Assembly (NCBI GenBank): GCA_965243025.1
Contig: CBDETY010000003.1
Coordinates: 3,040,001 to 3,104,000, forward strand
DNA: 64,000 nucleotides
Direction of reading: 5' to 3'
Source of the DNA: Candidatus Latescibacterota bacterium
GTDB lineage: Bacteria; Latescibacterota; UBA2968; UBA8231
Position numbers and translations under genes: made by a program
Notes under the pieces: model-generated
What the model was told of the DNA's origin: nothing
The model's database searches: none
Seen by the model: only the letters and a program-made list of their open reading frames with translations
Shown: positions 1-64,000 of the stretch, one piece after another
Layout of the letters: the number at the start of each line of letters is the position of its first letter
Position numbering within the stretch: the stretch's first letter is position 1

Positions 1-1111
1 GCAACTTTGCAGCAGGAACGGATACAGCAAGCGCGATGAATGCGAGAATAACTGATTCAATTGTGAACTGTATGAAGACCTGCCACTTGCCAGCTCCAAT
101 CGTCCTACGAAGCCCCACTTCAGGTGTACGTGATACACTGCGGGCAATCGCCAGATTCGCGAAATTAGCCGAGGCGATGAGCATTACCATCATCACAACG
201 ATGATGGCTGCGTAGATTACACGGATATCAGGCCCGGTCGAAGCTTCCTCCCACACCAGGCTCGTACCATAATCCATTGTCCCGTACAGGTGGATTCGAG
301 TTAAATTTTGCAGTCGATAAGCGTCTGTCTCAGTAGTTTCAGGGCCAAGATGGCTTGCCATTAATGCATTTAGTTCTTCTTCTACAGCACTCTCATCCCC
401 CTGCCCAATTTTTAACCAGGTTTGCACGGGAATCCATGAGAGGTGATCGCTCCAGTCTTCCCATGCGTGGTAGGCTGTCCCGGAATCCGGGATGGTCGAG
501 GAGAGAGCATCGAATTGCATGGTCGATTGCGTTGGCAAGCTGGCGAGAATACCGGTCACCATGTACTCCCCACCGAACCAAACATGCTCAAGATTGACCA
601 ACTTACCGATAGGATCCTCCTCTCCGAACAGCCTCGACGCCAGATCTCTGGTGACAACAAGAGACCAAGGATGTCGAAGGACTCCCGACATCTCTCCCTC
701 CTGAAGCGGGAAGTCAAACACTTCAAGGAAGTTTTCATCGACGACCCAATGGTCTACCGACAGTGTTTCGTTGCCGCGGCGTATCCAACGAGGTCCCATC
801 CCAGTACCGTCCCACACTCGCGTTGCAGCCTGCACTTCAGGAATGCTTCCTTGCGCTGCTTCCGCCAAAGCACCGGATACGCCCGTGCTGACATTGGCTG
901 CTCCCCCAGATTGGGATACTCGGAGAACACGGTGAATTCGTTGAAAGTCGGTGTGTTGGGAATTGAACTGTGTTTCGTAATCCACGTACGTAATTACGAG
1001 CGAGGCAAGTACCAAGCTTGCCGAAAGTCCACACACATTGATCGCCGATTGCCCCTTCTGCGCAAGTGCAATCCGAACCGCGATTTTTACGTAGTTGGCA
1101 AGGAGGCTCAA
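1..1111 (-). CDS. MacB/FtsX-family ABC transporter permease (partial, runs off left edge)
   Basis: Manual translation from TTG 1111: LSLLANYVKIAVRIALAQKGQSAINVCGLS...; same frame near position 1: LIASANFANLAIARSVSRTPEVGLRRTIGAGKWQVFIQF (FtsX signature). Not in the ORF track, presumably because it has no stop in the window. Confidence 0.85.
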   Translation of the reverse strand, partial: MSLLANYVKIAVRIALAQKGQSAINVCGLSASLVLASLVITYVDYETQFNSQHTDFQRIHRVLRVSQSGGAANVSTGVSGALAEAAQGSIPEVQAATRVWDGTGMGPRWIRRGNETLSVDHWVVDENFLEVFDFPLQEGEMSGVLRHPWSLVVTRDLASRLFGEEDPIGKLVNLEHVWFGGEYMVTGILASLPTQSTMQFDALSSTIPDSGTAYHAWEDWSDHLSWIPVQTWLKIGQGDESAVEEELNALMASHLGPETTETDAYRLQNLTRIHLYGTMDYGTSLVWEEASTGPDIRVIYAAIIVVMMVMLIASANFANLAIARSVSRTPEVGLRRTIGAGKWQVFIQFTIESVILAFIALAVSVPAAKL

Positions 1112-1462
1112 AATTGTTCTCTCAGTTGAACGGAACCAATGCACAGGTAAAGCCTGGCCGTAGAGAATTCATGCAAGTCGGCACCGGAAATCGAAGATCG
1201 GGCTAATGCGTCACAACCGCAAAGAGGTACCCCGGATATCCGAAATGGACGGCTTGCAGAGCCCGGGGATCAGGCACTGAAGGGGGGCTTTCGGATCCTT
1301 TATAATGCCGAGGACGAGGCCGCCTGAAAATCTCCGAATCCGGGTAACTGCCACGGGGAGCCGTCTCAGCACGAAAGTCGTCCGTTCGGCTTGGCAACCG
1401 CCCCCGTTCTGGCCCCCGGTTTTTTTCACTGCCTCAGGTATCCTTGCCATGATCTGATCAAC

Positions 1463-2813
1463 TCAGAAGCGCAGCGAGAACACCGTCCGCTCCCCCGGTC
1501 GCGTGCGCACCGAGATGGAGCCGCGGTGGAGCCTCATGATCTGGCGGCACAGGCTCAGTCCGATGCCGGAGCCGTTCTGCTTGGTCGTGAAGAAGGGGAT
1601 GAAGAGCTTGCCGAGGGCCTCCTCGACGATCCCCGGCCCGTTGTCGGCGACCTCGACGACCACCTTCCCACGCACCAGGTGAGCGCTCAGGTCGACGCGC
1701 CCCCCGTCCCCGCTCTCTGTGGCTTCGCGGGCATTGCTCAGCAGGTTGATGAGGACCTGCTCGACCTGGCCGGGATCCGCCGTGAGCTCGAGGCCGGGGG
1801 GATCGACCCGGGTGTGCAGCTCGACACCCGACTCCGCGAACTGCGGCCCCAGCAGCTGCTCGACGCGGGCGAAAAGCCCGGCCACCGGCACGATCTCGAA
1901 CGAAGGCGCCGGCACCCGGGTGAGCCCGCGGTAGGTCTCGACGAACTGCAACAGGCCCTCGCTACGCCGCTGAATCGTGCCGACCGCGGTGCGGATGTCT
2001 TCGGCGGTCTCGCCATCAGGGCCCCCCTCCTTCAGCATGCCGTCGGCGGTGGCGGCCAGCGAGGCGATCGGGGTGATGGAGTTCATGATCTCGTGGGTGA
2101 GAACGCGGATCAGGTTGTGCCAGGCCTCCGTCTCCTTCTCGTCGAGGTCGGGACCGATGTCCTGGAGCGCCACCAGGGTGTGCTCGCGGTCCCCGGTGCG
2201 GAACACCGAGGCGTGCAGGGCGAGCTGGGTCTCCCCGAAGCGCACCAGGTCGCGGCCCCGGGGACCCAGGTTCTTCAGGGTGGCGGCAAGGCCGGGACTG
2301 ACGCGTGCGAGAGCGGCGATTTCGCCCAACCGGGGCACCCCCAGAAGGCGCTTGGCGGCGTTGTTGATCAGCGACACCCTGCCGTTTCCGTCGAACACGA
2401 GCAGGCCGACGCCGATGTGCTGCACCACGGTCTGCAGGTAGCGTGCCTGTTCCTCCTTTTCGGCCCGCGCCAGGCGGAAGGCGTCGAGCACCTCGTTGAA
2501 CGCCGTCTTCAGCTCGTCGAAGGAGGAGCCGAGACCCCCGGCGCCGAGGGTCTGCGAGAAGTCGGCGTAGCGGATGGCGGCGAGGAAGCGGGCCAGCTCG
2601 CGGTTGGTGCGGTCGACGAAACGGACGAGGCCGAAGACCTGGTAGAGGAGGAGGCCGGTGGCGGTTACGGCAGGGTAGCTCCATCCTTCAGCCGTCATGT
2701 GGAACAGCAGCCAAAGGGTGACGCCCAGAAGGAGGACGCGTAGGAGGATTCGGGCGCGGAAGGTGCGGCAGCCTTGAACCAGGCTGCTCGGGAGACTCGT
2801 CAGCTTCCGGGCC

Positions 2814-2824
<11 letters not shown>
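1463..2824 (-). CDS. NtrY-like sensor histidine kinase (2 TM, PAS, HisKA, HATPase)
   Basis: H-box LTHEIMNSITPI, N-box NLLSNA, G1 DNGPGI, F-box PFFTTK, G2 GSGIGL; overlaps the regulator stop. Confidence 0.93.
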
Positions 2825-4190
<1,366 letters not shown>

Positions 4191-4543
4191 GGAAGAGGGG
4201 TCCCGGGAAATTCGCTCAGTCGCTCAGGCGGGCCGGGCCGCTGGTTTCGGCGAATCGGCTTTGATGGGGCCGCCGGGGAGTACCGCCTCCCGGGACGGCC
4301 CCGGCCATCCGGCACCGGGAAGGTATCGGGGCAAAAAGTTCAGGTATGGATTCGAGACACCGCACTTCAGCATGCGGGCCAGGGCGCTTCCGGCTGCGGC
4401 CGTGGAAGTGCCCCCGAACGGAGGCCAGGCTTGGAAATGCGGAAATTCCAGCGCTCGAGCCGGGAGGCTTTGAAATTGACGAGCCCGGGGGTCGCGCAGC
4501 GGCCACTTGCAAGGGCTGGAAGCATGCCCTGACAGGGTTCCGG

Positions 4544-4581
4544 GTGTACGCCAGCGGACACCCGGTGTATCGCCAGCGGAC
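4544..4581. promoter_or_regulatory. Tandem enhancer (UAS)-like repeats
   Basis: GTGTACGCCAGCGGAC and GTGTATCGCCAGCGGAC in tandem, ~70-100 bp upstream of a sigma54-like box and next to a bEBP gene. Confidence 0.45.
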
Positions 4582-4649
4582 GGCCAGGGGCCTCCCCTCC
4601 GTCGGGACGATTCGTTTCATCCCGTTGTTTTCCAGAAGGTTAGGTGACA

Positions 4650-4665
4650 TAGCACGCATCTTGCT
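4650..4665 (+). promoter_or_regulatory. Sigma54 -24/-12 promoter-like box (variant)
   Basis: TAGCAC-GCATC-TTGCT vs consensus TGGCAC-N5-TTGC(A/T); first G of GG replaced by A. Confidence 0.5.
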
Positions 4666-4708
4666 TCGGCGGAATCAAGGACTGCGTCAAGATACAGGTG
4701 AAAATATC

Positions 4709-6061
4709 ATGCCTGCGAATATCCGGATCTTCCCCAAGAGCAGGGTCGAGCCTGCCGAATCCGACCCCGGCAGCACCCGCCATGGGGGCGGCCTCGGCAT
4801 GGACCGCAGACTCGAGAAGCGGCGCTTCACCCCGCGGCGGGTCGCCCTGGGCGCCGCGGTCCTGCTGCTGGCCGGTCTGTGCGGTTACGCCCTGCTCGCC
4901 GATTTCGGGGTGCGCAGGCTGAACGTCGAGCGCGAAAGGCTGACCCTGTCGGCGGTCGAGCTCGGCCCGTTCCTGGAGTACATCCCGGTGCGGGGCACGG
5001 TGGCGCCGCTGCGCACCGTGTACCTCGACGCCCTGGAGAGCGGCCAGGTGGTGCAGGTGTTCGCCGAGGAGGGGACCGGGGTTGCCGTGGGAGACCCGCT
5101 GCTGCGCCTCGCCAACCCCGACCTCGAGCTGACCATCCTGCAGCAGGAGGCCGGGCTGGAGCGCAGCAGGGAGGAGCTGCTCAACGGCCGGCTGACCATG
5201 GAGCAGAATCTGCTGGCCTCGCGCAAGGCGCTGATGGAGATCGAGTACCGGCTCGCCGTCGACAAGCGCAACTTCGAGCGTTACCGGGACCTGCCGGCGG
5301 AGGATCTGGCCGCCATCATGTCACGCCAGGAGTACGAGCGCCTGCGCGACGAGTATGAATACAGCGCCCGCCGCATGGCGCTGACCCGCGAGACCCTCAC
5401 CCAGGACTCGCTGCTGGCGGCGAGCAGGGTGGCGCAGCTGGTCTCGGCGGTGGAGCGCACCGGGCGCGATCTCGCGATCGTCCGGCGGCGGCTGGACAAC
5501 CTGACGGTGCGAGCCCCGGTGGCCGGGCAGCTGACCTCGCTGGACGCCGAGGTCGGAGAGAGCAAGGGCGCGGGAGCGCGGCTTGGACAGATCGACATGA
5601 CCGAGGGCTTCAAGGTGCGGGCAACCATCGACGAGCATTACATCGGCCGCGTCGGCCGCGGGCAGCGGGGCAGCTTCGACAGCGGCGAACAGCCGTACGG
5701 CCTTGTTGTCAGCAAGGTCTACCCCGAGGTCAGGGAGGGGGGTTTCGAGGTCGACCTCCTGTTCGACGGGGAAGCGCCCGGGGGGATACGCCGGGGCCAG
5801 AGCCTGCTCGTCCGCCTGGAGCTGGGCAACCTCGAGGAGGCGGTGCAGGTGGCGCGCGGCGGGTTCTACCAGTCGACCGGGGGCCACTGGGCCTACGTGC
5901 TCGACGCATCCGGCGATCGGGCGGCGCGGCGCTCCATCAGGCTCGGGCGCCAGAACCCCCGGGTCTACGAGGTGCTGGAGGGACTCGAGCCTGGGGAGCG
6001 GGTAATCACCTCGAGCTACGAGAGCTTCGGGGAAAACATCGACGTGCTGGTGATGCGGTAA
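4709..6061 (+). CDS. Efflux RND/ABC periplasmic adaptor (HlyD/MacA family)
   Basis: N-terminal TM, lipoyl-like GTGVAVGDPLLRL, VRAPVAGQL, C-terminal GLEPGERVI; start ATG 4709 or 4799. Confidence 0.9.
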   Translation: MPANIRIFPKSRVEPAESDPGSTRHGGGLGMDRRLEKRRFTPRRVALGAAVLLLAGLCGYALLADFGVRRLNVERERLTLSAVELGPFLEYIPVRGTVAPLRTVYLDALESGQVVQVFAEEGTGVAVGDPLLRLANPDLELTILQQEAGLERSREELLNGRLTMEQNLLASRKALMEIEYRLAVDKRNFERYRDLPAEDLAAIMSRQEYERLRDEYEYSARRMALTRETLTQDSLLAASRVAQLVSAVERTGRDLAIVRRRLDNLTVRAPVAGQLTSLDAEVGESKGAGARLGQIDMTEGFKVRATIDEHYIGRVGRGQRGSFDSGEQPYGLVVSKVYPEVREGGFEVDLLFDGEAPGGIRRGQSLLVRLELGNLEEAVQVARGGFYQSTGGHWAYVLDASGDRAARRSIRLGRQNPRVYEVLEGLEPGERVITSSYESFGENIDVLVMR

Positions 6062-6087
6062 GCGCGCACGGAAGGAGAAGAGGAAAG

Positions 6088-6813
6088 ATGACCGAACACG
6101 CGGCGCACACCGGAAACGGCAAGGCAACGCTGATCCGCACCGTGGGGCTGCGCAAGGTCTACACCACCGAGGAGGTGGAGACGACCGCCCTCGACAACGT
6201 CAACCTCGAGATCGCCGACGGGGAGTTCGCCGCCGTCATGGGGCCGTCCGGCTGCGGCAAGTCGACGCTGCTCAACCTGCTCGGCCTGCTCGACAACCCG
6301 ACCGGGGGGGAGTACTGGCTGCTGGAGGAAGAGGTCTCGACCTACTCCGAGCGCCTGCGGGCCAACCTTCGCAAGGGGACCATCGGCTTCGTCTTCCAGT
6401 CCTACAACCTGATCAACGAGCTGACCGTCCACGAGAACGTCGAGCTGCCCCTGCTCTACATGGGCCTGCCGGGCCGGGAGCGCCGGGAGCGGGTGAGGTC
6501 CATCCTCGACCGGATGCAGATCACCCACCGCGGCAAGCACTTTCCGCAGCAGCTGTCAGGCGGCCAGCAGCAGCGCGTGGCGGTGGCGAGGGCGCTGGTC
6601 TCGGAGCCGAAACTGGTGCTCGCCGACGAGCCGACGGGCAACCTCGACTCGCGCCACGGAGACGAGGTCATGGAGATGCTCACCGAGATGAACCGGAACG
6701 GCACCACGGTGGTGATGGTGACGCACTCGCCGGCCTACGCCGACTTCGCCCACCGGGTCATCCACCTGTTCGACGGCAGGATCGTGACCGAGAACATCGC
6801 CGGGGAGCGCTGA
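6088..6813 (+). CDS. ABC transporter ATP-binding protein (LolD/MacB-type)
   Basis: [25 protein letters not shown]. Confidence 0.95.
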
Positions 6814-6845
6814 AGGGGACCGGGGGAACTGCAAGGAACGGGACC

Positions 6846-9224
6846 ATGTGGAAGAGCAACCTGACCATTGCCCTGCGCGTGCTGGGGCGAAACAAGGCGA
6901 TCTCGCTGATCAACGTCGTCGGACTGTCCGCCGCCCTGGCGGTGGTGGTGCTGTGTCTGCTGTTCGTGCGGCACGAGACCTCCTACGACTCATGGCACGA
7001 AAAAAGGGACCGAATATTCGTCATCTATCGTGAACTGATAGAGCCAAAACCCGGTTCCGACTTCAATCGTTCCACGATGACAGGTTACAGTCTGCGCGAG
7101 GACGTGCGCACTAAAGTCACCGGCATCCGCGAATCGGTTTCCGTGAGGTCGGGATACGGGCAAGTCTCGTATGGCGATGCAAACTTTGGTGAGCCCTTCC
7201 TCGCTGTCGATCCGGCCTTTCTCACCATGTTCACCTTGCCGCTGGCTGCGGGCGATGCGGCGACCGCCCTCGACGATCCGCAGAGCGTTGTGCTCGCCCA
7301 CGAGACCGCGCGGAAGTACTTCGGCCCCGAGGTGCCAGCCTACGCCATGGTGGGCGAGCGCATCCGGCTGCACACCGTCGAGTGGGACTACTCGACCTCG
7401 CCACCGAAGGAGACGCCCATCGAGGTGGACCGTACCGTCACAGGAGTGCTGGCACCCCTGCCGGGGCTTTCCATTCTGTGGCTAGACGTACTCGTGCCCT
7501 CAGTAACGGCCAAGGCTTTGAAATTAAGGGGCGTGTCCGGGCTTTTTGTTGAACTCGAAGAGGGCGTAGAGCCTGCCGAAGTGGAAACCCGGCTGGAGCC
7601 CCTGATCGTGCGGGACCGATTGAAGTTGCAACCTTTTGCGGGCGCTCACCTGGGACCTGGTATAACGGGACCCGCCAGCTTTGGTGTTGGCACGGTCGAG
7701 CATGTCTATCTGCTGGCGGGGCTGGCCGCGGTCGTGCTGCTGATCGCTGCCATCAATTTCGTCAACCTCGCCATGAGCCGCGCCATGACGCGAACCTTGG
7801 AAGTCGGGGTGCGCAAGGCGATCGGCGCGACACGCCACCAGCTTTCCAACCAGTTCCTCGCCGAAGCAATCGTGGTAAGCCTGATCGCCATCGTCGTTGG
7901 CATGGGCCTCGCCGAAGTGGCGCTGCCGACGTTCAACGCGGTCGTGCATCAGCAGCTGGAGATCGAGTGGTTTTCAGTCGAGACGGGGACAGGTGCCTTG
8001 ACCCTGGCCTTGGTGGTCGGCGTTCTCTCGGGTTTGTATCCGGCCCACGTCATCGCGCGGCTCCATCCCGTTCGGGCACTTGCCCGGAAGACGCCTCAGC
8101 CCGGTCGCGGTCTGCTCGGTCGCGGTCTGATTGTCGTGCAGTTTGCTCTGTCGGCCGTCCTCGTCGTCGTGACGATCACCATGGAGCGACAGCTCGCCTT
8201 CATGCAAACCAAGGATTTGGGCTTCGACGGCGACCGGGTCGTGCTGGCTGGAGGCGGTCTCAATGCTTTGCAGATTGAGCGCCTCGCTCACGTGATCAAT
8301 TCTCGTCCGGGACTTGTACAAGGAGTCGCAGGTGCCTCGGCAGCACCTGGCTCTGGCGGCCTTCGCCCCAAACCACTCCAGTCCGGTGAGAAAGTGCTCC
8401 GCGCCAAGCCCTTCTACGTAAGTCCAAACTTCCTGGGGGTTATGGGTATCGAGTTGCTCTCTGGTCAGGGCTTCGACTCTAATCTTCCGCACGGTGTCCT
8501 GCTCAACGAGACCGCCGCGCGCTTCTTCGGCACCGAAGACCTGATCGGCCGCACCTTGACGGCTTCCCAGGGTGATGACGAACCGATGACGGTAATCGGC
8601 ATAGTCGAGGATTTCCACTTCGAGGACATGCGCCATTCCATAGGGCCAGCCTTCCTGACAACGCTTATGCGGGGCGATTGGTTCTTTCACAACACCTTGC
8701 TCCGCCTCGACCGCGCCGATCTGCCCGCGGCGGTCGAAGAGGTAAAGGCGCTGTGGAAGCGGGCTCTGCCGGATTACGAATTACACGGCGTGCGCTTCCT
8801 CGACGAGTCCTTTGCAGAGGAATACCGGGAGGAACGGCGCGTCGGGACTGTCATGAAGTGGATGAGCGCAATCGCCCTGGCCATCTCCTGCATGGGACTC
8901 GTCGGGCTCGCCGCCCTCGCCGCGGCGCGGCGCACCCGGGAAATCGGCATCCGCAAGGTCCTCGGGGCTACCACCGGCAGCGTGCTGATGATGATGTCGC
9001 GCGAGTTCGGGTGGCTCGTGGTGGCCGCCAACGCCATCGCCTGGCCCGTCGCCTTCTTCGTCCTCGACCGCTGGCTCGCCTTCTACGCCTACCGCATCGA
9101 CCAGAGTCCGGGGTGGTTCGTTCTGGCCGGCGCCGGTGTCCTCGCGGTCGCCCTGGCCACTGTCAGCGGGCAGACTTGGCTGGCGGCGCGAACCAACCCG
9201 GCGGATGCATTGAGATACGAGTAG
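6846..9224 (+). CDS. MacB/FtsX ABC permease (duplicated-domain type)
   Basis: Two FtsX motifs ([20 protein letters not shown]); C-terminus NPADALRYE. Confidence 0.93.
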   Translation: MWKSNLTIALRVLGRNKAISLINVVGLSAALAVVVLCLLFVRHETSYDSWHEKRDRIFVIYRELIEPKPGSDFNRSTMTGYSLREDVRTKVTGIRESVSVRSGYGQVSYGDANFGEPFLAVDPAFLTMFTLPLAAGDAATALDDPQSVVLAHETARKYFGPEVPAYAMVGERIRLHTVEWDYSTSPPKETPIEVDRTVTGVLAPLPGLSILWLDVLVPSVTAKALKLRGVSGLFVELEEGVEPAEVETRLEPLIVRDRLKLQPFAGAHLGPGITGPASFGVGTVEHVYLLAGLAAVVLLIAAINFVNLAMSRAMTRTLEVGVRKAIGATRHQLSNQFLAEAIVVSLIAIVVGMGLAEVALPTFNAVVHQQLEIEWFSVETGTGALTLALVVGVLSGLYPAHVIARLHPVRALARKTPQPGRGLLGRGLIVVQFALSAVLVVVTITMERQLAFMQTKDLGFDGDRVVLAGGGLNALQIERLAHVINSRPGLVQGVAGASAAPGSGGLRPKPLQSGEKVLRAKPFYVSPNFLGVMGIELLSGQGFDSNLPHGVLLNETAARFFGTEDLIGRTLTASQGDDEPMTVIGIVEDFHFEDMRHSIGPAFLTTLMRGDWFFHNTLLRLDRADLPAAVEEVKALWKRALPDYELHGVRFLDESFAEEYREERRVGTVMKWMSAIALAISCMGLVGLAALAAARRTREIGIRKVLGATTGSVLMMMSREFGWLVVAANAIAWPVAFFVLDRWLAFYAYRIDQSPGWFVLAGAGVLAVALATVSGQTWLAARTNPADALRYE

Positions 9225-9315
9225 GAGAAGGGATCGAACGAGAACTTCGTCAGGGAGCGCTGGAGCCGGGAGAGGCGGGGTCCCAGGAGGCCCGGGAAAC
9301 TAAAAGGAGCAAACC

Positions 9316-11727
9316 ATGTGGAAGAGCAACCTGATCATTGCCCTGCGCGTGCTGGGACGCAACAAGGGGATCTCGCTGATCAACGCCGTCGGACTGTCCG
9401 CGGCCTTGGCGGTGGTGGTGCTGTGTCTGCTGTTCGTGCGGCACGAGACCTCCTACGACTCATGGCACGAAAAGGGGGACCGGATCTTTCTGATTTATTC
9501 TGAATCCCAACGGCATAACTACAAGATGACATACCTGCGTTCCGAGCTGCGCGATGCGGTGCGCACGACCGTAGCCGGCATCCGCGAATCGGTCCACATG
9601 CACCTTGTTGAGGGCAAGGTCTCCTACGGCGAGTCGAGCTTCGAGGGGCGTTTTCTGGCTGTCGATCCGGCCTTCCTCACCCTGTTCACCCTTCCGCTGG
9701 CCGCCGGTGACCCGTCAACCGCCCTCGACGAGCCTCACAGTGTCGTCCTCGCCCACGGGACGGCGCGGAAGTACTTCGGCTCCGATATCCCAGTTCACGC
9801 CATGCTGGGAGAACGTATTCGGCTGAACCATGTCGAGCGCGACAGGTTTGGTGCACCCAAGGAGACCATAGGGGTTGAGCGCATCATCACCGGAGTGCTT
9901 GCTCCCCTGCCCGGGCCTTCCATACTGCATTTGGAGGTGATCGTTCCCGAAAAAACCGCCGAAGAACTTCGTTTCCTCGGTGCACCGGGACTGTTTATCG
10001 AGCTGGAAGGGGGCGTGAATCCGGCTGAGTTTGAAACGCGGCTGGCGCAACTGGGCACCCAGTACGGTCTCGGGGACAGGAAGGCCTCACTTAAACTGGT
10101 ACCCTTCAAGGACGCTCACTTCGGGCCGGAAATCCTTGGACCAGCCGCCGTGGGCCGCGGCAAGATCGAGCACTGCTTTCTGCTGGCCGGGCTGGCCGCT
10201 GTCGTGCTCCTGATCGCCGCCATCAACTTCGTCAACCTCGCCCTTGGCCGAGGCATGTCCCGCACTCTCGAGGTCGGCCTGCGCAAGGCGATCGGGGCCA
10301 CTCGACCCCAGCTCTCCAACCAGTTCCTTGCCGAAGCCATCGTCGTCAGTCTGATCGCCGTTGCCGGTGGCATGGCCCTGGCTGAATTGCTCCTTCCGTC
10401 CTTCAACCAAGTCGTACATCGACAGCTCGAACTTGAGTGGCTGTCCCTCGAGACCGGGACAGCCGCCCTGACCCTGGCCTTGTTAGTCGGCTTACTCTCC
10501 GGCTTGTACCCCGCCCTGGTCATCGCCCGCCTGCACCCGGTTCAGGCTCTCTCCAGAAAGGGCCCACAGCTTGGCCGCGGCCTTGTCGGCCGCGGTCTGA
10601 TCCTTCTGCAATTCGCCCTGTCGACCTTCCTCGTCGTCGTGACGATCACCATGGAGCGACAACTGGACTTCATGCTCACCAAGGACTTGGGTTTCGACCG
10701 CGACCGGGTGGTTAGGACAAGGGTCTTCGGCGATGTCGACGTTTTGCAGATCGAGCGGCTCGCCGGCGAAATCGACTCCCGACCGGGACTGGTCAAGGGA
10801 GTGGCCGGGGCCGAAACACCACCTGGCGCTGGTGGGTCGAACCTCACACAACTCCAGCTTGGCGAGAAATCCATCCTTGCCAAGCCCTTTCAGGTAGGTC
10901 CGGGTTTCCTGCAAGTCATGGGGATCGATCTCATCTCAGGCCGGGACTTCGCCCAGAACAACGAGCCGGGTCAGCGGCAAGGCATCCTCATCAACGAGAC
11001 CGCCGCCCGCCTCCTGGGACCCGAAAACCCGGTCGGCCGCTTTCTGACGTTTCCCGATTACGGTAATGAATCGATGCCGGTGATCGGCATTGTCGAGGAC
11101 TTCCACTACGAGGACTTCCGCTATGCAGTGGGGCCGGTCTTCCTGACCACGTCCTATTTAGTGCGCGGGTTTCGTAGAATGGACGAGTACGAAAGCATTG
11201 TGTTCCGGCTCGACCACCGCGACCTGCCCACGTCGGTCGAGGAGGTGAAGGCGCTGTGGAAGCGGGTTCTGCCCGAGCAGGAATTACAAGGGGTGAGTTT
11301 CCTCAACAATAATTTTTATTGGGCACATGAGACCGAGCGTCGCGTCGGGACTGTCATGAAGTGGATGAGCGCGATCGCCCTGATCATCTCCTGCATGGGC
11401 CTCGTTGGGCTCGCCGCCCTCGCCGCCGCACGGCGCACCCGGGAAATCGGCATCCGCAAGGTCCTCGGGGCCACCACCGGTAGCGTAATGATGATGATGT
11501 CGCGCGAGTTCGGGTGGCTCGTGATTGCCGCAAACGCCATCGCCTGGCCCGTCGCCTCCTTGGTCCTCGACCGCTGGCTCGCCTTCTACGCCTACCGCAT
11601 CGACCAGAGCCCGGCCTGGTTCGCGTTGGCCGGCGCCGGCGTCCTCGCCGTCGCCCTGGCCGCTGTCAGCGGGCAGACTTGGCTGGCGGCGCGGACCAAC
11701 CCGGCCGACGCCCTCAGGTACGAGTAG
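9316..11727 (+). CDS. MacB/FtsX ABC permease, close paralogue of 6846..9224
   Basis: Same architecture; near-identical 5' and 3' ends. Confidence 0.93.
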
Positions 11728-11869
11728 TGATCCTTACCGTGAGCTGGTTCTGGAAGAAGCGAGAAGGCGGCGAAAGCCTCGTTGGCGAAGCGGTCCACCG
11801 GGGCGATACGGGGGACCCTGACCCCCGCAAGGACCCTGCACACGCAGTAACCACCGAAAGGAAACCGCC

Positions 11870-12544
11870 GTGATCGAGATGCGCGACATCGAGAAATACC
11901 ACCGGTCCGGCTCCTTCAAGACCTACGTGCTGCGACACGTGAACCTCGAGGTCGAGGCGGGGGAGTTCCTGTCGATCATGGGGCCGAGCGGCGCCGGCAA
12001 GTCGACGCTGCTGCACATCATGGGCATGCTCGACGAGCCGACTGCCGGCGAGTACCGGTTTCTCGGCAAGCAGGTGAGCGGACTGAGCGAGAAAGAGCGC
12101 ACCGAGGTGCACCGGCGGCACATCGGCTTCGTCTTCCAGGCCTACCACCTGATCGACGAGCAGACGGTGTACGAAAACCTGGAGATGCCCCTGCTCTACC
12201 AGCAGGTGAAGAGGTCCGAGCGCAGGGCGCGCGTGAGCGAGTTGCTCGACCGCTTCCAGATGGTCGTCAAGAAAGACCTGTTCCCGCACCAGCTCTCCGG
12301 CGGCGAGCAGCAGCGCGTCGGCGTCGCCCGCGCCCTGATCGGACGACCGGCGCTGATCCTCGCCGACGAGCCCACGGGCAACCTCAACTCCATGCAGGGG
12401 GAAGAGGTGATGGCCATGCTGCGGGAGCTGAACGACGAGGGCACGACGATCGTTCAGGTGACGCACTCGGAGAAGAACGCCGGCTACGGCAGCCGGGTGG
12501 CGCATCTGTTGGACGGCAGGATAGAGCTCGAGGGAAAGTGCTGA
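11870..12544 (+). CDS. ABC transporter ATP-binding protein
   Basis: [24 protein letters not shown]. Confidence 0.95.
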
Positions 12545-12546
12545 CC

Positions 12547-14958
12547 ATGCTGCGCAACTACCTCCTGATTACCCTGCGCAACCTCCGCCGGCAGAAACTG
12601 TATGCAACGGTCAATACAGCGGGCCTGGCAATCGGCATGGCGGGTTTCGCGCTCATCCTGTTCTTCGTCCGCCACGAATTCGGCTACGACCGGTTTCACC
12701 ACGGAGCGGAGCGCATTTTCCGCGTCGTCGTGGAGATGCGCTCGGAAAGTTTTGACGGAAAGGCACCGATCGCCCCAGCCGCCCTGGCGGCCGCCCTTCG
12801 CGAGCAGGTCCCCGAGGTTGAAGCGGTCAGCCGGGTGTGGCAACCCTTGTTCGTGGGGGGAGTCAAGCCGGTAGTGCGGGTCGGCAACGACGTCTATTTC
12901 GATGATCGATTCTTCTGGGCGGACCCGGAGCTATTCGACGTGTTGAGTTTCGAGTTCGTGCACGGCGACCCCAGGACGGCGCTTGCCGACCCCAAGGCGG
13001 TCGTGCTCTCGGAGAGCACTGCAGAGCGGTATTTCGGCGACCTGGACCCCATAGGCCGGCCGCTCAACGAGGGAGAGCATGTGGTTCGCGCCGTCGTGCG
13101 CGATTTCCCGACCAATTCCCACCTCAGGTTCGACCTGCTGGCCGCCGCTTCAGGGACTGGTGTGGACCAGTTCCCTCTGGAAAAGAGATGGTACGACCAC
13201 AGCTATCCGACCTACTTGCGTGTCAGAATGGGAGCTGACGGGGAACGGATTGTCGAGCAGATGAACGCCATCGTTCAAGGACAGATGGGTGAGCTTTACA
13301 GGCAGATGAACCATGACGTCAGCTACGGATTGCAGCCCATCGTCGACGTGCACCTGCATTCCGATTTTTACGCCAACATCGGCAGCACGAGCGGCGACAT
13401 AGCCCATATCTACGCTTACAGCGCGGTTGCCGTGTTCCTGTTGCTTCTGGCGATCATCAATTTCACCAATCTCGCGACAGCACAATCCTCGGAGCGCGTG
13501 CTGGAGGTTGGCGTGCGCAAAGCGGTGGGAGCATACCGCGGCCAGCTCGTCCGTCAGTTCATCGGGGAAGCGATCATTCTGAGCTTCGCTTCGCTGGGTG
13601 TTGCGCTGTTCATCATGAAGATGGTGACGCCGTGGTTCAACGAGCTGACGGGAATGAAACTTGCGCTGAACCTGCCGGAGAACCCGCAGATTCTGTTGGC
13701 GATGTCCGGAATGGCGCTCGTTACGGGGCTCTGCGCCGGCTTCTACCCCGCCCTGCAGATGTCCGCCTTCACCCCGGTCCGGGCACTCAAGCGGATGATC
13801 GACCGGTCCGGCCGGTCGGTCGGACTGCGAAGCATCCTCGTAGTGACTCAGTTCACCGTTTCCATCGGCTTGCTGGCGGCGACCCTCATCGTCGGCGAGC
13901 AGCTCGCCTTCCTGCGCTCGAAATCCCTCGGTTTCGACAAGGACCACCTGATCGTCTTCACCACCCGTTCAGATGCAATCCGGCGGCAGTTCGAGCCTGT
14001 GCGCCAGGACCTCCTGGCGAGCCCACTCGTCACGGCCGTCGGACGCTGTTCGCAGGAACCGGGCTACGTGATCAACAAGTCCGACCTCAAAACGACGGGG
14101 CCGGATTCGGAGACGTTGCAGGTCACGATGCTCTGGGTGGACTACGACTTCGTCGATGCCATGGGCATGCGGGTGCTCGAAGGCCGTTCCTTCTCCAGAG
14201 ATCACGCCGACGACCCGAAGCACGCTTTACTGGCCAACGAATCGATGGCCCGTCTTCTCGGCCCTGAGTCCGCAGTCGGGGCCCGACTGGAAAGTCAAGG
14301 TGATGCAGGTGCGGCGACGGTCGTCGGGGTCGTAGCCGACTTCCACTTCGGTTCCCTGCACCAACCGATCGAGCCCCTGGTGATCGCCATGCCGGAAAAC
14401 GCAGTGAACGGCAGCTTCAGCCCTGCCTATGCGGTATTGCGCCTGGCCCCGGGAAACCCGCGACAGGGGATTGAGTTCATCCGTAAGACCCTGCGATCGC
14501 ACAACGATCCCTTCCCCTTCGACTACCACTTCGTCGACGAGCGGCTCGACGCCCTGTATGACTCGGAGGAACGCCTGGGCCGCATCTTCGCCGTTTTCTC
14601 CGGACTCGCCGTGTTCCTCGCCTGCCTGGGCCTCTTCGGTCTGACGGCTTTCACGGTGCAGAAGCGCACCAGGGAGATAGGCATCCGCAAGGTGTTGGGT
14701 GCGACCAGCCTGTCCGTGGTCGTTCTGCTTTCGAGAGATTTCACCCGCCTGATCCTGCTGGCCAACCTGATTGCATGGCCCATCGTCTTCTTTGCCGCCG
14801 ACCGCTGGCTGCAGGGTTTTGCCTATCGCATCGATCCGGGATTGGGGTTGTTCGTTGCAGGTGGTCTCGTGGCGCTTGCGACCGCCTGGCTCACCGCCTC
14901 GTATCACACGCTCAGAGCAGCGCAAGCCAATCCGGTGAATGCCCTTCGTTCCGAGTAA
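12547..14958 (+). CDS. MacB/FtsX ABC permease
   Basis: [13 protein letters not shown] start, two FtsX motifs, NPVNALRSE end. Confidence 0.93.
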
Positions 14959-14981
14959 TTCTTCAGGCAAAGGAGATAGCC

Positions 14982-17354
14982 ATGCTCATCAACTACCTGA
15001 ACATCGCCGTCCGCCACCTGAACCGGCACCGGCTCTACGCTCTGACCAACATCTGCGGTCTGGCCGTTGGAGTCGCCGGCTGCCTGCTGATGGCGGCCTG
15101 GGTCCTCGGCCAACTCCGGACCGACCGGTTTCACGAGCACGGAGACCGCATTTACCGCATCTACACCCAAGGGGAAGGAACCGTCCGCCTTTCCGTTCCC
15201 GCCGCCCTGGGGGCCAGCCTCAAGGGCCAAGCTGACGTCGAAGGCGTGGTGCGCATGCTGAAAGTGGACAACCCGGTTCCGCTCGTCAGCCACGGAGACC
15301 GGCGTTTCTACGAGAGAGCCTTCTGGTTCGCCGACCCGGAAGTTCTGACGGTCTTCACTTTTCCCCTTGTGGCGGGCGACGCCGCCACCGCCCTCGGGGA
15401 ACCCTTCACCGTCCTCCTGACCGAGTCCGCGGCCCGCAGGCTGTTCGGCGACGCCGACCCCATGGGGCGGGTCATCCGCTTCAGGGACCACCTCGACCTG
15501 AGAGTGACCGGGATTCTGCGCGACCTGCCCGAACAATCACACCTGCGGTTCGAGTTCCTTGCCTCCTTCGCCACGGTAGAGCGCTGGCTGGGGTCAGCGG
15601 CCGTGAACGATTGGCGCCGCAACATGAACGCCACCTACATCCTTCTGCGTCCCGGCGTGGAAAAGGAGACCTTGAGCCCCATTTTCGACGGGCTCCGGGA
15701 AAAGCACCTCGGGTCCGAGGACAGCCGCCACTGGGAGCTGCAGCCCCTCCACCGGATACACCTCCATTCGCGGGGGGACCTGGGCATCACGGGAGGAGGA
15801 GACGTCCGCGAGGTGATCATCCTGGGGACGGTCGCCCTGCTGGTACTCCTCGTATCCTGCCTCAACTATGCCAACTTGGGAACCGCCCTAGCCTTGCGGC
15901 GGGTGCGCGAGATCGGACTGAGGCTGTCGATGGGGGCCGGCCGAAGCCAGCTCGCACGGCAGTTCCTGATCGAGTCGGCCCTTGTGACCGCATTGGCCTT
16001 CGCCGGCGCCCTGGCCCTGGCGGACACCCTGGCTCCACACTTGGCGCGACTGGGAGGGATGGAGATCGGCTTGGCCTGGTCCGATCCGATGATTCCGGTC
16101 CTGATGGCGTCGGTATTTCTGCTGGTCGTGGTCCTGTCGGGAGGCTACCCCGCCTTCCGCCTTTCCCGGATCGCACCGGTGCGGGCCCTGGAAGGCAGTG
16201 TTGCCGGCGGTGGCCGGAACGCCCGCCGAGCCATGGTGACGGCGCAGTTCATCGTCTCCGTGGGGTTGCTCTCCGCCACCGCGATTGCCTGGCAGCAGCT
16301 CAATTTCATCAAGAACACCGAACTCGGAATCGAGACCGAGCAGCTCCTTGTGGTGCCGATCCGCAACCCGCAGATGCGGAGCGACCAGCAGGCGGTCAAG
16401 GCGCGGTTGGGCGAGTTGCCGGAAATCACCTCGGTGAGCGCGGCAGCTCTGTTGCCGGCAGGGCCCCTGGGAAGGAGCACCCTCCTGCCGACTCGCCCCG
16501 GAGCGGATCCCGTGAGCGCCGACCTGCTGTGGGTCGACCCCGGGGTTGCGGAAACCCTCGGAATGAACCTTGTAGCGGGAGAGGGATTCACCGAGAGCAT
16601 GGAGCCGCGCAACGGTTATTTCATCCTCTCCATGGCCGCGGTGCGGGCCCTGGGGTGGGAGTCCGCTGATTCGGCGATTGGCCGAACCTTGGAGCTCGAA
16701 CAGGCCGGGGGAACGGGCGTTTCACCCAGGGGCACCATCACCGGAGTGATCGAGGATTTTCACTCCGGGACACTGCGGCGCGGTATCCAACCGGTCGTCA
16801 TGCAGTTGTGGCCATGGCACAACTACCTGCTCGTTCGCTTCCGCCTCCATTCCCTGCAGCAGGTGGTGCACCAGGTAAAGGCCTTGATGGCCGAACTCGA
16901 TCCCGTCCATCCCTTCGAGTACTCCCTCCTCGACGACCGCTTCGCCGCTTTGTACCGGAAGGATGAAAGATTGGGGTCGCTGTTCGCGGGCTTCGGCGGT
17001 CTGTCCCTTCTCATCGCCTGGGTAGGGATGTTCGGTCTCGCTTCCCTCGCCGCGGAGCGTCGGCGCATGGAGTTCGGGGTGCGCAGGGTACTGGGCGCTA
17101 CCGGTGCGGAGATCGGCCGGCTCCTCGCCGGAGACCTTACCCGCCTTGTGCTAGCGGCAGGGTTCCTCGCCTGCCCGATCGCCTACTTTGGCATGGGTGC
17201 GTGGATGGAGCAGTTCAGCGAGCGCGCCGAAGTCGGTGCCGGTCCGTTCCTCGCGGCAGTTGCGGCCGCGTTGGTCGCCGCTTGGGTAAGCGTCGGTTAC
17301 CATGCCGTCAGGACGAGCCGGATCGATCCAGTAGAAGCTCTGCGCTGTGAGTAA
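14982..17354 (+). CDS. MacB/FtsX ABC permease
   Basis: AGGAG RBS before ATG 14982 (MLINYLNIAVRHL); two FtsX motifs; DPVEALRCE end. Confidence 0.92.
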   Translation: MLINYLNIAVRHLNRHRLYALTNICGLAVGVAGCLLMAAWVLGQLRTDRFHEHGDRIYRIYTQGEGTVRLSVPAALGASLKGQADVEGVVRMLKVDNPVPLVSHGDRRFYERAFWFADPEVLTVFTFPLVAGDAATALGEPFTVLLTESAARRLFGDADPMGRVIRFRDHLDLRVTGILRDLPEQSHLRFEFLASFATVERWLGSAAVNDWRRNMNATYILLRPGVEKETLSPIFDGLREKHLGSEDSRHWELQPLHRIHLHSRGDLGITGGGDVREVIILGTVALLVLLVSCLNYANLGTALALRRVREIGLRLSMGAGRSQLARQFLIESALVTALAFAGALALADTLAPHLARLGGMEIGLAWSDPMIPVLMASVFLLVVVLSGGYPAFRLSRIAPVRALEGSVAGGGRNARRAMVTAQFIVSVGLLSATAIAWQQLNFIKNTELGIETEQLLVVPIRNPQMRSDQQAVKARLGELPEITSVSAAALLPAGPLGRSTLLPTRPGADPVSADLLWVDPGVAETLGMNLVAGEGFTESMEPRNGYFILSMAAVRALGWESADSAIGRTLELEQAGGTGVSPRGTITGVIEDFHSGTLRRGIQPVVMQLWPWHNYLLVRFRLHSLQQVVHQVKALMAELDPVHPFEYSLLDDRFAALYRKDERLGSLFAGFGGLSLLIAWVGMFGLASLAAERRRMEFGVRRVLGATGAEIGRLLAGDLTRLVLAAGFLACPIAYFGMGAWMEQFSERAEVGAGPFLAAVAAALVAAWVSVGYHAVRTSRIDPVEALRCE

Positions 17355-17391
17355 CCAGACTCAATCACACCATAGACGTAGGAGATTGAAG

Positions 17392-18039
17392 ATGCTGCGA
17401 ATTAATCTGCTCGTTGCCCTCCGCACCCTGCTGCGGCACAAGAGAAAGTATCATCAACCTGTTCCGGGCTGAGCATCGGAGTCGCCTGCTGCACGCTGGT
17501 CTACCTGTACGTCGATCACGAGTTGCGCCACGACGCCGTTCAACGAGAAGGGTGAACGGATCTACAGGCTTCTGCTCGAAGACGGAGCGAAGGGATAACC
17601 GAAAAAATTATCTTTAAATGGAACAAGGTTTGTCGGCGGGGCACCGACGAAAAAACAGCCCACCCGGAAGAAACTTGGTGATGGAATCCCAAGGGGGATC
17701 ATTCCTTCCTCTGTCCCGGTGGCCTTCCGACCCCGGGTGCCAGTTTGTCCTGCTTCTGGTGTCATCCGCAAGGTCCTCGGGCAACCACCGGCAGCGTGTT
17801 GATGATGATGTTGCGCAAGTTCGGATGGCTCGTGGTGCCCCCGCCAACGCCATCGCTTGGCCCGTCGCATTCTTCGTCCTCACCGCTGGCTCGCCTTCTA
17901 CGCCTACCGCATCGATCAAAGCCCGGAATGGTTCGCGCCGGCCGGCGTCGGGGTCCTCGCAGTCGCCCTGGCCGCTGTCACCGGGCAGACCTGGCTGGCG
18001 GCGCGGACCAACCCGGCAGACGCTCTCAGGTACGAGTGG
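17392..18039 (+). pseudogene. Collapsed permease pseudogene (5' and 3' fragments only)
   Basis: 17392-17590 frameshifted MLRINLLVALRTLLRHK..IINL.GLSIGVACCTLVYLYVDHE; 17762-18039 frameshifted copy of the 3' end of 6846..9224 and 9316..11727. Confidence 0.85.
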
Positions 18040-18688
18040 TGCTCAGGATCATGATCTGGTATTCTTCAAAGAAGGGAGGCTTGCGAAAGCCTCCCGTTCC
18101 CATCTGATCTACTGGTGCCAGAAAAGCAGCGATGGGGGGCGGGAATCTTTCGTGGGATGGCAGCTTGTAGCCAACCGGTTCCTGAAAAACGAGGACGGCA
18201 TGGACTTGGAGAACACGGGGGCATCACTCGGTCATGGGACAATTCCTTCGGGTTTTGGAGCAAAGGGGGTTTGCCCCGATCTCACATGGGAAGACCTGCA
18301 CAGTTGTCATTCGGAGGACCGGAACTGTCAGGCTGAAGGGGGGAGATGAAACGGCAAGATTGCCCCGAACTCCCGTTACTCCTTCACATGGGAAGAAGTG
18401 GCGCAAGAATAGGCCCCTGAGGACGGGAAATCCGCAGCCTGCACGCGATTTCGTCCAGTCCTAACCAATTGCGGAACTTCCAGGAGCAGATGATTCAGAT
18501 AGATTTCCTGCTTCAGGAGCTGCATGGGCAAGGTCGGCTGGCACCGCTCTCATCGAGGGCGACGAAGCGAGCATTCGGAAGCTACTTGGCGAGTTGGCCG
18601 GGCAGGAGGGATCGTCAAATTAGGAACTCCCTATGTTCTCTTAAGGCGACATGAAGGACTTGATCGGTAAGGGCTCCTTGGCACAGGC

Positions 18689-19054
18689 GTGAGGTTCAGA
18701 GAATCAATGGTCGTCAACTCCGCGACAGTAATTCCGATTCAATTCCAAGGTCTTCGGATTTTTGACTATACTGCAGGAGGGAATACCAGTTCTTCACTTG
18801 CCAGAATCGTAGTTCCTCCTGGTGGGAGCCATCGGAAGGCGAAGTCGGAGCGTTCGGATAAATACTACTATGTTCTGCAAGGAGAAGTACTCTTCGAAGT
18901 AGAGGGGGATAATTATCGACTCGAAGACGCAGACTTTTGTCTCATAGAGCAAGGTAAGAGCTTTTCGTACGAGAATCAGACAGAAGAAGAGGCGATTTTG
19001 CTGCTCCTTCACACCCCAAGTTTCAACTTGGATTCAGAGACCTTTTTAGATTGA
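18689..19054 (+). CDS. Cupin-domain protein (cassette gene)
   Basis: PPGGSH...YYVLQGEVLFEV...GKSFSYEN cupin pattern. Confidence 0.8.
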   Translation: MRFRESMVVNSATVIPIQFQGLRIFDYTAGGNTSSSLARIVVPPGGSHRKAKSERSDKYYYVLQGEVLFEVEGDNYRLEDADFCLIEQGKSFSYENQTEEEAILLLLHTPSFNLDSETFLD

Positions 19055-19095
19055 GCAAGTCTACGTTGAGGAACAAGAAGGGGGTGCAAAACGCG

Positions 19096-19168
19096 GCATA
19101 ACACGAACGGAAGGGGTTCCGGCGCCTTTTTGCCTCTGCAGGAAAAACGTGCCTGCGACAGGTTAGCA
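19096..19168 (+). repeat. Degenerate attC-like site
   Basis: GCATAAC...GTTAGCA after the cupin gene; end arm reads GTTATGCCGC-GT in reverse complement (position-11 G rule). Confidence 0.5.
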
Positions 19169-19197
19169 GCCCGGGGGACCGTTATAGGAAATGCCAA

Positions 19198-20286
19198 CTA
19201 GTGTTGTGTCGCAGAGATTCGCTCACAAAGTCTCTTGATTTTCGCGAGGATGGAATCGGCCGTAGCCGTCCAGACGAAAGGGCGTGCGTTGGCGTTCCAT
19301 TTGGCGGTGTAGCGTTCGATCCGCTCGATGAGCTCTGATACCTTACGGAACGAGTCCCGGCGAAGAGCTTGGCGGGTAATGACGCTGAACCAGATCTCGA
19401 CTTGGTTGAGCCACGAAGCATACGTGGGGGTGTAGTGAACGTGAAATCGAGGACGCCGTGCCAGCCATCGCTTGACCTTGGCATGCTTATGCGTGGCTTA
19501 GTTGTCGACGACCAGATGAATATCGAGGTCAGCCGGGACGTTGGCTTCAATGTGGCGCAGGAACTGGAGGAACTCCTGGTGACGATGACGAGACTTGCAC
19601 TGGGTCATCACGGCGCCGGTGGCGATGTCCAGTGCGGCGAACAGGGTGGTGGTGCCATGCCGCTTGTAGTCGTGCGTTACCCCTTCCACGTATCCCAGTC
19701 CCAGGGGCAGCATGGGCTGACTTCGTTCCAACGCCTGGATCTGGCTCTTCTCGTCCACGCGCAGCACCATGGCGTGCTCGGGGGGATTCAGGTATAAGCC
19801 GACGATATCCCGTACTTTGTCGACAAAGAAAGGATCGGTGGAAAGCTTGAAGTGCTTGTGTCGGTGGGGCTGCAAACCATACGTGCGCCAAATGCGATGA
19901 ACGCCATCCTTGGTCAGGCCGGTTTCCTCGCCCATGGAGCGCAGCGACCACTGGGTTTGGTCTTTGGGCTGGGTCTTCAGGGTCTTGTATACCACCTCGG
20001 CTACCTGCTCGTCCGTGATCGATCGCGGCGCCCCTGAGCGCAGCTCATCATACAAGCCTTGGAGCCCGTTTTCGAGAAAGCGCCGGCGCCACTTGCCGAC
20101 CGTAGCACGCGTCACACCCACCGCGGCCGCGACGGCTTCATTGGGCCAGCCTTCGGCGGCCAGCAGTATAATCTCGGCTCGCCGCACCAACCCGTGGGGA
20201 AGGCTCCGTGATTTGGCCATCGATTCCAATCGTTCCCGGTCCGACGGACTCAGCTCTAACGGCGTTAATGGACGCCCCGTCACCAT
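19198..20286 (-). pseudogene. IS630 transposase with in-frame stop
   Basis: HTH plus DEKSQIQAL...VVDN, then TAA at 19498; same frame continues ATHKH...ASWLNQVEIWF to TAG at 19198. Confidence 0.88.
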
Positions 20287-20368
20287 AGGTCTCTCCTTTC
20301 AGAAAAGGGGATAAGAGAAACCTACGGCACCTTCAATTGTTTGTACAGTTATTTAGACGACAGGGCAC
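19201..20368 (-). mobile_element. IS630-family element
   Basis: Imperfect terminal IRs (GTGTTGTGTCG / GTGCCCTGTCG); duplicated TA in a CTAG target (19199-19200, 20369-20370). Confidence 0.9.
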
Positions 20369-20424
20369 TAGAGGGATTGTGCGGAATGACTTGGGATTCA
20401 GGAAGGCTGCGGAGGCGGACGGTG

Positions 20425-20500
20425 ACATCGCAGCCCCGCGGGCGCCTTGGCCTTTGGCAACTAGCGGGACGGGTTCGCACACTGAGTAAAAACGTTATAA
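20425..20500 (+). repeat. attC-like site (same family, opposite orientation)
   Basis: GCGCCTTGGCCTTTGGCAAC...CGGGTTCGC...AACGTTATAA is the reverse complement of the minus-array consensus. Confidence 0.7.
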
Positions 20501-20549
20501 GGGAATGCTAGCCAAGAGACTTGGGCTGTTCATATGGAGGTACTGAGAT

Positions 20550-21269
20550 ATGGGTTTGCCGAACATGGTTGTGATTGGATTTGGGCGGATGGGCCGCAAG
20601 TTTGCGGAGATCTTCTCTGAGCGTTTCCAAGTGCATGTGATTTCCTCCCGAAATGTATCAGACACGGTAGCTGAAATTGGCTGCGATCAAGCAAATAGTT
20701 TTTCGCAGGCGGTCTCTGATGCGGAGTACCTATTTCTCGCTGTGCCAATCCATGCCTTGGACGAAGTTATCGAACAGGTCAATTCGTACGTTCGGCCGGA
20801 TGCGGTCGCATTTGATATGTGCTCAGCACGCGTCGTGGCTGGCAAAAAGATGGACAAACTATGTTGCAACTGGTTCGGGATACATGCGGGAGGTGTATTT
20901 GGCGATGCGGATTCCAGGATCATTGAGTTCCTTGCGGAGAAGGGATATCGATATCGGCCGATGAGGGCGGATGAACACGACAGAAGAAATGTCATCAATG
21001 CACTCGCCCATTTCATCGGCATGACCTTGGACGATTTCCTGTCAGAAAAGGAAAAGGAGGCATTTGGACCAGCGGGCCGGAATCTGGTCGACCTAATTGA
21101 CCATTTGCGCGCCAACGCGCCTGTTACGTATTGGGAGAGTCAGGTCTGCAATCCCTACGCCAGTGAACAAAGAGCCAAACTCGTTGGTGCTTTCGAGGAA
21201 TACTCGGTCCGACTTTCACGCGGAGATTTTCCTTTCTTTCCGAGTCTATCCGGGATGTCTTGGGAATAG
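20550..21269 (+). CDS. Prephenate dehydrogenase-like Rossmann oxidoreductase (cassette gene)
   Basis: VIGFGRMG, LFLAVP, DMCS, ADEHD motifs. Confidence 0.7.
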   Translation: MGLPNMVVIGFGRMGRKFAEIFSERFQVHVISSRNVSDTVAEIGCDQANSFSQAVSDAEYLFLAVPIHALDEVIEQVNSYVRPDAVAFDMCSARVVAGKKMDKLCCNWFGIHAGGVFGDADSRIIEFLAEKGYRYRPMRADEHDRRNVINALAHFIGMTLDDFLSEKEKEAFGPAGRNLVDLIDHLRANAPVTYWESQVCNPYASEQRAKLVGAFEEYSVRLSRGDFPFFPSLSGMSWE

Positions 21270-21292
21270 TCCGAAAAAGTGAGGCGGCAATC

Positions 21293-21383
21293 CTATAACA
21301 GGACGAGTCGCGCCGTTGCGTCGATTGGCGCCTCGGCCCTCAGGATACTGCCGTGCAGGTCCACAACCCCTGAAACCTTAAGT
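21293..21383 (+). repeat. Degenerate attC-like site
   Basis: CTATAAC...GGCGCCTCGGCC...; right core decayed to CTT. Confidence 0.5.
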
Positions 21384-21451
21384 GAAATTGGGGCATGACG
21401 GAAGTATCCATGACCCAATCCATGACATTTGGGAGGAATCAAGTCATAGCG

Positions 21452-21539
21452 GGCAGCGTTTAGCGTTCGCGCGCCTTTTTGGCAGCTTTGTTTTTGGGCA
21501 ACCCGGAACGCGGGTTCGACAATCCGGGAATCGCTAGAC
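21452..21539 (+). repeat. Degenerate attC-like site
   Basis: Contains GGCAACCCG-GAACG-CGGGTTCG hairpin; right core GCTAGAC. Confidence 0.45.
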
Positions 21540-21568
21540 GACACCCAATTTGAAAGGTCATCTGATCG

Positions 21569-22195
21569 ATGCAGTTTTCCGATATCCTGATCGCTTCGTA
21601 TGAAAATCACGCGTTGGAACGTGAATCGAGTACTTCCAATTCATTCAAGGAGCTAGAAAGGCACGAGTTCCAAAAGTATCTGAAAATCGAGAGACGAAGC
21701 ACTATCCTTGAGCTTGGTTGTGGACCTGGTCACGATGCACGTTCCTTTATGGAACAGGGCTTCCAAATTCTTGCTGTCGACATTGCTCCGAGGATGGTCA
21801 AATTGGCGAAACAAAAAGGGGTCAACGCCAGAATTTTGGATTGCTATGATCTCGATCAGATGGTCGAAACATTTGACGCCATTTATTCGATGAATTGCCT
21901 TCTTCACATACCGAATAATGATATACTTCACATACTCGACTTGATCTCGGCTCGCCTCAATGAAGGCGGCTTTTTGTATCTCGGTTTATGGGGAGGCGAA
22001 GACTTTGAGGGAATCTGGGAGGAGGATCGATTTGAGCCGAAACGGTTTTTCTCTTTTCGGAAGACAGAGACTCTTTTGGAGCTCGTACATCAGTCATTTG
22101 AAGTCCAGTATTATCGAAAAATAGAGGCTCGGAAGGGTATGTTCTTCAATTCACTGATTAGCCGCAAGCGTTATCCCGAAGTGGGCGTTCTTTAA
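21569..22195 (+). CDS. Class I SAM-dependent methyltransferase (cassette gene)
   Basis: ILELGCGPG, AVDI, FDAIYSMNCLLH; stop overlaps TTTAAC site arm. Confidence 0.88.
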   Translation: MQFSDILIASYENHALERESSTSNSFKELERHEFQKYLKIERRSTILELGCGPGHDARSFMEQGFQILAVDIAPRMVKLAKQKGVNARILDCYDLDQMVETFDAIYSMNCLLHIPNNDILHILDLISARLNEGGFLYLGLWGGEDFEGIWEEDRFEPKRFFSFRKTETLLELVHQSFEVQYYRKIEARKGMFFNSLISRKRYPEVGVL

Positions 22196-22644
22196 CCTGT
22201 TTCTGGGGCGAAGGCTCAATCAGGTTATCGGTACGGAACCGCAGCCGGAAACCAGTGCCGCGGCTAGGAAAGGTGAAGATAACAGGATATCCAAGAGCTG
22301 AAGATCGGGAAGGGATCTGAGCGCAGGGGCGGTGTTGACCGATCCGAAGTGATTGGTCCGAGGAACTGGAAGCCTAGCTTCTCCCGCTCAATCCGGACAG
22401 CACCATCGAAGAAATTGCTGAGGAAATCAACAAGCGCAGACTTCTGGGAAAGTTCTTGGAGATAGCGGAGAAAAGACCCAGACCAGTGGGAGTGAGCCCA
22501 CAAACTGAAGGAACAGCTACCGGACAGCAATCATCACCATCGAGGAGATCGCGAAGATCCGCCGCAGGCTTCACAAAAGGGCGCGTATTGAGCGCGACAG
22601 GGAGGACAGCGGTAGGGGCAGAAGGACAGCCGCCACTCAGGGGG

Positions 22645-22776
22645 CCAAGGTCTCGCACGTGACCATCGCCAAGGTCCTGGACCGGCATATGGTCACCTAC
22701 CAGCGGACCCGCACCTCGAAGTAGTCGAAGGATCTGGATTTCTCTTCAAAAAAAACGCATCAACCGCCTCTACCGG
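22645..22776 (+). mobile_element. IS630 internal fragment
   Basis: Closely matches the reverse complement of ~26427-26560, including the A8 slippery run; carries a stop. Confidence 0.85.
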
Positions 22777-22791
22777 GGGGCGTGCCCGATG

Positions 22792-22854
22792 CAGATTGCT
22801 TGACTGGTCAGCAGGAATCCTGTGATATTGCCAGCCACCCGACATTCCCGATTT
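22792..22854 (+). repeat. Dispersed ~60-bp repeat, copy 1 (promoter-like)
   Basis: CAGATTGC.TG...ATCCTGTGA..TTGCCAGCCA.CCGACAT.CCCGATTT also at 36290-36351; TTGACT-N18-GATATT in this copy. Confidence 0.6.
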
Positions 22855-22928
22855 TCCAGCCCTTCGCGAAACAGCGCTATCGTTTCATATGCCTTGTTTT
22901 GAACATTTCACATGCTCGAAGGTCCTTC

Positions 22929-23022
22929 ACGTAACGTCTCACCGATTGCCGAACTCGCCGAAGACGATCCCAAAGGCCAAAGGTCGGCGCCGCCAGCCGT
23001 AGCGGAAAACGAGTTGTAATGG
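22929..23022 (-). repeat. attC-like site (one core decayed to GTA)
   Basis: Aligns along its length with 31311-31406. Confidence 0.75.
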
Positions 23023-23033
23023 GACGTGCAGAT

Positions 23034-23732
23034 TCATTGTCGTCCCGTGGACGTCCCAATAAGAAAATCCGAGGCGGCAAGCCACTGCTCTGCGACTGTA
23101 CGAAGGTCGCCTCCTGGTATCGCGACCCTCGCTGGAATCTCCTGGAGCACCGCGCGCAGCTCTCCACCCCGCTGACGAAGCAAACTCATATCGGTTTGCC
23201 CCCGTAGCACAGATTTTACTTCCGAGTACGCAAAGTGCATCGCCGTGCCTATGCGGTGTTCTAAGGACCAGTCCATTTCATTCTCTCGACGAAGCCGAGA
23301 AACCAGTAGTCTTTCTGGAGGATACTCCCCAACCGACAGGTATCCTGGTTTGCATTCTGCCAGCGTGCCAAATCTGGCAACGTCCTCACCACGCTCGAAC
23401 GGGCAAAGATCCATGAGGTTCAGATCCACTTTGTGAAACACTGACTCGTTACGAAGAACCGTTCCAAGCATGCATGCCGACGTCGCGGTGGACATGAGCA
23501 TCCCGTGGTAGCGAAAAGGACGATAAGAGTTCAACGCACCCACCACATTCCAGCAGCAGCCAGGAAATCCAGAGACTACGAGAAGAAGGTCGATGTCCGA
23601 CCAACGATCCTCTTCGCCCCTAGCCTCCGAACCGAACGTGTAGCAACGCTCAACGACTGGAAGGGTCCCAAGGAAATCACACAGGTCCTTCGCCAGTGTC
23701 CGCCTTGCAGCCATTCCAGGTTGAGTCAACAT
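23034..23732 (-). CDS. Nucleotidyltransferase-domain protein (cassette gene)
   Basis: YTFGSEARG...SDIDLLLV pol-beta NTase motif. Confidence 0.8.
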   Translation of the reverse strand: MLTQPGMAARRTLAKDLCDFLGTLPVVERCYTFGSEARGEEDRWSDIDLLLVVSGFPGCCWNVVGALNSYRPFRYHGMLMSTATSACMLGTVLRNESVFHKVDLNLMDLCPFERGEDVARFGTLAECKPGYLSVGEYPPERLLVSRLRRENEMDWSLEHRIGTAMHFAYSEVKSVLRGQTDMSLLRQRGGELRAVLQEIPARVAIPGGDLRTVAEQWLAASDFLIGTSTGRQ

Positions 23733-23777
23733 CCCGTTCCTTTGGGGGAATCTTGATCTTACACCCTACCTACATTG

Positions 23778-23861
23778 CTCAAACGTTTCGCCGTGCCCGA
23801 ACCGCGAATGCGGTTGCCCGAAGGCGCGCCTGCGCCAAAGCCGGGCACGGACGTGTTAGGC
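23778..23861 (-). repeat. attC-like site
   Basis: Plus strand: AAC-6nt-CCGTGCCCG...CGGGCACGG-4nt-GTTAGGC. Confidence 0.85.
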
Positions 23862-23867
23862 GAAGAC

Positions 23868-24668
23868 TTACACTTCAGCCAGAATTACCATTCCCACAGG
23901 AAGTCGAGGCACGTCACCCTCACTGTCGACATTATCCCAACCAGCCAATTCTTCAAGTCGGCGAATGACAAATCCCGCATCAGCGATGGCGTTAACGACC
24001 TCCGCGAGGGGATGAAAGAATTCGACAATTTCTCGCTCCCCTTTCCAGCCACCGTGTTTGTCAGCGAGTGGAGTGCCGTCGAAACGGTAATACCCAGGTG
24101 ACGTGTTGAAGTAATCTCGTTCGACCGAAAAGACGCCATCCCTCTCCGACAAGCATTCCAAGACTGGATTGCCGTGGGTTAATACCAATCGTCCCGTTGG
24201 CTTGAGGACCCTGTGCCAATTGCGACAACACAAGAATAGATCCTCGAACCAGCAGATGTACGTTGCAACGACGATATCCAGGCTACCGTCAGGTATCGGC
24301 AACAAAGTCTGAGCATCGGCTTCGACAAATGTGACATTCGATCCGATCTTGGCCGCATTTTCCTTTGCAATGCGGATCGCTACTGGGCTGATGTCGCAGG
24401 CCGTAACGTGGGCACCGAGATTCCCCCAGGAGAAAGCCTGTTTCGCATCTCCCGCGCAACAGGTATCTAGCAGGTGCGCCCCGGAAACGTCACCAGCCAA
24501 TTGGACTACTGCTGCGTCGAGGGTGACTGCCCCCTCAGCATAGTGCTTATGGAAGTTCGGCACCTCTTTGAGGTTGAAATCCATGTAGGCTTCTTGGTAT
24601 TCGTCCCAAGCTTCTCTCAGCATCTTGTTATGGATGGCTTGTTTATCTGGCTGGTTCATATTTGACAT
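23868..24668 (-). CDS. Class I SAM-dependent methyltransferase (cassette gene)
   Basis: LLDTCCAGD, VTACDIS, EADAQ, LKPTG motifs. Confidence 0.85.
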   Translation of the reverse strand: MSNMNQPDKQAIHNKMLREAWDEYQEAYMDFNLKEVPNFHKHYAEGAVTLDAAVVQLAGDVSGAHLLDTCCAGDAKQAFSWGNLGAHVTACDISPVAIRIAKENAAKIGSNVTFVEADAQTLLPIPDGSLDIVVATYICWFEDLFLCCRNWHRVLKPTGRLVLTHGNPVLECLSERDGVFSVERDYFNTSPGYYRFDGTPLADKHGGWKGEREIVEFFHPLAEVVNAIADAGFVIRRLEELAGWDNVDSEGDVPRLPVGMVILAEV

Positions 24669-24695
24669 TTCCCCACAACCGGAAATCGAGTTTTC

Positions 24696-24779
24696 GCCTA
24701 ACGGACAAGGGCTTGCGATGGGCGGACCCGCGTGTGCGCGGTGTATAGTTGAGAAGGGTCCTCAAGCCCGGAGTTGGTG
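24696..24779 (-). repeat. attC-like site
   Basis: AAC-6nt-GGGCTTGCG...CTCAAGCCC-3nt-GTTGGTGGCC. Confidence 0.75.
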
Positions 24780-24794
24780 GCCGTGCTCCCCTCC

Positions 24795-25271
24795 CTACTC
24801 CCGCTCCACGAAATATTTCTTAAATCCGTGACTCGTCCCATCTTGCATTCCAAGGCGTTTGTAGAATCCCACCTGATCTTCGTTTGGACCGCTGAGTAAC
24901 TGTAACTTGTAGCAGCCCTTCTCTTCGGCAAGGTTAATCGCAAATGTCATCAGTTTTTTCCCAAATCCTTTGCCTCTTTGTTCGCGTGCAACAACGACGT
25001 TCTCGATGATAGCCCAAGGGCGCCCTTCGTAAGTAAAATTCGGAACGATTGCCATTATGAGAGTGGCCACTATTTCCTTATCCGACTCGCCCACAACAAT
25101 GAAAATGTTGCCGTAGTCAGACATCTCATCGAAGATCCGAATTGACTCTTCGAGTCCGAGAGTCTTGGCCGAAAGACTATGGGGGCGGCTCGTGATCTGA
25201 GGAAAGAGATTTAGCAGCGATTCGACGTCTAACCTGGTCGCAACTCGGCAAGAAATGTCTGAATGATTCAT
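24795..25271 (-). CDS. GNAT acetyltransferase (cassette gene)
   Basis: IENVVVAREQRGKGFGKKL, FYKRLG. Confidence 0.9.
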   Translation of the reverse strand: MNHSDISCRVATRLDVESLLNLFPQITSRPHSLSAKTLGLEESIRIFDEMSDYGNIFIVVGESDKEIVATLIMAIVPNFTYEGRPWAIIENVVVAREQRGKGFGKKLMTFAINLAEEKGCYKLQLLSGPNEDQVGFYKRLGMQDGTSHGFKKYFVERE

Positions 25272-25300
25272 CCGGTGGCCTTTCTCGACTTCGGCATGGC

Positions 25301-25368
25301 CATTAACGTTTTACCGGTTGCGGAAGCCCAAGGTGCGCCAGCACCGCAGCGCAAACGTGTTGTTAGAC
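25301..25368 (-). repeat. attC-like site (short, first hairpin absent)
   Basis: AAC-7nt-CGGTTGCG...CGCAAACG-4nt-GTTAGAC. Confidence 0.8.
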
Positions 25369-25376
25369 GCTGCTTC

Positions 25377-25694
25377 TCACAGCTCTACTTCCTCGCAAGC
25401 CCACTCCTGCTCAAATGTCATTAACTCATTCCAACGTTCAAGAATGGGTTCATATTGGCGATACCAGTCAGCGTAATCCTCCGAATTCGTCGTCTCCTCC
25501 CAAGTGTGACGACTCGACCAATACTGCAACGCGAGATAAAATCGAGTATCAGCGATGCGAAGCAGACCGAGCCGCAGACAACCTGGGAGTTTCTTGAAGT
25601 GTGGAACGATCTCCCCACTGACAAGACTTTCAAGCTCCCCTTGCTCCGCACCATCTCGCAATGACCACCGCTTAAACGTTATGAAGTTTGACAT
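25377..25694 (-). CDS. Dimeric alpha/beta-barrel (ABM-like) protein (cassette gene)
   Basis: KLPGCL...YLALQYWSSR pattern; bounded by sites. Confidence 0.65.
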   Translation of the reverse strand: MSNFITFKRWSLRDGAEQGELESLVSGEIVPHFKKLPGCLRLGLLRIADTRFYLALQYWSSRHTWEETTNSEDYADWYRQYEPILERWNELMTFEQEWACEEVEL

Positions 25695-25704
25695 ATGAAA
25701 TTTT

Positions 25705-25796
25705 GTTTAACGTTCCGGGCGGCCTGCGAACCCGCGCAGCGGGTTGCCGGAGGCCAAGGCGCGATCAGCGCCGCAGCGCAAACCGCGGCGTTACCC
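25705..25796 (-). repeat. attC-like site
   Basis: AAC-7nt-stem-AACCCGC GCA GCGGGTT-GCC GGA GGC-CAA-GGCGC...GCGCC-GCAG-stem-GTTACCC. Confidence 0.88.
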
Positions 25797-25869
25797 GATG
25801 TATCAAACCACTGGACGCACCTGCGCTACTTCACTCACTCTTGAGGAACGGCACGAATTGCATCATCTA

Positions 25870-27025
25870 GTGCTCTGTTAAAGAGTCGGCATTGAATTTT
25901 GGACCTTCACCAACTTGGCATCGTCCCGGTTTCGATGTCGCCATACGAGGTATTCCTGCATGCGTTGGCCGACGTCTCGATGGTCCCTTGGGTCGCTGTT
26001 CTTGATGACGAAGTAATGGGCCGCCGTCAGATGGCATTCGAGACGATTCATCCAGGAGGCGTTGGTCGCGGTGAAGACCAAAAAGACCTGATTTCGCTGA
26101 CACCATCGCCGGATCTTGTCGGTCGTGTGCGTCGACAGGTTGTCGAGGACGAGGTAGATGCGTTTGGCTTTGCGGTAGCGGCGCCGGATGGCCTTCAGGA
26201 AGGTGAGCACCACCGAGGCGTGCTTCTTCGGCTTGTGATGCATCCACAGGTGATCCTCGTGGACGTTGTAGGCGCCGAAGAAGTAGCTGACGCCGGCGTG
26301 CCGGGAGTAGGTGGCCCGGTGCCGCACCGGGTGTTTCTGCGGCGCCCACGAAGAGCCGGCATGGGGCTTGATCTGCACCGGCCCCATCTCGTCGAAGCAG
26401 ACTACGACCGCGTCCTTCGGCGGGCGCCGGTAGAGGCGGTCGATGCGTTTTTTTTCGAGGAGAAATCCGGATCCTTCGACTCCTTCCAGGTGCGGGTCCG
26501 CTGGTAGGTGATCTTATGCCGGTCCAGGACCTTGGCGATGGTCACGTGCGAGACCTTGGGGATCATCTGGCGCCCCACCAGACAGTCGGTCAGCTTGCGC
26601 AGCGACCAGTGATTGAAGGGTTCGCCGAAAGCTCGAGGGGGCATCTTGGCGATCTCCACCACCACGGACTCGTCTTCGGGCGTCAGCGTCGGGGGGCGCC
26701 CCGGATGGGCTCGGGTGCGCAGCGAGGCCAGCCCTTCCTCGTTGTATTGCCGCAGCAGTTGGCGCACGTATTCTTCGTGCAGATGCAGGGTCGACGACAG
26801 TTCCTGGACCCGCATACCCTGGGCACTGAGGGAGATCAACTGCCCTCGGCGCATCTGCACGGCATGGCGCGGCCGCTTCAGCCATCGGCTCAGTTCCCTG
26901 GATTCGGCCGCATTCGGTGTTCGAGCATGGAGACACATGGCAGGACCTCCCCGTAAGAATCGACGTATGTCCCCATGATACCAAGGCTTACGAGAAAGTA
27001 CAAGCCCCAATCCTTAACGGAGCAC
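25870..27025 (-). mobile_element. IS630-family element
   Basis: IRs GTGCTCTGTTAAAGA / GTGCTCCGTTAAGGA; TA duplication in CTAG. Confidence 0.92.
25878..26938 (-). CDS. IS630 transposase in two ORFs, probably joined by a -1 frameshift at A8 (26448-26455)
   Basis: HTH ORF (WSLRKL) then CFDEMGP...VLDNLSTH...ASWMNRLE DDE domain. Confidence 0.85.
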
Positions 27026-27174
27026 TAGCTGGCGCGACAATGGCGATAAATCGACACCAGACTTCGGATCAATCACTGCAATCGTGTAATCAACTGTGGT
27101 ATCAGGGTAAACCTGTGGAGTTGACCCGATTTCGTGGACACTTCATTTCTTGAAAGAAAGGAGGGTGTCCAACC

Positions 27175-27489
27175 ATGCCGAAATCCCATTCCCCTTATCC
27201 GCCCGAATTCCGGCAACAGATGGTGGAACTGGTACGGGCGGGTCGTAGTCCGGAGTCGCTGGCCAAGGAATTCGAGCCGTCCGGGCAGACGATCCGCAAC
27301 TGGGTGATCCAGGCCGAACGCGATGAGGGGGTGCGCCGCGACGGCCCCTCCCGTCCGGAGCAGGAGGAATTGCGGCGCCTTCGCCGTGAGAACAAGCAAC
27401 TGCGTATCGAACGGGAGATCCTGGCAAAAGCCACGGCCTGGTTCGCTCGCGAGGCCGACTCGGAGTCCGGCCCGTCTACGAGTTCATGA
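27175..27489 (+). CDS. IS3 transposase OrfA
   Basis: YPPEFR, HTH, leucine zipper ELRRLRRENKQLRIEREIL. Confidence 0.92.
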   Translation: MPKSHSPYPPEFRQQMVELVRAGRSPESLAKEFEPSGQTIRNWVIQAERDEGVRRDGPSRPEQEELRRLRRENKQLRIEREILAKATAWFAREADSESGPSTSS

Positions 27490-28370
27490 GAGCGCACCAG
27501 GCCGACTTTCCGGTGCTGACGATGTGCCGCGTGCTGAAGGTCTCCCCCAGCGGCTACTACGCCTGGTTGAAACGCCCGCCTTCGGGTCGCGCCCGGGCCG
27601 ATGCCGTGCTCAAGGCACGTGTCGAGCAGATCCACCAACACTCCCGGGGCACTTATGGAGCGCCGAGGATCCGGGCCGAACTGGCCGAGGAGGGCCAAGC
27701 CATCGGTCGCAAGCGCATCGCCCGATTGATGCTTGAGCTCGGGGTGCGCGGGGTATGCGCCCGCCGCCGCCTCTCCACCACCCGTCGCGGCCGGCAGGGC
27801 CGGGTCGCCTCCGACCTGGTCAAGCGGGTGTTTTCGGTCTCCGGCCCGAATCGCCTGTGGGTTGCCGATCTCACCTACATTCCCACGAGGTCGGGGTTTT
27901 TGTATCTGAGCGTGGTCATGGACGCCTGGAGCCGCCGAGTGGTGGGCTGGGCCATGGCGAACCATATGCGTACGCAGTTGGTGCTGGACGCCCTTGACAT
28001 GGCCCTGCACCGGCGCCGTCCCAAGAAAGTGATTCACCACTCCGACCACGGCAGTCAGTATACGGCCCTGGCCTTCGGGAAGCGCTGTCGCCAGGCCGGG
28101 GTACGTCCGTCGATGGGATCGGTCGGTGACTGCTTCGACAATGCTCTGTGCGAAAGCTTTTTCGCCACCTTGGAAAGGGAGCTGCTGGATCGTCATCGGT
28201 TTGCTACCCAGTCGCAAGCCCAGCGTACGGTTTTCGAATACCTGGAAGGCTGGTACAACCCCCATCGGCGGCACTCGGCCCTGGGACAACGATCTCCCAT
28301 CAACTACGAGAGGTATCATTTATCAAGGGGTATAAATCCAAACGGAAAACTGTCCGTGAAATCGGGGTAA
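27486..28370 (+). CDS. IS3 transposase OrfB (DDE)
   Basis: WVADLTY, HHSDHGSQY, DNALCESFFATLE. Confidence 0.94.
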   Translation: MRAHQADFPVLTMCRVLKVSPSGYYAWLKRPPSGRARADAVLKARVEQIHQHSRGTYGAPRIRAELAEEGQAIGRKRIARLMLELGVRGVCARRRLSTTRRGRQGRVASDLVKRVFSVSGPNRLWVADLTYIPTRSGFLYLSVVMDAWSRRVVGWAMANHMRTQLVLDALDMALHRRRPKKVIHHSDHGSQYTALAFGKRCRQAGVRPSMGSVGDCFDNALCESFFATLERELLDRHRFATQSQAQRTVFEYLEGWYNPHRRHSALGQRSPINYERYHLSRGINPNGKLSVKSG

Positions 28371-28631
28371 CCTCACCTGAACAATCTTGTAGTCGATGGA
28401 AGGGTTCGGCTCCACAACGCGGACTGAATACTTAGCACCCAACTCAGGAACATGCACGTGGCGCAATTGTTTCAAAGCGTCTTCGACCCTTCGAACCGAA
28501 GACGAGTCACCTTGAACGACCAGCGTTAGTGGCTCTTCGGCGGGTTCGTCGCAGCTAGCCTCCAGGAGTGCCCCTACTCCTGAACAGATAATCCAGAGTC
28601 GTCGTCGCATCATGTTCTGATCTCGCATTTC

Positions 28632-28720
28632 GGGTAACGTCCGACAATTCCCGACAGCCCGAAGGGCTGTGCCGAAGGACGAGCGGCGAATGGCGCGCCG
28701 TGGGAATTGCTTTGATATAT
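28632..28720 (-). repeat. attC-like site (GAT core)
   Basis: AAC-6nt-CAATTCCC...GGGAATTG-4nt-GATATAT. Confidence 0.82.
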
Positions 28721-28791
28721 GACGTGTACTCTCAGAGGCAATGGGGTCCTGTTGGTGCACAATTTGTAAGATATCTTCGTTGAAACGCGAG

Positions 28792-29505
28792 CTACTCCGG
28801 CAGTCTTCCAGCTAACCATTCAATGGCGTTGAGGGTCCATGTCTCGTTTGACGCGCCCGCGAACAGATCTGTGCGGGAGTCGTCGAGGCTGGAAATGTGG
28901 CCCCCCGAGGTCATGACAACGGCCTTGCCCGCGATCGCCCCGGGCGGTTCTATTGCTGCGGCAAAATCGCCGACATTAGGGTCTTCACTACGGCCCAGGA
29001 CTGTGACGGAAGAACCCCGTCCCAAGGTCATTGAGCAGGATGTCCGGATCTGTAAGCCGTGGGGACAATTTTGCGAAATCGGATGGGAAGGGACCAGCAC
29101 TATTCGTGGCGTTCTAACCCACTCCTCATGGAATGTTACGGGCAAGTCCAACGTGCGAGCGACTTGATTCTGCGGTTCAACGAACCCCTTGTGATTGGCC
29201 ATGAGGAATAGACCACCACCGCGCGTAAAGAAATCGGTGATGGCGGCCAATTCGCCGTCCGAGAACGGAATACTTTTTCTTCTCCCCGAGATCACCAGGA
29301 CTCCGGCCTCGCGTAGGGAAGCCGCTTCGAGATCCGTAGGATCCATAGTGTAGCCACGGGCAGTGAGAGCGGAGGCAAGTCCAACCAACCGCTGTCCTCG
29401 CCAAGCGTCCCCTCGGGGCGGTTCACTATAGTTTTCAGGTTCCGTACCTTGATGTCGAATAACCTGATGACTTTTCGAATCGAAAGCCACTTTTACCATA
29501 ACCAT
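28792..29505 (-). CDS. Hypothetical protein, class-I glutamine-amidotransferase-like/DUF4350-like (cassette gene)
   Basis: FSDGELAAITDFFTRGGGLFLMANH and LNAIEWL motifs. Confidence 0.6.
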   Translation of the reverse strand: MVMVKVAFDSKSHQVIRHQGTEPENYSEPPRGDAWRGQRLVGLASALTARGYTMDPTDLEAASLREAGVLVISGRRKSIPFSDGELAAITDFFTRGGGLFLMANHKGFVEPQNQVARTLDLPVTFHEEWVRTPRIVLVPSHPISQNCPHGLQIRTSCSMTLGRGSSVTVLGRSEDPNVGDFAAAIEPPGAIAGKAVVMTSGGHISSLDDSRTDLFAGASNETWTLNAIEWLAGRLPE

Positions 29506-29534
29506 GGTACTATTCCAGTCACCTTATCCATGTC

Positions 29535-29624
29535 ATATATCGCTTTCCGGTTGCCGAACCCGCGAAGCGGGTTGCCGAAGGCCAAGGCGCCCGAGGGCGG
29601 GGCAGCGGCCACAGGTTGTTACCG
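29535..29624 (-). repeat. attC-like site
   Basis: ATC core, AACCCGCGAAGCGGGTT-GCCGAAGGC-CAA, ends GTTACCG. Confidence 0.85.
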
Positions 29625-29640
29625 GATGTGAGATCTCAAC

Positions 29641-30384
29641 CTACCCGAACCCGTTGGTCCGTATCCATTCGATTGACGACGAGATGCCCTCGTCAAGAGT
29701 TTCCAAGCACCACACAGCTTCCGGCGCATACTCCAGAAGAGCACTACACACCTCACCAATAGGGATAGTCCCTTGATCAAGAGCGAGGTGCTCGTCGGGC
29801 TCTCCGTGATTGTTGTGCATGTGAACCCACCCGATTCTGGGTCCAAGTCGTTCGACCCACGCTATCGGAGTCTCACGAGAGTTGCAATGGCAGTCCCCAA
29901 TATCGAGGCATACGTCCACTCGAGGATCATTGATTGCGTCGATCACTTCAGCTAGCAGGACGGCATCCCATCCGAGCATGTTCTCAACATGGTAGCGAAC
30001 AGAGGGTTCCTTGCACTCAAGGAAGTCATGCCAGAACGCCACACATCGAGACAACCAATTCTGCGGGGCGCTGGTGCCTGGGACGTATCCGTGGTGTAGG
30101 ATGATGTCGAAGCAATCTAGTTCACGGGCGAAGCGGCACGCCAGTTCGAATCGATGCCGGGTCACCTCCCGGATCATGGGATCATAGCTTCCAGCGCACA
30201 GATCCCCGAAAGGTCCGTGGAGTGAACGTAGCTGAAGATCATCCAGAGGTCTTTGTAATGCTGCCACCCTCTCTGGCTCGAGGAAAGACTGGATCTCGAT
30301 CCCATATCCATGTTGACGACAGACAGCGGCGTACTGGAGATCATCGACCGCAACCATAATGCGATGGGGTTTGTAACTCGTCAT
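29641..30384 (-). CDS. Sugar-phosphate isomerase/epimerase (xylose-isomerase-like TIM barrel; cassette gene)
   Basis: SLHGPF, HVEN, CLDIG, VHMHNNHG, DEHL, CLE; start reassigned to ATG 30384 inside the cassette boundary. Confidence 0.85.
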   Translation of the reverse strand: MTSYKPHRIMVAVDDLQYAAVCRQHGYGIEIQSFLEPERVAALQRPLDDLQLRSLHGPFGDLCAGSYDPMIREVTRHRFELACRFARELDCFDIILHHGYVPGTSAPQNWLSRCVAFWHDFLECKEPSVRYHVENMLGWDAVLLAEVIDAINDPRVDVCLDIGDCHCNSRETPIAWVERLGPRIGWVHMHNNHGEPDEHLALDQGTIPIGEVCSALLEYAPEAVWCLETLDEGISSSIEWIRTNGFG

Positions 30385-30404
30385 CACTTCGCAAATCTCC
30401 TTTC

Positions 30405-30488
30405 CGGTAACGTTCTCGCCGTGCCAGAACCGCGAAGGGGTTGGGCGAAGGCACCTCAGCGCCGAAGCCGGGCACGGACGTGTTATAT
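30405..30488 (-). repeat. attC-like site
   Basis: AAC-7nt-CCGTGCCAG...CGGGCACGG-4nt-GTTATAT. Confidence 0.87.
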
Positions 30489-30514
30489 GCAGTGCCGCAA
30501 GCGCTGACAACACT

Positions 30515-31255
30515 TCACGGACCCTGTGCCTGGTAGACCCCAATTATTCGGTCAATACTCTTGGTATGAAGGCGCTCATGCCATACCAGGCGACGCAAAA
30601 CCTTCCCCACAGACCAGCCGCCGTGAGCATCTAAGAGATGAATTCGCGAAAGGTCTTGTTCTGCCTTCAACTTCTGTAATGCCTCGATTGTCACGTTTCG
30701 ATGTTTTAATAAGTTATGCTGCCACGGACCCTTACTGTCAGCGGGCGAAACGGTAGGACGGATACCAATGTTTGGCAAGTAATAGTGAGTTTCTACGTTT
30801 GCGATGTGCACAAGAATCTGTCGGATTGTTCGCCAGTTCGCCCAAGTTGAAAAACGGCGATAGGGCGGATTCCAATCTAAGGCGTTGTCCGACAACTCAG
30901 CGACCTGCCTCAGAAGGTCTGTGCGTGTGGCATGAAGTAAATCGATTGTCTCATCAATCAATGAAGGTGTTACCGGCTGGTAATCCCAGTCGAACAGTAT
31001 CTCGTTTCCGCTGACCTGTTCGGCAACCTCCACTTTGGGTAGCTCTAACCCCACTCGGCACGGCACGCCACACCTTTCGCGAAACCGAATGTACTCCAGC
31101 AGTCTGTCGGGGACCTTTGCAAGGACTTCGTTTTCGGTCTCTCTCCATGTAGCAAAGCCGAGATAAGATGGAATCCAGGCATGGTATCCCGCTTCCCCAT
31201 CTTCGTCGAAAGCTCTGTGGAGGTAAACTTTTGAACTCGCTCTCGGCTCAAGCAC
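30515..31255 (-). CDS. DinB-family protein with HicB-like N-terminus (cassette gene)
   Basis: TIRQILVHIANVE and WSVGKVLRRLVWHERLH DinB histidines; N-terminal AWIPSYLGFATWRETENE. Confidence 0.72.
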   Translation of the reverse strand: MLEPRASSKVYLHRAFDEDGEAGYHAWIPSYLGFATWRETENEVLAKVPDRLLEYIRFRERCGVPCRVGLELPKVEVAEQVSGNEILFDWDYQPVTPSLIDETIDLLHATRTDLLRQVAELSDNALDWNPPYRRFSTWANWRTIRQILVHIANVETHYYLPNIGIRPTVSPADSKGPWQHNLLKHRNVTIEALQKLKAEQDLSRIHLLDAHGGWSVGKVLRRLVWHERLHTKSIDRIIGVYQAQGP

Positions 31256-31310
31256 TCTGATCCTGGACCTTTCTGTGCCTCATTGCATGTCCTCTCTCAG
31301 TCCGCATTGC

Positions 31311-31406
31311 ATATAACGTCTCACCGATTACCGAACTCGCCGAAGGCGAGTTGCCGACAGGCCAAGGTTGGAGAAGCCAGCCGCAGCGGTAAACGAGTGG
31401 TTAGTG
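31311..31406 (-). repeat. attC-like site
   Basis: AAC-7nt-CGATTACCG...CGGTAAACG-4nt-GTTAGTG. Confidence 0.88.
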
Positions 31407-31469
31407 GATGTGCGATTCTCTCCAAGAACAGCCGGTATGAGGAGAAAAACTCTCAGTCTCTCAGGACAC

Positions 31470-31910
31470 TCAGACAGACGAACGAACAGGTCTTGATGCC
31501 CAGCCTAGGGTTCCAACGCCACCGATGGTTGCCGCGGTTCCAACCACCATCCCCACGATGGTCCCTCCGCCGCATTCCTCGACGCCCAACTCCATTAGTC
31601 TCCAATACTGGTAGAGAGTCCCGACGAAGACCGGAAGCATCCCGATTGCGATTGCTGTCAACCGCTGCCCCACACTGAACTCCTTCAGAAAGCGCCTACC
31701 CAAATTGTACCATACAAAAAGCGTCCCGGCACCGAAGATCGCGAAGACAGCTAGCATTACCAGTCCGAATGGAACTCCCTCGACCGGATTGTTGAGAAGG
31801 GCGTAAAAGACGCCTATGAACAGCGCCATCATGCTGACCGCAGTGGCCAGGAGCGCGACCCCAGCCCCCCCGGGACTACCAAGCAGATCAAGAAAGCGTC
31901 GAATACTCAT
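31470..31910 (-). CDS. Hypothetical 4-TM membrane protein (cassette gene)
   Basis: Four hydrophobic segments; bounded by sites. Confidence 0.75.
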   Translation of the reverse strand: MSIRRFLDLLGSPGGAGVALLATAVSMMALFIGVFYALLNNPVEGVPFGLVMLAVFAIFGAGTLFVWYNLGRRFLKEFSVGQRLTAIAIGMLPVFVGTLYQYWRLMELGVEECGGGTIVGMVVGTAATIGGVGTLGWASRPVRSSV

Positions 31911-31957
31911 TCCGCATCCACCTCAAGGCTCAAGGTTCCCTAATTCTATCGCATTTC

Positions 31958-32046
31958 CACTAACGTTTTGACAGGACTCCGAACCGGCGTCAGCCGGTTG
32001 GGTCGGGGTTGTCGGGACGGGAGCCGCGCAGCCTGGCTTGTTATAC
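31958..32046 (-). repeat. attC-like site
   Basis: AAC-7nt-CAGG...AACCGGC GTCA GCCGGTT...CCTG-4nt-GTTATAC. Confidence 0.82.
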
Positions 32047-32095
32047 GCCGGGCGTGACGGGGTGGAAGGGTGTCGGGGGGATTTGCCCACGAGAG

Positions 32096-32611
32096 CTACT
32101 CGCTTAGGTCGACCCAGTATCTCTTGTACTTAGTTCTTGTGTCTACATCCCGAAGTTCGTCTTCCAGGATTCCCCCGTTTGCTTCGATCACCCTGATAGA
32201 TGCACCGTTAACTGAGTCCGTCGTTACAAGTACCCTTGTGACTCGCATGTCCTTTGCTTCGCGCAGAGCTGCCGCCAGCATGGCCTTCCCGTATCCTTTA
32301 CCTCTCGCAGATGGCTTGACGTAGTAGCCGATGTGTCCGCCTTTATGCTTGAGCTCGGGTGTCAAGGAGTGCCGCAGTCGACACATCCCGACGGGACTGC
32401 CGTCGTCGTCCAAGAACCAGTAAGTGGACTGCGCCACCAATCCTGGCCTCAGTCCTTTCCCTTCAGCGGAATCAACGAGACGCTGCAGGTACTCGCCCAG
32501 TTCCCCTTTGACATAGTCCGTTCCTCCGAACCCGCTTTCTCCGTTGCCAACCTCCTCGAGGAACGCATCAAGGCCTTTGGGTGGGTTCGGGGAGGCTTTG
32601 ACTAGCTTCAT
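32096..32611 (-). CDS. GNAT acetyltransferase (cassette gene)
   Basis: GGHIGYYVKPSARGKGYG, NGASIRVIEANGG. Confidence 0.9.
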   Translation of the reverse strand: MKLVKASPNPPKGLDAFLEEVGNGESGFGGTDYVKGELGEYLQRLVDSAEGKGLRPGLVAQSTYWFLDDDGSPVGMCRLRHSLTPELKHKGGHIGYYVKPSARGKGYGKAMLAAALREAKDMRVTRVLVTTDSVNGASIRVIEANGGILEDELRDVDTRTKYKRYWVDLSE

Positions 32612-32640
32612 CAGACTCTTTCCTCATCCTCACGCCTGGC

Positions 32641-32729
32641 GTATAACATTATGCCGGTTTGCGAACCCGCGAAGCGGGTTCCGGAGGCCAAGGCGCGAAT
32701 GCGCCGCAGCGCAAAACGTGCTGATATAT
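32641..32729 (-). repeat. attC-like site (GAT core)
   Basis: AAC-7nt-CGGTTTGCG-three hairpins-CGCAAAACG-4nt-GATATAT. Confidence 0.88.
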
Positions 32730-32765
32730 GACGTTGGATCCAATGATTCAAACGGAAAACAATGT

Positions 32766-33362
32766 TTAAGGAACGCAAAACCACCATTGAGGGGACGAAG
32801 CAACAATTTCTGCCATCTTGGAATAGCCAATACTTCTCGGATGAGACCCGTCATTTTCGGAGACCTCCCGCGTATAAGCCTCATCCCAACAGAGGGCAGA
32901 AAAGAGATCGATGTACGGAACATTGAGCGATTGAGCCTCTATGGTGAAGGCACGCGAGAGTTCCTCAACTCTGTCATTTTGTTCGTCATCGAGTACGGGC
33001 GGAGGCCCCACCACCAACACATTATACCTTTTGGCTTCTTTCAGCATTGATCTGACGTTTGTGCAGGAATCCTCTGGCTCTACACGCACCCTTCCATTCT
33101 CTATTGCCGTATCGTTTACGCCACATGAGATAACCACCCTACCATCGCAGAAATCAGGCAGCCGTAAGACGCATTCGCTCTCCCAACGAAGTAGGATGTC
33201 GCTGCTCGTGTCTCGACGAATTCCAAGGTTGTAGTAGGTGACGGGCGTACCACTGGTGCTTGCTCTGGCACACAATCGCCCTGCCCAGCCAAGGGCATCC
33301 TCATCACCGGTACCATTGACGAACGAGTCACCAATAAAGCAAATCCTGATATCCTGGGTCAC
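32766..33362 (-). CDS. SGNH/GDSL hydrolase (first cassette)
   Basis: IGDSF, NLGIRRD, GVND, DGSHP blocks. Confidence 0.92.
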   Translation of the reverse strand: MTQDIRICFIGDSFVNGTGDEDALGWAGRLCARASTSGTPVTYYNLGIRRDTSSDILLRWESECVLRLPDFCDGRVVISCGVNDTAIENGRVRVEPEDSCTNVRSMLKEAKRYNVLVVGPPPVLDDEQNDRVEELSRAFTIEAQSLNVPYIDLFSALCWDEAYTREVSENDGSHPRSIGYSKMAEIVASSPQWWFCVP

Positions 33363-33405
33363 GCGTGTTCAATCCCCTAAAGTCCAATGTCATATATCTG
33401 ATTAC

Positions 33406-33426
33406 ACCCGAACATTTGGTTAGGGT
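33406..33426 (-). other. attI-like recombination simple site at array head
   Basis: Minus strand ACCCTAAC-CAAAT-GTTCGGGT: 8-bp inverted arms and a 5-bp spacer, like attI1 CCCTAAA-ACAAA-GTT. Confidence 0.5.
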
Positions 33427-34210
33427 AATGCACCACAGGGTGTTATTTATCTGAAACGATAGTACGTTCCGGGGTGAACCCTCGCAACTTTTCCCCGCTC
33501 GGGGATTTTCCCTAACCCGTTGCGATTGAGACACATAGCCCGTTCTCCGATCCCTGATGGGGACTGACACGGTTTCTCTTACGGCAGGGGCTAACCCGTG
33601 CCTTTGAAGCCGTCATGGGTGTTCGGAGCATCATCTTGACCAGCCCGACGACGAGGGCGCAAGCTTGGACCGGGTCGAATCCGAGTTTTCCTTGGGGAGG
33701 GGGACGCCAAGAAAGCGCCGAAGTCCTACATGGGCTACTGCCAGAGATTCCTTCTGTGGAAACGGCTCCTCGACCGGGGAGTGAACGGCTCCGCCTTCAA
33801 CAGCGCAGCGTTCTAAGCTTCTCTACGGAGAGTCTGAAAACAGCCCGTCCCCTTGGAGGGACTGCGCATGCATTCGCTTCCAGTTCTTGCCGTCCCTGAT
33901 CTTAGAGGGGAGTCTCCGAGGAGGATTACCCGGCATTTGAGCAGGCGGTGGTCGAAGAGTGCCTCGCGGGATTCCGGCGCGGAGGAGGAGTTTCTCGGCG
34001 ATTTCACCGAAACCTGAGAACCTACCGAATCGATGGGAACACCCTGCCGGTCACCACCCTGGCAAACGGCGAGGTCGGCACCAATAAACTGATTGCCCCA
34101 TCATTCGTCCACGGCCATCGCCCGAACCACTTGGAGTATCCTGAAGGCGGCGCATTTTATGCCGGAATAAAACAGGCATCAAGAAGGCAAGGCCATCAGA
34201 TGATGAAGTG

Positions 34211-34233
34211 AAATGTCCCAATTTGGGACATTT
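34211..34233. promoter_or_regulatory. Perfect 23-bp palindrome (operator/UAS-like)
   Basis: AAATGTCCCAA-T-TTGGGACATTT; related GTCCAA-TT-TTGGAC at ~34628-34641. Confidence 0.55.
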
Positions 34234-35260
34234 CCTGATTACAGCCCTGGGGGATCAGGATAGTCCCGATGGGCGCATTCCGTTCTCGATCCGAGGGGTT
34301 TTCTGATCCACGGGGCAGGTTCCCAAGGAGAGTTTGACCTGCTTCCGTTTCCGGAAAACCTGTGCAGCTTCACCTGAGATCCGGCAAAACGCCCGATCCA
34401 AAAGGAACCCTCAGATCGCTCGTTTCAATGACCCCCCTGCCCAAAACCCAGCTAGAAGAAATCCTCCTCGCGATGCTCTTGCCGTCGAGAAGCCCTCACT
34501 CCGTCGTATCTTTGAAGGTAGCATTTCAGGAATTCGGCTTGGTTGCGGGATTACCTCCGCGTCCTCGTAGTTCCGCTTGGGGAGCCTGCCGTGGGGGATC
34601 CTGAATGCTCGGCGGCGGGGATTGGATGTCCAATTTTGGACGTATCATGTAGCGGCTTCACTACCTCATCAGATCCCGCACCTTCCTCGGGAGGACCGAC
34701 CAGAGCGCCTTTCCCGTAAAGGCGCCGCACCGAGATAAACGGGAAAAGACTGAAGGCGTGCGGGATTACCTCCGCCGGGAACCGTTGCAGAAGCGAATGT
34801 CTTTCTGGCAAGCAGCCGGCACCTCCACGCGTAGTTCCGGAATCATTGTCACCGAGCCGGCATCCCGGATTTCCCGGCTAAACAGGAAGGACCTGGATGT
34901 CCTTCCCTCGGTTTTCTCTTCTCTATTTATATGGTTATACCAGATTTCCATTTCCGCAAAATCGCGCTTCGGATCAGGCATCTACCGTCGCAATGTGCAG
35001 GGGACTTGAGCCGACCTTCAATACCGTCCGTTTCCCACGTGGGAAAAACCCTTCTGCTGTGAGACCCTGCATCATCCATCGATAGGCGGTGCTCCTGGTG
35101 ATGCCGAGAACGGATTTCCAATGAACTCTCCTCCCCCGGGCGCTTCCCGACACCGCGACGGTCGCATTGTTGTCGCCCGCGACAGTTCCGACGCGGTCCG
35201 CACGATCAACCGACAGATAGGACCATTGGCAATCTTGCCCGGGCAACTAACCCCGATGCA

Positions 35261-36082
35261 ATGCCGGCGACCAAGGTGACCGACACGGTAGCCGTCTACG
35301 ACCTCGACGCCCGCTCCTTCCACTCTATCCTCGTGCACCGTCTCGACTACCGGCCACAACCCGCACCGGCCGTCGGCAACGTGGTCGTCTTCTCGGAACC
35401 GGCCTACGCCCCTTGTCGAGCTGAGAAGCTCCAGCTCGCCACCCCCGCCTACTACCGCGATCACGAAGGTCTTGAGCCCGGAATCCGCGACCATCACGAC
35501 GGCACCCTCACCCGGGACGGTACGCGGTGGGCAAGCTCGATCATGGGTGGGACCGTGAGCGCCCGCCTTTCGTTTGCCTCCTCAAGCGAACCCTGGGTCT
35601 ACTGCGCCTCCCATTACCGCACCGACAGGGAGCTTCGCCGTCTGCGGAGCGAATTCGGTGGCAAGTACGGCTATTCGTCGGCTACCTGGATAGAGGATGC
35701 CGATGCCTTCGCCGCATGGCTCGGCGTCGACTTCGCTCTGGGCCTCGACAAGACCGCCGATGTCTCGCTCGGTCCCATTGACGAGATCGGCTACGCACGC
35801 AGCAGCTACACGACGGATTTGTGGGATGGATCCCGTCCCGTCGACACCTTCGTTCACGTCTACCACGGTCAGGTCAACTACCAGGACGTGTCTGGCCGCC
35901 TCGACAGGCAGGAACAATGGTTCCACCCGAACGCCGGTCCCATGGCATGGTTTACCAAGAAGAATTCGTTCAGGAACCAGAGCGAGTACCGCTTCGCGGT
36001 CACGACGCCTGGCACTCCGGTGCAGCCGAAACACTACGTCGCCGTGTCGCCGGAATTGAGCGCCCTGACCTCCGCCCTGTGA
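35261..36082 (+). CDS. Hypothetical protein
   Basis: 273-aa ORF with coding-like GC bias; C-terminal FTKKNSFRNQSEYRF motif; true start uncertain. Confidence 0.7.
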   Translation: MPATKVTDTVAVYDLDARSFHSILVHRLDYRPQPAPAVGNVVVFSEPAYAPCRAEKLQLATPAYYRDHEGLEPGIRDHHDGTLTRDGTRWASSIMGGTVSARLSFASSSEPWVYCASHYRTDRELRRLRSEFGGKYGYSSATWIEDADAFAAWLGVDFALGLDKTADVSLGPIDEIGYARSSYTTDLWDGSRPVDTFVHVYHGQVNYQDVSGRLDRQEQWFHPNAGPMAWFTKKNSFRNQSEYRFAVTTPGTPVQPKHYVAVSPELSALTSAL

Positions 36083-36289
36083 TTTTCCCCTGGAAGCAGT
36101 GCCCCCCTCGGGGGATCAGGCACCGGAGGTCTCGACCCGCGTCCCGTTGCTCCCGACCCCCAGTGCCAATCTGGCACGCCTCCGGTCTCAGAACAGTCTG
36201 TTGTCGTCATGCCAAGTGCATTGATAAACAAGGAGTTAGAGCCCCGATGTTGAGGTCATATTCACCGAGATCGGGGTAGACGCCCTCTC

Positions 36290-36351
36290 CAGATTGCCTG
36301 GTCTTCTGCGCCAGATCCTGTGAACTTGCCAGCCAGCCGACATCCCGATTT
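36290..36351 (+). repeat. Dispersed ~60-bp repeat, copy 2
   Basis: Matches 22792-22854. Confidence 0.6.
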
Positions 36352-36433
36352 GCGACAAAACTGTAGGGAAACCACACTCTATTCATCTTGCTGACTTTTC
36401 ATAACATTCGATGTAATTCCCTTTGCAATCGGG

Positions 36434-36679
36434 GTGCAGGGTTTCGACTCTGGAAGTACGGCCATGGGGGGAGGAGGGGGGGAGCTGGACTTGGCGGAGT
36501 GGATCCCGGAAGCCATGAAATACTCTGACTATGGAGTTTTCTTCGACATCAGGGAATTTCGGGCGGACTACTTTCTCGACGGGATGCTGCTGCCCGCCAA
36601 CGCGGTCGAAACGGGGGAAAGCAGCGCTGTCGAGTCGGTTTCCTGGGGGCGGATCAAGGCCTCCCTGGAGATGGAGTAG
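36434..36679 (+). pseudogene. C-terminal remnant of a secreted protein with AVE..SWGRIK tail
   Basis: Ends SSAVESVSWGRIKASLEME; no signal peptide or convincing start. Confidence 0.55.
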
Positions 36680-36803
36680 CCGGCGTACTGGGCGTACCTC
36701 ACCATTCCCGTCGAGTCTCGACGGGCTCATCTTTTTAGAGCGTGGTTACCGTACCGGCTCCCTCCCCCGGGTCACGACGCACCGCCGCAGATCGTGGACA
36801 CGC

Positions 36804-38110
36804 ATGAAACCGAAACCGTATGTCAGCGTCACCCTCGAAGGCCCGGACGACGGCGGCGACTTCGGCCGCAACACCCCGGGCACGAGAACGGGCGGCATCC
36901 AGGAAGCCCTCGACTACGCCCACGCCCACTCGCGGGACGTCTGGATCTGGGGCGGCCGCGGCGGCGTCCACGACGGCGTGGGATCGTCCCACAACATCTA
37001 CACCCTCGAGGAGACCCTGCGCGTCCCCTGGAGCCAGGACTTCCGCCTCGACGGGGGAAACTACCTGCTGTCCTACACCGGGGAGAGCGGGCACGCCATC
37101 CATTTCGACAGCCAGATGAACTGCCGCTACAAGTTCGGCCTCGTCAGCTCCGGCTCCCCCGACGCGGTGGTGGCGATCCGGCCGGAGAACCCCGGCCCCG
37201 ACGACTTCACCTGCGTCACCGCGTCGGTCTTCGACTTCGCCTGCGCCGTCTCCAGCCACCCCGAGGGGACCGGCATCCTCCTCGACTCGTCGCACGGCCC
37301 CGTCGTCAACAGCAAGCTCTTCGCCGAGGAGACGAACACGCGCGGCACCGGCCTGCACCTCAGCGACGGCAACGGCAGGGGCCACAACCTCGGCAACAAC
37401 ACCATCGAGATCCTCTACGGAAACCAGTACCACGCGACCGGGGACTGCGCCGGCCTGCGCTTCGGCGACCCGGAGTCGGACAAGATCCGGCACAACAGGC
37501 TCGCCCTCTCCTTCCACGCGCCGCGGGCGGCGCACTTCGACGAGGAGACGCGGCGCTACGTCACCGTGGAGGACTTCGTCGCGGACAATGCTTTCGGAGC
37601 GGTGATCAGCGCCCAGCGAAACCTGTTGACCCTGTCCTGCTTCGGCCCCCGCCGGCCCGGGTGCGACGTCGTCTTCGAGAAGGGGGCGCGGGACAACACC
37701 GTCGTGGCCCTCAGCCTGCCCAACGGGGTCACCAACAGGGCGGAGGTGCCATCGAACCGGATCCTCTGCAACTGGCCGGCCGGGTTCTCGGTGGAGACGC
37801 CGGAGGTTCCGCCCTCGGGAGTTCCGGTTGTCAACAGGAGTTCGCTATCGGTGCAGGTCCTCATCGTCGATCCGGGAGAGGTGCGCTCCTGGACGATCGC
37901 CGACTGCGGCAGCACGGCCCCGCTGGCTCCCTTCAACCTGAGCCTGGCGGACAGCCACGGGCCGCGGCCGGCGGAGCCGGGGCCGGAGCGGGAGGCGGGG
38001 TCACAGACGATTAGGGGTCGGCTGTACGCGGGCAGGTGATTCTGCTGGAGCCTGGGGACGCGGTCTCGTTCGTTTACGACGCGCCCCCGGTGTGGAGGTG
38101 GAAGGGGTGA
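36804..38110 (+). CDS. Hypothetical protein, possibly beta-helix (pectin-lyase-like); frameshift near 38031
   Basis: TGGIQEALDYA N-terminal motif; after YAG the shifted frame reads QVILLEPGDAVSFVYDAPPVWRWKG*. Confidence 0.65.
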
Positions 38111-38239
38111 GCAGGGCGGTTTTCCAGTCCGGCCTGCTTGGGGGGCGCGGTTTCTTACCTGTTGATCTTTCTCAGCCGTCAGGTATTCAAGGGGGCCGCG
38201 ACATGCCCTCCGGTCATGCCAAGTGCCGTAGGAATACCG

Positions 38240-39166
38240 ATGGCGGAATTCGACACCGTTTCCAAATACCTGGTTCAGACCTATCCCGGCGACATCGCCC
38301 GCTTCACCCTCGAACGGGAGGACGTCGAAGTTCTCGAGCTGCTCGAAACCGAACAGACCACCCTCGACGCGCGCCGTCCCGACAGCCTGCTGCGCGTGCG
38401 CCTGGGCGGCGAGGAAGTTGTGGTCCATACGGAATTTCAAACCACCGGCAGCACCCGCCCGCCCATGCCTCAGCGCATGGCCGGCTATATCTGGCGCATC
38501 ATCGAGCAGTACGGCCTTCCGGTCCGCTCCAGCGTCGTCTACCTGCGCCCGCAGGCCGGCCGCAACGATCCGGGATACTATCTGCGGGCGCGTCCCGGCC
38601 ACCGGGTCTTCTTCGAGTACAGGGTGATCCGGCTGAGCCAGATGGAGGGGCAACCGATTCTGGAGGCCGGTCCTGCGGGGCTGATTCCGTTCGCGCCTCT
38701 GATGGCACACCCGGCGGAGGTGGCCGCGGATGCGTGGCTGCATCAGTGCGTGCAGGCGGTCCATGCGCTGCCGATGGACCGGTCCGCCCGAAGCGACCTG
38801 CTCTCCGGCCTGTCCATTATCAGCGGCCTGGTTTACGGGTCCGAGACCATTTCTGACATTATCTCCAGTGAGGGCATCATGGACATCATGCGCGAATCAT
38901 CCTTCGGCCGACTCCTCGCCCGGGAATGGAAAAAGGAAGGCCTCGAGGAAGGCAGGGAGGAAGGCAGGGAGCAAGGCCTCGAGCAAGGGCTTCGGGAAAG
39001 CATCCGCGACGTGCTGGAAATCCGCTTTGCCTTGGGCGCGCCCCACCCTCTGGCCGACCGCCTCGAGGCCATCGGCGACCGGCACCGCCTCAAGCAATTG
39101 CTCCGGGCCGCGATCCAGGTGGACAGCCTGGAGGAATTCCGGCACCTCGCAGAGGCCGGGCAATAG
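38240..39166 (+). CDS. Rpn-family recombination-promoting nuclease / PD-(D/E)XK putative transposase
   Basis: RPDSLL...HTEFQT, RMAGY, C-terminal EGLEEGREEGREQG repeats. Confidence 0.85.
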   Translation: MAEFDTVSKYLVQTYPGDIARFTLEREDVEVLELLETEQTTLDARRPDSLLRVRLGGEEVVVHTEFQTTGSTRPPMPQRMAGYIWRIIEQYGLPVRSSVVYLRPQAGRNDPGYYLRARPGHRVFFEYRVIRLSQMEGQPILEAGPAGLIPFAPLMAHPAEVAADAWLHQCVQAVHALPMDRSARSDLLSGLSIISGLVYGSETISDIISSEGIMDIMRESSFGRLLAREWKKEGLEEGREEGREQGLEQGLRESIRDVLEIRFALGAPHPLADRLEAIGDRHRLKQLLRAAIQVDSLEEFRHLAEAGQ

Positions 39167-39426
39167 AAAACTCCCTTCCCCAGTCTCGAAGTTTACCGAC
39201 TTGGGGAGGAATACTGCCTGAAGCAGAGTTGGGCTGGCCCGTCTGCTCCTGCCTGGTCGGTAGCCGGCACTCGCCGACGCAGGGCCGCGCTAATACACAA
39301 GGCCGCCGGGTGTCATTGCCAGGCGGCAAACCCTGCCAACTCTTCCTCGGCATTGGGGGCCAACCTCGGTTCGGCAATGCTTTTTCAAATCGATGTTCCC
39401 CGCACATCGATGATTGAAGAAGGGCT

Positions 39427-39768
39427 TCACGCGACCTGTTGCGGCGTCGCAGTCAAGGAAACATCCAGGCTCACCCGTCCGTAAGGAACCCTCGGGATCA
39501 CCGTTCCGACATCGTCTTGAGCGTCCGCGAGAGATTCGACTTGTTGCGCCCTGCGAGCTCCGCAAGCTCGGTAAGCGAATCCGGTTTCTCACGGGCGATC
39601 AGACCAAGCAGCTCGCGATTGGGCAGAGAGCACCTTCGCGAAGCTCTCGATGGACGTAAACCAGACCGTCGGCTCGCCCCTGGCGGGCTTGTGTTCCCCG
39701 CGGGCGATCGCCATCGTGCGCGCCTTCATCCGGTCGTAGCCGACAATGCCGATTCTCAGCGTCGTCAT
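39427..39768 (-). pseudogene. MarR-like HTH antitoxin remnant
   Basis: MTTLRIGI...WFTSIESFAKVLS, frameshift to NRELLGLIAREKPDSLTELAELAGRNKSNLSRTLKTM, then apparent internal deletion. Confidence 0.75.
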
Positions 39769-40100
39769 GGGATCGATCCCCTTTCTTTCAGCACCGCGTC
39801 CACTGCGTTCCAGAATCTTCCAACAATGTCGCGGCATCCTTGTAGTGGTATGGTCCGACTGTATGCAGCCGGTGCCGATGGTCCCCCCCGCGACGCCTGC
39901 GCGTTCCCGGACCCCGTCGCCCCGCACCGGGTGCGCGTTGTCGAAACCGACCAGTCCCGCGCCATCCGGGCGTGCAGCTTCAGCGAGTAGCTGAGCCCAT
40001 GCGGCCGTTCCGGAGTGACTTCGACTCGCACCACCACGAACTTCACCCAGTGTCTGCTTTGTCCACGAACAGCGTCTGACCGTGAGACCTAATCAGACCC
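39765..40100 (-). pseudogene. DUF6516-like toxin remnant
   Basis: HWVKFVV...PERPHGLSYSL.LHA/PDGA.LVGFDNAH across frameshifts. Confidence 0.7.
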
Positions 40101-40149
40101 ATTTTGTGTTCGTGGAGACTACCCCCGGATCAGGGAAAAGGGAGGCGCA

Positions 40150-40337
40150 ATGAATTACCGAGTCTTGGTGGAAGTAGATGAAGACGGCGTTTTCGTCGCC
40201 GAGGTTCCCTCCCTGCCGGTTGCGTTTCTCAGGGCGCTTCACGAGACGAAGCACTTACCAACGTCCGAGAGGCCATTTCCCTATACATTGAAAGTCTCGA
40301 GGAGCGAAGCGAGCAGGTGCCGCCGCCAATCAGTTAA
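40150..40337 (+). pseudogene. HicB-family antitoxin, frameshifted
   Basis: DEDGVFVAEVPSL then, one base shifted, GCVSQGASRDEALTNVREAISLYIESL. Confidence 0.8.
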
Positions 40338-40545
40338 TTTTGCCCGGTCCTTTTCCGGCCTCCAAAAACGATCGAAGAGCATTGTTTACAGCCTCGTCCG
40401 TGGGAAATGCTTTCGCAACGTCTGGGTGGAGTAGAACCAAATTGGTCCCTGACCGAAAAGATTCCAAATACTTACCCCGGACACCAGAACCGAGGTCTCC
40501 ACGGCGATATTCTGGACGCAGCTCGTCTGGATCAGCCTTCTTCAT
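40330..40545 (-). CDS. BrnA-like antitoxin
   Basis: DELRPEY...GVRGKY...LVLLHPDVAKAFPTDEAVNNALR; directly downstream of the BrnT remnant. Confidence 0.75.
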   Translation of the reverse strand: MKKADPDELRPEYRRGDLGSGVRGKYLESFRSGTNLVLLHPDVAKAFPTDEAVNNALRSFLEAGKGPGKIN

Positions 40546-40811
40546 AAATTCTCCTTTCCTGACGCGTCATTAAACGCGCACTGATTATCCTCGTTATTCC
40601 GGCTCGTTGGGTATGCGATATGACTGATTCAATCTCGACAGGCCAAAAGTAAGGTAACGTTCTTCATCCAATGAAAACGTCCCGCCCTGGCTGCAGCGGG
40701 AACTGCGCGAGCTGACCCAGCAGCTCGGGTTGCTCGAGGGGGTTTGAAGGAGAGGGGGCCACTGTTTTTGGGGACCCGCTGGCAATAACCTTCTCCGATC
40801 CCGACCACTCA
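40533..40811. pseudogene. BrnT toxin remnant split by a micro-inversion
   Basis: Plus strand ~40750-40811 ATVFWDPLAITFSDPDHS; minus strand from 40674 down SLDEERYLTFGLSRLN...IISAR. Confidence 0.75.
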
Positions 40812-41648
40812 GTGGACCACCGGTGAATCGAACAGGCCCTTCCAGTGCAGGATGTGCTTGCACACGGAGAAGGCGTAGGGATCCGGGGTGCAGTAGGCGA
40901 TCATGGGCAGCATGCGGTGGTAGAACAGGTGCCGGGCTTCGTCCCACGCGCCGGCCTGCACCAGCCGGTGCAGTTCCACCTCGCGATCAGGCATGACGGC
41001 GGCGCTGCCGGCAACCACGCCGTCGGCGCCGGAGACGTAGGCGGGCAGCGAGAAGGCGTCCCAGCCGCAGATGCAGGTCGCTTGCGGGGCGGCGTCCTTG
41101 AGGCGGTCGAAGGAGTACACGTTGCCGCTCACCTTGACGGTCGTGATCCGCTCGATGGCGTCTACCAGGGGCAGCACTTCGCGGTCCACGTCGAGGGTGC
41201 CCTCGTTGGTCTGGTCGTAGAGCATCACGGGGATCCGTTCGGCGATCTGGCTGAAGAAGCCGTGCAGGTCCGTCCTGGTCAGCTTCCTAGTCATGGCGAA
41301 GTCGGCGCCGCACCGGGCCGCGAGCTCCGCGGCGGGCAGGCCGCGGTCTTCCTCGACGCTGATGATGCCCATACCCACGGGAACGCGGCCGTTCACGTGC
41401 TCCAGCACCGTGGTCAGGACCTCCTCGATCTCCTCGAGACTCTGCCCCTCGAACTCCCCCGCCTTGCCGCAGGCGACCACCGCCGACACCCCCGGCTCCA
41501 GAACGAAGTCGATCTGGCGGCGCATGCTGGCGGGGTCGAAGCGGGTTCCGTCGTCGCTGAACGGGGTGAACAGAAGTGCCACCACCCCCTTGATCACCTC
41601 GCCGCTGTCGACGGTGCGTAGCTCTGTAATATCCGTGTTCGCTGTCAT
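40809..41648 (-). pseudogene. DapA/NanA-family aldolase, C-terminus displaced by inversion
   Basis: LFTPF, CGKAGE, MLYD, TVKVS motifs; probable tail ENVPPWLQRELRELTQQLGLLEGV* lies on the plus strand at 40673-40747. Confidence 0.8.
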
Positions 41649-41707
41649 TCCTTCGATCTCTTCCCGGCCATCGCCGCGAATCCGGAACGGTGTCCCAAAG
41701 CGCCCCG

Positions 41708-42163
41708 TTACTGCCCCACCCCTGCGCCCGCGGCAGGCTGCTGCCGCGCAGCACACCGGAACAACAAGGCGGAGCCGACGGCTGAAACCGCGCTCAGCGA
41801 GGTCGTGGAACCGATTATCGCCAGAACCAGAAACCACAGCGGATGTTCGGATGTCATTGTCCCGAAAACAAACGGAAGCACTCCCAGCACCAGACCAGCC
41901 ACCGCCCCCCAGGCGGCGAGTCGGCGAAGCGGCAACTCGCTGAATCGGCGGCCGGTCTCTGCAAGCCGGAGCACTGCGAAAAAGATCACGCCGCCGACGA
42001 AGCCGGGCGTCGCCAGCGCAATCCAGGGATCGAGGACGGATTCCTCCGGAATGCCCAGGAAGCCGCTGATTATCCCTATCAGCGCACCCAGAAGCCCCCA
42101 TCCGGCTGCCCAGGCCAGCCCCATCCCGACAGCGCCGCCGATGCGTCCAAGCCACTCTTTCAT
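41708..42163 (-). CDS. Hypothetical 4-TM membrane protein
   Basis: MKEWLGRIGGAVGMGLAWA...; AGGTAGA upstream of ATG. Confidence 0.75.
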   Translation of the reverse strand: MKEWLGRIGGAVGMGLAWAAGWGLLGALIGIISGFLGIPEESVLDPWIALATPGFVGGVIFFAVLRLAETGRRFSELPLRRLAAWGAVAGLVLGVLPFVFGTMTSEHPLWFLVLAIIGSTTSLSAVSAVGSALLFRCAARQQPAAGAGVGQ

Positions 42164-42294
42164 TTCTACCTGCTTTATAGGGATAGGGTTCCCCGGCAGT
42201 GAGGCGAAAGCCCGGGGGGATCTTCCTGAATCATGATTGGGCCAAACGCCCCGGGGCCCGAACAACAAGCAACGTCCGCTACAGACGCCTCATT

Positions 42295-43110
42295 TCACCC
42301 GACGCGAATTCGCTGCTCTTCGCCAAGGCGGTCGAGAATGTCATCGATCCCGCAGTAGCAGACGCCGCACTCATACGGGTGCCGGCCGCTTGCTCGCAGG
42401 GCCGCGGCATTCTCCGCGTGAAATGAGCCCCTGTGGTCCATGTACTGCCCCCAGTGTCCTGCTGTGCCGCTGGAGAATTCCCAGGCCCGGAACGAAGCCG
42501 CCCAAGCACCCGGAAACAGATCCAGGAACGGTGGAAATCGATTCAACCAGCTCCCGCAAACAGCTGTCTTTGCTGTCGGATGGGCGTTCTTGGCCTCGAC
42601 CAGCATATCCTGAAGACTGGCGGCCAACCGCTCCCTGAATGCGTGCGCGAATGGGGAGTCGGGCTGGTAGGCATTGGCAAAATGGATATCAAGACAATCC
42701 GTCAGGTCCGGTAAAAAGTGATGTTTTGGAAGGAAATAGAATCGCCAGCACTGAAATGGACCATCCGTATAACTCTGGGAACGTTTGTACCTGGTTCCAA
42801 TGATTGGTGCAACCAGCGGCTCGAGCAGCTCCCAGCACTCAGTTTCAAGCTCATCTGGGTCGGCAATGCTGAGGATCCTCTCGCCTAACTGACTCTTGAG
42901 ATTCTCCCATTCCGCATTGGGCGGGTCCAGAACCGATTCCGGATGGCGGCCATCGTACAACGCCGTGTGCCGAAGGATATCGACTCGCATGTCGAATGCT
43001 TCCGACAGCGAGATCCGATGTTCCTCCCGGGATACCATGTGCTTCACGTACCACACCATCAACTTCAACGAATTGACAACAAAGTCACGGTAGGCTTCAA
43101 ACCCGCTCAT
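42295..43110 (-). CDS. Hypothetical protein
   Basis: 271-aa ORF overlapping the upstream gene; CGSWLN, WGQY motifs. Confidence 0.75.
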   Translation of the reverse strand: MSGFEAYRDFVVNSLKLMVWYVKHMVSREEHRISLSEAFDMRVDILRHTALYDGRHPESVLDPPNAEWENLKSQLGERILSIADPDELETECWELLEPLVAPIIGTRYKRSQSYTDGPFQCWRFYFLPKHHFLPDLTDCLDIHFANAYQPDSPFAHAFRERLAASLQDMLVEAKNAHPTAKTAVCGSWLNRFPPFLDLFPGAWAASFRAWEFSSGTAGHWGQYMDHRGSFHAENAAALRASGRHPYECGVCYCGIDDILDRLGEEQRIRVG

Positions 43111-44014
43111 CGCCGGCTTCTACACTCTCGTTCCAGTCGCGGGCCGACCGCGCGACGCGGTCTGGATGATGGCTGCTGCGGGCGACAAAGCCAGGCACCT
43201 CGGCTCGACCGGTCGGCAGTCCCAGAGCGCTGTACCGGGTGTCGACGCTCCAGCGGACGGTTTCGGACAGGTTCGGCAGCGACCGATGCAGGACACGTTT
43301 GGTCGTCAGCAGAACATCCCCCACATTCAACTCACCGGTCACGACCTCGCGGTCGGGGAGGTCCCGGTCGGCGATGCCCACGCAGTGTTTGCCGTTGGGC
43401 AGGGGTACCCGCAGGTCGTGGGGCAACAGCGGCAGTCCGTGCGTGCCGCGCATCATCTGCATGCAGCCGTTCTCCGCCCGGGCATCGACAAGTGGGATCC
43501 AGCAGTTCAGCAGCAAGGTATCCCCGACCTTTTCCGAGTCCACAAAGGCCAGGTCCTGATGCCAGGGAAGGACGGTCTCCGCCTGATCCGGAAGCTTCGT
43601 GCGGATGTTGAACTGCGGGTGGGCCAGTATCTCGGGACCGATTATGGATTCGACGACATCCAGGAGCGATGGCCAGGTTCGCAGTATGAACATGCCGGCG
43701 GTGCGTGGTTTCTGAACCTGGTCATGGATGTTTTTCTCGGCGAAACAGTGCTCCCACGCCCAGTTGCGCTCCGAGCAGGCCTTGCAGACCGAGGCCAGAC
43801 GGGTCTCGAACGGTGCGTCGGCGAACGTCTGCGCCGGGTCCAGCACCCCTTGTTCGACTGCCGCGTGCGCTGCCTCGTCGACTTTCTTCTTCAGTTCATC
43901 GATGAGCGGCTGAATCGCCGCGCGGGGCAACAGGTCCCGAACGATGAAAAAGCCACCTTCCAGGAACCGCCCAACCCGATCCCCGGTCAGCCCCGTTGCC
44001 TTCATGCCGCTCAT
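43097..44014 (-). CDS. Phytanoyl-CoA dioxygenase (PhyH) family 2OG-Fe(II) oxygenase
   Basis: PWHQD, NCWIPL, ENGC, LHRS..N...RWS; ATGA overlap with ankyrin stop. Confidence 0.9.
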   Translation of the reverse strand: MSGMKATGLTGDRVGRFLEGGFFIVRDLLPRAAIQPLIDELKKKVDEAAHAAVEQGVLDPAQTFADAPFETRLASVCKACSERNWAWEHCFAEKNIHDQVQKPRTAGMFILRTWPSLLDVVESIIGPEILAHPQFNIRTKLPDQAETVLPWHQDLAFVDSEKVGDTLLLNCWIPLVDARAENGCMQMMRGTHGLPLLPHDLRVPLPNGKHCVGIADRDLPDREVVTGELNVGDVLLTTKRVLHRSLPNLSETVRWSVDTRYSALGLPTGRAEVPGFVARSSHHPDRVARSARDWNESVEAGDERV

Positions 44015-44979
44015 GCGTCCAACACCGCGACCAAATCGTCCCTCGATTGGTTCCTGGCCACATCCACCGGCCTTTTGCCCTCCGAGTCCGTCAACCGGAT
44101 GTCGGCACCGTTTCTCAGCAGGGCGCCAATCACCTTGGGCGTAGTTCCTGCCTCGTAGCACGCAGCATGGAGGACGGCGGTTCCGGCAGGCCGCCCCCAT
44201 CTGGGGTTGGGCGATACATAGTTGACATCGGCTCCAAGCTCCACAAGAGCCAGAACCACCTCACCGCACCCTCCGAAAGCGGCGCTGAACAAAGGGGTCC
44301 AGCCAGGCTGTTGCATGAACTGGTCGGGGGTATCCAGATCTGCCCCCCGGGCCGCCAACGCCTTGACGACCTCGACCCGATCGGCCCCTGCCGCATGGTA
44401 CAGCGGGGTCGCCTGCCGGTACGAGTCCTTCGCCTCCAGCCAGGCGGAAGATTGGGCCAGGATCCGATCGACCTCCTGAAGATCGCCCAGGGCGGCGGCT
44501 GCGTGGATCGTCATCTCCGCGCCTGCGGCCAACAGGGCTTCCACCATCGCGATCCGACCGTGCCCGGCCGCGGTCATCAGGGCGGTCGAGCCGGCGCTTC
44601 CCTTGACGTTGGGATTGGCTCCGTGCCGAAGAAGGCTGAAGAGGGCTTCTTCCTTGTTCTGGAAGGCGGCCTGGACCAAGGGTGTACACCAGCCCATATC
44701 CGCCCCGAAACTCACCGACTCGACGGGCGCACCCGCGGCGAGCAACGAGTCCACACAATCAGAGGCGCCCAGCGCACTCGCACAGGCCAGTGGGTCCAGT
44801 CCGCGTGGAGCCTCGAATCCGCGAGAATCCCACGCTTCTCCGGAGAACTCGTTCGGCCAGGAATCACCTGTCAGCCAGGCATCAACCAGGTCGGGGCGAA
44901 CATTCAGTATCGTCCGAACCAAATCGGCTTCACGTCTCCAGATCGCCTCGAACAACTCATGGGCCGTGGGATCGGGCAT
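44011..44979 (-). CDS. Ankyrin-repeat protein
   Basis: Multiple TPL..AA..G...V..L...GA repeats. Confidence 0.92.
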   Translation of the reverse strand: MPDPTAHELFEAIWRREADLVRTILNVRPDLVDAWLTGDSWPNEFSGEAWDSRGFEAPRGLDPLACASALGASDCVDSLLAAGAPVESVSFGADMGWCTPLVQAAFQNKEEALFSLLRHGANPNVKGSAGSTALMTAAGHGRIAMVEALLAAGAEMTIHAAAALGDLQEVDRILAQSSAWLEAKDSYRQATPLYHAAGADRVEVVKALAARGADLDTPDQFMQQPGWTPLFSAAFGGCGEVVLALVELGADVNYVSPNPRWGRPAGTAVLHAACYEAGTTPKVIGALLRNGADIRLTDSEGKRPVDVARNQSRDDLVAVLDA

Positions 44980-45033
44980 GGGTAGACTCCTTCGCTTTTG
45001 CGCAGCTCCACGATTCCTGTGTCGACAACGATG

Positions 45034-46077
45034 TCAGGATTCCACAAGGCTCCTCAAGCCGCCTTCCAGGTCGTCCAGCCATTGCGGCGTTCTCGGGTGA
45101 AAAACTCCCAGCACTTCCCAGAACCAGCATAAACCGGCCCCCCTGGTGGCTTGCCTGACCTTGAGGTACGTGTCATCCGGTTCTATCCGCACTCCACCAG
45201 CCTCCACATACCCCGACCAGAACTCCTTCGGATAATGGGGCCGGCCGTAAATTTCCTGAGGCTTTCGGTTGAACTCTGCTGCGACATGCAGTTGTTCGTG
45301 CAGGAGGTCGCCGGTCGCTGCATTCTCAAAATCGTGAATACCGACAATATGCCCGTCATCATCAACCAGAAGATTGTGTATGGCTGCATCTCCCCATAAA
45401 AGCCCCTGTGGGCTCGGACCGGGCACAATATCGATCTTGCCCAGAAGATCCTCGATAACGGGCAACCTGCCTCGACAATCTTCTGGCAAGTCTGCTGCCA
45501 ACTCCTGGTTGTCAAGGAGTTTTCTCCGTATGTCATCCCGCCATCCGGTCATATCCTGCACCGGAAAAAGACCGTCGGTGACCTTTTGTTCATTGATGAC
45601 AGCAATCACAGAGCCGAATTCCTCGAGCAGGCGGCACCTCCGATCATCGCTGGTACCGGGCATCTCGAAAAAGTCCCGTCCTTGAGTACCTGGAAGCAGG
45701 TTTGAAATCAGGTAAGGATATCCGAACGCATCGGTGTCCTCGCACAGTACGCAGATCTCAGGAACGGGCAGAATGGTTGTATCGCGCAACAATGCGGTCA
45801 TATTGTGCTCGACCGTCAGCGAGAAAGCTTTCCGATATTTGATTTTGACGATGTAGCTGCCGTCGCGACAAACTGCTTTGTAAACACAGTTGGTCGGATT
45901 TGCTTCAAGTTCAGTCCAATCGATAACCGAGCCCAGTCCTTGACTGTAAATAGCCACTGCTCCCTGCTCGGCTGTAAAGGTCGGCTTTGCCGTGTTGGCT
46001 TCTCTGAATGCTTGTTTGCTGATCGCCAAATCCACGCTCTGATGGAATGTAGTTTTCTTGATGTCCTGGTTGATCAA
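45034..46077 (-). CDS. Aminoglycoside-phosphotransferase (APH/choline kinase)-like protein
   Basis: LPVPEI, LLWGDAAIHNLLV, IHDFENA; start uncertain (TTG overlapping upstream stop). Confidence 0.8.
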   Translation of the reverse strand: MINQDIKKTTFHQSVDLAISKQAFREANTAKPTFTAEQGAVAIYSQGLGSVIDWTELEANPTNCVYKAVCRDGSYIVKIKYRKAFSLTVEHNMTALLRDTTILPVPEICVLCEDTDAFGYPYLISNLLPGTQGRDFFEMPGTSDDRRCRLLEEFGSVIAVINEQKVTDGLFPVQDMTGWRDDIRRKLLDNQELAADLPEDCRGRLPVIEDLLGKIDIVPGPSPQGLLWGDAAIHNLLVDDDGHIVGIHDFENAATGDLLHEQLHVAAEFNRKPQEIYGRPHYPKEFWSGYVEAGGVRIEPDDTYLKVRQATRGAGLCWFWEVLGVFHPRTPQWLDDLEGGLRSLVES

Positions 46078-46628
46078 TCTATCCGGGCCAGAACCTCGGC
46101 CTTCAGATCGTCGAGGCTGCGCCATCCGTCCAGAATGAGATCGCTTACGTCCCTGGCTTTGCAGGCATCCAGAAACGGGTACCGAGCCTTTACCAGATAG
46201 TGGGTCAATTCACCTCGCAGATCCTCAAATGCTTCTTCTGAGGGCTTCTGGCTATCGCCGGAATAGTCTCTCAAGATTCGACGCGCCATGGCTACGTCGA
46301 GGGGAGTATCGATGAATACGTCGAGATCGATGATGTCGGCGAACCGGGGGTGGCGGCGTCCAAACGGAAAATCGAGAATTATCTGTTTCGCCCTACCCCT
46401 TTGAATCTCTTCGTCGACCGCGTTTCTCATCCCGGGACAGTCGAATTCCGTTATTTCCGCCCCTCGGCGGCTCCACTCATAGAAGTCCTCTGGATAAACG
46501 TTGGAGTCATCAAAATCGTCGAAGCAAAACAAAGCTGATTCCGGTAGTGACCGATGCAAGGCGGTCGCCAGGGCGGTTTTCCCTCCTCCGGAGACAGAAT
46601 TTATCGAGACGACAAAGTGCGGATTCAT
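46074..46628 (-). CDS. P-loop kinase (uridine-kinase-like)
   Basis: SVSGGGKT, FIDTPLDVAMARRILRD; ATG directly after GTTAACC core. Confidence 0.82.
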   Translation of the reverse strand: MNPHFVVSINSVSGGGKTALATALHRSLPESALFCFDDFDDSNVYPEDFYEWSRRGAEITEFDCPGMRNAVDEEIQRGRAKQIILDFPFGRRHPRFADIIDLDVFIDTPLDVAMARRILRDYSGDSQKPSEEAFEDLRGELTHYLVKARYPFLDACKARDVSDLILDGWRSLDDLKAEVLARID

Positions 46629-46700
46629 GGTTAACGGAAGGCGGTGACGCACCGCCCCTTGCGAGTGGGCGGTTGGTCGAAGGCCCAAGGGCCCGGGGCG
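46629..46700 (-). repeat. Truncated attC-like half-site
   Basis: GGTTAAC-7nt-stem arm, ACCGCCC...GGGCGGT hairpin, GGTCGAAGGCC-CAA-GG; far arm missing. Confidence 0.55.
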
Positions 46701-46793
46701 GGGTAAGGTTATGCCGGTTTGCGAACCTGGGGCAGCCAGGTTGCCGAAGGCCAGGGCGCGATCAGCGCCGTAGCGCAAAACGTGCTGTTAGCC
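46701..46793 (-). repeat. attC-like site (satellite copy; one core decayed)
   Basis: Closely resembles 32641-32729 (TTATGCCGGTTTGCGAACC...AGCGCAAAACGTGCTG). Confidence 0.82.
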
Positions 46794-46829
46794 GCTGTCG
46801 CCAGGCAATGATTCGGGATCGAGTTGCTC

Positions 46830-47216
46830 CTACTCAAATAATCGCCGGACCGCAAGGGCATTATGAACGAAAGTCTCTTCGAAAGGCGTACGCCCATTCA
46901 AATTCTTGGACTCCCGTTCAGCTCCCCGATCTAATAACAACTCCGCAACCTGTCGTTGGTTTCCGTGTGCAGCAGCATGGAGAGGTGTTGTGCCCCAGTG
47001 GGGGTTTTCGTTGTGCGCATCGATGCTTGCTCCTTGATCGAGCAAATACGCCACTACCTCGACATGACCCTTCCACGCGGCGCAGTGAAGTGGCATTGAA
47101 CCATCCTTGTCTGTTGCGGCTAGAAGGGCTGCATCCCTGTTTATCAACAACTTGACCGTCTTGAGGTCGCCTCGTTTGGCCGCTTTGATGACTGCTTTCT
47201 CTTCCTCGGTTCCCAT
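46830..47216 (-). CDS. Short ankyrin-repeat protein (probable cassette gene)
   Basis: PLHCAAWKGH, TPLHAAAHGN; lower GC; followed by a site. Confidence 0.9.
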   Translation of the reverse strand: MGTEEEKAVIKAAKRGDLKTVKLLINRDAALLAATDKDGSMPLHCAAWKGHVEVVAYLLDQGASIDAHNENPHWGTTPLHAAAHGNQRQVAELLLDRGAERESKNLNGRTPFEETFVHNALAVRRLFE

Positions 47217-47412
47217 TTTTTACCTCTAAAAGCAAAAATTGTGAAAAATCCCAGCCCGAATCGTCAAAACTCGCTTTAAGAGCTGGGTGCCCGGAGCGAA
47301 AATCGGGCTGGGCTCGCATGACGATGTGTTTACCCTGGCGAATTATCCGAAATCAAGCCTTTTCCAAGGCCCTTACCGCCCGCAGGTGAATCCAAAGGCG
47401 CTCCCCACCGGC

Positions 47413-48582
47413 CTACCAGAGAACGGCGGATGCCAGCATGGCGCCCTCGACCATGGCTTCGAGCTTGGCCCAGGCGATTCTGGGGTCGACCATTGGGTTC
47501 AGCGTGGCAGCGGTGCCGAACCCGCAGTCGGTTCCCGCCATCACGTTCTCGCGGCCAACCACCTCTGCATAGCGAACGATCCGTTGCTGGACCAGCTCGG
47601 GGTGCTCGACGAAGTTGGTCGTGGTGTCGAGCACCCCGGGTATCAGCACCTTGCCGTCCGGCAGCTTGACCCGCTCGAACACCCGCCACTCATGGGCGTG
47701 GCGCGGGTTGGCTCCTTCGACCAGAAGTCCCACCGGTCGGGCCTTCAGCAGCGGGCTGATGAGGTCGGCCAGCGGCACGTCTCGGACGTGCGGCCCCTCG
47801 TAGTTACCCCAGCAAACATGGAGGCGCATGCGGTCGGAGGGGATATCCCGGACGGCGTGGTTGAGCGCCTCGATGTGGATTTCGGCCGTCATAAGAAACT
47901 CACCGTCGGTCTGGTCGGCGTATTTGGCCGACCGTCCGCCCGCCAGGTCAGGCCCGTCGAGCTGCAGCACCAGCCCGGCCTGATGGATGGTGTCGTACTC
48001 GTATTTGAGCAGGTCCGCCAGCGCAAACACGTACGCCTCTTCACTGCCGTAATACCGGTCCACGATGTATTGAGAGGCCGCTCCTGGAGACGCTGCCGTC
48101 ATGAAAATCTCGCTCGGTTCCGTGGAACCGAGCGCTGCCTTCAGTGTCGCGATGTCGCGATGCACCGCGTCGGTGTCGTTCCAGACGAGGGCTCCCGTGC
48201 AGGCCGGTCGCTCCCAGCGATCAAGGCGCCCTCTAGTAGCGGCATGCTCCGGGAAGTCCCGCTGGTCCAGCGTGATGAACGGACCCGTGTCGCCCATCAG
48301 TTCCAGACCCCCGACGCGGTCTCTGAGGTAGTTCAGGTAGCTGGACTTGCCCTGCTCGCCGTCGTTGACGACGTCGATGCCCGCGTCAACCTGCTTGCCG
48401 ATAACGTCGGCCACGGCCTCGCTCACGCGCGACTCCAAAGCCGCCGGATCGACCGGCTTTCCGGCGTCGCGGTCTATCAGCAATTTCACCAGGTCCGCCG
48501 GACGCGGAAGGCTGCCGGTATGCGTGGTCAGAATCCTGTCGATGCTGCGCTCGATATGACTATCTCCTGGCGCCCCCGTCAC
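47413..48582 (-). CDS. Cobalamin-independent methionine synthase II-like protein (MetE catalytic domain only)
   Basis: TTHTGSLPRP, DGEQ, LHVCWGN, TDCGF. Confidence 0.92.
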   Translation of the reverse strand: MTGAPGDSHIERSIDRILTTHTGSLPRPADLVKLLIDRDAGKPVDPAALESRVSEAVADVIGKQVDAGIDVVNDGEQGKSSYLNYLRDRVGGLELMGDTGPFITLDQRDFPEHAATRGRLDRWERPACTGALVWNDTDAVHRDIATLKAALGSTEPSEIFMTAASPGAASQYIVDRYYGSEEAYVFALADLLKYEYDTIHQAGLVLQLDGPDLAGGRSAKYADQTDGEFLMTAEIHIEALNHAVRDIPSDRMRLHVCWGNYEGPHVRDVPLADLISPLLKARPVGLLVEGANPRHAHEWRVFERVKLPDGKVLIPGVLDTTTNFVEHPELVQQRIVRYAEVVGRENVMAGTDCGFGTAATLNPMVDPRIAWAKLEAMVEGAMLASAVLW

Positions 48583-48606
48583 AGGGAAGCGCTCGCGAAC
48601 GCACTT

Positions 48607-49641
48607 CTACGCCATTTTGCCCGTGGCCTGACGGCGGCGGCGGTGAGCAAGTTCGCGTAAGTCCACAACCACATCAGTTTCATCCACAATTTCCTGTCCA
48701 ATAAGCTCTTCAAGAACGTCTTCCAAGGTCACCACACCCTCCAATCCACCGAATTCATCAATCACGACAAACAAATGTTGCCGGAGTTCAAGAAACATGC
48801 GCAGAACTCGATCCAACGTCAGCGTCTTCAGCACGAAGTGGGCAGATCGCGCGAGACTCTGCAGGGAGACATTTTCGCGGTCCTCGGCAACTGCTGATAG
48901 AAGATCCTGACGGTGGACGATCCCAACAACATCCTCAGCATCTTCATCATCTACTATCGGAATACGAGCATATGATGGCACACCCATTTCCAGCACCTCA
49001 TCTACTTTCTGTCGTGCTTGAAGGGAATAAATGACCGTGCGCGGTGTCATGATTTGCTGAACTGTTTTCTCTTTCAACGATAGAATGTTGTGAACGGCCC
49101 GACCTCCTTCTGAATCAATGGTTCCCGCACGCCGCCCCATCTGCACCAATTCCATGAGCTCTTCCGAAGAAACAACATGCTCAACCTTGCCACGAGATAT
49201 TATCCGTGTCATAAATTGGCACAGCCAGATAAGCGGTGCTTGTGTCCAGATCAAAAGTTGGATGGGATATGCAATCCAGGGCACAAGGTGACGGGCATAG
49301 ACCACGCCAATCGTCTTTGGAATTACCTCAGAGAACATAAGAATCACGAGGGTAAATACCGCTGAAAAATGCGGCAACCATGGTTCACCCAAAACATCAG
49401 CGGCTGCTGCTCCAGCAAGGGCGGCTCCAACCGTATGCGCAATTGTGTTAAGAGATAGGATACCCGCGATGGGCGCATCCACATTTTCCCTGAACTTTTT
49501 CATTAATCGGCCAGGAGCACTGCCAGATTTCGCCAGCGATTCGACATGACCAACAGGAACCGAGTACAATGCCGCTTCAAAAAGCGAACACAAAAAAGAA
49601 AAGAAAACGGCAAAACTCACAAAAAATAACAATTCAAACAT
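48607..49641 (-). CDS. CNNM/DUF21-CBS (hemolysin/CorC-like) protein
   Basis: CSLFEAAL, FSEVIPK, IMTPR, VIDEFG...TLEDVLEELIG.EI.DE.D. Confidence 0.93.
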   Translation of the reverse strand: MFELLFFVSFAVFFSFLCSLFEAALYSVPVGHVESLAKSGSAPGRLMKKFRENVDAPIAGILSLNTIAHTVGAALAGAAAADVLGEPWLPHFSAVFTLVILMFSEVIPKTIGVVYARHLVPWIAYPIQLLIWTQAPLIWLCQFMTRIISRGKVEHVVSSEELMELVQMGRRAGTIDSEGGRAVHNILSLKEKTVQQIMTPRTVIYSLQARQKVDEVLEMGVPSYARIPIVDDEDAEDVVGIVHRQDLLSAVAEDRENVSLQSLARSAHFVLKTLTLDRVLRMFLELRQHLFVVIDEFGGLEGVVTLEDVLEELIGQEIVDETDVVVDLRELAHRRRRQATGKMA

Positions 49642-49767
49642 CTGATTACTCCTCTCTGCTTAGAAAACGACGCCTTGATGCACGGACTGCTCGCGGCAAC
49701 CATTTGCAATGCCAGCACCAACATTGGAAGCAATATCGTTCTCATTGGTTGACCTCCCCCGTTTCTC

Positions 49768-52380
49768 TCAGAAAGAGACGGTCGCGGTCACCGAAACCGT
49801 GCGCGGAGCCCCCAGCCAGGCGGCATTCTCGGTGATGGCGGACAGGTAAGCCTCGTCGAGCGGATTGTTCGCCACGATCGAGAACTCCGCCGAGCGGAGG
49901 TGATCGCTCAACGCACCGCCCGAGAAACTGACGTAGGCGTCCAGCAGCCAGTAGGCGTCCGTGTCCCAGTCCGCCGCCAGACTGACGCGCCGCGGCGACG
50001 TGTACTTGGCGGACAGCCCGCCGGCGAGCCGTCCGCTGCGGTCGAGGGAGAGGACCCACAGCCGCCCCGGTACGCCGGCGACGTCGGTCCCCGCCACGAT
50101 GCCCTGTTCCTCGTCGACGAGGGGATCCCCGGTGCCGATGTATTTCGAGTCGTTGAACGTGACCGCGGTGTAGAACGAGGTCCGATGGGGCAACGGCACC
50201 GTGGCCGACAGCTCGACACCGCTGGTTTCGATACCGCCGGCGTTGAAGTAGGCTCCGCCACCGGGGATCAGGTAGTTGGGGCCGGCGGTGGTCTGCGGGC
50301 CGAGGTAGAAGATGCGGTTCTGGAAATCGATGGAGTACAAGGCGGCGCTCAGCGCCACCCGTTGGCCGACGTACTGCAGCCCCACGTCGATGTTCGAGGC
50401 GGTCTCGGGTTCGAGGAGGTCCAGGCTCCTGCCGGGGACTTCGAGCAGCGTGCTGCTGATCGCCTTGAAGTTCTCGGCGTAACCGGCGAACAGGTCGAGC
50501 CCCTCCACCGGCGTCTCGTACGTGACGCCCCCTGAGAAGAGCAGATCCGAGTCGGAATCGACTGTCAGCTCCGGGCCGACATCGAACTTGTCCTCGCGCG
50601 ACACGCCGATCCGTAACTGCTTGACGCCGGCGCTCAGGGCCAGCGGGCCGGCGTACAGCGTCTCTTCCAGGTACAACTTGAAGACGTCTTGCGGGAAGTC
50701 CCACTCGTACTGGTGCCAGTAGGCCCGCTCGTCCCACTTGAAGCTGAGCTCCGGATCGAGCATCCGGTGCCAGTCCCGGCCCAAATCGCGCCGCGAGCCC
50801 TCGTACCATATCCCGGCGCGCAAGGCGCTGCCCGCCCCGCCGATGAACGCGGACCACTCCCCGTCGAGGGTTACGCCGAGGCGGTCCTTCCCGTAGTGGC
50901 TGTGGCGGTACGACTGCACGGCCGTGGCCCCCGGGTGGCAGGCCGGGTGGACCTCCGGGCCGCCAGAGCCGTAGTAGTTGTGGATGTAGGAGGACTCGCA
51001 GTCGGGCTCCGGTCCGACTGCAACCCCGTTTCCGTCCACGAAGCGAACCACCCCGAGCTGTTCGCCGCCCCGCACCGGCGGCAGGCCGGCCAACTCCGAC
51101 TCGGGGCCGCCCCCGTCGTCGACCACGTCCACGATGTAAGGGGGCAGCCAGTCGCCGCGGCCCCGGTTGCGGTGGTAGTAGACGCCGGCGCTCAAGTCGA
51201 TGAGCCCGCTCAACGGCCAGTCCGCCTCGAGGTAGGCGAGCGTGTTGGTGCGCCGGGTCTGCCATCCGGGCCGGTAGAACTGGTTCAGGTACGGCACGCC
51301 GGGCCAGTCGCCGACCAGCCGGTCCCAGCGCGGGTTCGCCCGGAAGTTGGCCTCGCTGTAGAGCCGCTGGTAGGTGTCCTCGTGGATATCGTCGAACGAG
51401 AGGTAGCCGGTGAGGCCGATGCCACCGCGCGACGAAACCATCTTGGCGGCGATGTGTTCCCGCTCGTTCCTGGCCGAGCCCTCCACCCAGTCGGTCCCCT
51501 CCTGCCGGACCGCGGCGATCCAGGCGCGCGTCTCACCGCCGAACAGCGGTCCGGTGTCGACCCGCATCGAGAACCGCTGCCCCTCGTTTTCCCCGAGGGT
51601 GGTCGAGGCGGTCCAGGTCCGCTCCGCCGCCGGATCGTCCGTCCGGTAGTCGAAGGTGCCGCCCAGCGCCTCGACCGACCGGGAGGCAATGTCGGCCGTC
51701 CCCTGCGACACCTCGACGCCTCCGAGGTTCATCGGGTCGACGAAGCGGTTCGCCTTGGCGCCGCTGAAGTAGTCGGAGGTGCCGTTGGGAAAGCCGTCGA
51801 CGGTCGTGCCGATCTGCGCCTCGCTGATGGTCACCTGGAAGCCGCGCACGACGACGTTGTTCGACCAGTCGTCGAACCCGTACGCGTCCCCCTCCTGGAC
51901 CGATACCCCGGGAAGGTTGTCCACCACGGCCGCGACGCTGGTGATTTTCGACTGCTGCCGGATCATCGGCGCCGGAACGACGTTGCGCGCGAAGGTCCGG
52001 GGTTCGTCGGCGACCACGCTGAGCGTATCGAGCAGCAGCGGGACCTCCAGAACGAGCGGGACGGTTTGGGTGGCCCCAGCGGTGACCGAGACCCGGCGCT
52101 CGACCGGATCGAATCCCGGCAGGGTCGCCGTCACGAGATAGTCGCCGGGGGCAAGGCCGGTGAACCCGTAGGAGCCGGCGGCGTCCGTCACGCTTTCCCC
52201 GCGCGCGCCGGAACCGGTCGCCGTCACCAGGACGCCGGGCAGGGAGAAGCCGTTCTCGTCGACGACCGTGCCCTCGATTTTTCCGGTTGTCTGGGCGGTT
52301 GCGGGGGCCGCCGCCGACACCAGGGCGGCGAGGATTCCGAGAAGGGCGGGGGTGAGTGCTCGCGGTATTGCGGTCTTCAT
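49768..52380 (-). CDS. TonB-dependent receptor
   Basis: Signal peptide, carboxypeptidase-regulatory-like domain, plug LPGV...VRGF, LEPET, C-terminal PRTVSVTATVSF. Confidence 0.92.
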   Translation of the reverse strand: MKTAIPRALTPALLGILAALVSAAAPATAQTTGKIEGTVVDENGFSLPGVLVTATGSGARGESVTDAAGSYGFTGLAPGDYLVTATLPGFDPVERRVSVTAGATQTVPLVLEVPLLLDTLSVVADEPRTFARNVVPAPMIRQQSKITSVAAVVDNLPGVSVQEGDAYGFDDWSNNVVVRGFQVTISEAQIGTTVDGFPNGTSDYFSGAKANRFVDPMNLGGVEVSQGTADIASRSVEALGGTFDYRTDDPAAERTWTASTTLGENEGQRFSMRVDTGPLFGGETRAWIAAVRQEGTDWVEGSARNEREHIAAKMVSSRGGIGLTGYLSFDDIHEDTYQRLYSEANFRANPRWDRLVGDWPGVPYLNQFYRPGWQTRRTNTLAYLEADWPLSGLIDLSAGVYYHRNRGRGDWLPPYIVDVVDDGGGPESELAGLPPVRGGEQLGVVRFVDGNGVAVGPEPDCESSYIHNYYGSGGPEVHPACHPGATAVQSYRHSHYGKDRLGVTLDGEWSAFIGGAGSALRAGIWYEGSRRDLGRDWHRMLDPELSFKWDERAYWHQYEWDFPQDVFKLYLEETLYAGPLALSAGVKQLRIGVSREDKFDVGPELTVDSDSDLLFSGGVTYETPVEGLDLFAGYAENFKAISSTLLEVPGRSLDLLEPETASNIDVGLQYVGQRVALSAALYSIDFQNRIFYLGPQTTAGPNYLIPGGGAYFNAGGIETSGVELSATVPLPHRTSFYTAVTFNDSKYIGTGDPLVDEEQGIVAGTDVAGVPGRLWVLSLDRSGRLAGGLSAKYTSPRRVSLAADWDTDAYWLLDAYVSFSGGALSDHLRSAEFSIVANNPLDEAYLSAITENAAWLGAPRTVSVTATVSF

Positions 52381-52478
52381 CTCACTGTTTCCTCCCTTGA
52401 TGTTCCGGATTCCGGAACAAGGACAGGGAAACCGTCACGAAGGTCGATACGACCCATTATACCACCAAAAATAAAGTT

Positions 52479-54080
52479 TTACTTCCCGACGAACCGCGCC
52501 CGGATCTCCCGGCTTTCCCGGTAACCGATGCGGATGGCGCGCGCCCGCAACTCGTGGTTTCCCGATGACAGACGGATCGGTTCGGTGTAGAGCCGCCACC
52601 GCGGACTGTCCCCCGTGTCGCGGGTATAGGCGATGGAGGCTCCCTGCGTGGCACAGTGAAGCTGAACCAGCATGGGGCCTGCGAAGGTCCCCCCCTCCGG
52701 GGCCGGTTCGATCCCCGGGCTTTCGGGGCTGATCGGCACGCAAACCACCGGGGCGGTTTCGGGCTGCCGGCCGTCCGGATACCAGCTCCGGACCATTTCG
52801 CTCTCCGGTATGCGGCCCATGTCCCCCACCTCCTCCAGCCAGCCGTCGAGCGCGCAACGCATGCGCTGCAACTCGTCCCGCCACCGGGGATCGGCCGCCA
52901 GGTTGTGGATCTCGTGGGGGTCGGCCTCCGTGTCGTACAGCTCTTCGACCGGTCTCGGATACCGGAACAGCGCCGACTGCGCCTCGTCCAGCGCTCCCTC
53001 CAGGTGCAGCCGCCACAGCTCCTGGACGATGGGATGCCGGTTGCGGTAGGGAATCCAGCCAAGGTAAGGAAGGTCCGGCCGGTAGTTCCGGATGTACTTG
53101 AAGCGGCGGTCCCGAACGGCGCGGACCATGTCGTAGGACTCGTCGTGGCGGTCCCTGCTGGCATGGACGAAATCGCGCGGGGGGCAAGCCTGGTCTCCCA
53201 GGAACGCGCGGCCCTGGAGGTGGCGCGGGATCCCGACTCCGGCAAGGGAAAGCACGGTGGGCCCGAGATCTACCGTGCTTACCAGCTCATCCCGTACCTC
53301 CCCCGGTGCCAGACCCGGTCCCCGAACGATCAGTGGGACGTGGATGCCGGCGTCGTAGGGCCAGCGTTTGCCCCGCGGCAGGGGACCGTGATCGCTCCAG
53401 TTGAATACCCAGGTGTTCCCCGCCAGCCCGTCCTCTTCCAGCTGGCGAAGGAGCGCCCCGAACTCCCGGTCGTTGTGAGCGATGTGGGTGTACATGCGCG
53501 CCATGGCCTCCCGCACCGCCGGCGTGTCCGGGAGATAGGGCGGCGGTTGGATGTCGCCGGGATCGAACTCCGGTGAAGGACACCTTTCCGGCCAGGCCCC
53601 GCTCTCGTGGCTGCGCACGAGGTTGAACACCGCGAAGAACGGCTGTTCCGGATCGGGGCGGTGGCGCCAGTGGGCGTGCGGTCCGAGCTCGTCCCAAGCC
53701 GTCACCGGCGGCTCGAACTGGTAGTCGGTCTTTGCGTTGTTAGTGCAGTAGTAGCCGGCGGCGCGCAGATATTCGGTGAAGCACTTGACGTAGTGGGGAA
53801 CCACCGCCGAGTAAGGCGTGGGCATCTCCGGGGCGGCGGGATGGACGTGCGTGGTCCGCATGTGGTGCGTGCCGATGGAGACGGCGTACATCCCGGTGAT
53901 GATCGCCGAGCGCGCCGGCGCGCATACCCCCGCCGTGGAGAAACAGTTGGTCCACCGCCACCCCTGAGCCGCGAAGCGGTCGATGTTCGGCGTACGCGCT
54001 ACCGGATCGCCGTAGCAACCGTAGAACGGACCGGTGTCCTCGAACGAAATCCAGAGAATGTTCGGGGGTTGGGATGGCAC
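52479..54080 (-). CDS. Cys-type sulfatase
   Basis: PNILWI, TPNID, CAPARSAIITG, SDHG, ELYD. Confidence 0.95.
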   Translation of the reverse strand: MPSQPPNILWISFEDTGPFYGCYGDPVARTPNIDRFAAQGWRWTNCFSTAGVCAPARSAIITGMYAVSIGTHHMRTTHVHPAAPEMPTPYSAVVPHYVKCFTEYLRAAGYYCTNNAKTDYQFEPPVTAWDELGPHAHWRHRPDPEQPFFAVFNLVRSHESGAWPERCPSPEFDPGDIQPPPYLPDTPAVREAMARMYTHIAHNDREFGALLRQLEEDGLAGNTWVFNWSDHGPLPRGKRWPYDAGIHVPLIVRGPGLAPGEVRDELVSTVDLGPTVLSLAGVGIPRHLQGRAFLGDQACPPRDFVHASRDRHDESYDMVRAVRDRRFKYIRNYRPDLPYLGWIPYRNRHPIVQELWRLHLEGALDEAQSALFRYPRPVEELYDTEADPHEIHNLAADPRWRDELQRMRCALDGWLEEVGDMGRIPESEMVRSWYPDGRQPETAPVVCVPISPESPGIEPAPEGGTFAGPMLVQLHCATQGASIAYTRDTGDSPRWRLYTEPIRLSSGNHELRARAIRIGYRESREIRARFVGK

Positions 54081-54135
54081 GGTGACCTCGGTTCACAGTG
54101 CAGGTCAGTCCTTGCGGGGGCTGCGCGGACCCTTC

Positions 54136-54210
54136 ATTTCTTCGTGCTGTGCCCCAATATCCCCCGCTGCCATCAGTTTGCCAAATACATCCGTAAGGGC
54201 CTGGACAGAC
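54136..54210 (-). pseudogene. XRE-regulator paralogue fragment
   Basis: QALTDVFGKLMAA and GILGHST match the C-terminal parts of 60994..61758. Confidence 0.6.
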
Positions 54211-54577
54211 TCTGAAGTGCCCTGGGATTCGAATCACCCATGCGCTGACAGCCTGCGGAAAGGGTGGCGGTGGATATCCCGGATTTCCAACGGCTTGTCA
54301 GCCACTGCGGGGAGGAGCCGTGGAACGCGATTGCCGGGTGCATGCTCCTTTCGCGCAAAGTTGGCTTCGAGTTATAAGATCTCCTGAGGAAAGGGCCTGC
54401 AGCTGGTCCCTCCGCACCGCCTGGTCAGGATCGCGGCACTTCGGGCTTTCCCACCAGACTGCAGGCCCTTTCCTCAACATTTCCCCGTTCCGCGCCACCA
54501 CCCCGGAAACCGGTTTCTCTTCCTTTCCCGGGACGATTCACAAAGGATTTTTTCCGGTTGCCCCGGCCTCTCCCGGA

Positions 54578-56050
54578 TCAGGATAACTCCTCGGCCCCGA
54601 ACCTCTCGGCCATCCCCAGGGTTTCGCGCACGTCGTCCCAGGTGGTGGTGTGGTTGAGAATGCACATCCTGAGGGAGAACGTCCCCCGGAGCAGGGTCGA
54701 CGATATGAAGGCGCGGTCATTCCAGAAGATCTTGGCGAGCACGGTCCGGTTGACCTGTTCCAAGGATTCCTCGCCGACCGGAGTTCCGTCGGGGTTGATG
54801 CGAAAACAGACGATTCCCAGCGAGGCCGGAGTCAGGAGTTCCAGGGTCCGGCTCTCGCGGACGTACTCTTCGGCCCGGATGGCCAGCTCCATCCCCTTGG
54901 AAACCGCCCGCCGGAAGGCCGCCATTCCGAAGGTCTGGACCGACATCCAAACCTTCAGGGCGCGAAAGGAGCGGCTCAGTTGCAGGCCGCGGTCCGAGAC
55001 GTTGGGGTGGTTCGCACCCCACACCGTGTCCTGAAGGATGTCGTGGTGAACGCCGAAAGCCTTTTCGAGGGTACGTGCCTCCTTCACCAGCAGGCAGCCG
55101 GCCTCGTACGGTTGAAAGAACCATTTATGAGCGTCCAGCCCGATCGAATCGGCGCGCTCGATTCCGCCTAACAGCCTGTGGCCTTCCTCGGTCACCGCGG
55201 CGAAACCTCCGTACGCCGCGTCGACGTGCAGCCAGATCCCTTCGGCTTCGCAGAAGTCGGCCATCTCCCCGAGCGGATCGATGGCCCCGGTGCTTGCCGC
55301 CCCGGCGTTGGCGCATATCGCAATGGGCTCGAAACCCGCGGTCCGGTCCTCGGTCACGGCGCGCGCGAGTCGGTCCAGATCCATGCGGAATCGTTCATCG
55401 CAGGGAATCAGGCGCAGGCAATCCTGACGCACCCCGATGATCCGGGCGGCTCGTACATGAGCGCTGTGGCTCTGGTCGCTCATGTACACCGTTGGGCGCC
55501 CCGGATGTCCGGCGGATTCCCGGGCGGCGACGAAAGCGTCGAGGCTGGCCGCCGAGCCCCCGCTCGTGAACAGCCCCCCGGCGCTTTCCGGGTAGCCGAG
55601 CCAGCGTCGCACCCAGTCGATGACGACCAGCTCGAGATGAGTGGGGCCGCTCGCCACCAGCCAGGTGCAGGCGTTGATGTTGTACCCGGCCGCCATGAAG
55701 TCGGCCAGCACCCCGGGCCAGGTCGGCTCCGAGGGAATGAAGCCGAAGCAGCGGGGGTGGTCATTCCGCAACGCCAGCGGGAGAATCTCGCGGGCGGCCT
55801 GCTCGATGACCTCCTTGGGAGGCCGGCCCTCTTCGGGCGGGTCCTGCTCCAGCCGCGCCTCGAGCACCTGCCGGAATTCCCCGTCCCACGCGGTTTCTCC
55901 CGGCAGGCTCTCGATCCGCTCTACCACGAGGGCGGCTGCCTTGCGAGCGAGATCGAGCATGACCTCGGGGGCCATCCGGAGGCCGTCCAGGTTCATCGCC
56001 GGAGGGCGAGGTGGATGACGTTCCCGTTTCTCCCCTGTTGGTCCTGACAT
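54578..56050 (-). CDS. PLP-dependent group II (aromatic-L-amino-acid-like) decarboxylase
   Basis: HPRCFGF, TSGGS, TGAIDP, LHVDAAYGG, DAHKW. Confidence 0.92.
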   Translation of the reverse strand: MSGPTGEKRERHPPRPPAMNLDGLRMAPEVMLDLARKAAALVVERIESLPGETAWDGEFRQVLEARLEQDPPEEGRPPKEVIEQAAREILPLALRNDHPRCFGFIPSEPTWPGVLADFMAAGYNINACTWLVASGPTHLELVVIDWVRRWLGYPESAGGLFTSGGSAASLDAFVAARESAGHPGRPTVYMSDQSHSAHVRAARIIGVRQDCLRLIPCDERFRMDLDRLARAVTEDRTAGFEPIAICANAGAASTGAIDPLGEMADFCEAEGIWLHVDAAYGGFAAVTEEGHRLLGGIERADSIGLDAHKWFFQPYEAGCLLVKEARTLEKAFGVHHDILQDTVWGANHPNVSDRGLQLSRSFRALKVWMSVQTFGMAAFRRAVSKGMELAIRAEEYVRESRTLELLTPASLGIVCFRINPDGTPVGEESLEQVNRTVLAKIFWNDRAFISSTLLRGTFSLRMCILNHTTTWDDVRETLGMAERFGAEELS

Positions 56051-56123
56051 GCTTATGCCCGGTTTTTGGTCATCGTTTTTCGTTAGTCATCGTTTTTCGT
56101 CCCGGGACGGTTCACGAGGGATT

Positions 56124-56411
56124 TTACCGTCTGGTTAATTGCGTTCCTATGGCAAACACCCCCAATCCTGTGAAGGAAAGCCCAACCAGTTTTTTAGCGC
56201 CCCCGTGCAGTTCTTCCAACCCCAGAAAACAGGCAACCAGAACGAAACCACACCAGATCCAACAAGTGATTCCGCATGCCAGAAAACCAACACGCCAATA
56301 CGTAAATCCTTTAAATCGAGGTCTGGTTTTCAGGTAGATCGTCAGTCCGGTCAAAATTATGATTGCCCCAACGAACTGCGAGAAGACTGCTAAAACCAGA
56401 ACAATCGCCAA
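56124..56411 (-). CDS. Small membrane protein or fragment
   Basis: Three hydrophobic segments, low GC, TTG start. Confidence 0.45.
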   Translation of the reverse strand: MAIVLVLAVFSQFVGAIIILTGLTIYLKTRPRFKGFTYWRVGFLACGITCWIWCGFVLVACFLGLEELHGGAKKLVGLSFTGLGVFAIGTQLTRR

Positions 56412-57077
56412 ACTTGTCTCTGCTTCCGCGGGAAAAAGACGGTGATGGCAGGCTACCGGGGGGAAGGATCCCCCCCCGAGGGAACCAGGGGGATCAGATT
56501 GAAATACCTGGTTACCCTCGATACTTCATCCTCTCGCCCCCGGTAGCGCCAGGTTCGGGCTGCCGGGAGGTTCCTGGCCTGCAGGCCGGCCGCCGACACA
56601 CAAGACAGAACCGGCCTGCAGGACCATGACCCCGTTACCCCCCGGCAGCCATCTGGGGGATCCTGTACAGCCACGGGTCTCCCCATACCGTTCGTGGCCA
56701 CCACTCTCCGGGACGGACGGTCGGGCCTGCTTGCGGCTGCCTGGCCTCTTCCTGGGCGGCCGGAGCCGCTCGGGAGATTTCCCTGTCGTGATCCTCCATC
56801 CGGGGATCGGCGCCCTCGCCGTTCAGGCGTATCGTGGATGTCATTACAGTTGCGTCCTTTTTCGAGCGACCCCACCTGCTGAGAATATTGTATTTACTTT
56901 ACTGAAAATTGCATGACTTTAGTGTGAATTAGTCACCGACTAAGGCGATCATTACGTGAATTTTCAGAATAGGCAGGCGAAGTCTGTTACAGGCCCGCCT
57001 TCCGGATCCTCAAGCGGCCGGTCCGGCTGTCTCCCCGGAAGGAAAGGCGCGCTCGCCTGAAGGAAGGAGGACGTACG

Positions 57078-59444
57078 ATGAACAGTGCCCGGGACCCGAA
57101 GTCAGAGAAGAATCCGCGGGAGCTGATGTCCCGCCTGAGCACGGCCATGCTTCGCATCAGCGCCAGCCTCGACCTCGATACCGTCCTGCGCGAAATCATG
57201 GAGACCGCCCGCGACCTGACCGGCGCCGGCTACGGGGGCATCACAACCATCGACGAGGCGGGGGCTCCCCAGGACTTCGTCACCTCCGGTCTCACGGAGG
57301 AGGAGCACCGTCAGTTGGCGGAGTGGCCCGACGGCCCGCGGCTCTTCGAGCACTTCCGCGACTTGCCCGGAGTGCTGAGGTTGTCGGACGTGAGCGCGTT
57401 TGTGCGCTCCCTTGGCTTTTCCATGGACTCCCTGCCGATCAGGAACTCCAAGACCTTTCAGGGCACGCCGATGCGCCATCAGGGTGTGCACGTCGGCAAC
57501 TTCTATCTCGTCGACAAGCAGGGCGGCCGGGAATTCACCAGCGAGGACGAAGAAGTCCTGGTTCTGTTCGCTTCACAGGCCGGGACGGCGATCGCCAACG
57601 CGCGCACCTACCGGGCCGAGCAGCAGGCCCGCGCCAACCTCGAGGCCCTGGTCGAAACCTCCCCGGTGGGCGTGGTGGTCTTTGATGCGCGAACCGGCCA
57701 TGCCGGGTCGTTCAATCGCGAGATGAAGCGGATCCTGGAAAGCCTGCGCACACCCGGCCGGCCACTGGAGGATTTGCTCGGGCTGATCACCTGCCGCCGC
57801 GCTGACGGAAGCGAGATCGCCCTCGACCGATTCCCGCTCTCCGGGGTGTTGAGCACCGCCGAGGCGGCGCGCGCCGAGGAAATCGTGCTCTCCATCCCCG
57901 ACGGCCGGTGTGTCTCGACGCTGATGAACGCCACCCCGATCCACGCCGGGGACGGCACGGTCGCCTCGGTGGTCGTCACCCTGCAGGACCTGGCGCCGCT
58001 GGAGGAGCAGGAGCGCATGCGGGCCGAGTTCCTTGGCCTGGTCAGCCATGAGCTGCGCACACCGCTGACCTCCATCAAGGGTTCGACCGCCGCGGTGCTC
58101 GGCGCCTCGCGGCCCTTCGACCCGGCCGAGATCCAGCAGTTCTTCCGCATCATCGACCAGCAGGCCGATCACATGAGCGGTCTGATCAGCGACCTGCTGG
58201 ATGTGGGGCGCATCGACACGGGCACGCTTTCGGTCGCCCCGGAGCCTTCCGAGGTGGGCCCGGTGGTGGATCAAGCGAGAAACACGTTCCTCAGCGGCGG
58301 CGGCCGACACACCGTCTTCATCGACCTGCCGCCCGACCTGCCCCGGGTCATGGCCGACCGGGGGCGCATCGGCCAGGTGCTGAACAATCTCTTCTCCAAC
58401 GCCGCCCGGTACGCCCCGGAGTCCTCGCCCATCCGGGTCGCCGCCGAGCGCGACGGGGTGCATGTGGCGGTCTCGGTGTCCGACGAAGGCGCCGGCCTTC
58501 CGCCGGAGCGGCTGGCGCAGCTGTTTCGGAAGTATTCCAGGGCCGCGGATGGGGACCGGGAGACCGGGACAGGAGGTTCCGGCCTCGGCCTGGCCATCTG
58601 CAAGGGACTGGTGGAGGCGCACGGAGGCCGCATCCGGGCAACCAGCGGGGGGGTCGGCCAGGGCTCGAGGTTCACCTTCACCCTTCCGGTCACCGAGGAG
58701 GCCGGGGGCGACTCCGCCACCGATTCTGCTCTCCGGGGGCCAGGGCCGCTTCGGCAGGGGCGGGACAAGGCGCGCATCCTCGTGGTGGACGACGATCCGC
58801 AGACCTTGCGCTACGTTCGAGACACCCTCTCAGATGCAGGCTTCGACCCCCTGGTCACCGGGGATCCTGAAAACCTGTCGAGCATCCTTCGCATCGAAAA
58901 ACCCGAGTTGGTCCTGCTCGACCTGATGTTGCCCGAGACGGACGGCATCGAGCTGATGGACCGCGTACCCGAACTGGCCGATCGGCCGGTCATCTTCATC
59001 TCGGCTTATGGAAGGGACGAAACCATTGCCAGGGCGCTGGAAACCGGGGCCGCCGACTACCTTGTCAAGCCCTTCTCGCCGACGGAGCTGACGGCGAGGA
59101 TCCGGGCCGTGCTGCGCAGGCAGGCGGAACCGGAACCCTTCCTGCTGGGGGAGTTGGCAATCGACTACGACCGGCGACGGGTGACCATGGCCGGCATCCC
59201 GGTGGACCTGACGGCCACCGAGTACGAGTTGCTGCGGGTCCTCTCGCTCAACGCGGGACGGGTTTCCTCCTACGAGGACCTGCTCCGCCGCGTCTGGAGC
59301 GGGAAGGGCTACCGGGACCCGAAACTCGTGCGGGCTTTCATAAAAAAACTCCGACGAAAACTGGGGGACGACGCAGCCAGGCCGGCTTACATCCGGACCG
59401 AGCGCGGGGTCGGGTACCGCATGGGCACACCGGGAGTTTCCTGA
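57078..59444 (+). CDS. Hybrid sensor-regulator GAF-PAS-HisKA-HATPase-REC-OmpR winged helix
   Basis: SHELRTPL, NLFSNA, DEGAG, GSGLGL, VVDDD, LLDLMLP, KPF, LTATEYELL, RTERGVGY. Confidence 0.93.
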   Translation: MNSARDPKSEKNPRELMSRLSTAMLRISASLDLDTVLREIMETARDLTGAGYGGITTIDEAGAPQDFVTSGLTEEEHRQLAEWPDGPRLFEHFRDLPGVLRLSDVSAFVRSLGFSMDSLPIRNSKTFQGTPMRHQGVHVGNFYLVDKQGGREFTSEDEEVLVLFASQAGTAIANARTYRAEQQARANLEALVETSPVGVVVFDARTGHAGSFNREMKRILESLRTPGRPLEDLLGLITCRRADGSEIALDRFPLSGVLSTAEAARAEEIVLSIPDGRCVSTLMNATPIHAGDGTVASVVVTLQDLAPLEEQERMRAEFLGLVSHELRTPLTSIKGSTAAVLGASRPFDPAEIQQFFRIIDQQADHMSGLISDLLDVGRIDTGTLSVAPEPSEVGPVVDQARNTFLSGGGRHTVFIDLPPDLPRVMADRGRIGQVLNNLFSNAARYAPESSPIRVAAERDGVHVAVSVSDEGAGLPPERLAQLFRKYSRAADGDRETGTGGSGLGLAICKGLVEAHGGRIRATSGGVGQGSRFTFTLPVTEEAGGDSATDSALRGPGPLRQGRDKARILVVDDDPQTLRYVRDTLSDAGFDPLVTGDPENLSSILRIEKPELVLLDLMLPETDGIELMDRVPELADRPVIFISAYGRDETIARALETGAADYLVKPFSPTELTARIRAVLRRQAEPEPFLLGELAIDYDRRRVTMAGIPVDLTATEYELLRVLSLNAGRVSSYEDLLRRVWSGKGYRDPKLVRAFIKKLRRKLGDDAARPAYIRTERGVGYRMGTPGVS

Positions 59445-59758
59445 AGGCGTCCATTCCGTTGCTGCCGCTGCTTCGGACTTTTCATTCCTACGTGCTGTGC
59501 ACCAGTATCCCCGACATCCTCCCTGGAGCTCGCCTGACATAGGGCCTTGGTTATAACCGCCAGGCCGGAGCTCACCTCTGCTTGTATCCGAGGTCGCCAC
59601 CCTCCAACAGGGCCTGTGGCTGTAAATGTTTCAAAATTCCGTGTATTCATCTTCTTCTGAAACAAATCCCCCCTCGCCCGCTCTTATTGTTCCAAAAGCC
59701 ACACAATTTTCCATTCCTGGTTTGTCCGTCGGATACAGTCGGACGAAGGAGCCAAACC

Positions 59759-60260
59759 ATGAAAAGCTTGCCATTTCACCGTGCTGAGTTTCCTCCTGTT
59801 GACGGCGTCGAATGCCATGGCGGAGAACGAGGTAGAAATCCTGGCGGTTTCAGTACCCATCCTAGCTTTAGCCGGTCTGTTCGTCTTTCTCACTCTGAGG
59901 TATTACTTCCAGAGCAAGGTCCAGAGAGCCGCGATCGAGAAGGGCCAGCCGGTTCCTCTTCGTCAGCCGGCTGATGCCCGCAAGCCAGGGTTGATCCTTA
60001 TCGCGCTGGGCCTTGGCTACGTGGTTGTTGCTTCTTCCGGGGTCGGCGGTCCTCTTCCAAGCGGTCCCCTTCCAAGCGGTCTCCTTCCAAATGGTGCATG
60101 CGGCTTCATCCCTCTGTTCATCGGCATCAGCTTGCTGGTATTCCACTATCTGAAGGTCAAAGACGACAGGTCGTACGAGGAGAAACCCGAGGTTTCCGGA
60201 GGAAATGCCGCCGCCAGCCCCCCAGCGACCCGTTCCGCATCGGATTCCCAGGACGCTTAG
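59759..60260 (+). pseudogene. DUF6249-like membrane protein, copy 1 (+1 frameshift after codon 5)
   Basis: ATGAAAAGCTTGCCATTTCACC vs ATGAAAAGCTTGCCATTCATC in copy 2; GTG 59781 could rescue it. Confidence 0.7.
60048..60092 (+). repeat. 3 x 15-bp tandem repeat (GPLPS GPLPS GLLPN)
   Basis: GGTCCTCTTCCAAGC GGTCCCCTTCCAAGC GGTCTCCTTCCAAAT; single unit in copy 2. Confidence 0.85.
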
Positions 60261-60411
60261 GAATGCAGATCCCAGGGGTTCTGACAGGAATCGCTGCTGA
60301 GCCGGATCGCCGGGCAGAATCGGCGTCCTGATGGCGACATATTTCTGCGACCGGACGTCAGTTTTGAAAAACAGGAGGGACTATCTCACAGTCATCGGTC
60401 CGAGGGACAGA

Positions 60412-60972
60412 TCACCCTTGCTTGGTGACCCGGTCTCCGACACGGATCGTTCCGCTCTCGACGACCCGCGTGTTGATGCCGCGCAGGCACATCTTCCTGC
60501 CTTCGTCGGAGTTGACCAGGAGCATCGCATCCAGGCCGAATCGCTCGACGAATTTCTTGCAGCCGGTGTGCGGAACGGGCGTGACCTCCAGAACTGCCGA
60601 GCCGATTGCGAGCCGCGTCCCCGCCGGCAGGTTGTCGAGACTGAGGTCGAGGTCGATGAACAGCTGATCGCCCGCCAGCGGCCAGCGCTCCCGGCTGCCG
60701 GCGACCAGATCGGCGACCCGGGCGTTCATGACGGTCACCTGCGCATCCGGGTTGGCGTCCCGCGGAGGTGTCGCGAGTTCGCCCCGGGTCCGCCAGTTGT
60801 CCCCTGCCAAACCCTCGTCAACGTCGAGTTTCCCTTCCCGCAGAAGTTCCCGCTCTCCGATCTGCGGCCGCCGCGAAATCAACAGCAGCGTTCCCTCGTC
60901 GGCAGGGGATTGGCGAATGTGCGCGAGCTCGTTCAGCTCCCGTGACGAGAGGTGTTTCGTTTCCATTGCCAT
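60412..60972 (-). CDS. MOSC-domain protein
   Basis: GLAGD, AGDQLF, PHTGCKKF, GINTRV...GTIRVGD. Confidence 0.88.
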   Translation of the reverse strand: MAMETKHLSSRELNELAHIRQSPADEGTLLLISRRPQIGERELLREGKLDVDEGLAGDNWRTRGELATPPRDANPDAQVTVMNARVADLVAGSRERWPLAGDQLFIDLDLSLDNLPAGTRLAIGSAVLEVTPVPHTGCKKFVERFGLDAMLLVNSDEGRKMCLRGINTRVVESGTIRVGDRVTKQG

Positions 60973-60993
60973 CGTCCTTTTGTGAGGCGCCAT

Positions 60994-61758
60994 CTACCCA
61001 CTACGCACCAATATCCCTCTCTCCATATCCTCTCTCAAGCTCGCCAGACAAAGAGCCTTAATCATCCCCGCCAGAAACAATCCGAAATCCTCTTCCAACC
61101 GATAGCCGTCCCTGTCCTGTACCAACAGCCCCGCTTCCATCAGTTTGCCAAGTGCATCCGTCAGTGCCTGCTCGGACCCGGCCAGTTCTGCCGCCAACAG
61201 TGGAGCGAAATTTTGTGGGCCTTTCAGAAGGAAGAAAGCGACGGGCCAGCACTCGGGCTCCACGAGGGTGCGGAGAATTTCCATCATGTTTGACGATGGC
61301 AGGTCTTCTTCCAGTGCCTCGCCCCCGGCAAAGCACACCAGGCCGCTGCGGCTCCAAAAACTCAGGCCCTCAAGTCCCTTGTCCGGATGCGACAGTTGAT
61401 AGGAGATGTTTCTGTCCTGATTCGTCATATCGCAAGTGGGGATCAGGAGCCCCAGTGCCGTCATCAGAGCGGCATGTCGTTCCTTCTTGTCTCTCAGGCC
61501 GCTGATACGCTGTGCCAACTTTGCGCCGACCGTTTCAATCCCGAGCTCACTGTCGATCCCCAACATTGCATCCGCCGAAGTGCCCAGCGTTTTGCACAAG
61601 GCTGGCAACGTGCCCACATCGGGCAGGGACTCGCCGTTCTCCCACTTGGAAACGGCCTGCGGACTGACGAACAGGTCGTTCCCCAGCTGTTCCTGAGTGA
61701 ACCCCTGATGCTTCCGCCGCTCCTGTATCCTTCGTCCAAGCGCTACCGGGTCAATCAT
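60994..61758 (-). CDS. XRE-family HTH transcriptional regulator
   Basis: TQEQLG..LFVSPQAVSKWENGESLPD. Confidence 0.92.
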   Translation of the reverse strand: MIDPVALGRRIQERRKHQGFTQEQLGNDLFVSPQAVSKWENGESLPDVGTLPALCKTLGTSADAMLGIDSELGIETVGAKLAQRISGLRDKKERHAALMTALGLLIPTCDMTNQDRNISYQLSHPDKGLEGLSFWSRSGLVCFAGGEALEEDLPSSNMMEILRTLVEPECWPVAFFLLKGPQNFAPLLAAELAGSEQALTDALGKLMEAGLLVQDRDGYRLEEDFGLFLAGMIKALCLASLREDMERGILVRSG

Positions 61759-62146
61759 CGCGCGCTATCTCCTTGCCCTGACCTGCAACATCCTCCATCA
61801 AGCGATGGTTGTAGTTACCGCACAACCAGAATAGCGCATTTACCAGGTTGTCGGCATTGAGCAACGCGGAAGGAGGTCAACTGTTGGTTGAGCTGTGCCC
61901 CAGGTCAGGACGCTGGCTGCTCGAAGGCGCGAACGGCGCGCACACGGGGTGAAGTTCGGACGCCGGCTGCCGATGATGTGCTTGCCCACGGGCGGGCCGT
62001 CGATGCAAGGCGGCTTCCGCGGGTTGGTCTACCGATGGCCGGATCGAGGCCGGATATGTTACCACCGCGGAGATAAATCAGGTGACCGCCACAAGCGGCG
62101 CATGGGCCGAACTCGGCGGAAGACACCCATGGAACCAGGCCGGAAC

Positions 62147-62689
62147 TCACCTCTGCTTGTATCCGAGGCCGCCTTCCTCCACCAGGGTATACAGTCCCCA
62201 TATCATGATGGAGGCGCCGACGGCCGCGCTCACCGGAAGAGCGCCGACCTGACCGAACGCGCCCGCCCATAGCACGGCTTGCCCTTCCAGCCAGGCACTC
62301 TGTACGAGAAGCACCTCCCTGGTTGCATCCACTGATGCTGTTACCGTTGAGTGCAGGACATCCGTGCCGCCGAGGTGTTTCGTGAATCCGTAGAGCAGGG
62401 CAGCCGCCGAGGCCGCGTATCCGATACTCTCCAGCACCCGCAATGGTGAGAGGGCCACGTACACTCTCTCTTGCCGGAAGTTCCTCAGAAGCCGCTCGGT
62501 GAAAGCGGCCGACAGTCCTTCGTGCCTTTGTTTCGACAAGATGTCATCGAGCAGGCGGTCGGCGGAAAACTCGCGGCTGCACGGGCTGCACTCGCGCAGA
62601 TGTCGTTCGACGGCTCCTCTGTCGGCAGGCCTCAATGCGCCAACAGAAAAATCCTCAAAGAGCTCCTTGGCCCGGTGGCAATCCATCAT
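62147..62689 (-). CDS. Zinc-binding (zf-HC2) anti-sigma factor
   Basis: HLRECSPC motif, TM segments, overlaps the sigma gene. Confidence 0.88.
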   Translation of the reverse strand: MMDCHRAKELFEDFSVGALRPADRGAVERHLRECSPCSREFSADRLLDDILSKQRHEGLSAAFTERLLRNFRQERVYVALSPLRVLESIGYAASAAALLYGFTKHLGGTDVLHSTVTASVDATREVLLVQSAWLEGQAVLWAGAFGQVGALPVSAAVGASIMIWGLYTLVEEGGLGYKQR

Positions 62690-63255
62690 GTCACATATCC
62701 TCCGTCGATGGCGCGCGCTCTCAGGAACTGCTTCGCCCGATGCAGGCAGGTCTTCACTGTACCCATCGGGATGCCCATGATGTCCGCAATCTCCCTGTAC
62801 TTCCTGTCCTCCACATAGTAGAGAGATACGGCCATCCTGTATTGAGGCGGCAGCTCATCCATCCAGCGCCCTACTGCTTCCTCGATTTCAGCCTTTTCGC
62901 CGTTGTCTTCCCTGACCCTGTCGCCCGTGCTGTTCTCCCGGTGATGCCAACTTCCCGTTTCGTCATCCCACTGGACCTGGTTGCGGCGGTGTCGGCGCCG
63001 CTGCAGCTCCCGGAGGCAGACCCGGTGGGTAATCCGGTAGATCCAGGTGGAAAGCCTCGCTTCGCCGCGAAACCGGGGCAGACCCCGAAATACTCTCAGG
63101 AATACTTCCTGGGTCAGATCTTCCGTCGCATCGCTGTCCCCCGTCATTCGGTACACGATATTCGAGACCCTGCTCTTGTGTTGATCCACGAGTTCAGCCA
63201 ACGCCTTTTCATCTCCTCTTCGACAGCGACTGATGAGGGTTCTTTCATCCTGCAC
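62686..63255 (-). CDS. ECF sigma-70 factor
   Basis: EDLTQEVF, STWIYRI, YREIADIMGIPMGTVKTCLHRA. Confidence 0.95.
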   Translation of the reverse strand: MQDERTLISRCRRGDEKALAELVDQHKSRVSNIVYRMTGDSDATEDLTQEVFLRVFRGLPRFRGEARLSTWIYRITHRVCLRELQRRRHRRNQVQWDDETGSWHHRENSTGDRVREDNGEKAEIEEAVGRWMDELPPQYRMAVSLYYVEDRKYREIADIMGIPMGTVKTCLHRAKQFLRARAIDGGYVT

Positions 63256-63452
63256 GGAGAGTTTCCCTGTGTGCGTTTTGTGCCGCCATTACCCTACTAT
63301 ATAGAGCTCCTGTGGCTGGAAATGTTTCAAAATGTCCTGCATTCATCTTCTTCTGAAACAAATCCGCCCTGTCCCGCTCTAATTGTTGCGAATCCCACAC
63401 CATTTTCCATTCTGGTTGTCCGTCTGATACGGTCGGACGAAGGAGCAAAACC

Positions 63453-63920
63453 ATGAAAAGCTTGCCATTCATCGTGCTGAGTTTCCTCCTGCTGACGGCG
63501 TCGAATGCCATGGCGGGGAACGAGGTAGAAATCCTGGCGGTTTCGATACCCATCGTGGCTGTTGCCGGTCTGTTCGTCTTTCTCACTCTGAGGTATTACT
63601 TCCAGAGCAAGGTCCAGAGAGCCGCGATCGAGAAGGGCCAGCCGGTTCCTCTCAGTCAGCCGACTGATGCCCGCAAGCCAGGGTTGATCCTGATCGCGGT
63701 GGGCCTTGGCTACGTGATTGCTGCTTCCGGGTTCGGCGGTCCCCTTCCTCCAGGTGCATGGGGCATCATCCCTCTGCTCATCGGCATCAGCTTGCTGGTA
63801 TTCCACTATCTGAAGGTCAAAGAGGACAGGTCGTACGAGGAGAAACACGAGGCCTCCGGAGGGAATGCCGCCGCCAGCCCGCCAGCGACCCGTACCGCAT
63901 CGGATACTCAGGACGCTTAG
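63453..63920 (+). CDS. DUF6249-like membrane protein, copy 2 (intact), divergent from ECF sigma
   Basis: AGGAG RBS; AAIEKG motif; signal-like N-terminus plus 3 TM. Confidence 0.75.
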   Translation: MKSLPFIVLSFLLLTASNAMAGNEVEILAVSIPIVAVAGLFVFLTLRYYFQSKVQRAAIEKGQPVPLSQPTDARKPGLILIAVGLGYVIAASGFGGPLPPGAWGIIPLLIGISLLVFHYLKVKEDRSYEEKHEASGGNAAASPPATRTASDTQDA

Positions 63921-64000
63921 GACTGCAGCTCCCAGGGGTTCTGGCAGGACTCGCTGCAGCCGGATCGCCGGGCACAATCGGCGTCCCGATGGCGACATAT

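Follow-up and report, generated by a model that had tools for sequence, protein, structure and literature searches.

The cassette array and its sites

The window considered here, i.e., the whole 64,000-nucleotide stretch of DNA that was analysed, contains an array of about ten cassettes (23034..33362), in which all genes lie on the minus strand. The cassette genes encode a nucleotidyltransferase (23034-23732), a methyltransferase (23868-24668), a GNAT acetyltransferase (24795-25271), an ABM monooxygenase-like protein (25377-25694), a protein with only a weak DUF4350 match (28792-29505), a xylose-isomerase-like TIM barrel (listed as 29641-30543, with the real start probably below 30405), a DinB-like protein (30515-31255), a protein without a family match (31470-31910), a further GNAT acetyltransferase (32096-32611), and a GDSL lipase (32766-33362). 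The array also includes a cassette broken by two insertion sequences (listed as 25797-28638, and compared with other genomes as 25725-28639; minus strand). The first of them (25867..27028, minus strand) carries DDE_3 and HTH ORFs and has two more copies in the genome, 98-99% identical. The second (27113..28376, minus strand) carries a 374-aa ORF without a Pfam match and has at least seven more genome copies, 99.9-100% identical.

Each minus-strand gene of the array has an attC-like site at its 3′ side, as a cassette requires, and no site separates the first gene from the attI-like region. All 12 sites listed in the original prediction were found where it had placed them, on the plus strand, which presents the bottom strand of the sites. 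Their spacers were assigned by an exhaustive search for the best helix beside the AAC and GTT boxes, and the values claimed earlier (7/4, 6/4, 6/3, or 7/3) agree with this search in 11 of the 12. The sites were additionally scored with a covariance model, R1, which was built from 26 sites, seven of them from the window. The last site of the array (22929..23022; 43.5 bits) has a degenerate GTT-side box (GTA) and two stem mismatches, and its 7/4 spacer follows only from the alignment to the site at 31311. The next one (23778..23861; 61.1 bits) combines a 6/4 spacer with a perfect 9-bp stem, and its GTT-side box is the exact complement of the AAC-side box of site 24696..24779, a member of a different sequence family with a 6/3 spacer, a 7-bp stem and no R1 match at E≤1. 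A short site of 68 nt (25301..25368; 7/4 spacer, G.A mismatch at stem position 3, 42.9 bits) is followed by that of the split cassette (25705..25796; 7/3 spacer, two mismatches) and by one with a 6/4 spacer and a perfect 8-bp stem (28632..28720; 51 bits). The GTT-side box of the latter, GATATAT at 28714-28720, is the exact complement of the AAC-side box ATATATC of site 29535..29624 (45.8 bits), whose spacer is ambiguous, being either 8/5 with one mismatch or the 6/3 of the original prediction. Spacers of 7/4 are present at 30405..30488 (64.6 bits), at 31311..31406 (A.A mismatch at stem position 3; 65.4 bits), and, with just 4 contiguous bp, in the weak stem of site 31958..32046 (22.9 bits), both boxes of which are exactly complementary to those of its neighbours. 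The site of the first cassette (32641..32729; 7/4 spacer, G.A mismatch, 85.2 bits) bears a GTT-side GATATAT complementary to ATATATC at 33401-33407.

A lone 7/4 site (46701..46793) lies 13 kb outside the array, on the 3′ side of a minus-strand ankyrin-repeat gene (46830-47216). It has a degenerate AAC-side box, AAG, and a matching box upstream of the ankyrin-repeat gene was looked for and not found. Three further sites of this type, all weak and degenerate, lie on the opposite, minus strand (20420-20500, 21293-21383, and 21444-21539) and adjoin plus-strand genes; the region 20420..21539 is possibly an end of the array that was inverted and is decaying.

The boxes link each site to the next one. 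In 8 of 11 junctions the GTT-side 7-mer of one site and the AAC-side 7-mer of the following site are exact reverse complements, and one further junction is complementary in six of seven letters. This agreement includes the odd ATATATC/GATATAT boxes as well as the junction at 33401.

The folded shape of the sites

PMC5027507 describes the textbook attC site by inverted core boxes (RYYYAAC...GTTRRRY), an unpaired central spacer with 5-6 bases per arm, and an extrahelical base at position 16 in L″ with a second one 6 bp further, IntI recombining the folded bottom strand. The attC geometry quoted in the original prediction agrees with this description and with a control on four class 1 cassette sites. 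The window sites share the inverted core boxes, with AAC and GTT in 9 of 12 sites and ATC, GAT, GTA, or AAG as exceptions. The 5-6-base unpaired spacer is replaced by arms of 7/4, 6/4, 6/3, or 7/3, and the 9-bp stem has no bulge at position 16, which is bulged in the controls, both those next to IntI and those from class 1 integrons. As had been proposed, the stems contain mismatches rather than bulges: at least one mismatch is present in 7-8 of the 12 stems, 3-4 are perfect, and a bulge in the long stem is required in none.

Model R1 recovers 11 of the 12 window sites (E 1e-23 to 2e-4), missing only 24696, together with the three weak opposite-strand sites. Across the 6.8-Mb genome it gives 28 matches at E≤0.01, of which 11 belong to the window, 13 to a second array (4.101-4.119 Mb), and 4 lie elsewhere. 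Overall, the model located 75 sites from 23 sources, 10 of them in Paenibacillus wulumuqiensis, on the predicted strand. R1 finds no site in five arrays beside IntI and none in a class 1 integron, a silence which partly reflects sequence rather than shape, since the model was built from sites of the studied type. Threading shows the sites to be a structurally distinct class. On a textbook template (5-6/5-6 spacers, bulge at position 16) none of the 75 sites forms at least seven of nine pairs, whereas 57 do so on a template of the 7/4 type; the same threading of 14 sites beside canonical IntI has the reverse outcome.

The covariation of the stems, also claimed earlier, is confirmed by the alignment of 26 sites, in which both partners vary in 10 of 11 stem pairs and the observed score is reached in 0 of 500 shuffles. 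The alignment of 75 sites has pairing in 87.5% of its stem cells, a value that leans towards structure because this alignment was fitted to the model. Covariation is also found within the spacer, where positions 6-7 of the 7-nt arm pair with positions 2-3 of the 4-nt arm. The first pair of this mini-helix is CG in 10, GC in 10, AU in 3, and other in 3 sites (n=26); the second is CG in 11, GC in 9, UG in 1, and other in 3 (n=24). Such pairing makes possible a single unpaired base on the GTT arm between the mini-helix and the long stem, and a candidate bulged base at about position 11 is present in 58 of the 75 sites. The original description of a 7/4 spacer with no extrahelical base thus holds for the long stem, which is without a bulge, and fails for the spacer.

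With the mini-helix counted, 4-5 unpaired bases remain on the AAC arm, which on the bottom strand exceeds the GTT arm by about 3 nt. Beside insertion-less integrases the arm asymmetry has a mode of +3 (45 of 113 candidates, with +2 to +4 in 75), and beside IntI a mode of 0 (12 of 17), both candidate lists including false positives. In the four class 1 cassette sites it is 0 or -1, with a GTT-arm bulge in each. The core boxes are well conserved, with T4, A5, A6, and C7 and the opposite G, T, T, and A found in 64-75 of 75 aligned sites. When both strands are folded, the bottom strand is better than the top one in 66 of the 75 sites (mean -1.36 kcal/mol). The predicted bottom-strand structure would run from the R helix through 4-5 unpaired, pyrimidine-rich bases of the AAC arm to the 2-bp helix, usually one GTT-arm bulge, a 9-bp stem without a bulge and with frequent purine-purine mismatch, and finally a three-way junction.

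The attI-like region and the integrase

The attI-like region (33401..33620, right end approximate, plus strand) opens with the junction box ATATATC, next to which comes an inverted repeat, CCGAAC...GTT. Homologues of the region occupy the interval between array and integrase gene in the second array of the genome and in two genomes of the same genus. In the window, the region is followed by the stump of an integrase gene (33620..33871, start approximate, plus strand), comprising the first ~85-100 codons with indels. No protein-family match is left in this stump, which is recognised by DNA-level homology to a genome of the same genus, G002, where the gene is intact (293 aa) and its 5′ part matches the stump. 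Positions 33384-33871 of the window are 74-78% identical to the attI and 5′ integrase region of the second array and of the same-genus genomes G001 and G002. An integrase gene adjoins attI and a cassette array in the window and at loci L007, L025 (G002), L026 (G001), and L028 with L023 (G004). Both integrase gene copies of the genome are broken, and none is intact within reach of the window array; therefore, the arrays are probably frozen unless they are served in trans.

The canonical integron integrase reads the extrahelical bases of attC with an inserted segment, the I2 helix region, which is thought to be essential for integrons. The original prediction had suggested a non-IntI or divergent recombinase and proposed that a co-occurring clade be tested for the IntI-specific insertion; the intact relatives lack the segment and keep the catalytic residues. 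The G002 protein has its best score with TIGR02249, 224 bits divided between model positions 1-179 and 235-315, leaving positions 180-234 unmatched; insertion-less integrases reach 224 and 240 bits, below the cut-off of 265. The alignment with five canonical IntI of the same bacterial family has a gap of 31 + 10 columns; the insertion-less protein lacks ~42 residues, the IntI-specific insertion among them. The best PDB match is 2a3v (VchIntIA, IntI4; 158 bits), in which 18 query residues replace chain residues 179-238. The additional domain that marks IntI is missing. G002, G016, and G015, whose genes are intact, retain the tyrosine-recombinase fold with the catalytic R, K, HxxR, H, and Y, the window containing the stump only.

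In a quick tree search with few (8) IntI and a distant outgroup, the IntI form one clade (SH-aLRT 99) amid unresolved insertion-less relatives, and the array-linked Latescibacterota genes form a clade of their own (SH-aLRT 100), separate from an IS91-linked group. The Xer recombinases (XerC/D and archaeal XerA), which are compared together with single-stranded phage integration at dif, are alike in fold, length class, and the lack of the I2 segment, and the XerA-type model NF040815 gives 212 bits (cut-off 220), with 127 bits for PDB 4a8e. The insertion-less integrase is nevertheless closer to IntI, with 224-240 bits for TIGR02249 vs 171-175 for XerC/D, whose equivalog cut-offs of 330-335 are not reached, and 158 bits for 2a3v vs 92 for XerD. 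Its gene lies beside cassette arrays and not at dif. The genome has a separate Xer-like gene, and the insertion-less gene is dispensable there, as both copies are broken, unlike the single essential Xer.

Co-occurrence of sites and integrase

The pairing of the site type with the integrase type was followed in 41 related genomes, which are not independent samples. One MAG in the family of the studied genome bears the label Candidatus Latescibacterota, and this phylum belongs to the FCB group. Of the 13 genomes that carry the insertion-less integrase, 12 have at least 12 R1 sites each, the exception being G013, which is 84% complete and has the gene at a contig end. In the 23 genomes lacking both integrase types the maximum is 9 sites. 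Paenibacillus and Clostridia show this pairing as well. In P. wulumuqiensis, at least seven cassettes come after the integrase gene and agree with the window type in geometry and box logic, and the junction boxes are exact complements in four of six cases, with one mismatch in the other two. Among the loci of named relatives, at least three asymmetric candidate sites are present in just 10 of 80, many such loci being short contigs. In metagenome runs, contig joints between sites are explained by between-site similarity, and no recombination, excision product, or strand preference was seen.

These observations most probably define the region of 22.9-33.9 kb as a chromosomal integron-like platform, as judged from its sequence, which would consist of an attI-like site, the stump of an integrase gene in divergent orientation, and ten cassettes whose distinct folded sites have an insertion-less cognate enzyme. 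The original interpretation stands with regard to the distinct site class and the divergent recombinase, which lacks the insertion, and is narrowed with regard to the extrahelical base, absent from the long stem only. The core logic of integrons is kept, with TAAC/GTTA boxes, a predicted crossover in the box nearest the next cassette, and the distal box of each cassette complementary to its own start. The cognate enzyme would be a tyrosine recombinase, the nearest relative of integron integrases, lacking the I2 helix region; it may excise and insert cassettes via the folded bottom strand. The asymmetry of arm lengths, instead of the canonical extrahelical bases, would choose strand and register. 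A description of such sites together with an insertion-less integrase was not found in the literature searched.

Alternatively, the region could be an ordinary integron, in which the sites are a lineage-specific attC flavour recombined by a canonical IntI (lost or acting in trans) and the insertion-less neighbour is irrelevant. The core boxes, the cassette logic, the divergent layout, and the better-folding bottom strand are as in integrons, some members of the bacterial family have a canonical IntI, and G010 and G023 combine both integrase types. This explanation is unlikely, as there is no canonical IntI in the genome (the best TIGR02249 match is a 95-bit stump) and at both arrays the gene remnants next to the attI-like region belong to the insertion-less type. 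Moreover, R1 sites are absent from the five genomes with canonical IntI only, as from the five IntI-adjacent arrays, and the arrays of IntI have the textbook geometry.

A dead relic (CALIN) is equally improbable. Here, the insertion-less recombinase would be Xer-like or IS-borne, tending to land near arrays and having no cassette role. Within the family, one subgroup occurs in multiple copies and is linked to IS91-family transposases, and the insertion-less relatives do not all serve arrays. An example is the Terriglobia MAG, where one of five copies in the genome adjoins an IS91-family transposase and an array whose sites have the position-16 bulge and a 5/2 spacer. The broken state of both copies in the studied genome also fits a relic. 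However, the position and orientation of the gene are fixed beside the conserved attI-like region in G000 (twice), G001, and G002, the gene is single-copy beside arrays in several genera and co-occurs with one site type only, and the array-linked Latescibacterota clade stands apart from the IS91-linked one. Finally, it is very improbable that the repeats are intergenic palindromes (REP-like elements or terminators) and not recombination sites: they are GC-rich hairpins positioned 3′ of genes, but this reading conflicts with the exact box complementarity of neighbours, the location of 24 of the 28 genome-wide matches in two arrays adjoining integrase remnants, and the recurrence of the IS-split cassette with different neighbours in another genus (L028:10291-10783).

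Comparison with known systems

CALIN, in the definition of IntegronFinder, are attC clusters lacking an integron integrase. The window array resembles them in having no intact integrase gene within reach, but it keeps the cognate integrase stump and the attI-like region, and its relatives have an intact gene. In the "inverted" integrons of the Treponema type, integrase gene and cassettes share one reading direction, and the Treponema enzymes carry the IntI insertion by the definition of the field. A similar orientation is found in Paenibacillus and several Clostridia, where the insertion-less integrase gene is co-directional with the cassettes, whereas the window and its close relatives have the classical divergent layout.

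The preferred reading, an integron-like platform with an insertion-less integrase, brings the region closest to the sedentary chromosomal integrons, such as the Vibrio cholerae superintegron, and to class 1 integrons. Both have an integrase gene divergent from a promoterless cassette array, one folded site 3′ of each gene with RYYYAAC/GTTRRRY boxes, a crossover in the box that is nearest to the next cassette, and a better-folding bottom strand, and the cassette content of the window (GNAT, methyltransferase, DinB) is typical of them. The window type differs in the enzyme, which lacks the IntI insertion and remains below the TIGR02249 cut-off, and in the sites. Where textbook attC has 5-6/5-6 spacers, the window sites have 4-5 unpaired bases, 2 bp, and a 1-nt bulge (7/4), with no position-16 bulge and with an AAC arm 3 nt longer.

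Organization of the cassette array

The window carries an array of gene cassettes whose recombination sites have a shape of their own, and in related genomes such sites accompany an integron-type integrase that lacks the IntI-specific insertion. All sizeable genes from 22.9 to 33.4 kb are encoded on the minus strand, and each of them is followed by one attC-like site, which reads nnnTAAC ... GTTAnnn on the plus strand. In the integron, each cassette begins within one box and carries at its end a site of its own, the distal box of which pairs with the cassette start. Here, 8 of 11 junctions match exactly: the seven bases that close a site on its GTT side are the reverse complement of the seven that open the next site, at higher coordinates, on its AAC side. 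The boxes of the remaining three junctions agree in 6, 5 and 3 of 7 letters. The unorthodox boxes are complementary as well: GATATAT at 28714-28720 matches ATATATC at 29535-29541, and GATATAT at 32723-32729 matches ATATATC at 33401-33407. Judged from the sequence, this complementarity is the signature of integron cassettes, and the crossover is placed as in integrons, since a site follows the last gene and none lies between 33401 and the first gene.

The ATATATC/GATATAT boxes replace AAC/GTT in some cassettes, and their complementarity reaches 10 bp (GTCATATATC). A box of this kind begins the first cassette at both attI-like junctions of this genome, the one at 33401-33407 and the one in L007, the second array at 4.10-4.12 Mb, where these boxes lie at about 190-200 and 1033-1040. 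The cassette genes encode two GNAT acetyltransferases, a methyltransferase, a nucleotidyltransferase, proteins of the ABM, DinB and TIM-barrel families and a GDSL lipase, which is the usual sort of gene in chromosomal integrons.

One cassette is interrupted by two insertion sequences (25867-27028 and 27113-28376), both with further copies in the genome, and the same cassette occurs without them, between different neighbours, in another genus (L028:10291-10783). The second element has at least seven further copies with 99.9-100% identity, suggestive of a recent transposition. Another repeated element, with six near-identical copies, is seen in 20000-20372 and ends at 20372. Three weak and degenerate sites like those of the array lie on the minus strand at 20420-21539, beside plus-strand dehydrogenase-like and methyltransferase genes, and may represent a part of the array's far end that is inverted and decaying. 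Between the array and a lone site at 46701, the minus-strand genes at 40809-46125 (a DHDPS-family enzyme, a PhyH dioxygenase and an APH-family phosphotransferase) have no sites separating them. The lone site was considered as a single-cassette insertion, which found no support, as a matching box is missing upstream of the ankyrin gene. The search of Rfam returned no family matching the window.

Metagenome contigs from four runs were compared with the array, of which the parts without cover are uninformative. The GNAT gene at 24789-25309 is also found, about 95% identical, on contigs that come from other studies' sponge metagenome runs, where its flanks are unlike those of the window; at the likeness used, its own site is not carried along. 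The right-hand end of this likeness falls at most 2 nt from the AAC box. Contig joints between sites were also considered as traces of excision and are not evidence of it, because they contain extra letters and fall inside look-alike sites.

Geometry of the folded sites

The original prediction assigned to twelve sites unusual spacers, typically of 7 nt on the AAC arm and 4 nt on the GTT arm (7/4), and 11 of the 12 were reproduced when the best helix next to the boxes was sought exhaustively. The spacer lengths hold, with one correction: two bases of the long spacer (positions 6-7) pair, and covary, with two of the short one (positions 2-3). In the alignment of 26 sites, the two pairs of this mini-helix are CG 10, GC 10, AU 3, other 3 and CG 11, GC 9, UG 1, other 3, counts in which the independent changes are fewer than the cells, as several sequence families share descent. 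The covariance model built from these 26 sites (R1) finds 75 sites across 23 loci; in their alignment, which is fitted to the model, all four Watson-Crick types occur, and 82% and 75% of the cells are paired. Position 8 is G in 73 of the 75 sites and the base preceding GTT is T in 70; a wobble pair between these two bases is possible.

The folded bottom strand is best drawn, as a model, with the R helix outermost, followed by a pyrimidine-rich bulge of 4-5 nt in the AAC arm and 2 bp; the inner part would comprise a bulged base in the GTT arm, a 9-bp stem, commonly with a purine-purine mismatch, and a three-way junction. In 58 of 75 sites the GTT arm carries a single bulged base (A, T or C). 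Of the two strands, the bottom one has the better fold in 66 of 75, an advantage shared with attC sites as described in PMC5027507. In the textbook attC site of that paper, each arm has 5-6 unpaired bases, and extrahelical bases lie at position 16 in L'' and 6 bp beyond it. The control, made up of four cassette sites from class 1 integrons, shows this textbook shape: every site has a GTT-arm bulge, the arm asymmetry is 0 or -1, and two of them have a 6/5 spacer, then 3 bp, then the bulge. The sites beside canonical IntI genes in the relatives follow the order of a 3/2 spacer, 5-6 bp, a bulge near position 16 and 4-6 bp.

The two shapes were compared by threading, which counts the base pairs formed out of 9 on each template; a canonical covariance model was not used, because the few, mutually similar canonical sites would have made it measure sequence and not shape. 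The 75 window-type sites form a mean of 7.35 pairs on the 7/4-type template (at least 7 in 57 sites) and 3.65 on the textbook template (at least 7 in none), with only the latter failure being an independent result, as the 75 were picked by a 7/4-shaped model. The 14 canonical sites behave in the opposite way, with means of 3.64 (at least 7 in none) and 7.71 (at least 7 in 11), respectively. The difference in arm length up to the stem end is independent of how the spacers are drawn. Beside the insertion-less integrases its mode is +3 (45 of 113 candidates, 75 within +2 to +4) and beside IntI it is 0 (12 of 17), among candidates restricted to scores of at least 7, since a lower threshold gave many false ones, and still including false positives.

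The attI-like region contains the inverted repeat CCGAAC (4-5 nt) GTTxGG, at 33410-33440 of the window and at 1040-1075 of L007. Nearly all attC-like sites likewise have the CGAAC motif at the end of their 5' stem arm, with G26 and A27 present in 74 of 75, and the motif may be a second protein-binding box.

The integrase and its missing insertion

The tyrosine-recombinase domain (PF00589) has no match in the window, and the open reading frame at 47287-48660, which was first suspected as the integrase, matches no family. The window segment 33384-33871 has homologous counterparts at L007 and in two same-genus genomes, where the homologous DNA comprises the stretch from the array to the integrase gene and about the first 85-100 integrase codons. 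At L007 the gene is reduced by an internal deletion to a frame of 193 aa, which matches positions 238-315 of TIGR02249. The gene is intact in one of the same-genus genomes (G002) and encodes 293 aa; its best family is the integron integrase TIGR02249, with 224 bits in two stretches against a cut-off of 265, followed by the archaeal XerA-type model (212 bits) and XerC/D (175 bits).

Compared with five canonical IntI proteins of the same bacterial family, the G002 integrase and three relatives lack 31 + 10 columns, including the IntI-specific motif, and all four conserve the catalytic residues. The best solved relative of the G002 protein is the Vibrio integron integrase 2a3v, in which eighteen query residues replace chain residues 179-238. 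In a quick tree, with other recombinases of the genome as the outgroup, eight IntI sequences group in a single clade (SH-aLRT 99) with a long branch, nested among unresolved insertion-less relatives; no direction of change is claimed from it, as this IntI sampling is thin.

Pairing of site type with integrase type

The association was followed in 41 related genomes, grouped by integrase type, which are kin and not independent, with R1, a model that carries sequence as well as shape. Twelve of the 13 genomes with the insertion-less type hold 12-89 R1 sites; the thirteenth, G013, has none, is 84% complete and has its gene at a contig end. All five genomes with canonical IntI only have no R1 sites, and the 23 with neither integrase type have at most 9. 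Among the 23 loci searched, R1 sites are absent from the five stretches beside IntI, from a class 1 integron and from the Terriglobia array.

Two genomes (G010 and G023) possess both canonical IntI and the insertion-less type. In G010, the stretch beside IntI contains textbook sites without any R1 match, and an R1 site is present 1.4 kb beyond the insertion-less gene. Each integrase type in this genome is found beside its own kind of site, which constitutes a natural within-genome control.

Distribution beyond the lineage

The nearest named relative is a MAG with the label Candidatus Latescibacterota, a phylum within the FCB group. Gemmatimonadota, Clostridia, Paenibacillus and others have relatives at 45-59% identity. 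Clusters at the 50% level give 4108 representatives at E<=1e-30; the best 150 of these all align residue for residue with the insertion-less query, so that the insert has no room, and most of them do so in a single stretch. In Paenibacillus wulumuqiensis, the insertion-less gene is followed by at least seven cassettes of the same direction, whose sites are 4/7 on the coding strand and hence 7/4 on the bottom strand, with box complementarity exact in 4 of 6 junctions and one mismatch in the other two. R1, built from Latescibacterota sites only, finds ten sites in this species, on the predicted strand. At least three asymmetric candidate sites, all on the same side of the gene, are present in 10 of 80 loci, many of which are short contigs.

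The insertion-less family is not uniform and includes a multi-copy subgroup coupled to IS91-family transposases. In a Terriglobia MAG (locus L098, 9914-12034), an insertion-less gene lies directly 5' of an IS91-family transposase gene (Y2_Tnp, Zn_Tnp_IS91), within an element with five copies in that genome. The same locus holds, at 12264-18324, a cassette array with a third geometry, a 5/2 spacer and a bulge at position 16. This locus was considered as a counter-example, with bulged sites beside an insertion-less gene, and was set aside as the gene is IS91-linked and multi-copy.

Proposed mechanism and comparison with known integrons

It is our reading, held with slightly better than even confidence, that the relatives of IntI without the insertion operate integrons of a second kind, in which cassettes are captured and shuffled via folded single-stranded sites. 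Their code would be the arm asymmetry of about 3 nt and the pyrimidine bulge beside the cleavage triplet, not the extrahelical bases read by I2. Such a system would be widespread outside Proteobacteria (Latescibacterota, Gemmatimonadota, Paenibacillus and Clostridia), also in phyla that are considered nearly devoid of integrons, and may be the pre-I2 state. In the window's genome itself, the arrays are probably inactive now, as both copies of the integrase gene are broken, insertion sequences are present and several sites have decayed (22929, 31958 and the inverted trio at 20.4-21.5 kb).

PMC7790495 and PMC4792948 hold the I2 segment to be necessary for cassette capture, an innovation which opened single-strand recombination, with no evolutionary intermediates known, and integrons are reported as nearly absent from Firmicutes in the IntegronFinder 2.0 preprint. 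Within the accessible full-text literature, no paper was found on cassette arrays whose integrase lacks the additional domain, nor on this site geometry; such sites may be present among the attC sets that accompany PMC8352920 and the IntegronFinder papers. The cassette system pairs the nearest I2-less relatives of IntI with a site geometry of their own, and two questions become directly testable: whether hairpin sites recombine without I2, and what then sets the strand choice. Searches keyed on the IntI-specific domain would call such arrays integrase-less or miss them, and the cassette traffic in many phyla would thus be underestimated.

The analysis establishes the sites with their cassette logic and shape, the absence of the insertion, and the link between site type and integrase type, whereas the action of the enzyme is a proposal. 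In the proposed mechanism, the insertion-less enzyme would bind the folded bottom strand at its R helix and 9-bp stem, cleave at the C of AAC and then exchange one strand with the attI-like site, in the manner of IntI. The large one-sided bulge beside the cleavage triplet, together with the small bulge opposite, would set the strand and the register. In IntI, it is the extrahelical bases, read by I2, that serve this role, whereas in the insertion-less system the bulges would take their place.

Follow-up and report, generated by a model that had tools for sequence, protein, structure and literature searches.

The array described here is best explained as the gene cassettes of an integron-like element in the chromosome, with each terminal inverted repeat being one half of attC's outer (R) arm. 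In this explanation, which we hold with a probability of about 60%, the two halves pair in the excised circle, and the arm with its wobble pair would be read by the array's own recombinase, which is without the I2 region. The inverted repeat as such is already known, while the fixed wobble and the conserved, longer arm set this attC family apart. All positions given below refer to the window, that is, the whole stretch of 64,000 nucleotides that was analysed.

Cassettes and attC sites of the window

On the whole, the window has 11 cassettes, with every ORF on the - strand and an attC after each. Ten of them, c1 to c10, fill positions 23855-33398 (- strand) and carry a single ORF apiece, whose products are a methyltransferase (c1, 23855-24702), a GNAT protein (c2, 24773-25307), an ABM protein (c3, 25362-25711), an unnamed ORF (c4, 25790-28638), a DUF4350-like protein (c5, 28714-29541), a xylose-isomerase-like TIM barrel (c6, 29618-30411), DinB (c7, 30482-31317), an unnamed membrane-like ORF (c8, 31400-31964), a second GNAT protein (c9, 32040-32647) and an SGNH/GDSL hydrolase (c10, 32723-33398). 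Two insertion sequences lie within c4 (25867-28375), the untyped left one at about 25867-27010 and the right one of the IS3 family with rve domains (ORF 27486-28370). The eleventh cassette (23016-23784, - strand) has a nucleotidyltransferase ORF at 23034-23732. On the + strand the first base of a cassette is the G of GTTA or GATA and the last is the C of TAAC or TATC; since the ORFs are on the - strand, the start of a cassette is the reverse complement of its right end on the + strand.

For the attC sites, the bottom strand is the + strand of the window. The last site of the array, at 22923-23028, has 13-nt arms, and so does the site of c1 (23772-23867, inner element 23785-23854), where they are the two R-arm halves. 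The other sites are those of c2 (24690-24785, inner element 24703-24772), which is divergent inside with the arms unchanged; c3 (25295-25374, with a short inner element at 25308-25361); c4 (25699-25802, inner element 25712-25789); c5 (28626-28726, inner element 28639-28713), with a GAT core variant in the 3' arm; c6 (29529-29630, inner element 29542-29617), with an ATC core variant in the 5' arm; c7 (30399-30494, inner element 30412-30481); c8 (31305-31412, inner element 31318-31399); c9 (31952-32052, inner element 31965-32039); and c10 (32635-32735, inner element 32648-32722). With inner elements of 54-82 nt, two 7-nt boxes and a palindromic fold, these sites fall within the attC length range of 57-141 nt, and they carry the R'' (RYYYAAC) and R' (GTTRRRY) boxes, the crossover position being a predicted one. 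As in canonical attC, the cassette boundary is at the R' box, the ORFs have one orientation, and the predicted fold of the bottom strand comprises a spacer, an L stem bulged on its 3' arm and a variable tip, which is branched in this family. That the units are mobile is indicated by c2, and by c9 with its own attC, which occur in different surroundings on contigs of other public runs, with the similarity stopping a few bases from the TAAC boundaries.

Pairing of the cassette ends and the wobble at position 11

In each of c1 to c10 the start matches the reverse complement of the cassette's own end, and position 11 is A at the start and G at the end. Over positions 5-20, own ends agree at 10.1 of 16 positions on average, with c3 the weakest (6 of 16), versus a mean of 5.1 and a maximum of 10 of 16 for the ends of different cassettes (90 cross pairs). 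The boundaries and cassette-specific repeats of the original prediction, with A/G in 10 of 11 cassettes, are reproduced, and the exception is the cassette at 23016-23784, which has T/G at position 11 and little pairing between its ends. The predicted pairing of up to 18 bp holds as an upper end; the excess of own over cross matches is gone by about position 17-19. In the circle form of the bottom strand, an outer stem of 13-18 bp is predicted for 9 of the 10 window cassettes.

The larger set covers 16 genomes within the bacterial family of the window and consists of 279 attC hits and 205 unique cassettes. Here 88% of the 258 unique starts have A at position 11 and 87% of the 248 unique ends have G, and the A/G pair is present in 162 of the 205 unique cassettes and missing in 43, with a share of 71-90% per genome in the seven genomes having at least 10 cassettes; it is kept across at least eight genera. 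The arm has the consensus GTTAnnnGAn[A/G]TG, with position 8 being G (95-98%), 9 A (60-69%), 12 T (65-67%) and 13 G (50-51%). Own ends match at positions 5-7 in 77-80% versus 31-33% for cross pairs, and at positions 12 to 17 in 77, 71, 70, 56, 48 and 40% versus 49, 36, 33, 27, 26 and 25%, showing that the cassette-specific pairing extends to about position 17. Among about 265 predicted boundaries, TAAC is found in 229, GTTA in 232 and the TATC/GATA variants in 13-15. The earlier idea of positions 5-10 as a barcode that pairs only in the circle does not hold for all of them: 5-7 and 10 are cassette-specific, but 8 and 9 show conservation and are able to pair within the array too.

The polarity of the wobble is absolute: as had been proposed, the bottom strand has G·T where the top has A·C, with 162 wobbles on the bottom strand and none on the top among the 205 cassettes. 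The bottom-strand arm often has a T·T mismatch at position 10 beside the T·G at 11. The minimum-energy fold pairs position 11 in 128 of 197 cassettes and leaves it unpaired in 69, and the circle fold of the bottom strand is the more stable in 177 of 197, the mean difference of -2.83 kcal/mol comparing whole sites rather than the wobble alone. The coding strand, opposite to the folding strand, carries the longest ORF in 174 of the 190 family cassettes.

Canonical attC sites typically have two extrahelical bases, G and T, in the L stem. In the family of the window, five column pairs of the inner (L) stem covary with an offset of one base, implying one bulged base in the 3' arm; covariation in this alignment, which is not structure-based, gives no second extrahelical base. 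The bulged base has the consensus A and is 4 nt from the R box. The earlier notion of a missing extrahelical base is not accurate as worded: what is absent is the domain of the recombinase by which extrahelical bases are read.

How far is this peculiar to the family? Bouvier 2009 reports that the self-pairing of cassettes reaches past the 7-nt R boxes to 9-11 nt, and in eight other integron arrays we find own-end pairing of 8-12 bp and no fixed mismatch. Thus self-pairing beyond the R box is already canonical and the fixed A/G is not, and equal presence in canonical cassettes, which the original prediction had named as one of its refutations, is half found: the bias persists in the larger set, the repeat itself is not special. 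The outer arm of canonical sites is conserved in sequence only to GTTRRRY, while the family of the window has a conserved 13-mer; it also differs in the conserved positions 8-13, the fixed T·G at 11, the pairing to about position 17, the single bulge near the R box and an asymmetric unpaired spacer. In canonical arrays self-pairing stops sharply at 12 bp, which fits a recombinase arm of 11 bp and suggests that in the circle form the functional R box exceeds 7 bp.

The attI-like region and the array recombinase

An attI-like region (33399-33631, + strand) directly adjoins the first cassette and is kept beside arrays in eight loci, in all of which this conserved non-coding stretch begins exactly at the boundary of the first cassette; it contains the palindrome-like CCGAAC-N5-GGTT(A/C)GG. 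It is followed by the decayed 5' part of a tyrosine recombinase gene (33632-33867, + strand), which covers residues about 7-102 of the intact 293-aa form and points away from the cassettes. In fact, the recombinase, as the intact 293-aa gene or a remnant, lies 0.6-1.2 kb past the last attC and faces off the cassettes in seven of the eight loci with this junction. In the eighth (L189) no attC is detected within about 2.3 kb, and a ninth locus (L126) has attC and an N-terminal recombinase remnant yet is missed by the junction pattern. The gene, decayed in the window, is intact in three relatives; a second copy in the window's genome is also decayed, and the arrays of this genome are probably frozen. 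Among three genera the dN/dS of the recombinase is 0.08-0.12, a ratio by which the enzyme is under purifying selection.

The place and orientation of the gene relative to the attI-like region and the cassettes are like those of IntI. Its best NCBIfam match is also the integron profile TIGR02249 and its best solved structure is VchIntIA (PDB 2A3V), and motifs which we take to be the catalytic R, K, H-x-x-R, H and Y are readable. Unlike IntI, however, the intact protein scores 223.6 bits against the TIGR02249 cut-off of 265, in two stretches that leave out profile positions 180-234; it has no counterpart of VchIntIA residues 179-238, the I2 region; and it falls outside the IntI clade (clade support 100/100). 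Its identity is 39-42% to IntIs, and 54-61% to full-length non-IntI matches and the compared I2-less recombinases. An assignment as IntI with an I2 domain is rejected on these three points, and one as the XerC/XerD equivalog on its 175 bits versus cut-offs of 330-335. No IntI profile match at E<=1e-40 is present in the genomes G103-G107 or G102, and nothing in the window's genome is over the TIGR02249 cut-off. Two genomes, G098 and G099, carry the attC family of the window plus a canonical IntI elsewhere, and there this IntI may act in trans.

Alternative readings, proposed mechanism and meaning

It could be that all this is ordinary attC biology, with the known self-pairing of 9-11 nt, the A/G of position 11 being independent half-site preferences or lineage history and the wobble idle. 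We regard this as rather unlikely, with these points in its favour: the self-pairing is in print and is present in other arrays, and A and G are conserved in starts and ends whatever the partner, with position 11 matching in 8% of cross and 9% of own pairs. Compensatory changes are also few, with 6 double changes versus 124 other changes in 27 homologous cassette pairs, so that the direct evidence for selection on pairing, versus a shared origin of the ends, is weak. This reading does not account for the absolute polarity of the wobble inside a stem that is paired on both sides (own match of 70-77% at positions 12-14), nor for its retention in at least eight genera with the fixed mismatch seen in no other array examined. 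Alternatively, the repeats may be double-stranded core sites of the Xer type, in which positions 2-7 are a swapped overlap, positions 8-18 a classical 11-bp arm, and both strands are exchanged with no I2 block. The Xer-like recombinase without I2 agrees with this, as do several homologous cassettes whose starts vary up to nt 7 and are identical from position 8 (for instance G106 and G104 versus G000 copies), and the 80 of 196 cassettes whose own ends fail to match at positions 5-7. A strictly polar wobble, however, is meaningless outside a folded single strand, the covarying inner stem contains a bulge, and the similarity of cassettes in other contigs stops at TAAC and not at position 7/8; moreover, the arm halves are 70-80 bp apart in the array, so there is no duplex core site there, and we consider the reading improbable.

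Two further readings concern the cassette ends themselves. ATG at positions 11-13 occurs in 90 of 205 starts, as would be expected if the A were a start codon or ribosome-binding signal and the G a gene-end signal with the repeat as a by-product; but an open frame of at least 50 codons begins there in only 14 of 205, most having 1-20 codons, the longest ORF has its start a median of 48 nt into the cassette, and the pairing at positions 5-7 and 12-17 is left unexplained, which makes this very improbable. Scarcely credible is the view that each cassette is a small transposon bounded by terminal inverted repeats and depends on a transposase to move: inverted repeats do lie on both sides of each gene, and IS elements are in the region, but there is no transposase among the cassette products and there are no target duplications, the units abut via the 54-82 bp structured elements of one family, and a tyrosine recombinase with the conserved attI-like region heads the array in eight loci.

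In the preferred explanation, that of R-arm halves read by an I2-less recombinase, crossover would occur at the canonical place, between G and TT on the coding strand and between AA and C on the bottom strand, so that one half of the arm would lie at the cassette start and the other before the attC at the cassette end, the two meeting in the excised circle only. Folding of the circle's bottom strand would give a duplex arm that has T·G at position 11 and, in many cases, T·T at 10, and inward of it an asymmetric unpaired spacer, the L stem with one bulge and a branched tip with two hairpins. The conserved 13-mer arm, on the bottom strand 5' CATnTCnnnTAAC ... GTTAnnnGAnGTG 3', would be the sequence-specific site bound by the array's own Xer-like tyrosine recombinase, and the fixed T·G, which is A·C when seen on the opposite strand, would label both the recombinogenic strand and the folded state. 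It is plausible that the wobble takes part in strand selection or binding; the A and G could also each be recognised on their own half-site, with the wobble pair irrelevant. The CTX-phi attP(+) hairpin recombined by XerCD may be alike in principle, as a folded single strand acted on by an Xer-type enzyme, although it serves phage integration at dif by the host XerCD and is not a cassette array. There the folded strand mimics a duplex core for XerCD without I2, and a single strand exchange takes place.

The prevailing view of integrons is that attC is recognised by structure, with the I2 helix reading the extrahelical bases, that nearly no sequence constraint exists past the 7-nt boxes, and that I2 is necessary. 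As reported in eLife 2020, the extrahelical bases are docked by I2, which also blocks exchange of the second strand. Tentatively, and with less confidence than in the explanation above, we suggest an integron-like capture lineage in at least 12 genera of one family, run by an Xer-like recombinase that never had I2 or had it replaced, in which the 13-bp arm compensates and the T·G, one helical turn from the cleavage, replaces the extrahelical bases. As for annotation, Cury et al. 2016 gives an account of many CALIN, most of them described there as without recognisable intI pseudogenes. By the CALIN definition of at least two attC and no IntI nearby, the window array is one, with a decayed non-IntI recombinase at 33632-33867, and tools demanding an IntI-specific domain would score such arrays as attC without IntI; unlike CALIN, however, they have a conserved platform of attI-like region and recombinase, heading arrays of 10-25 cassettes. 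Their labelling as CALIN may account for part of the unexpected abundance of that class. If the suggestion is true, single-strand cassette recombination arose or persists without I2, its supposed key innovation. The conserved 13-nt arm, the strand-specific wobble and the selected I2-less recombinase offer a natural test of the I2 rule, and arrays of this type a possible intermediate between Xer-type and integron-type recombination.

Cassette array, terminal repeats and position 11

The region between 22.9 and 33.4 kb of the window is a series of short units, each with one minus-strand ORF, whose Pfam families (methyltransferase, two GNATs, ABM, DinB, xylose-isomerase-like TIM barrel, SGNH/GDSL and nucleotidyltransferase) are typical integron-cassette cargo. 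Between the units lie G+C-rich elements of 54-82 nt, all of one attC family. On the plus strand the units begin with GTTA (GATA twice) and end with TAAC (TATC twice), and the plus strand therefore corresponds to what is called the bottom strand in integrons. Two insertion sequences interrupt one of the cassettes, c4.

We took the ten cassettes at 23855-33398 (c1 to c10) with the boundaries of the original prediction, oriented each by its gene, and compared its start with the reverse-complemented end of the same cassette. The terminal repeats had been described accurately. All ten cassettes have A at the start and G at the end at position 11, counted from the cassette boundary; own ends agree almost throughout positions 1-10, and after position 11 agreement returns and reaches positions 13-18. 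Over positions 5-20, own ends match on average at 10.1 of 16 positions, versus 5.1 (maximum 10) for the 90 pairs of ends from different cassettes. The eleventh cassette (23016-23784) departs from the rule.

A profile search with the inter-cassette element reveals another array in the same genome, 1 Mb off and with about 20 sites, in addition to scattered sites, and the A/G pattern is likewise readable in this second array. For the wider survey we used a sequence-only attC model, RNAalifold having given no consensus pairs on the MAFFT alignment of the family (A2). Within the same bacterial family this model matches 45 of 76 genomes, spread over 12 of 18 genera, and a single genome has up to 53 listed matches. 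The mapped set consists of 279 sites in 36 regions from 15 genomes, with the boundary predicted as TAAC at 229 sites and as GTTA at 232 (of the 279 mapped, about 265 boundaries). The arm is conserved from position 8 on: in 258 unique starts and 248 unique ends respectively, position 8 is G in 95% and 98%, position 9 is A in 69% and 60%, position 12 is T in 67% and 65%, and position 13 is G in 50% and 51%, while position 11 is A in 88% of the starts and G in 87% of the ends. The position 11 bias thus persists in the larger set, with the A/G pair in 162 of 205 unique cassettes, and in 71-90% per genome in the seven genomes with at least 10 cassettes; these survey figures are counts, not tests, and kin are non-independent. 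In the same 205 cassettes, own ends agree in 77-80% at positions 5-7 versus 31-33% across cassettes, in 75% versus 47% at position 9, and in 51% versus 29% at position 10. At positions 12-17 the agreement is 77, 71, 70, 56, 48 and 40% versus 49, 36, 33, 27, 26 and 25%, and it is down to background from about position 20.

A GAT/ATC core in place of GTT/AAC is found at about 5% of sites (13-15 of about 265), including 28714, 29541, 32723 and 33398 of the window. It is present in the first cassette beside the attI-like region at three of eight such loci, all of the window's genus (including position 1042 of the fetched locus L001, and the locus L182). Elsewhere in the window, a short array segment of opposite orientation at 18700-22200, with attC matches on the minus strand at 20434-20501, 21290-21391 and 21473-21545, has plus-strand ORFs for a prephenate-dehydrogenase-like protein and a methyltransferase and adjoins an IS630-like transposase gene (19498-20286); it is apparently a fragment of the same array that has become inverted. 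A solitary attC of the same family is located at 46695-46799 (E 6e-18), 13 kb past the array head and outside any array, with a degenerate 5' arm (CTTAC...).

The limits of the mobile unit can be seen in contigs of other public runs, which are informative on presence only. Cassette c2 is found in two of them (records 18 and 25, matching 24763-25309 and 24789-25309), and c9 with its own attC in a third (record 32, matching 31960-32652). All three are longer than the match, the remainder being unlike the window, and the similarity stops within 2-5 bases of TAAC, in keeping with the canonical unit (C + attC + cassette ... TAA); a crossover deep in the arm is thereby disfavoured. The likeness of c2 and c9 in these different surroundings is 90-99%; a c2 paralogue at high depth occurs in the run that contains 94% of the window. 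Parts of the window lacking cover in X1-X3 are given no weight. Alignment joints inside attC elements were considered as excision products and rejected, for unrelated letters lie between the two sides, indicating cross-alignment of similar attC sites.

Comparison with canonical integrons

Self-pairing of canonical cassettes beyond the 7-nt boxes, over 9-11 nt, is described in Bouvier 2009. Our comparison arrays lie beside canonical IntI genes, found via the IntI alignment and within the same phylum, and their repeated attC sites were read directly. Cassette chains were called on the perfect 7-nt repeat only, with gaps of 45-150 nt, so that positions 8 onward are unbiased; the symmetry of the pattern makes the reverse strand unusable as a control for such chains. 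Unrelated recombinases, too, have chains of up to 6 members beside them, and chains of 5-7 were counted only with regular gaps or with repeats independently seen. The resulting set has 73 cassettes in 9 chains at 8 loci, including a probably spurious 5-member chain at the locus L075.

In these 73 cassettes own ends agree in 75, 64, 64, 48 and 44% at positions 8-12, and at position 13 in 8% versus 17% across cassettes. The pairing ends sharply at 12 bp or less (L083, L075, L090, L082 and other loci), as would suit a recombinase arm of 11 bp followed by the first spacer base. Of the 12 cassettes in an Aquabacterium array, nine have an own pairing of exactly 12 bp and two others of 11 and 13 bp. 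No fixed mismatch is found in any of the canonical arrays (73 cassettes, 9 chains), whose first mismatches include 18 bottom-strand and 6 top-strand wobbles. With the family attC profile, nhmmer gives no match at L034-L042, where canonical IntIs from this phylum have arrays with other attC types; L035, read by eye, has an own pairing of 7-8 bp. L035 (G098:C3 184300-204299) belongs to a genome with two systems, the canonical IntI having its own, longer attC type of about 115 nt, while 52 sites of the present family lie at G098:C2 3001-38000, where the associated recombinase is decayed. A generic attC finder (forced AAC/GTT pairing and fold energy) was discarded, since it gives 212 and 220 matches per strand in 64 kb and is unspecific in G+C-rich DNA.

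The supposed absence from canonical cassettes therefore stands for the fixed A/G, seen in this family only, but not for the cassette-specific terminal repeat itself, which is canonical and already known. The present arrays resemble canonical integrons in own-end pairing; three features are specific to this attC family, namely a fixed A/G, conservation at positions 8-13 and an arm extended to about position 17.

The attI-like region and the array-associated recombinase

Right after the first cassette (33398) comes a non-coding stretch 74% identical to its counterpart at the second array, and then, on the plus strand, the start of a tyrosine recombinase gene. Both copies of this gene in the window's genome are decayed, the window copy retaining residues about 7-102, and the genome has no IntI above the family cut-off. 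The junction is conserved at eight loci in seven genomes of relatives and the window, and together with the gene it heads arrays of this attC family. Seven of the eight loci have an attC at a distance of 0.6-1.2 kb from the gene or what remains of it; at L189, in the genome G107, none is detected within about 2.3 kb. The gene is intact in G103, G107 and G105 (293-296 aa), broken by one stop in G106, broken in G104 and G102, and cut short at the contig end in G101. No canonical IntI at E<=1e-40 is found in G102-G107 (completeness 91-93%).

Within the attI-like region, about 8 nt from the cassette boundary, there is a conserved palindrome-like motif, (A/G)(T/C)(C/G)CGAAC-N5-GGTTCG.., at 33399-33445 of the window, at 1043-1085 of L001, and at L183, L182, L155, L190, L174 and L189. 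The first inner hairpin of the attC consensus is also closed by CCGAAC ... GGTTG. The CCGAAC/GGTT motif may be a second protein-binding element common to attI and attC.

The best family match of the 293-aa recombinase is the integron-integrase model, under its cut-off (223.6 versus 265 bits), and the match is split in two stretches with profile positions 180-234 skipped. Residues 179-238 of VchIntIA (2A3V) are absent, a gap plain in the IntI alignment, and this is the region holding the IntI-specific I2 helix. According to an eLife 2020 paper (PMC7790495), I2 docks extrahelical bases and blocks the second strand exchange, and residues 219-220 of IntI1 are placed in it. Identity is 39-42% to IntIs and 54-61% to full-length non-IntI matches, of which those named are annotated as XerD or tyrosine recombinases; the ones that were compared likewise are without the insertion too. 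A tree of 33 sequences has an IntI clade with 100/100 support that excludes the array-associated recombinase; the root and outgroup being poor, with the Xer row on a very long branch, our claim from it is limited to a position outside the IntI clade. The dN/dS among the three intact genes is 0.08-0.12, a range that indicates a working gene under selection, not a deletion relic.

At 80 metagenome loci with relatives of the recombinase (39-52% identity) there is no attC profile match, nor any 7-nt-repeat chains longer upstream than downstream, so the association with attC is shown within the clade of about 71% identity or more and not beyond it. Near attC sites, Cury et al. 2016 (PMC4889954) met with only a few recombinases that lack the IntI domain, always beside fewer than 3 sites, and judged them not to be IntI. 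Unlike those cases, the present recombinase, also without the IntI domain, stands at the head of arrays with 10-25 cassettes.

Strand polarity of the wobble and its possible role

The bottom-strand consensus reads 5' CATnTCnnnTAAC - element - GTTAnnnGAnGTG 3'. On this strand position 11 faces T with G, while the coding strand would give A opposite C. Among the 205 cassettes the position 11 wobbles are 162 on the bottom strand and 0 on the top strand, with no comparable skew at other positions, and position 10 has a non-wobble mismatch, mostly T·T, in 79. We built the circle form of each cassette in a script, joining its end to its own attC and start, and folded it: a long outer stem is predicted for the bottom strand in nine of the ten window cassettes, and the bottom strand is predicted to fold more stably than the top in 177 of 197 family cassettes, by 2.83 kcal/mol on average. 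In array context, agreement across the site is at chance at positions 5-7 (41, 33 and 31%) and 10, so the arm pairing there is limited to the conserved positions. Conversion of a start by the neighbour's end is rejected on the same positions 5-7, and also on their full match (14 of 196, versus 4% expected). Between homologous cassettes, compensatory changes number 6 versus 124 other changes in 27 pairs and offer no usable support. In the original prediction the wobble could replace a missing extrahelical base, which is not wholly missing: covariation in 258 aligned sites backs an inner stem with a one-base offset, and this implies that a single base bulges out of the 3' arm at a distance of four bases from the R box.

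The observed anatomy of the sites, their unit boundaries, the arm conservation, the strand polarity and the association with a selected recombinase lacking I2 suggest a mechanism. The outer arm, positions 2-12/13 and of Xer-type length, would be the binding site of the cleaving subunit and would be complete only in the folded circle, in which case own-end pairing would come under selection when a cassette inserts at the attI-like site. T·G, with the frequent adjacent T·T, would make the helix irregular about one turn away from the point of cleavage, a feature confined to the bottom strand and to folded DNA; it could thereby confer selectivity of strand and form without an I2 that reads extrahelical bases.

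The main rival to this folded-strand mechanism is that A and G at position 11 are each preferred on their own half-site, with no part played by the wobble as such. Sites acting as double strands, with two exchanges, have low odds, though they would explain the handful of homologous cassettes differing in the first seven bases only. Some cassettes 90-100% identical differ at start positions 2-7 and are unchanged from position 8 on (for example the G106 copy versus c4 of the window; the G104 copy versus the second array of the window's genome, G000), and an exchange at G|TT alone does not account for differences so confined. The repeat could also be a by-product of a coding signal, ATG being present at positions 11-13 in 90 of 205 starts; this reading fails, for the ATG opens a frame of at least 50 codons in only 14, and the median distance from the cassette boundary to the start of the main ORF is 48 nt.

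A search of the open-access literature, which is not proof of absence, turned up neither a fixed G·T within the R arm nor attC arrays headed by a recombinase that lacks I2. On the whole, the observation in the original prediction is confirmed and its interpretation partly supported; the repeat as such is a known property of cassettes. What is new is the fixed wobble in a conserved, longer arm together with the I2-less recombinase, both with putative functions, and this finding is of real interest to integron specialists.
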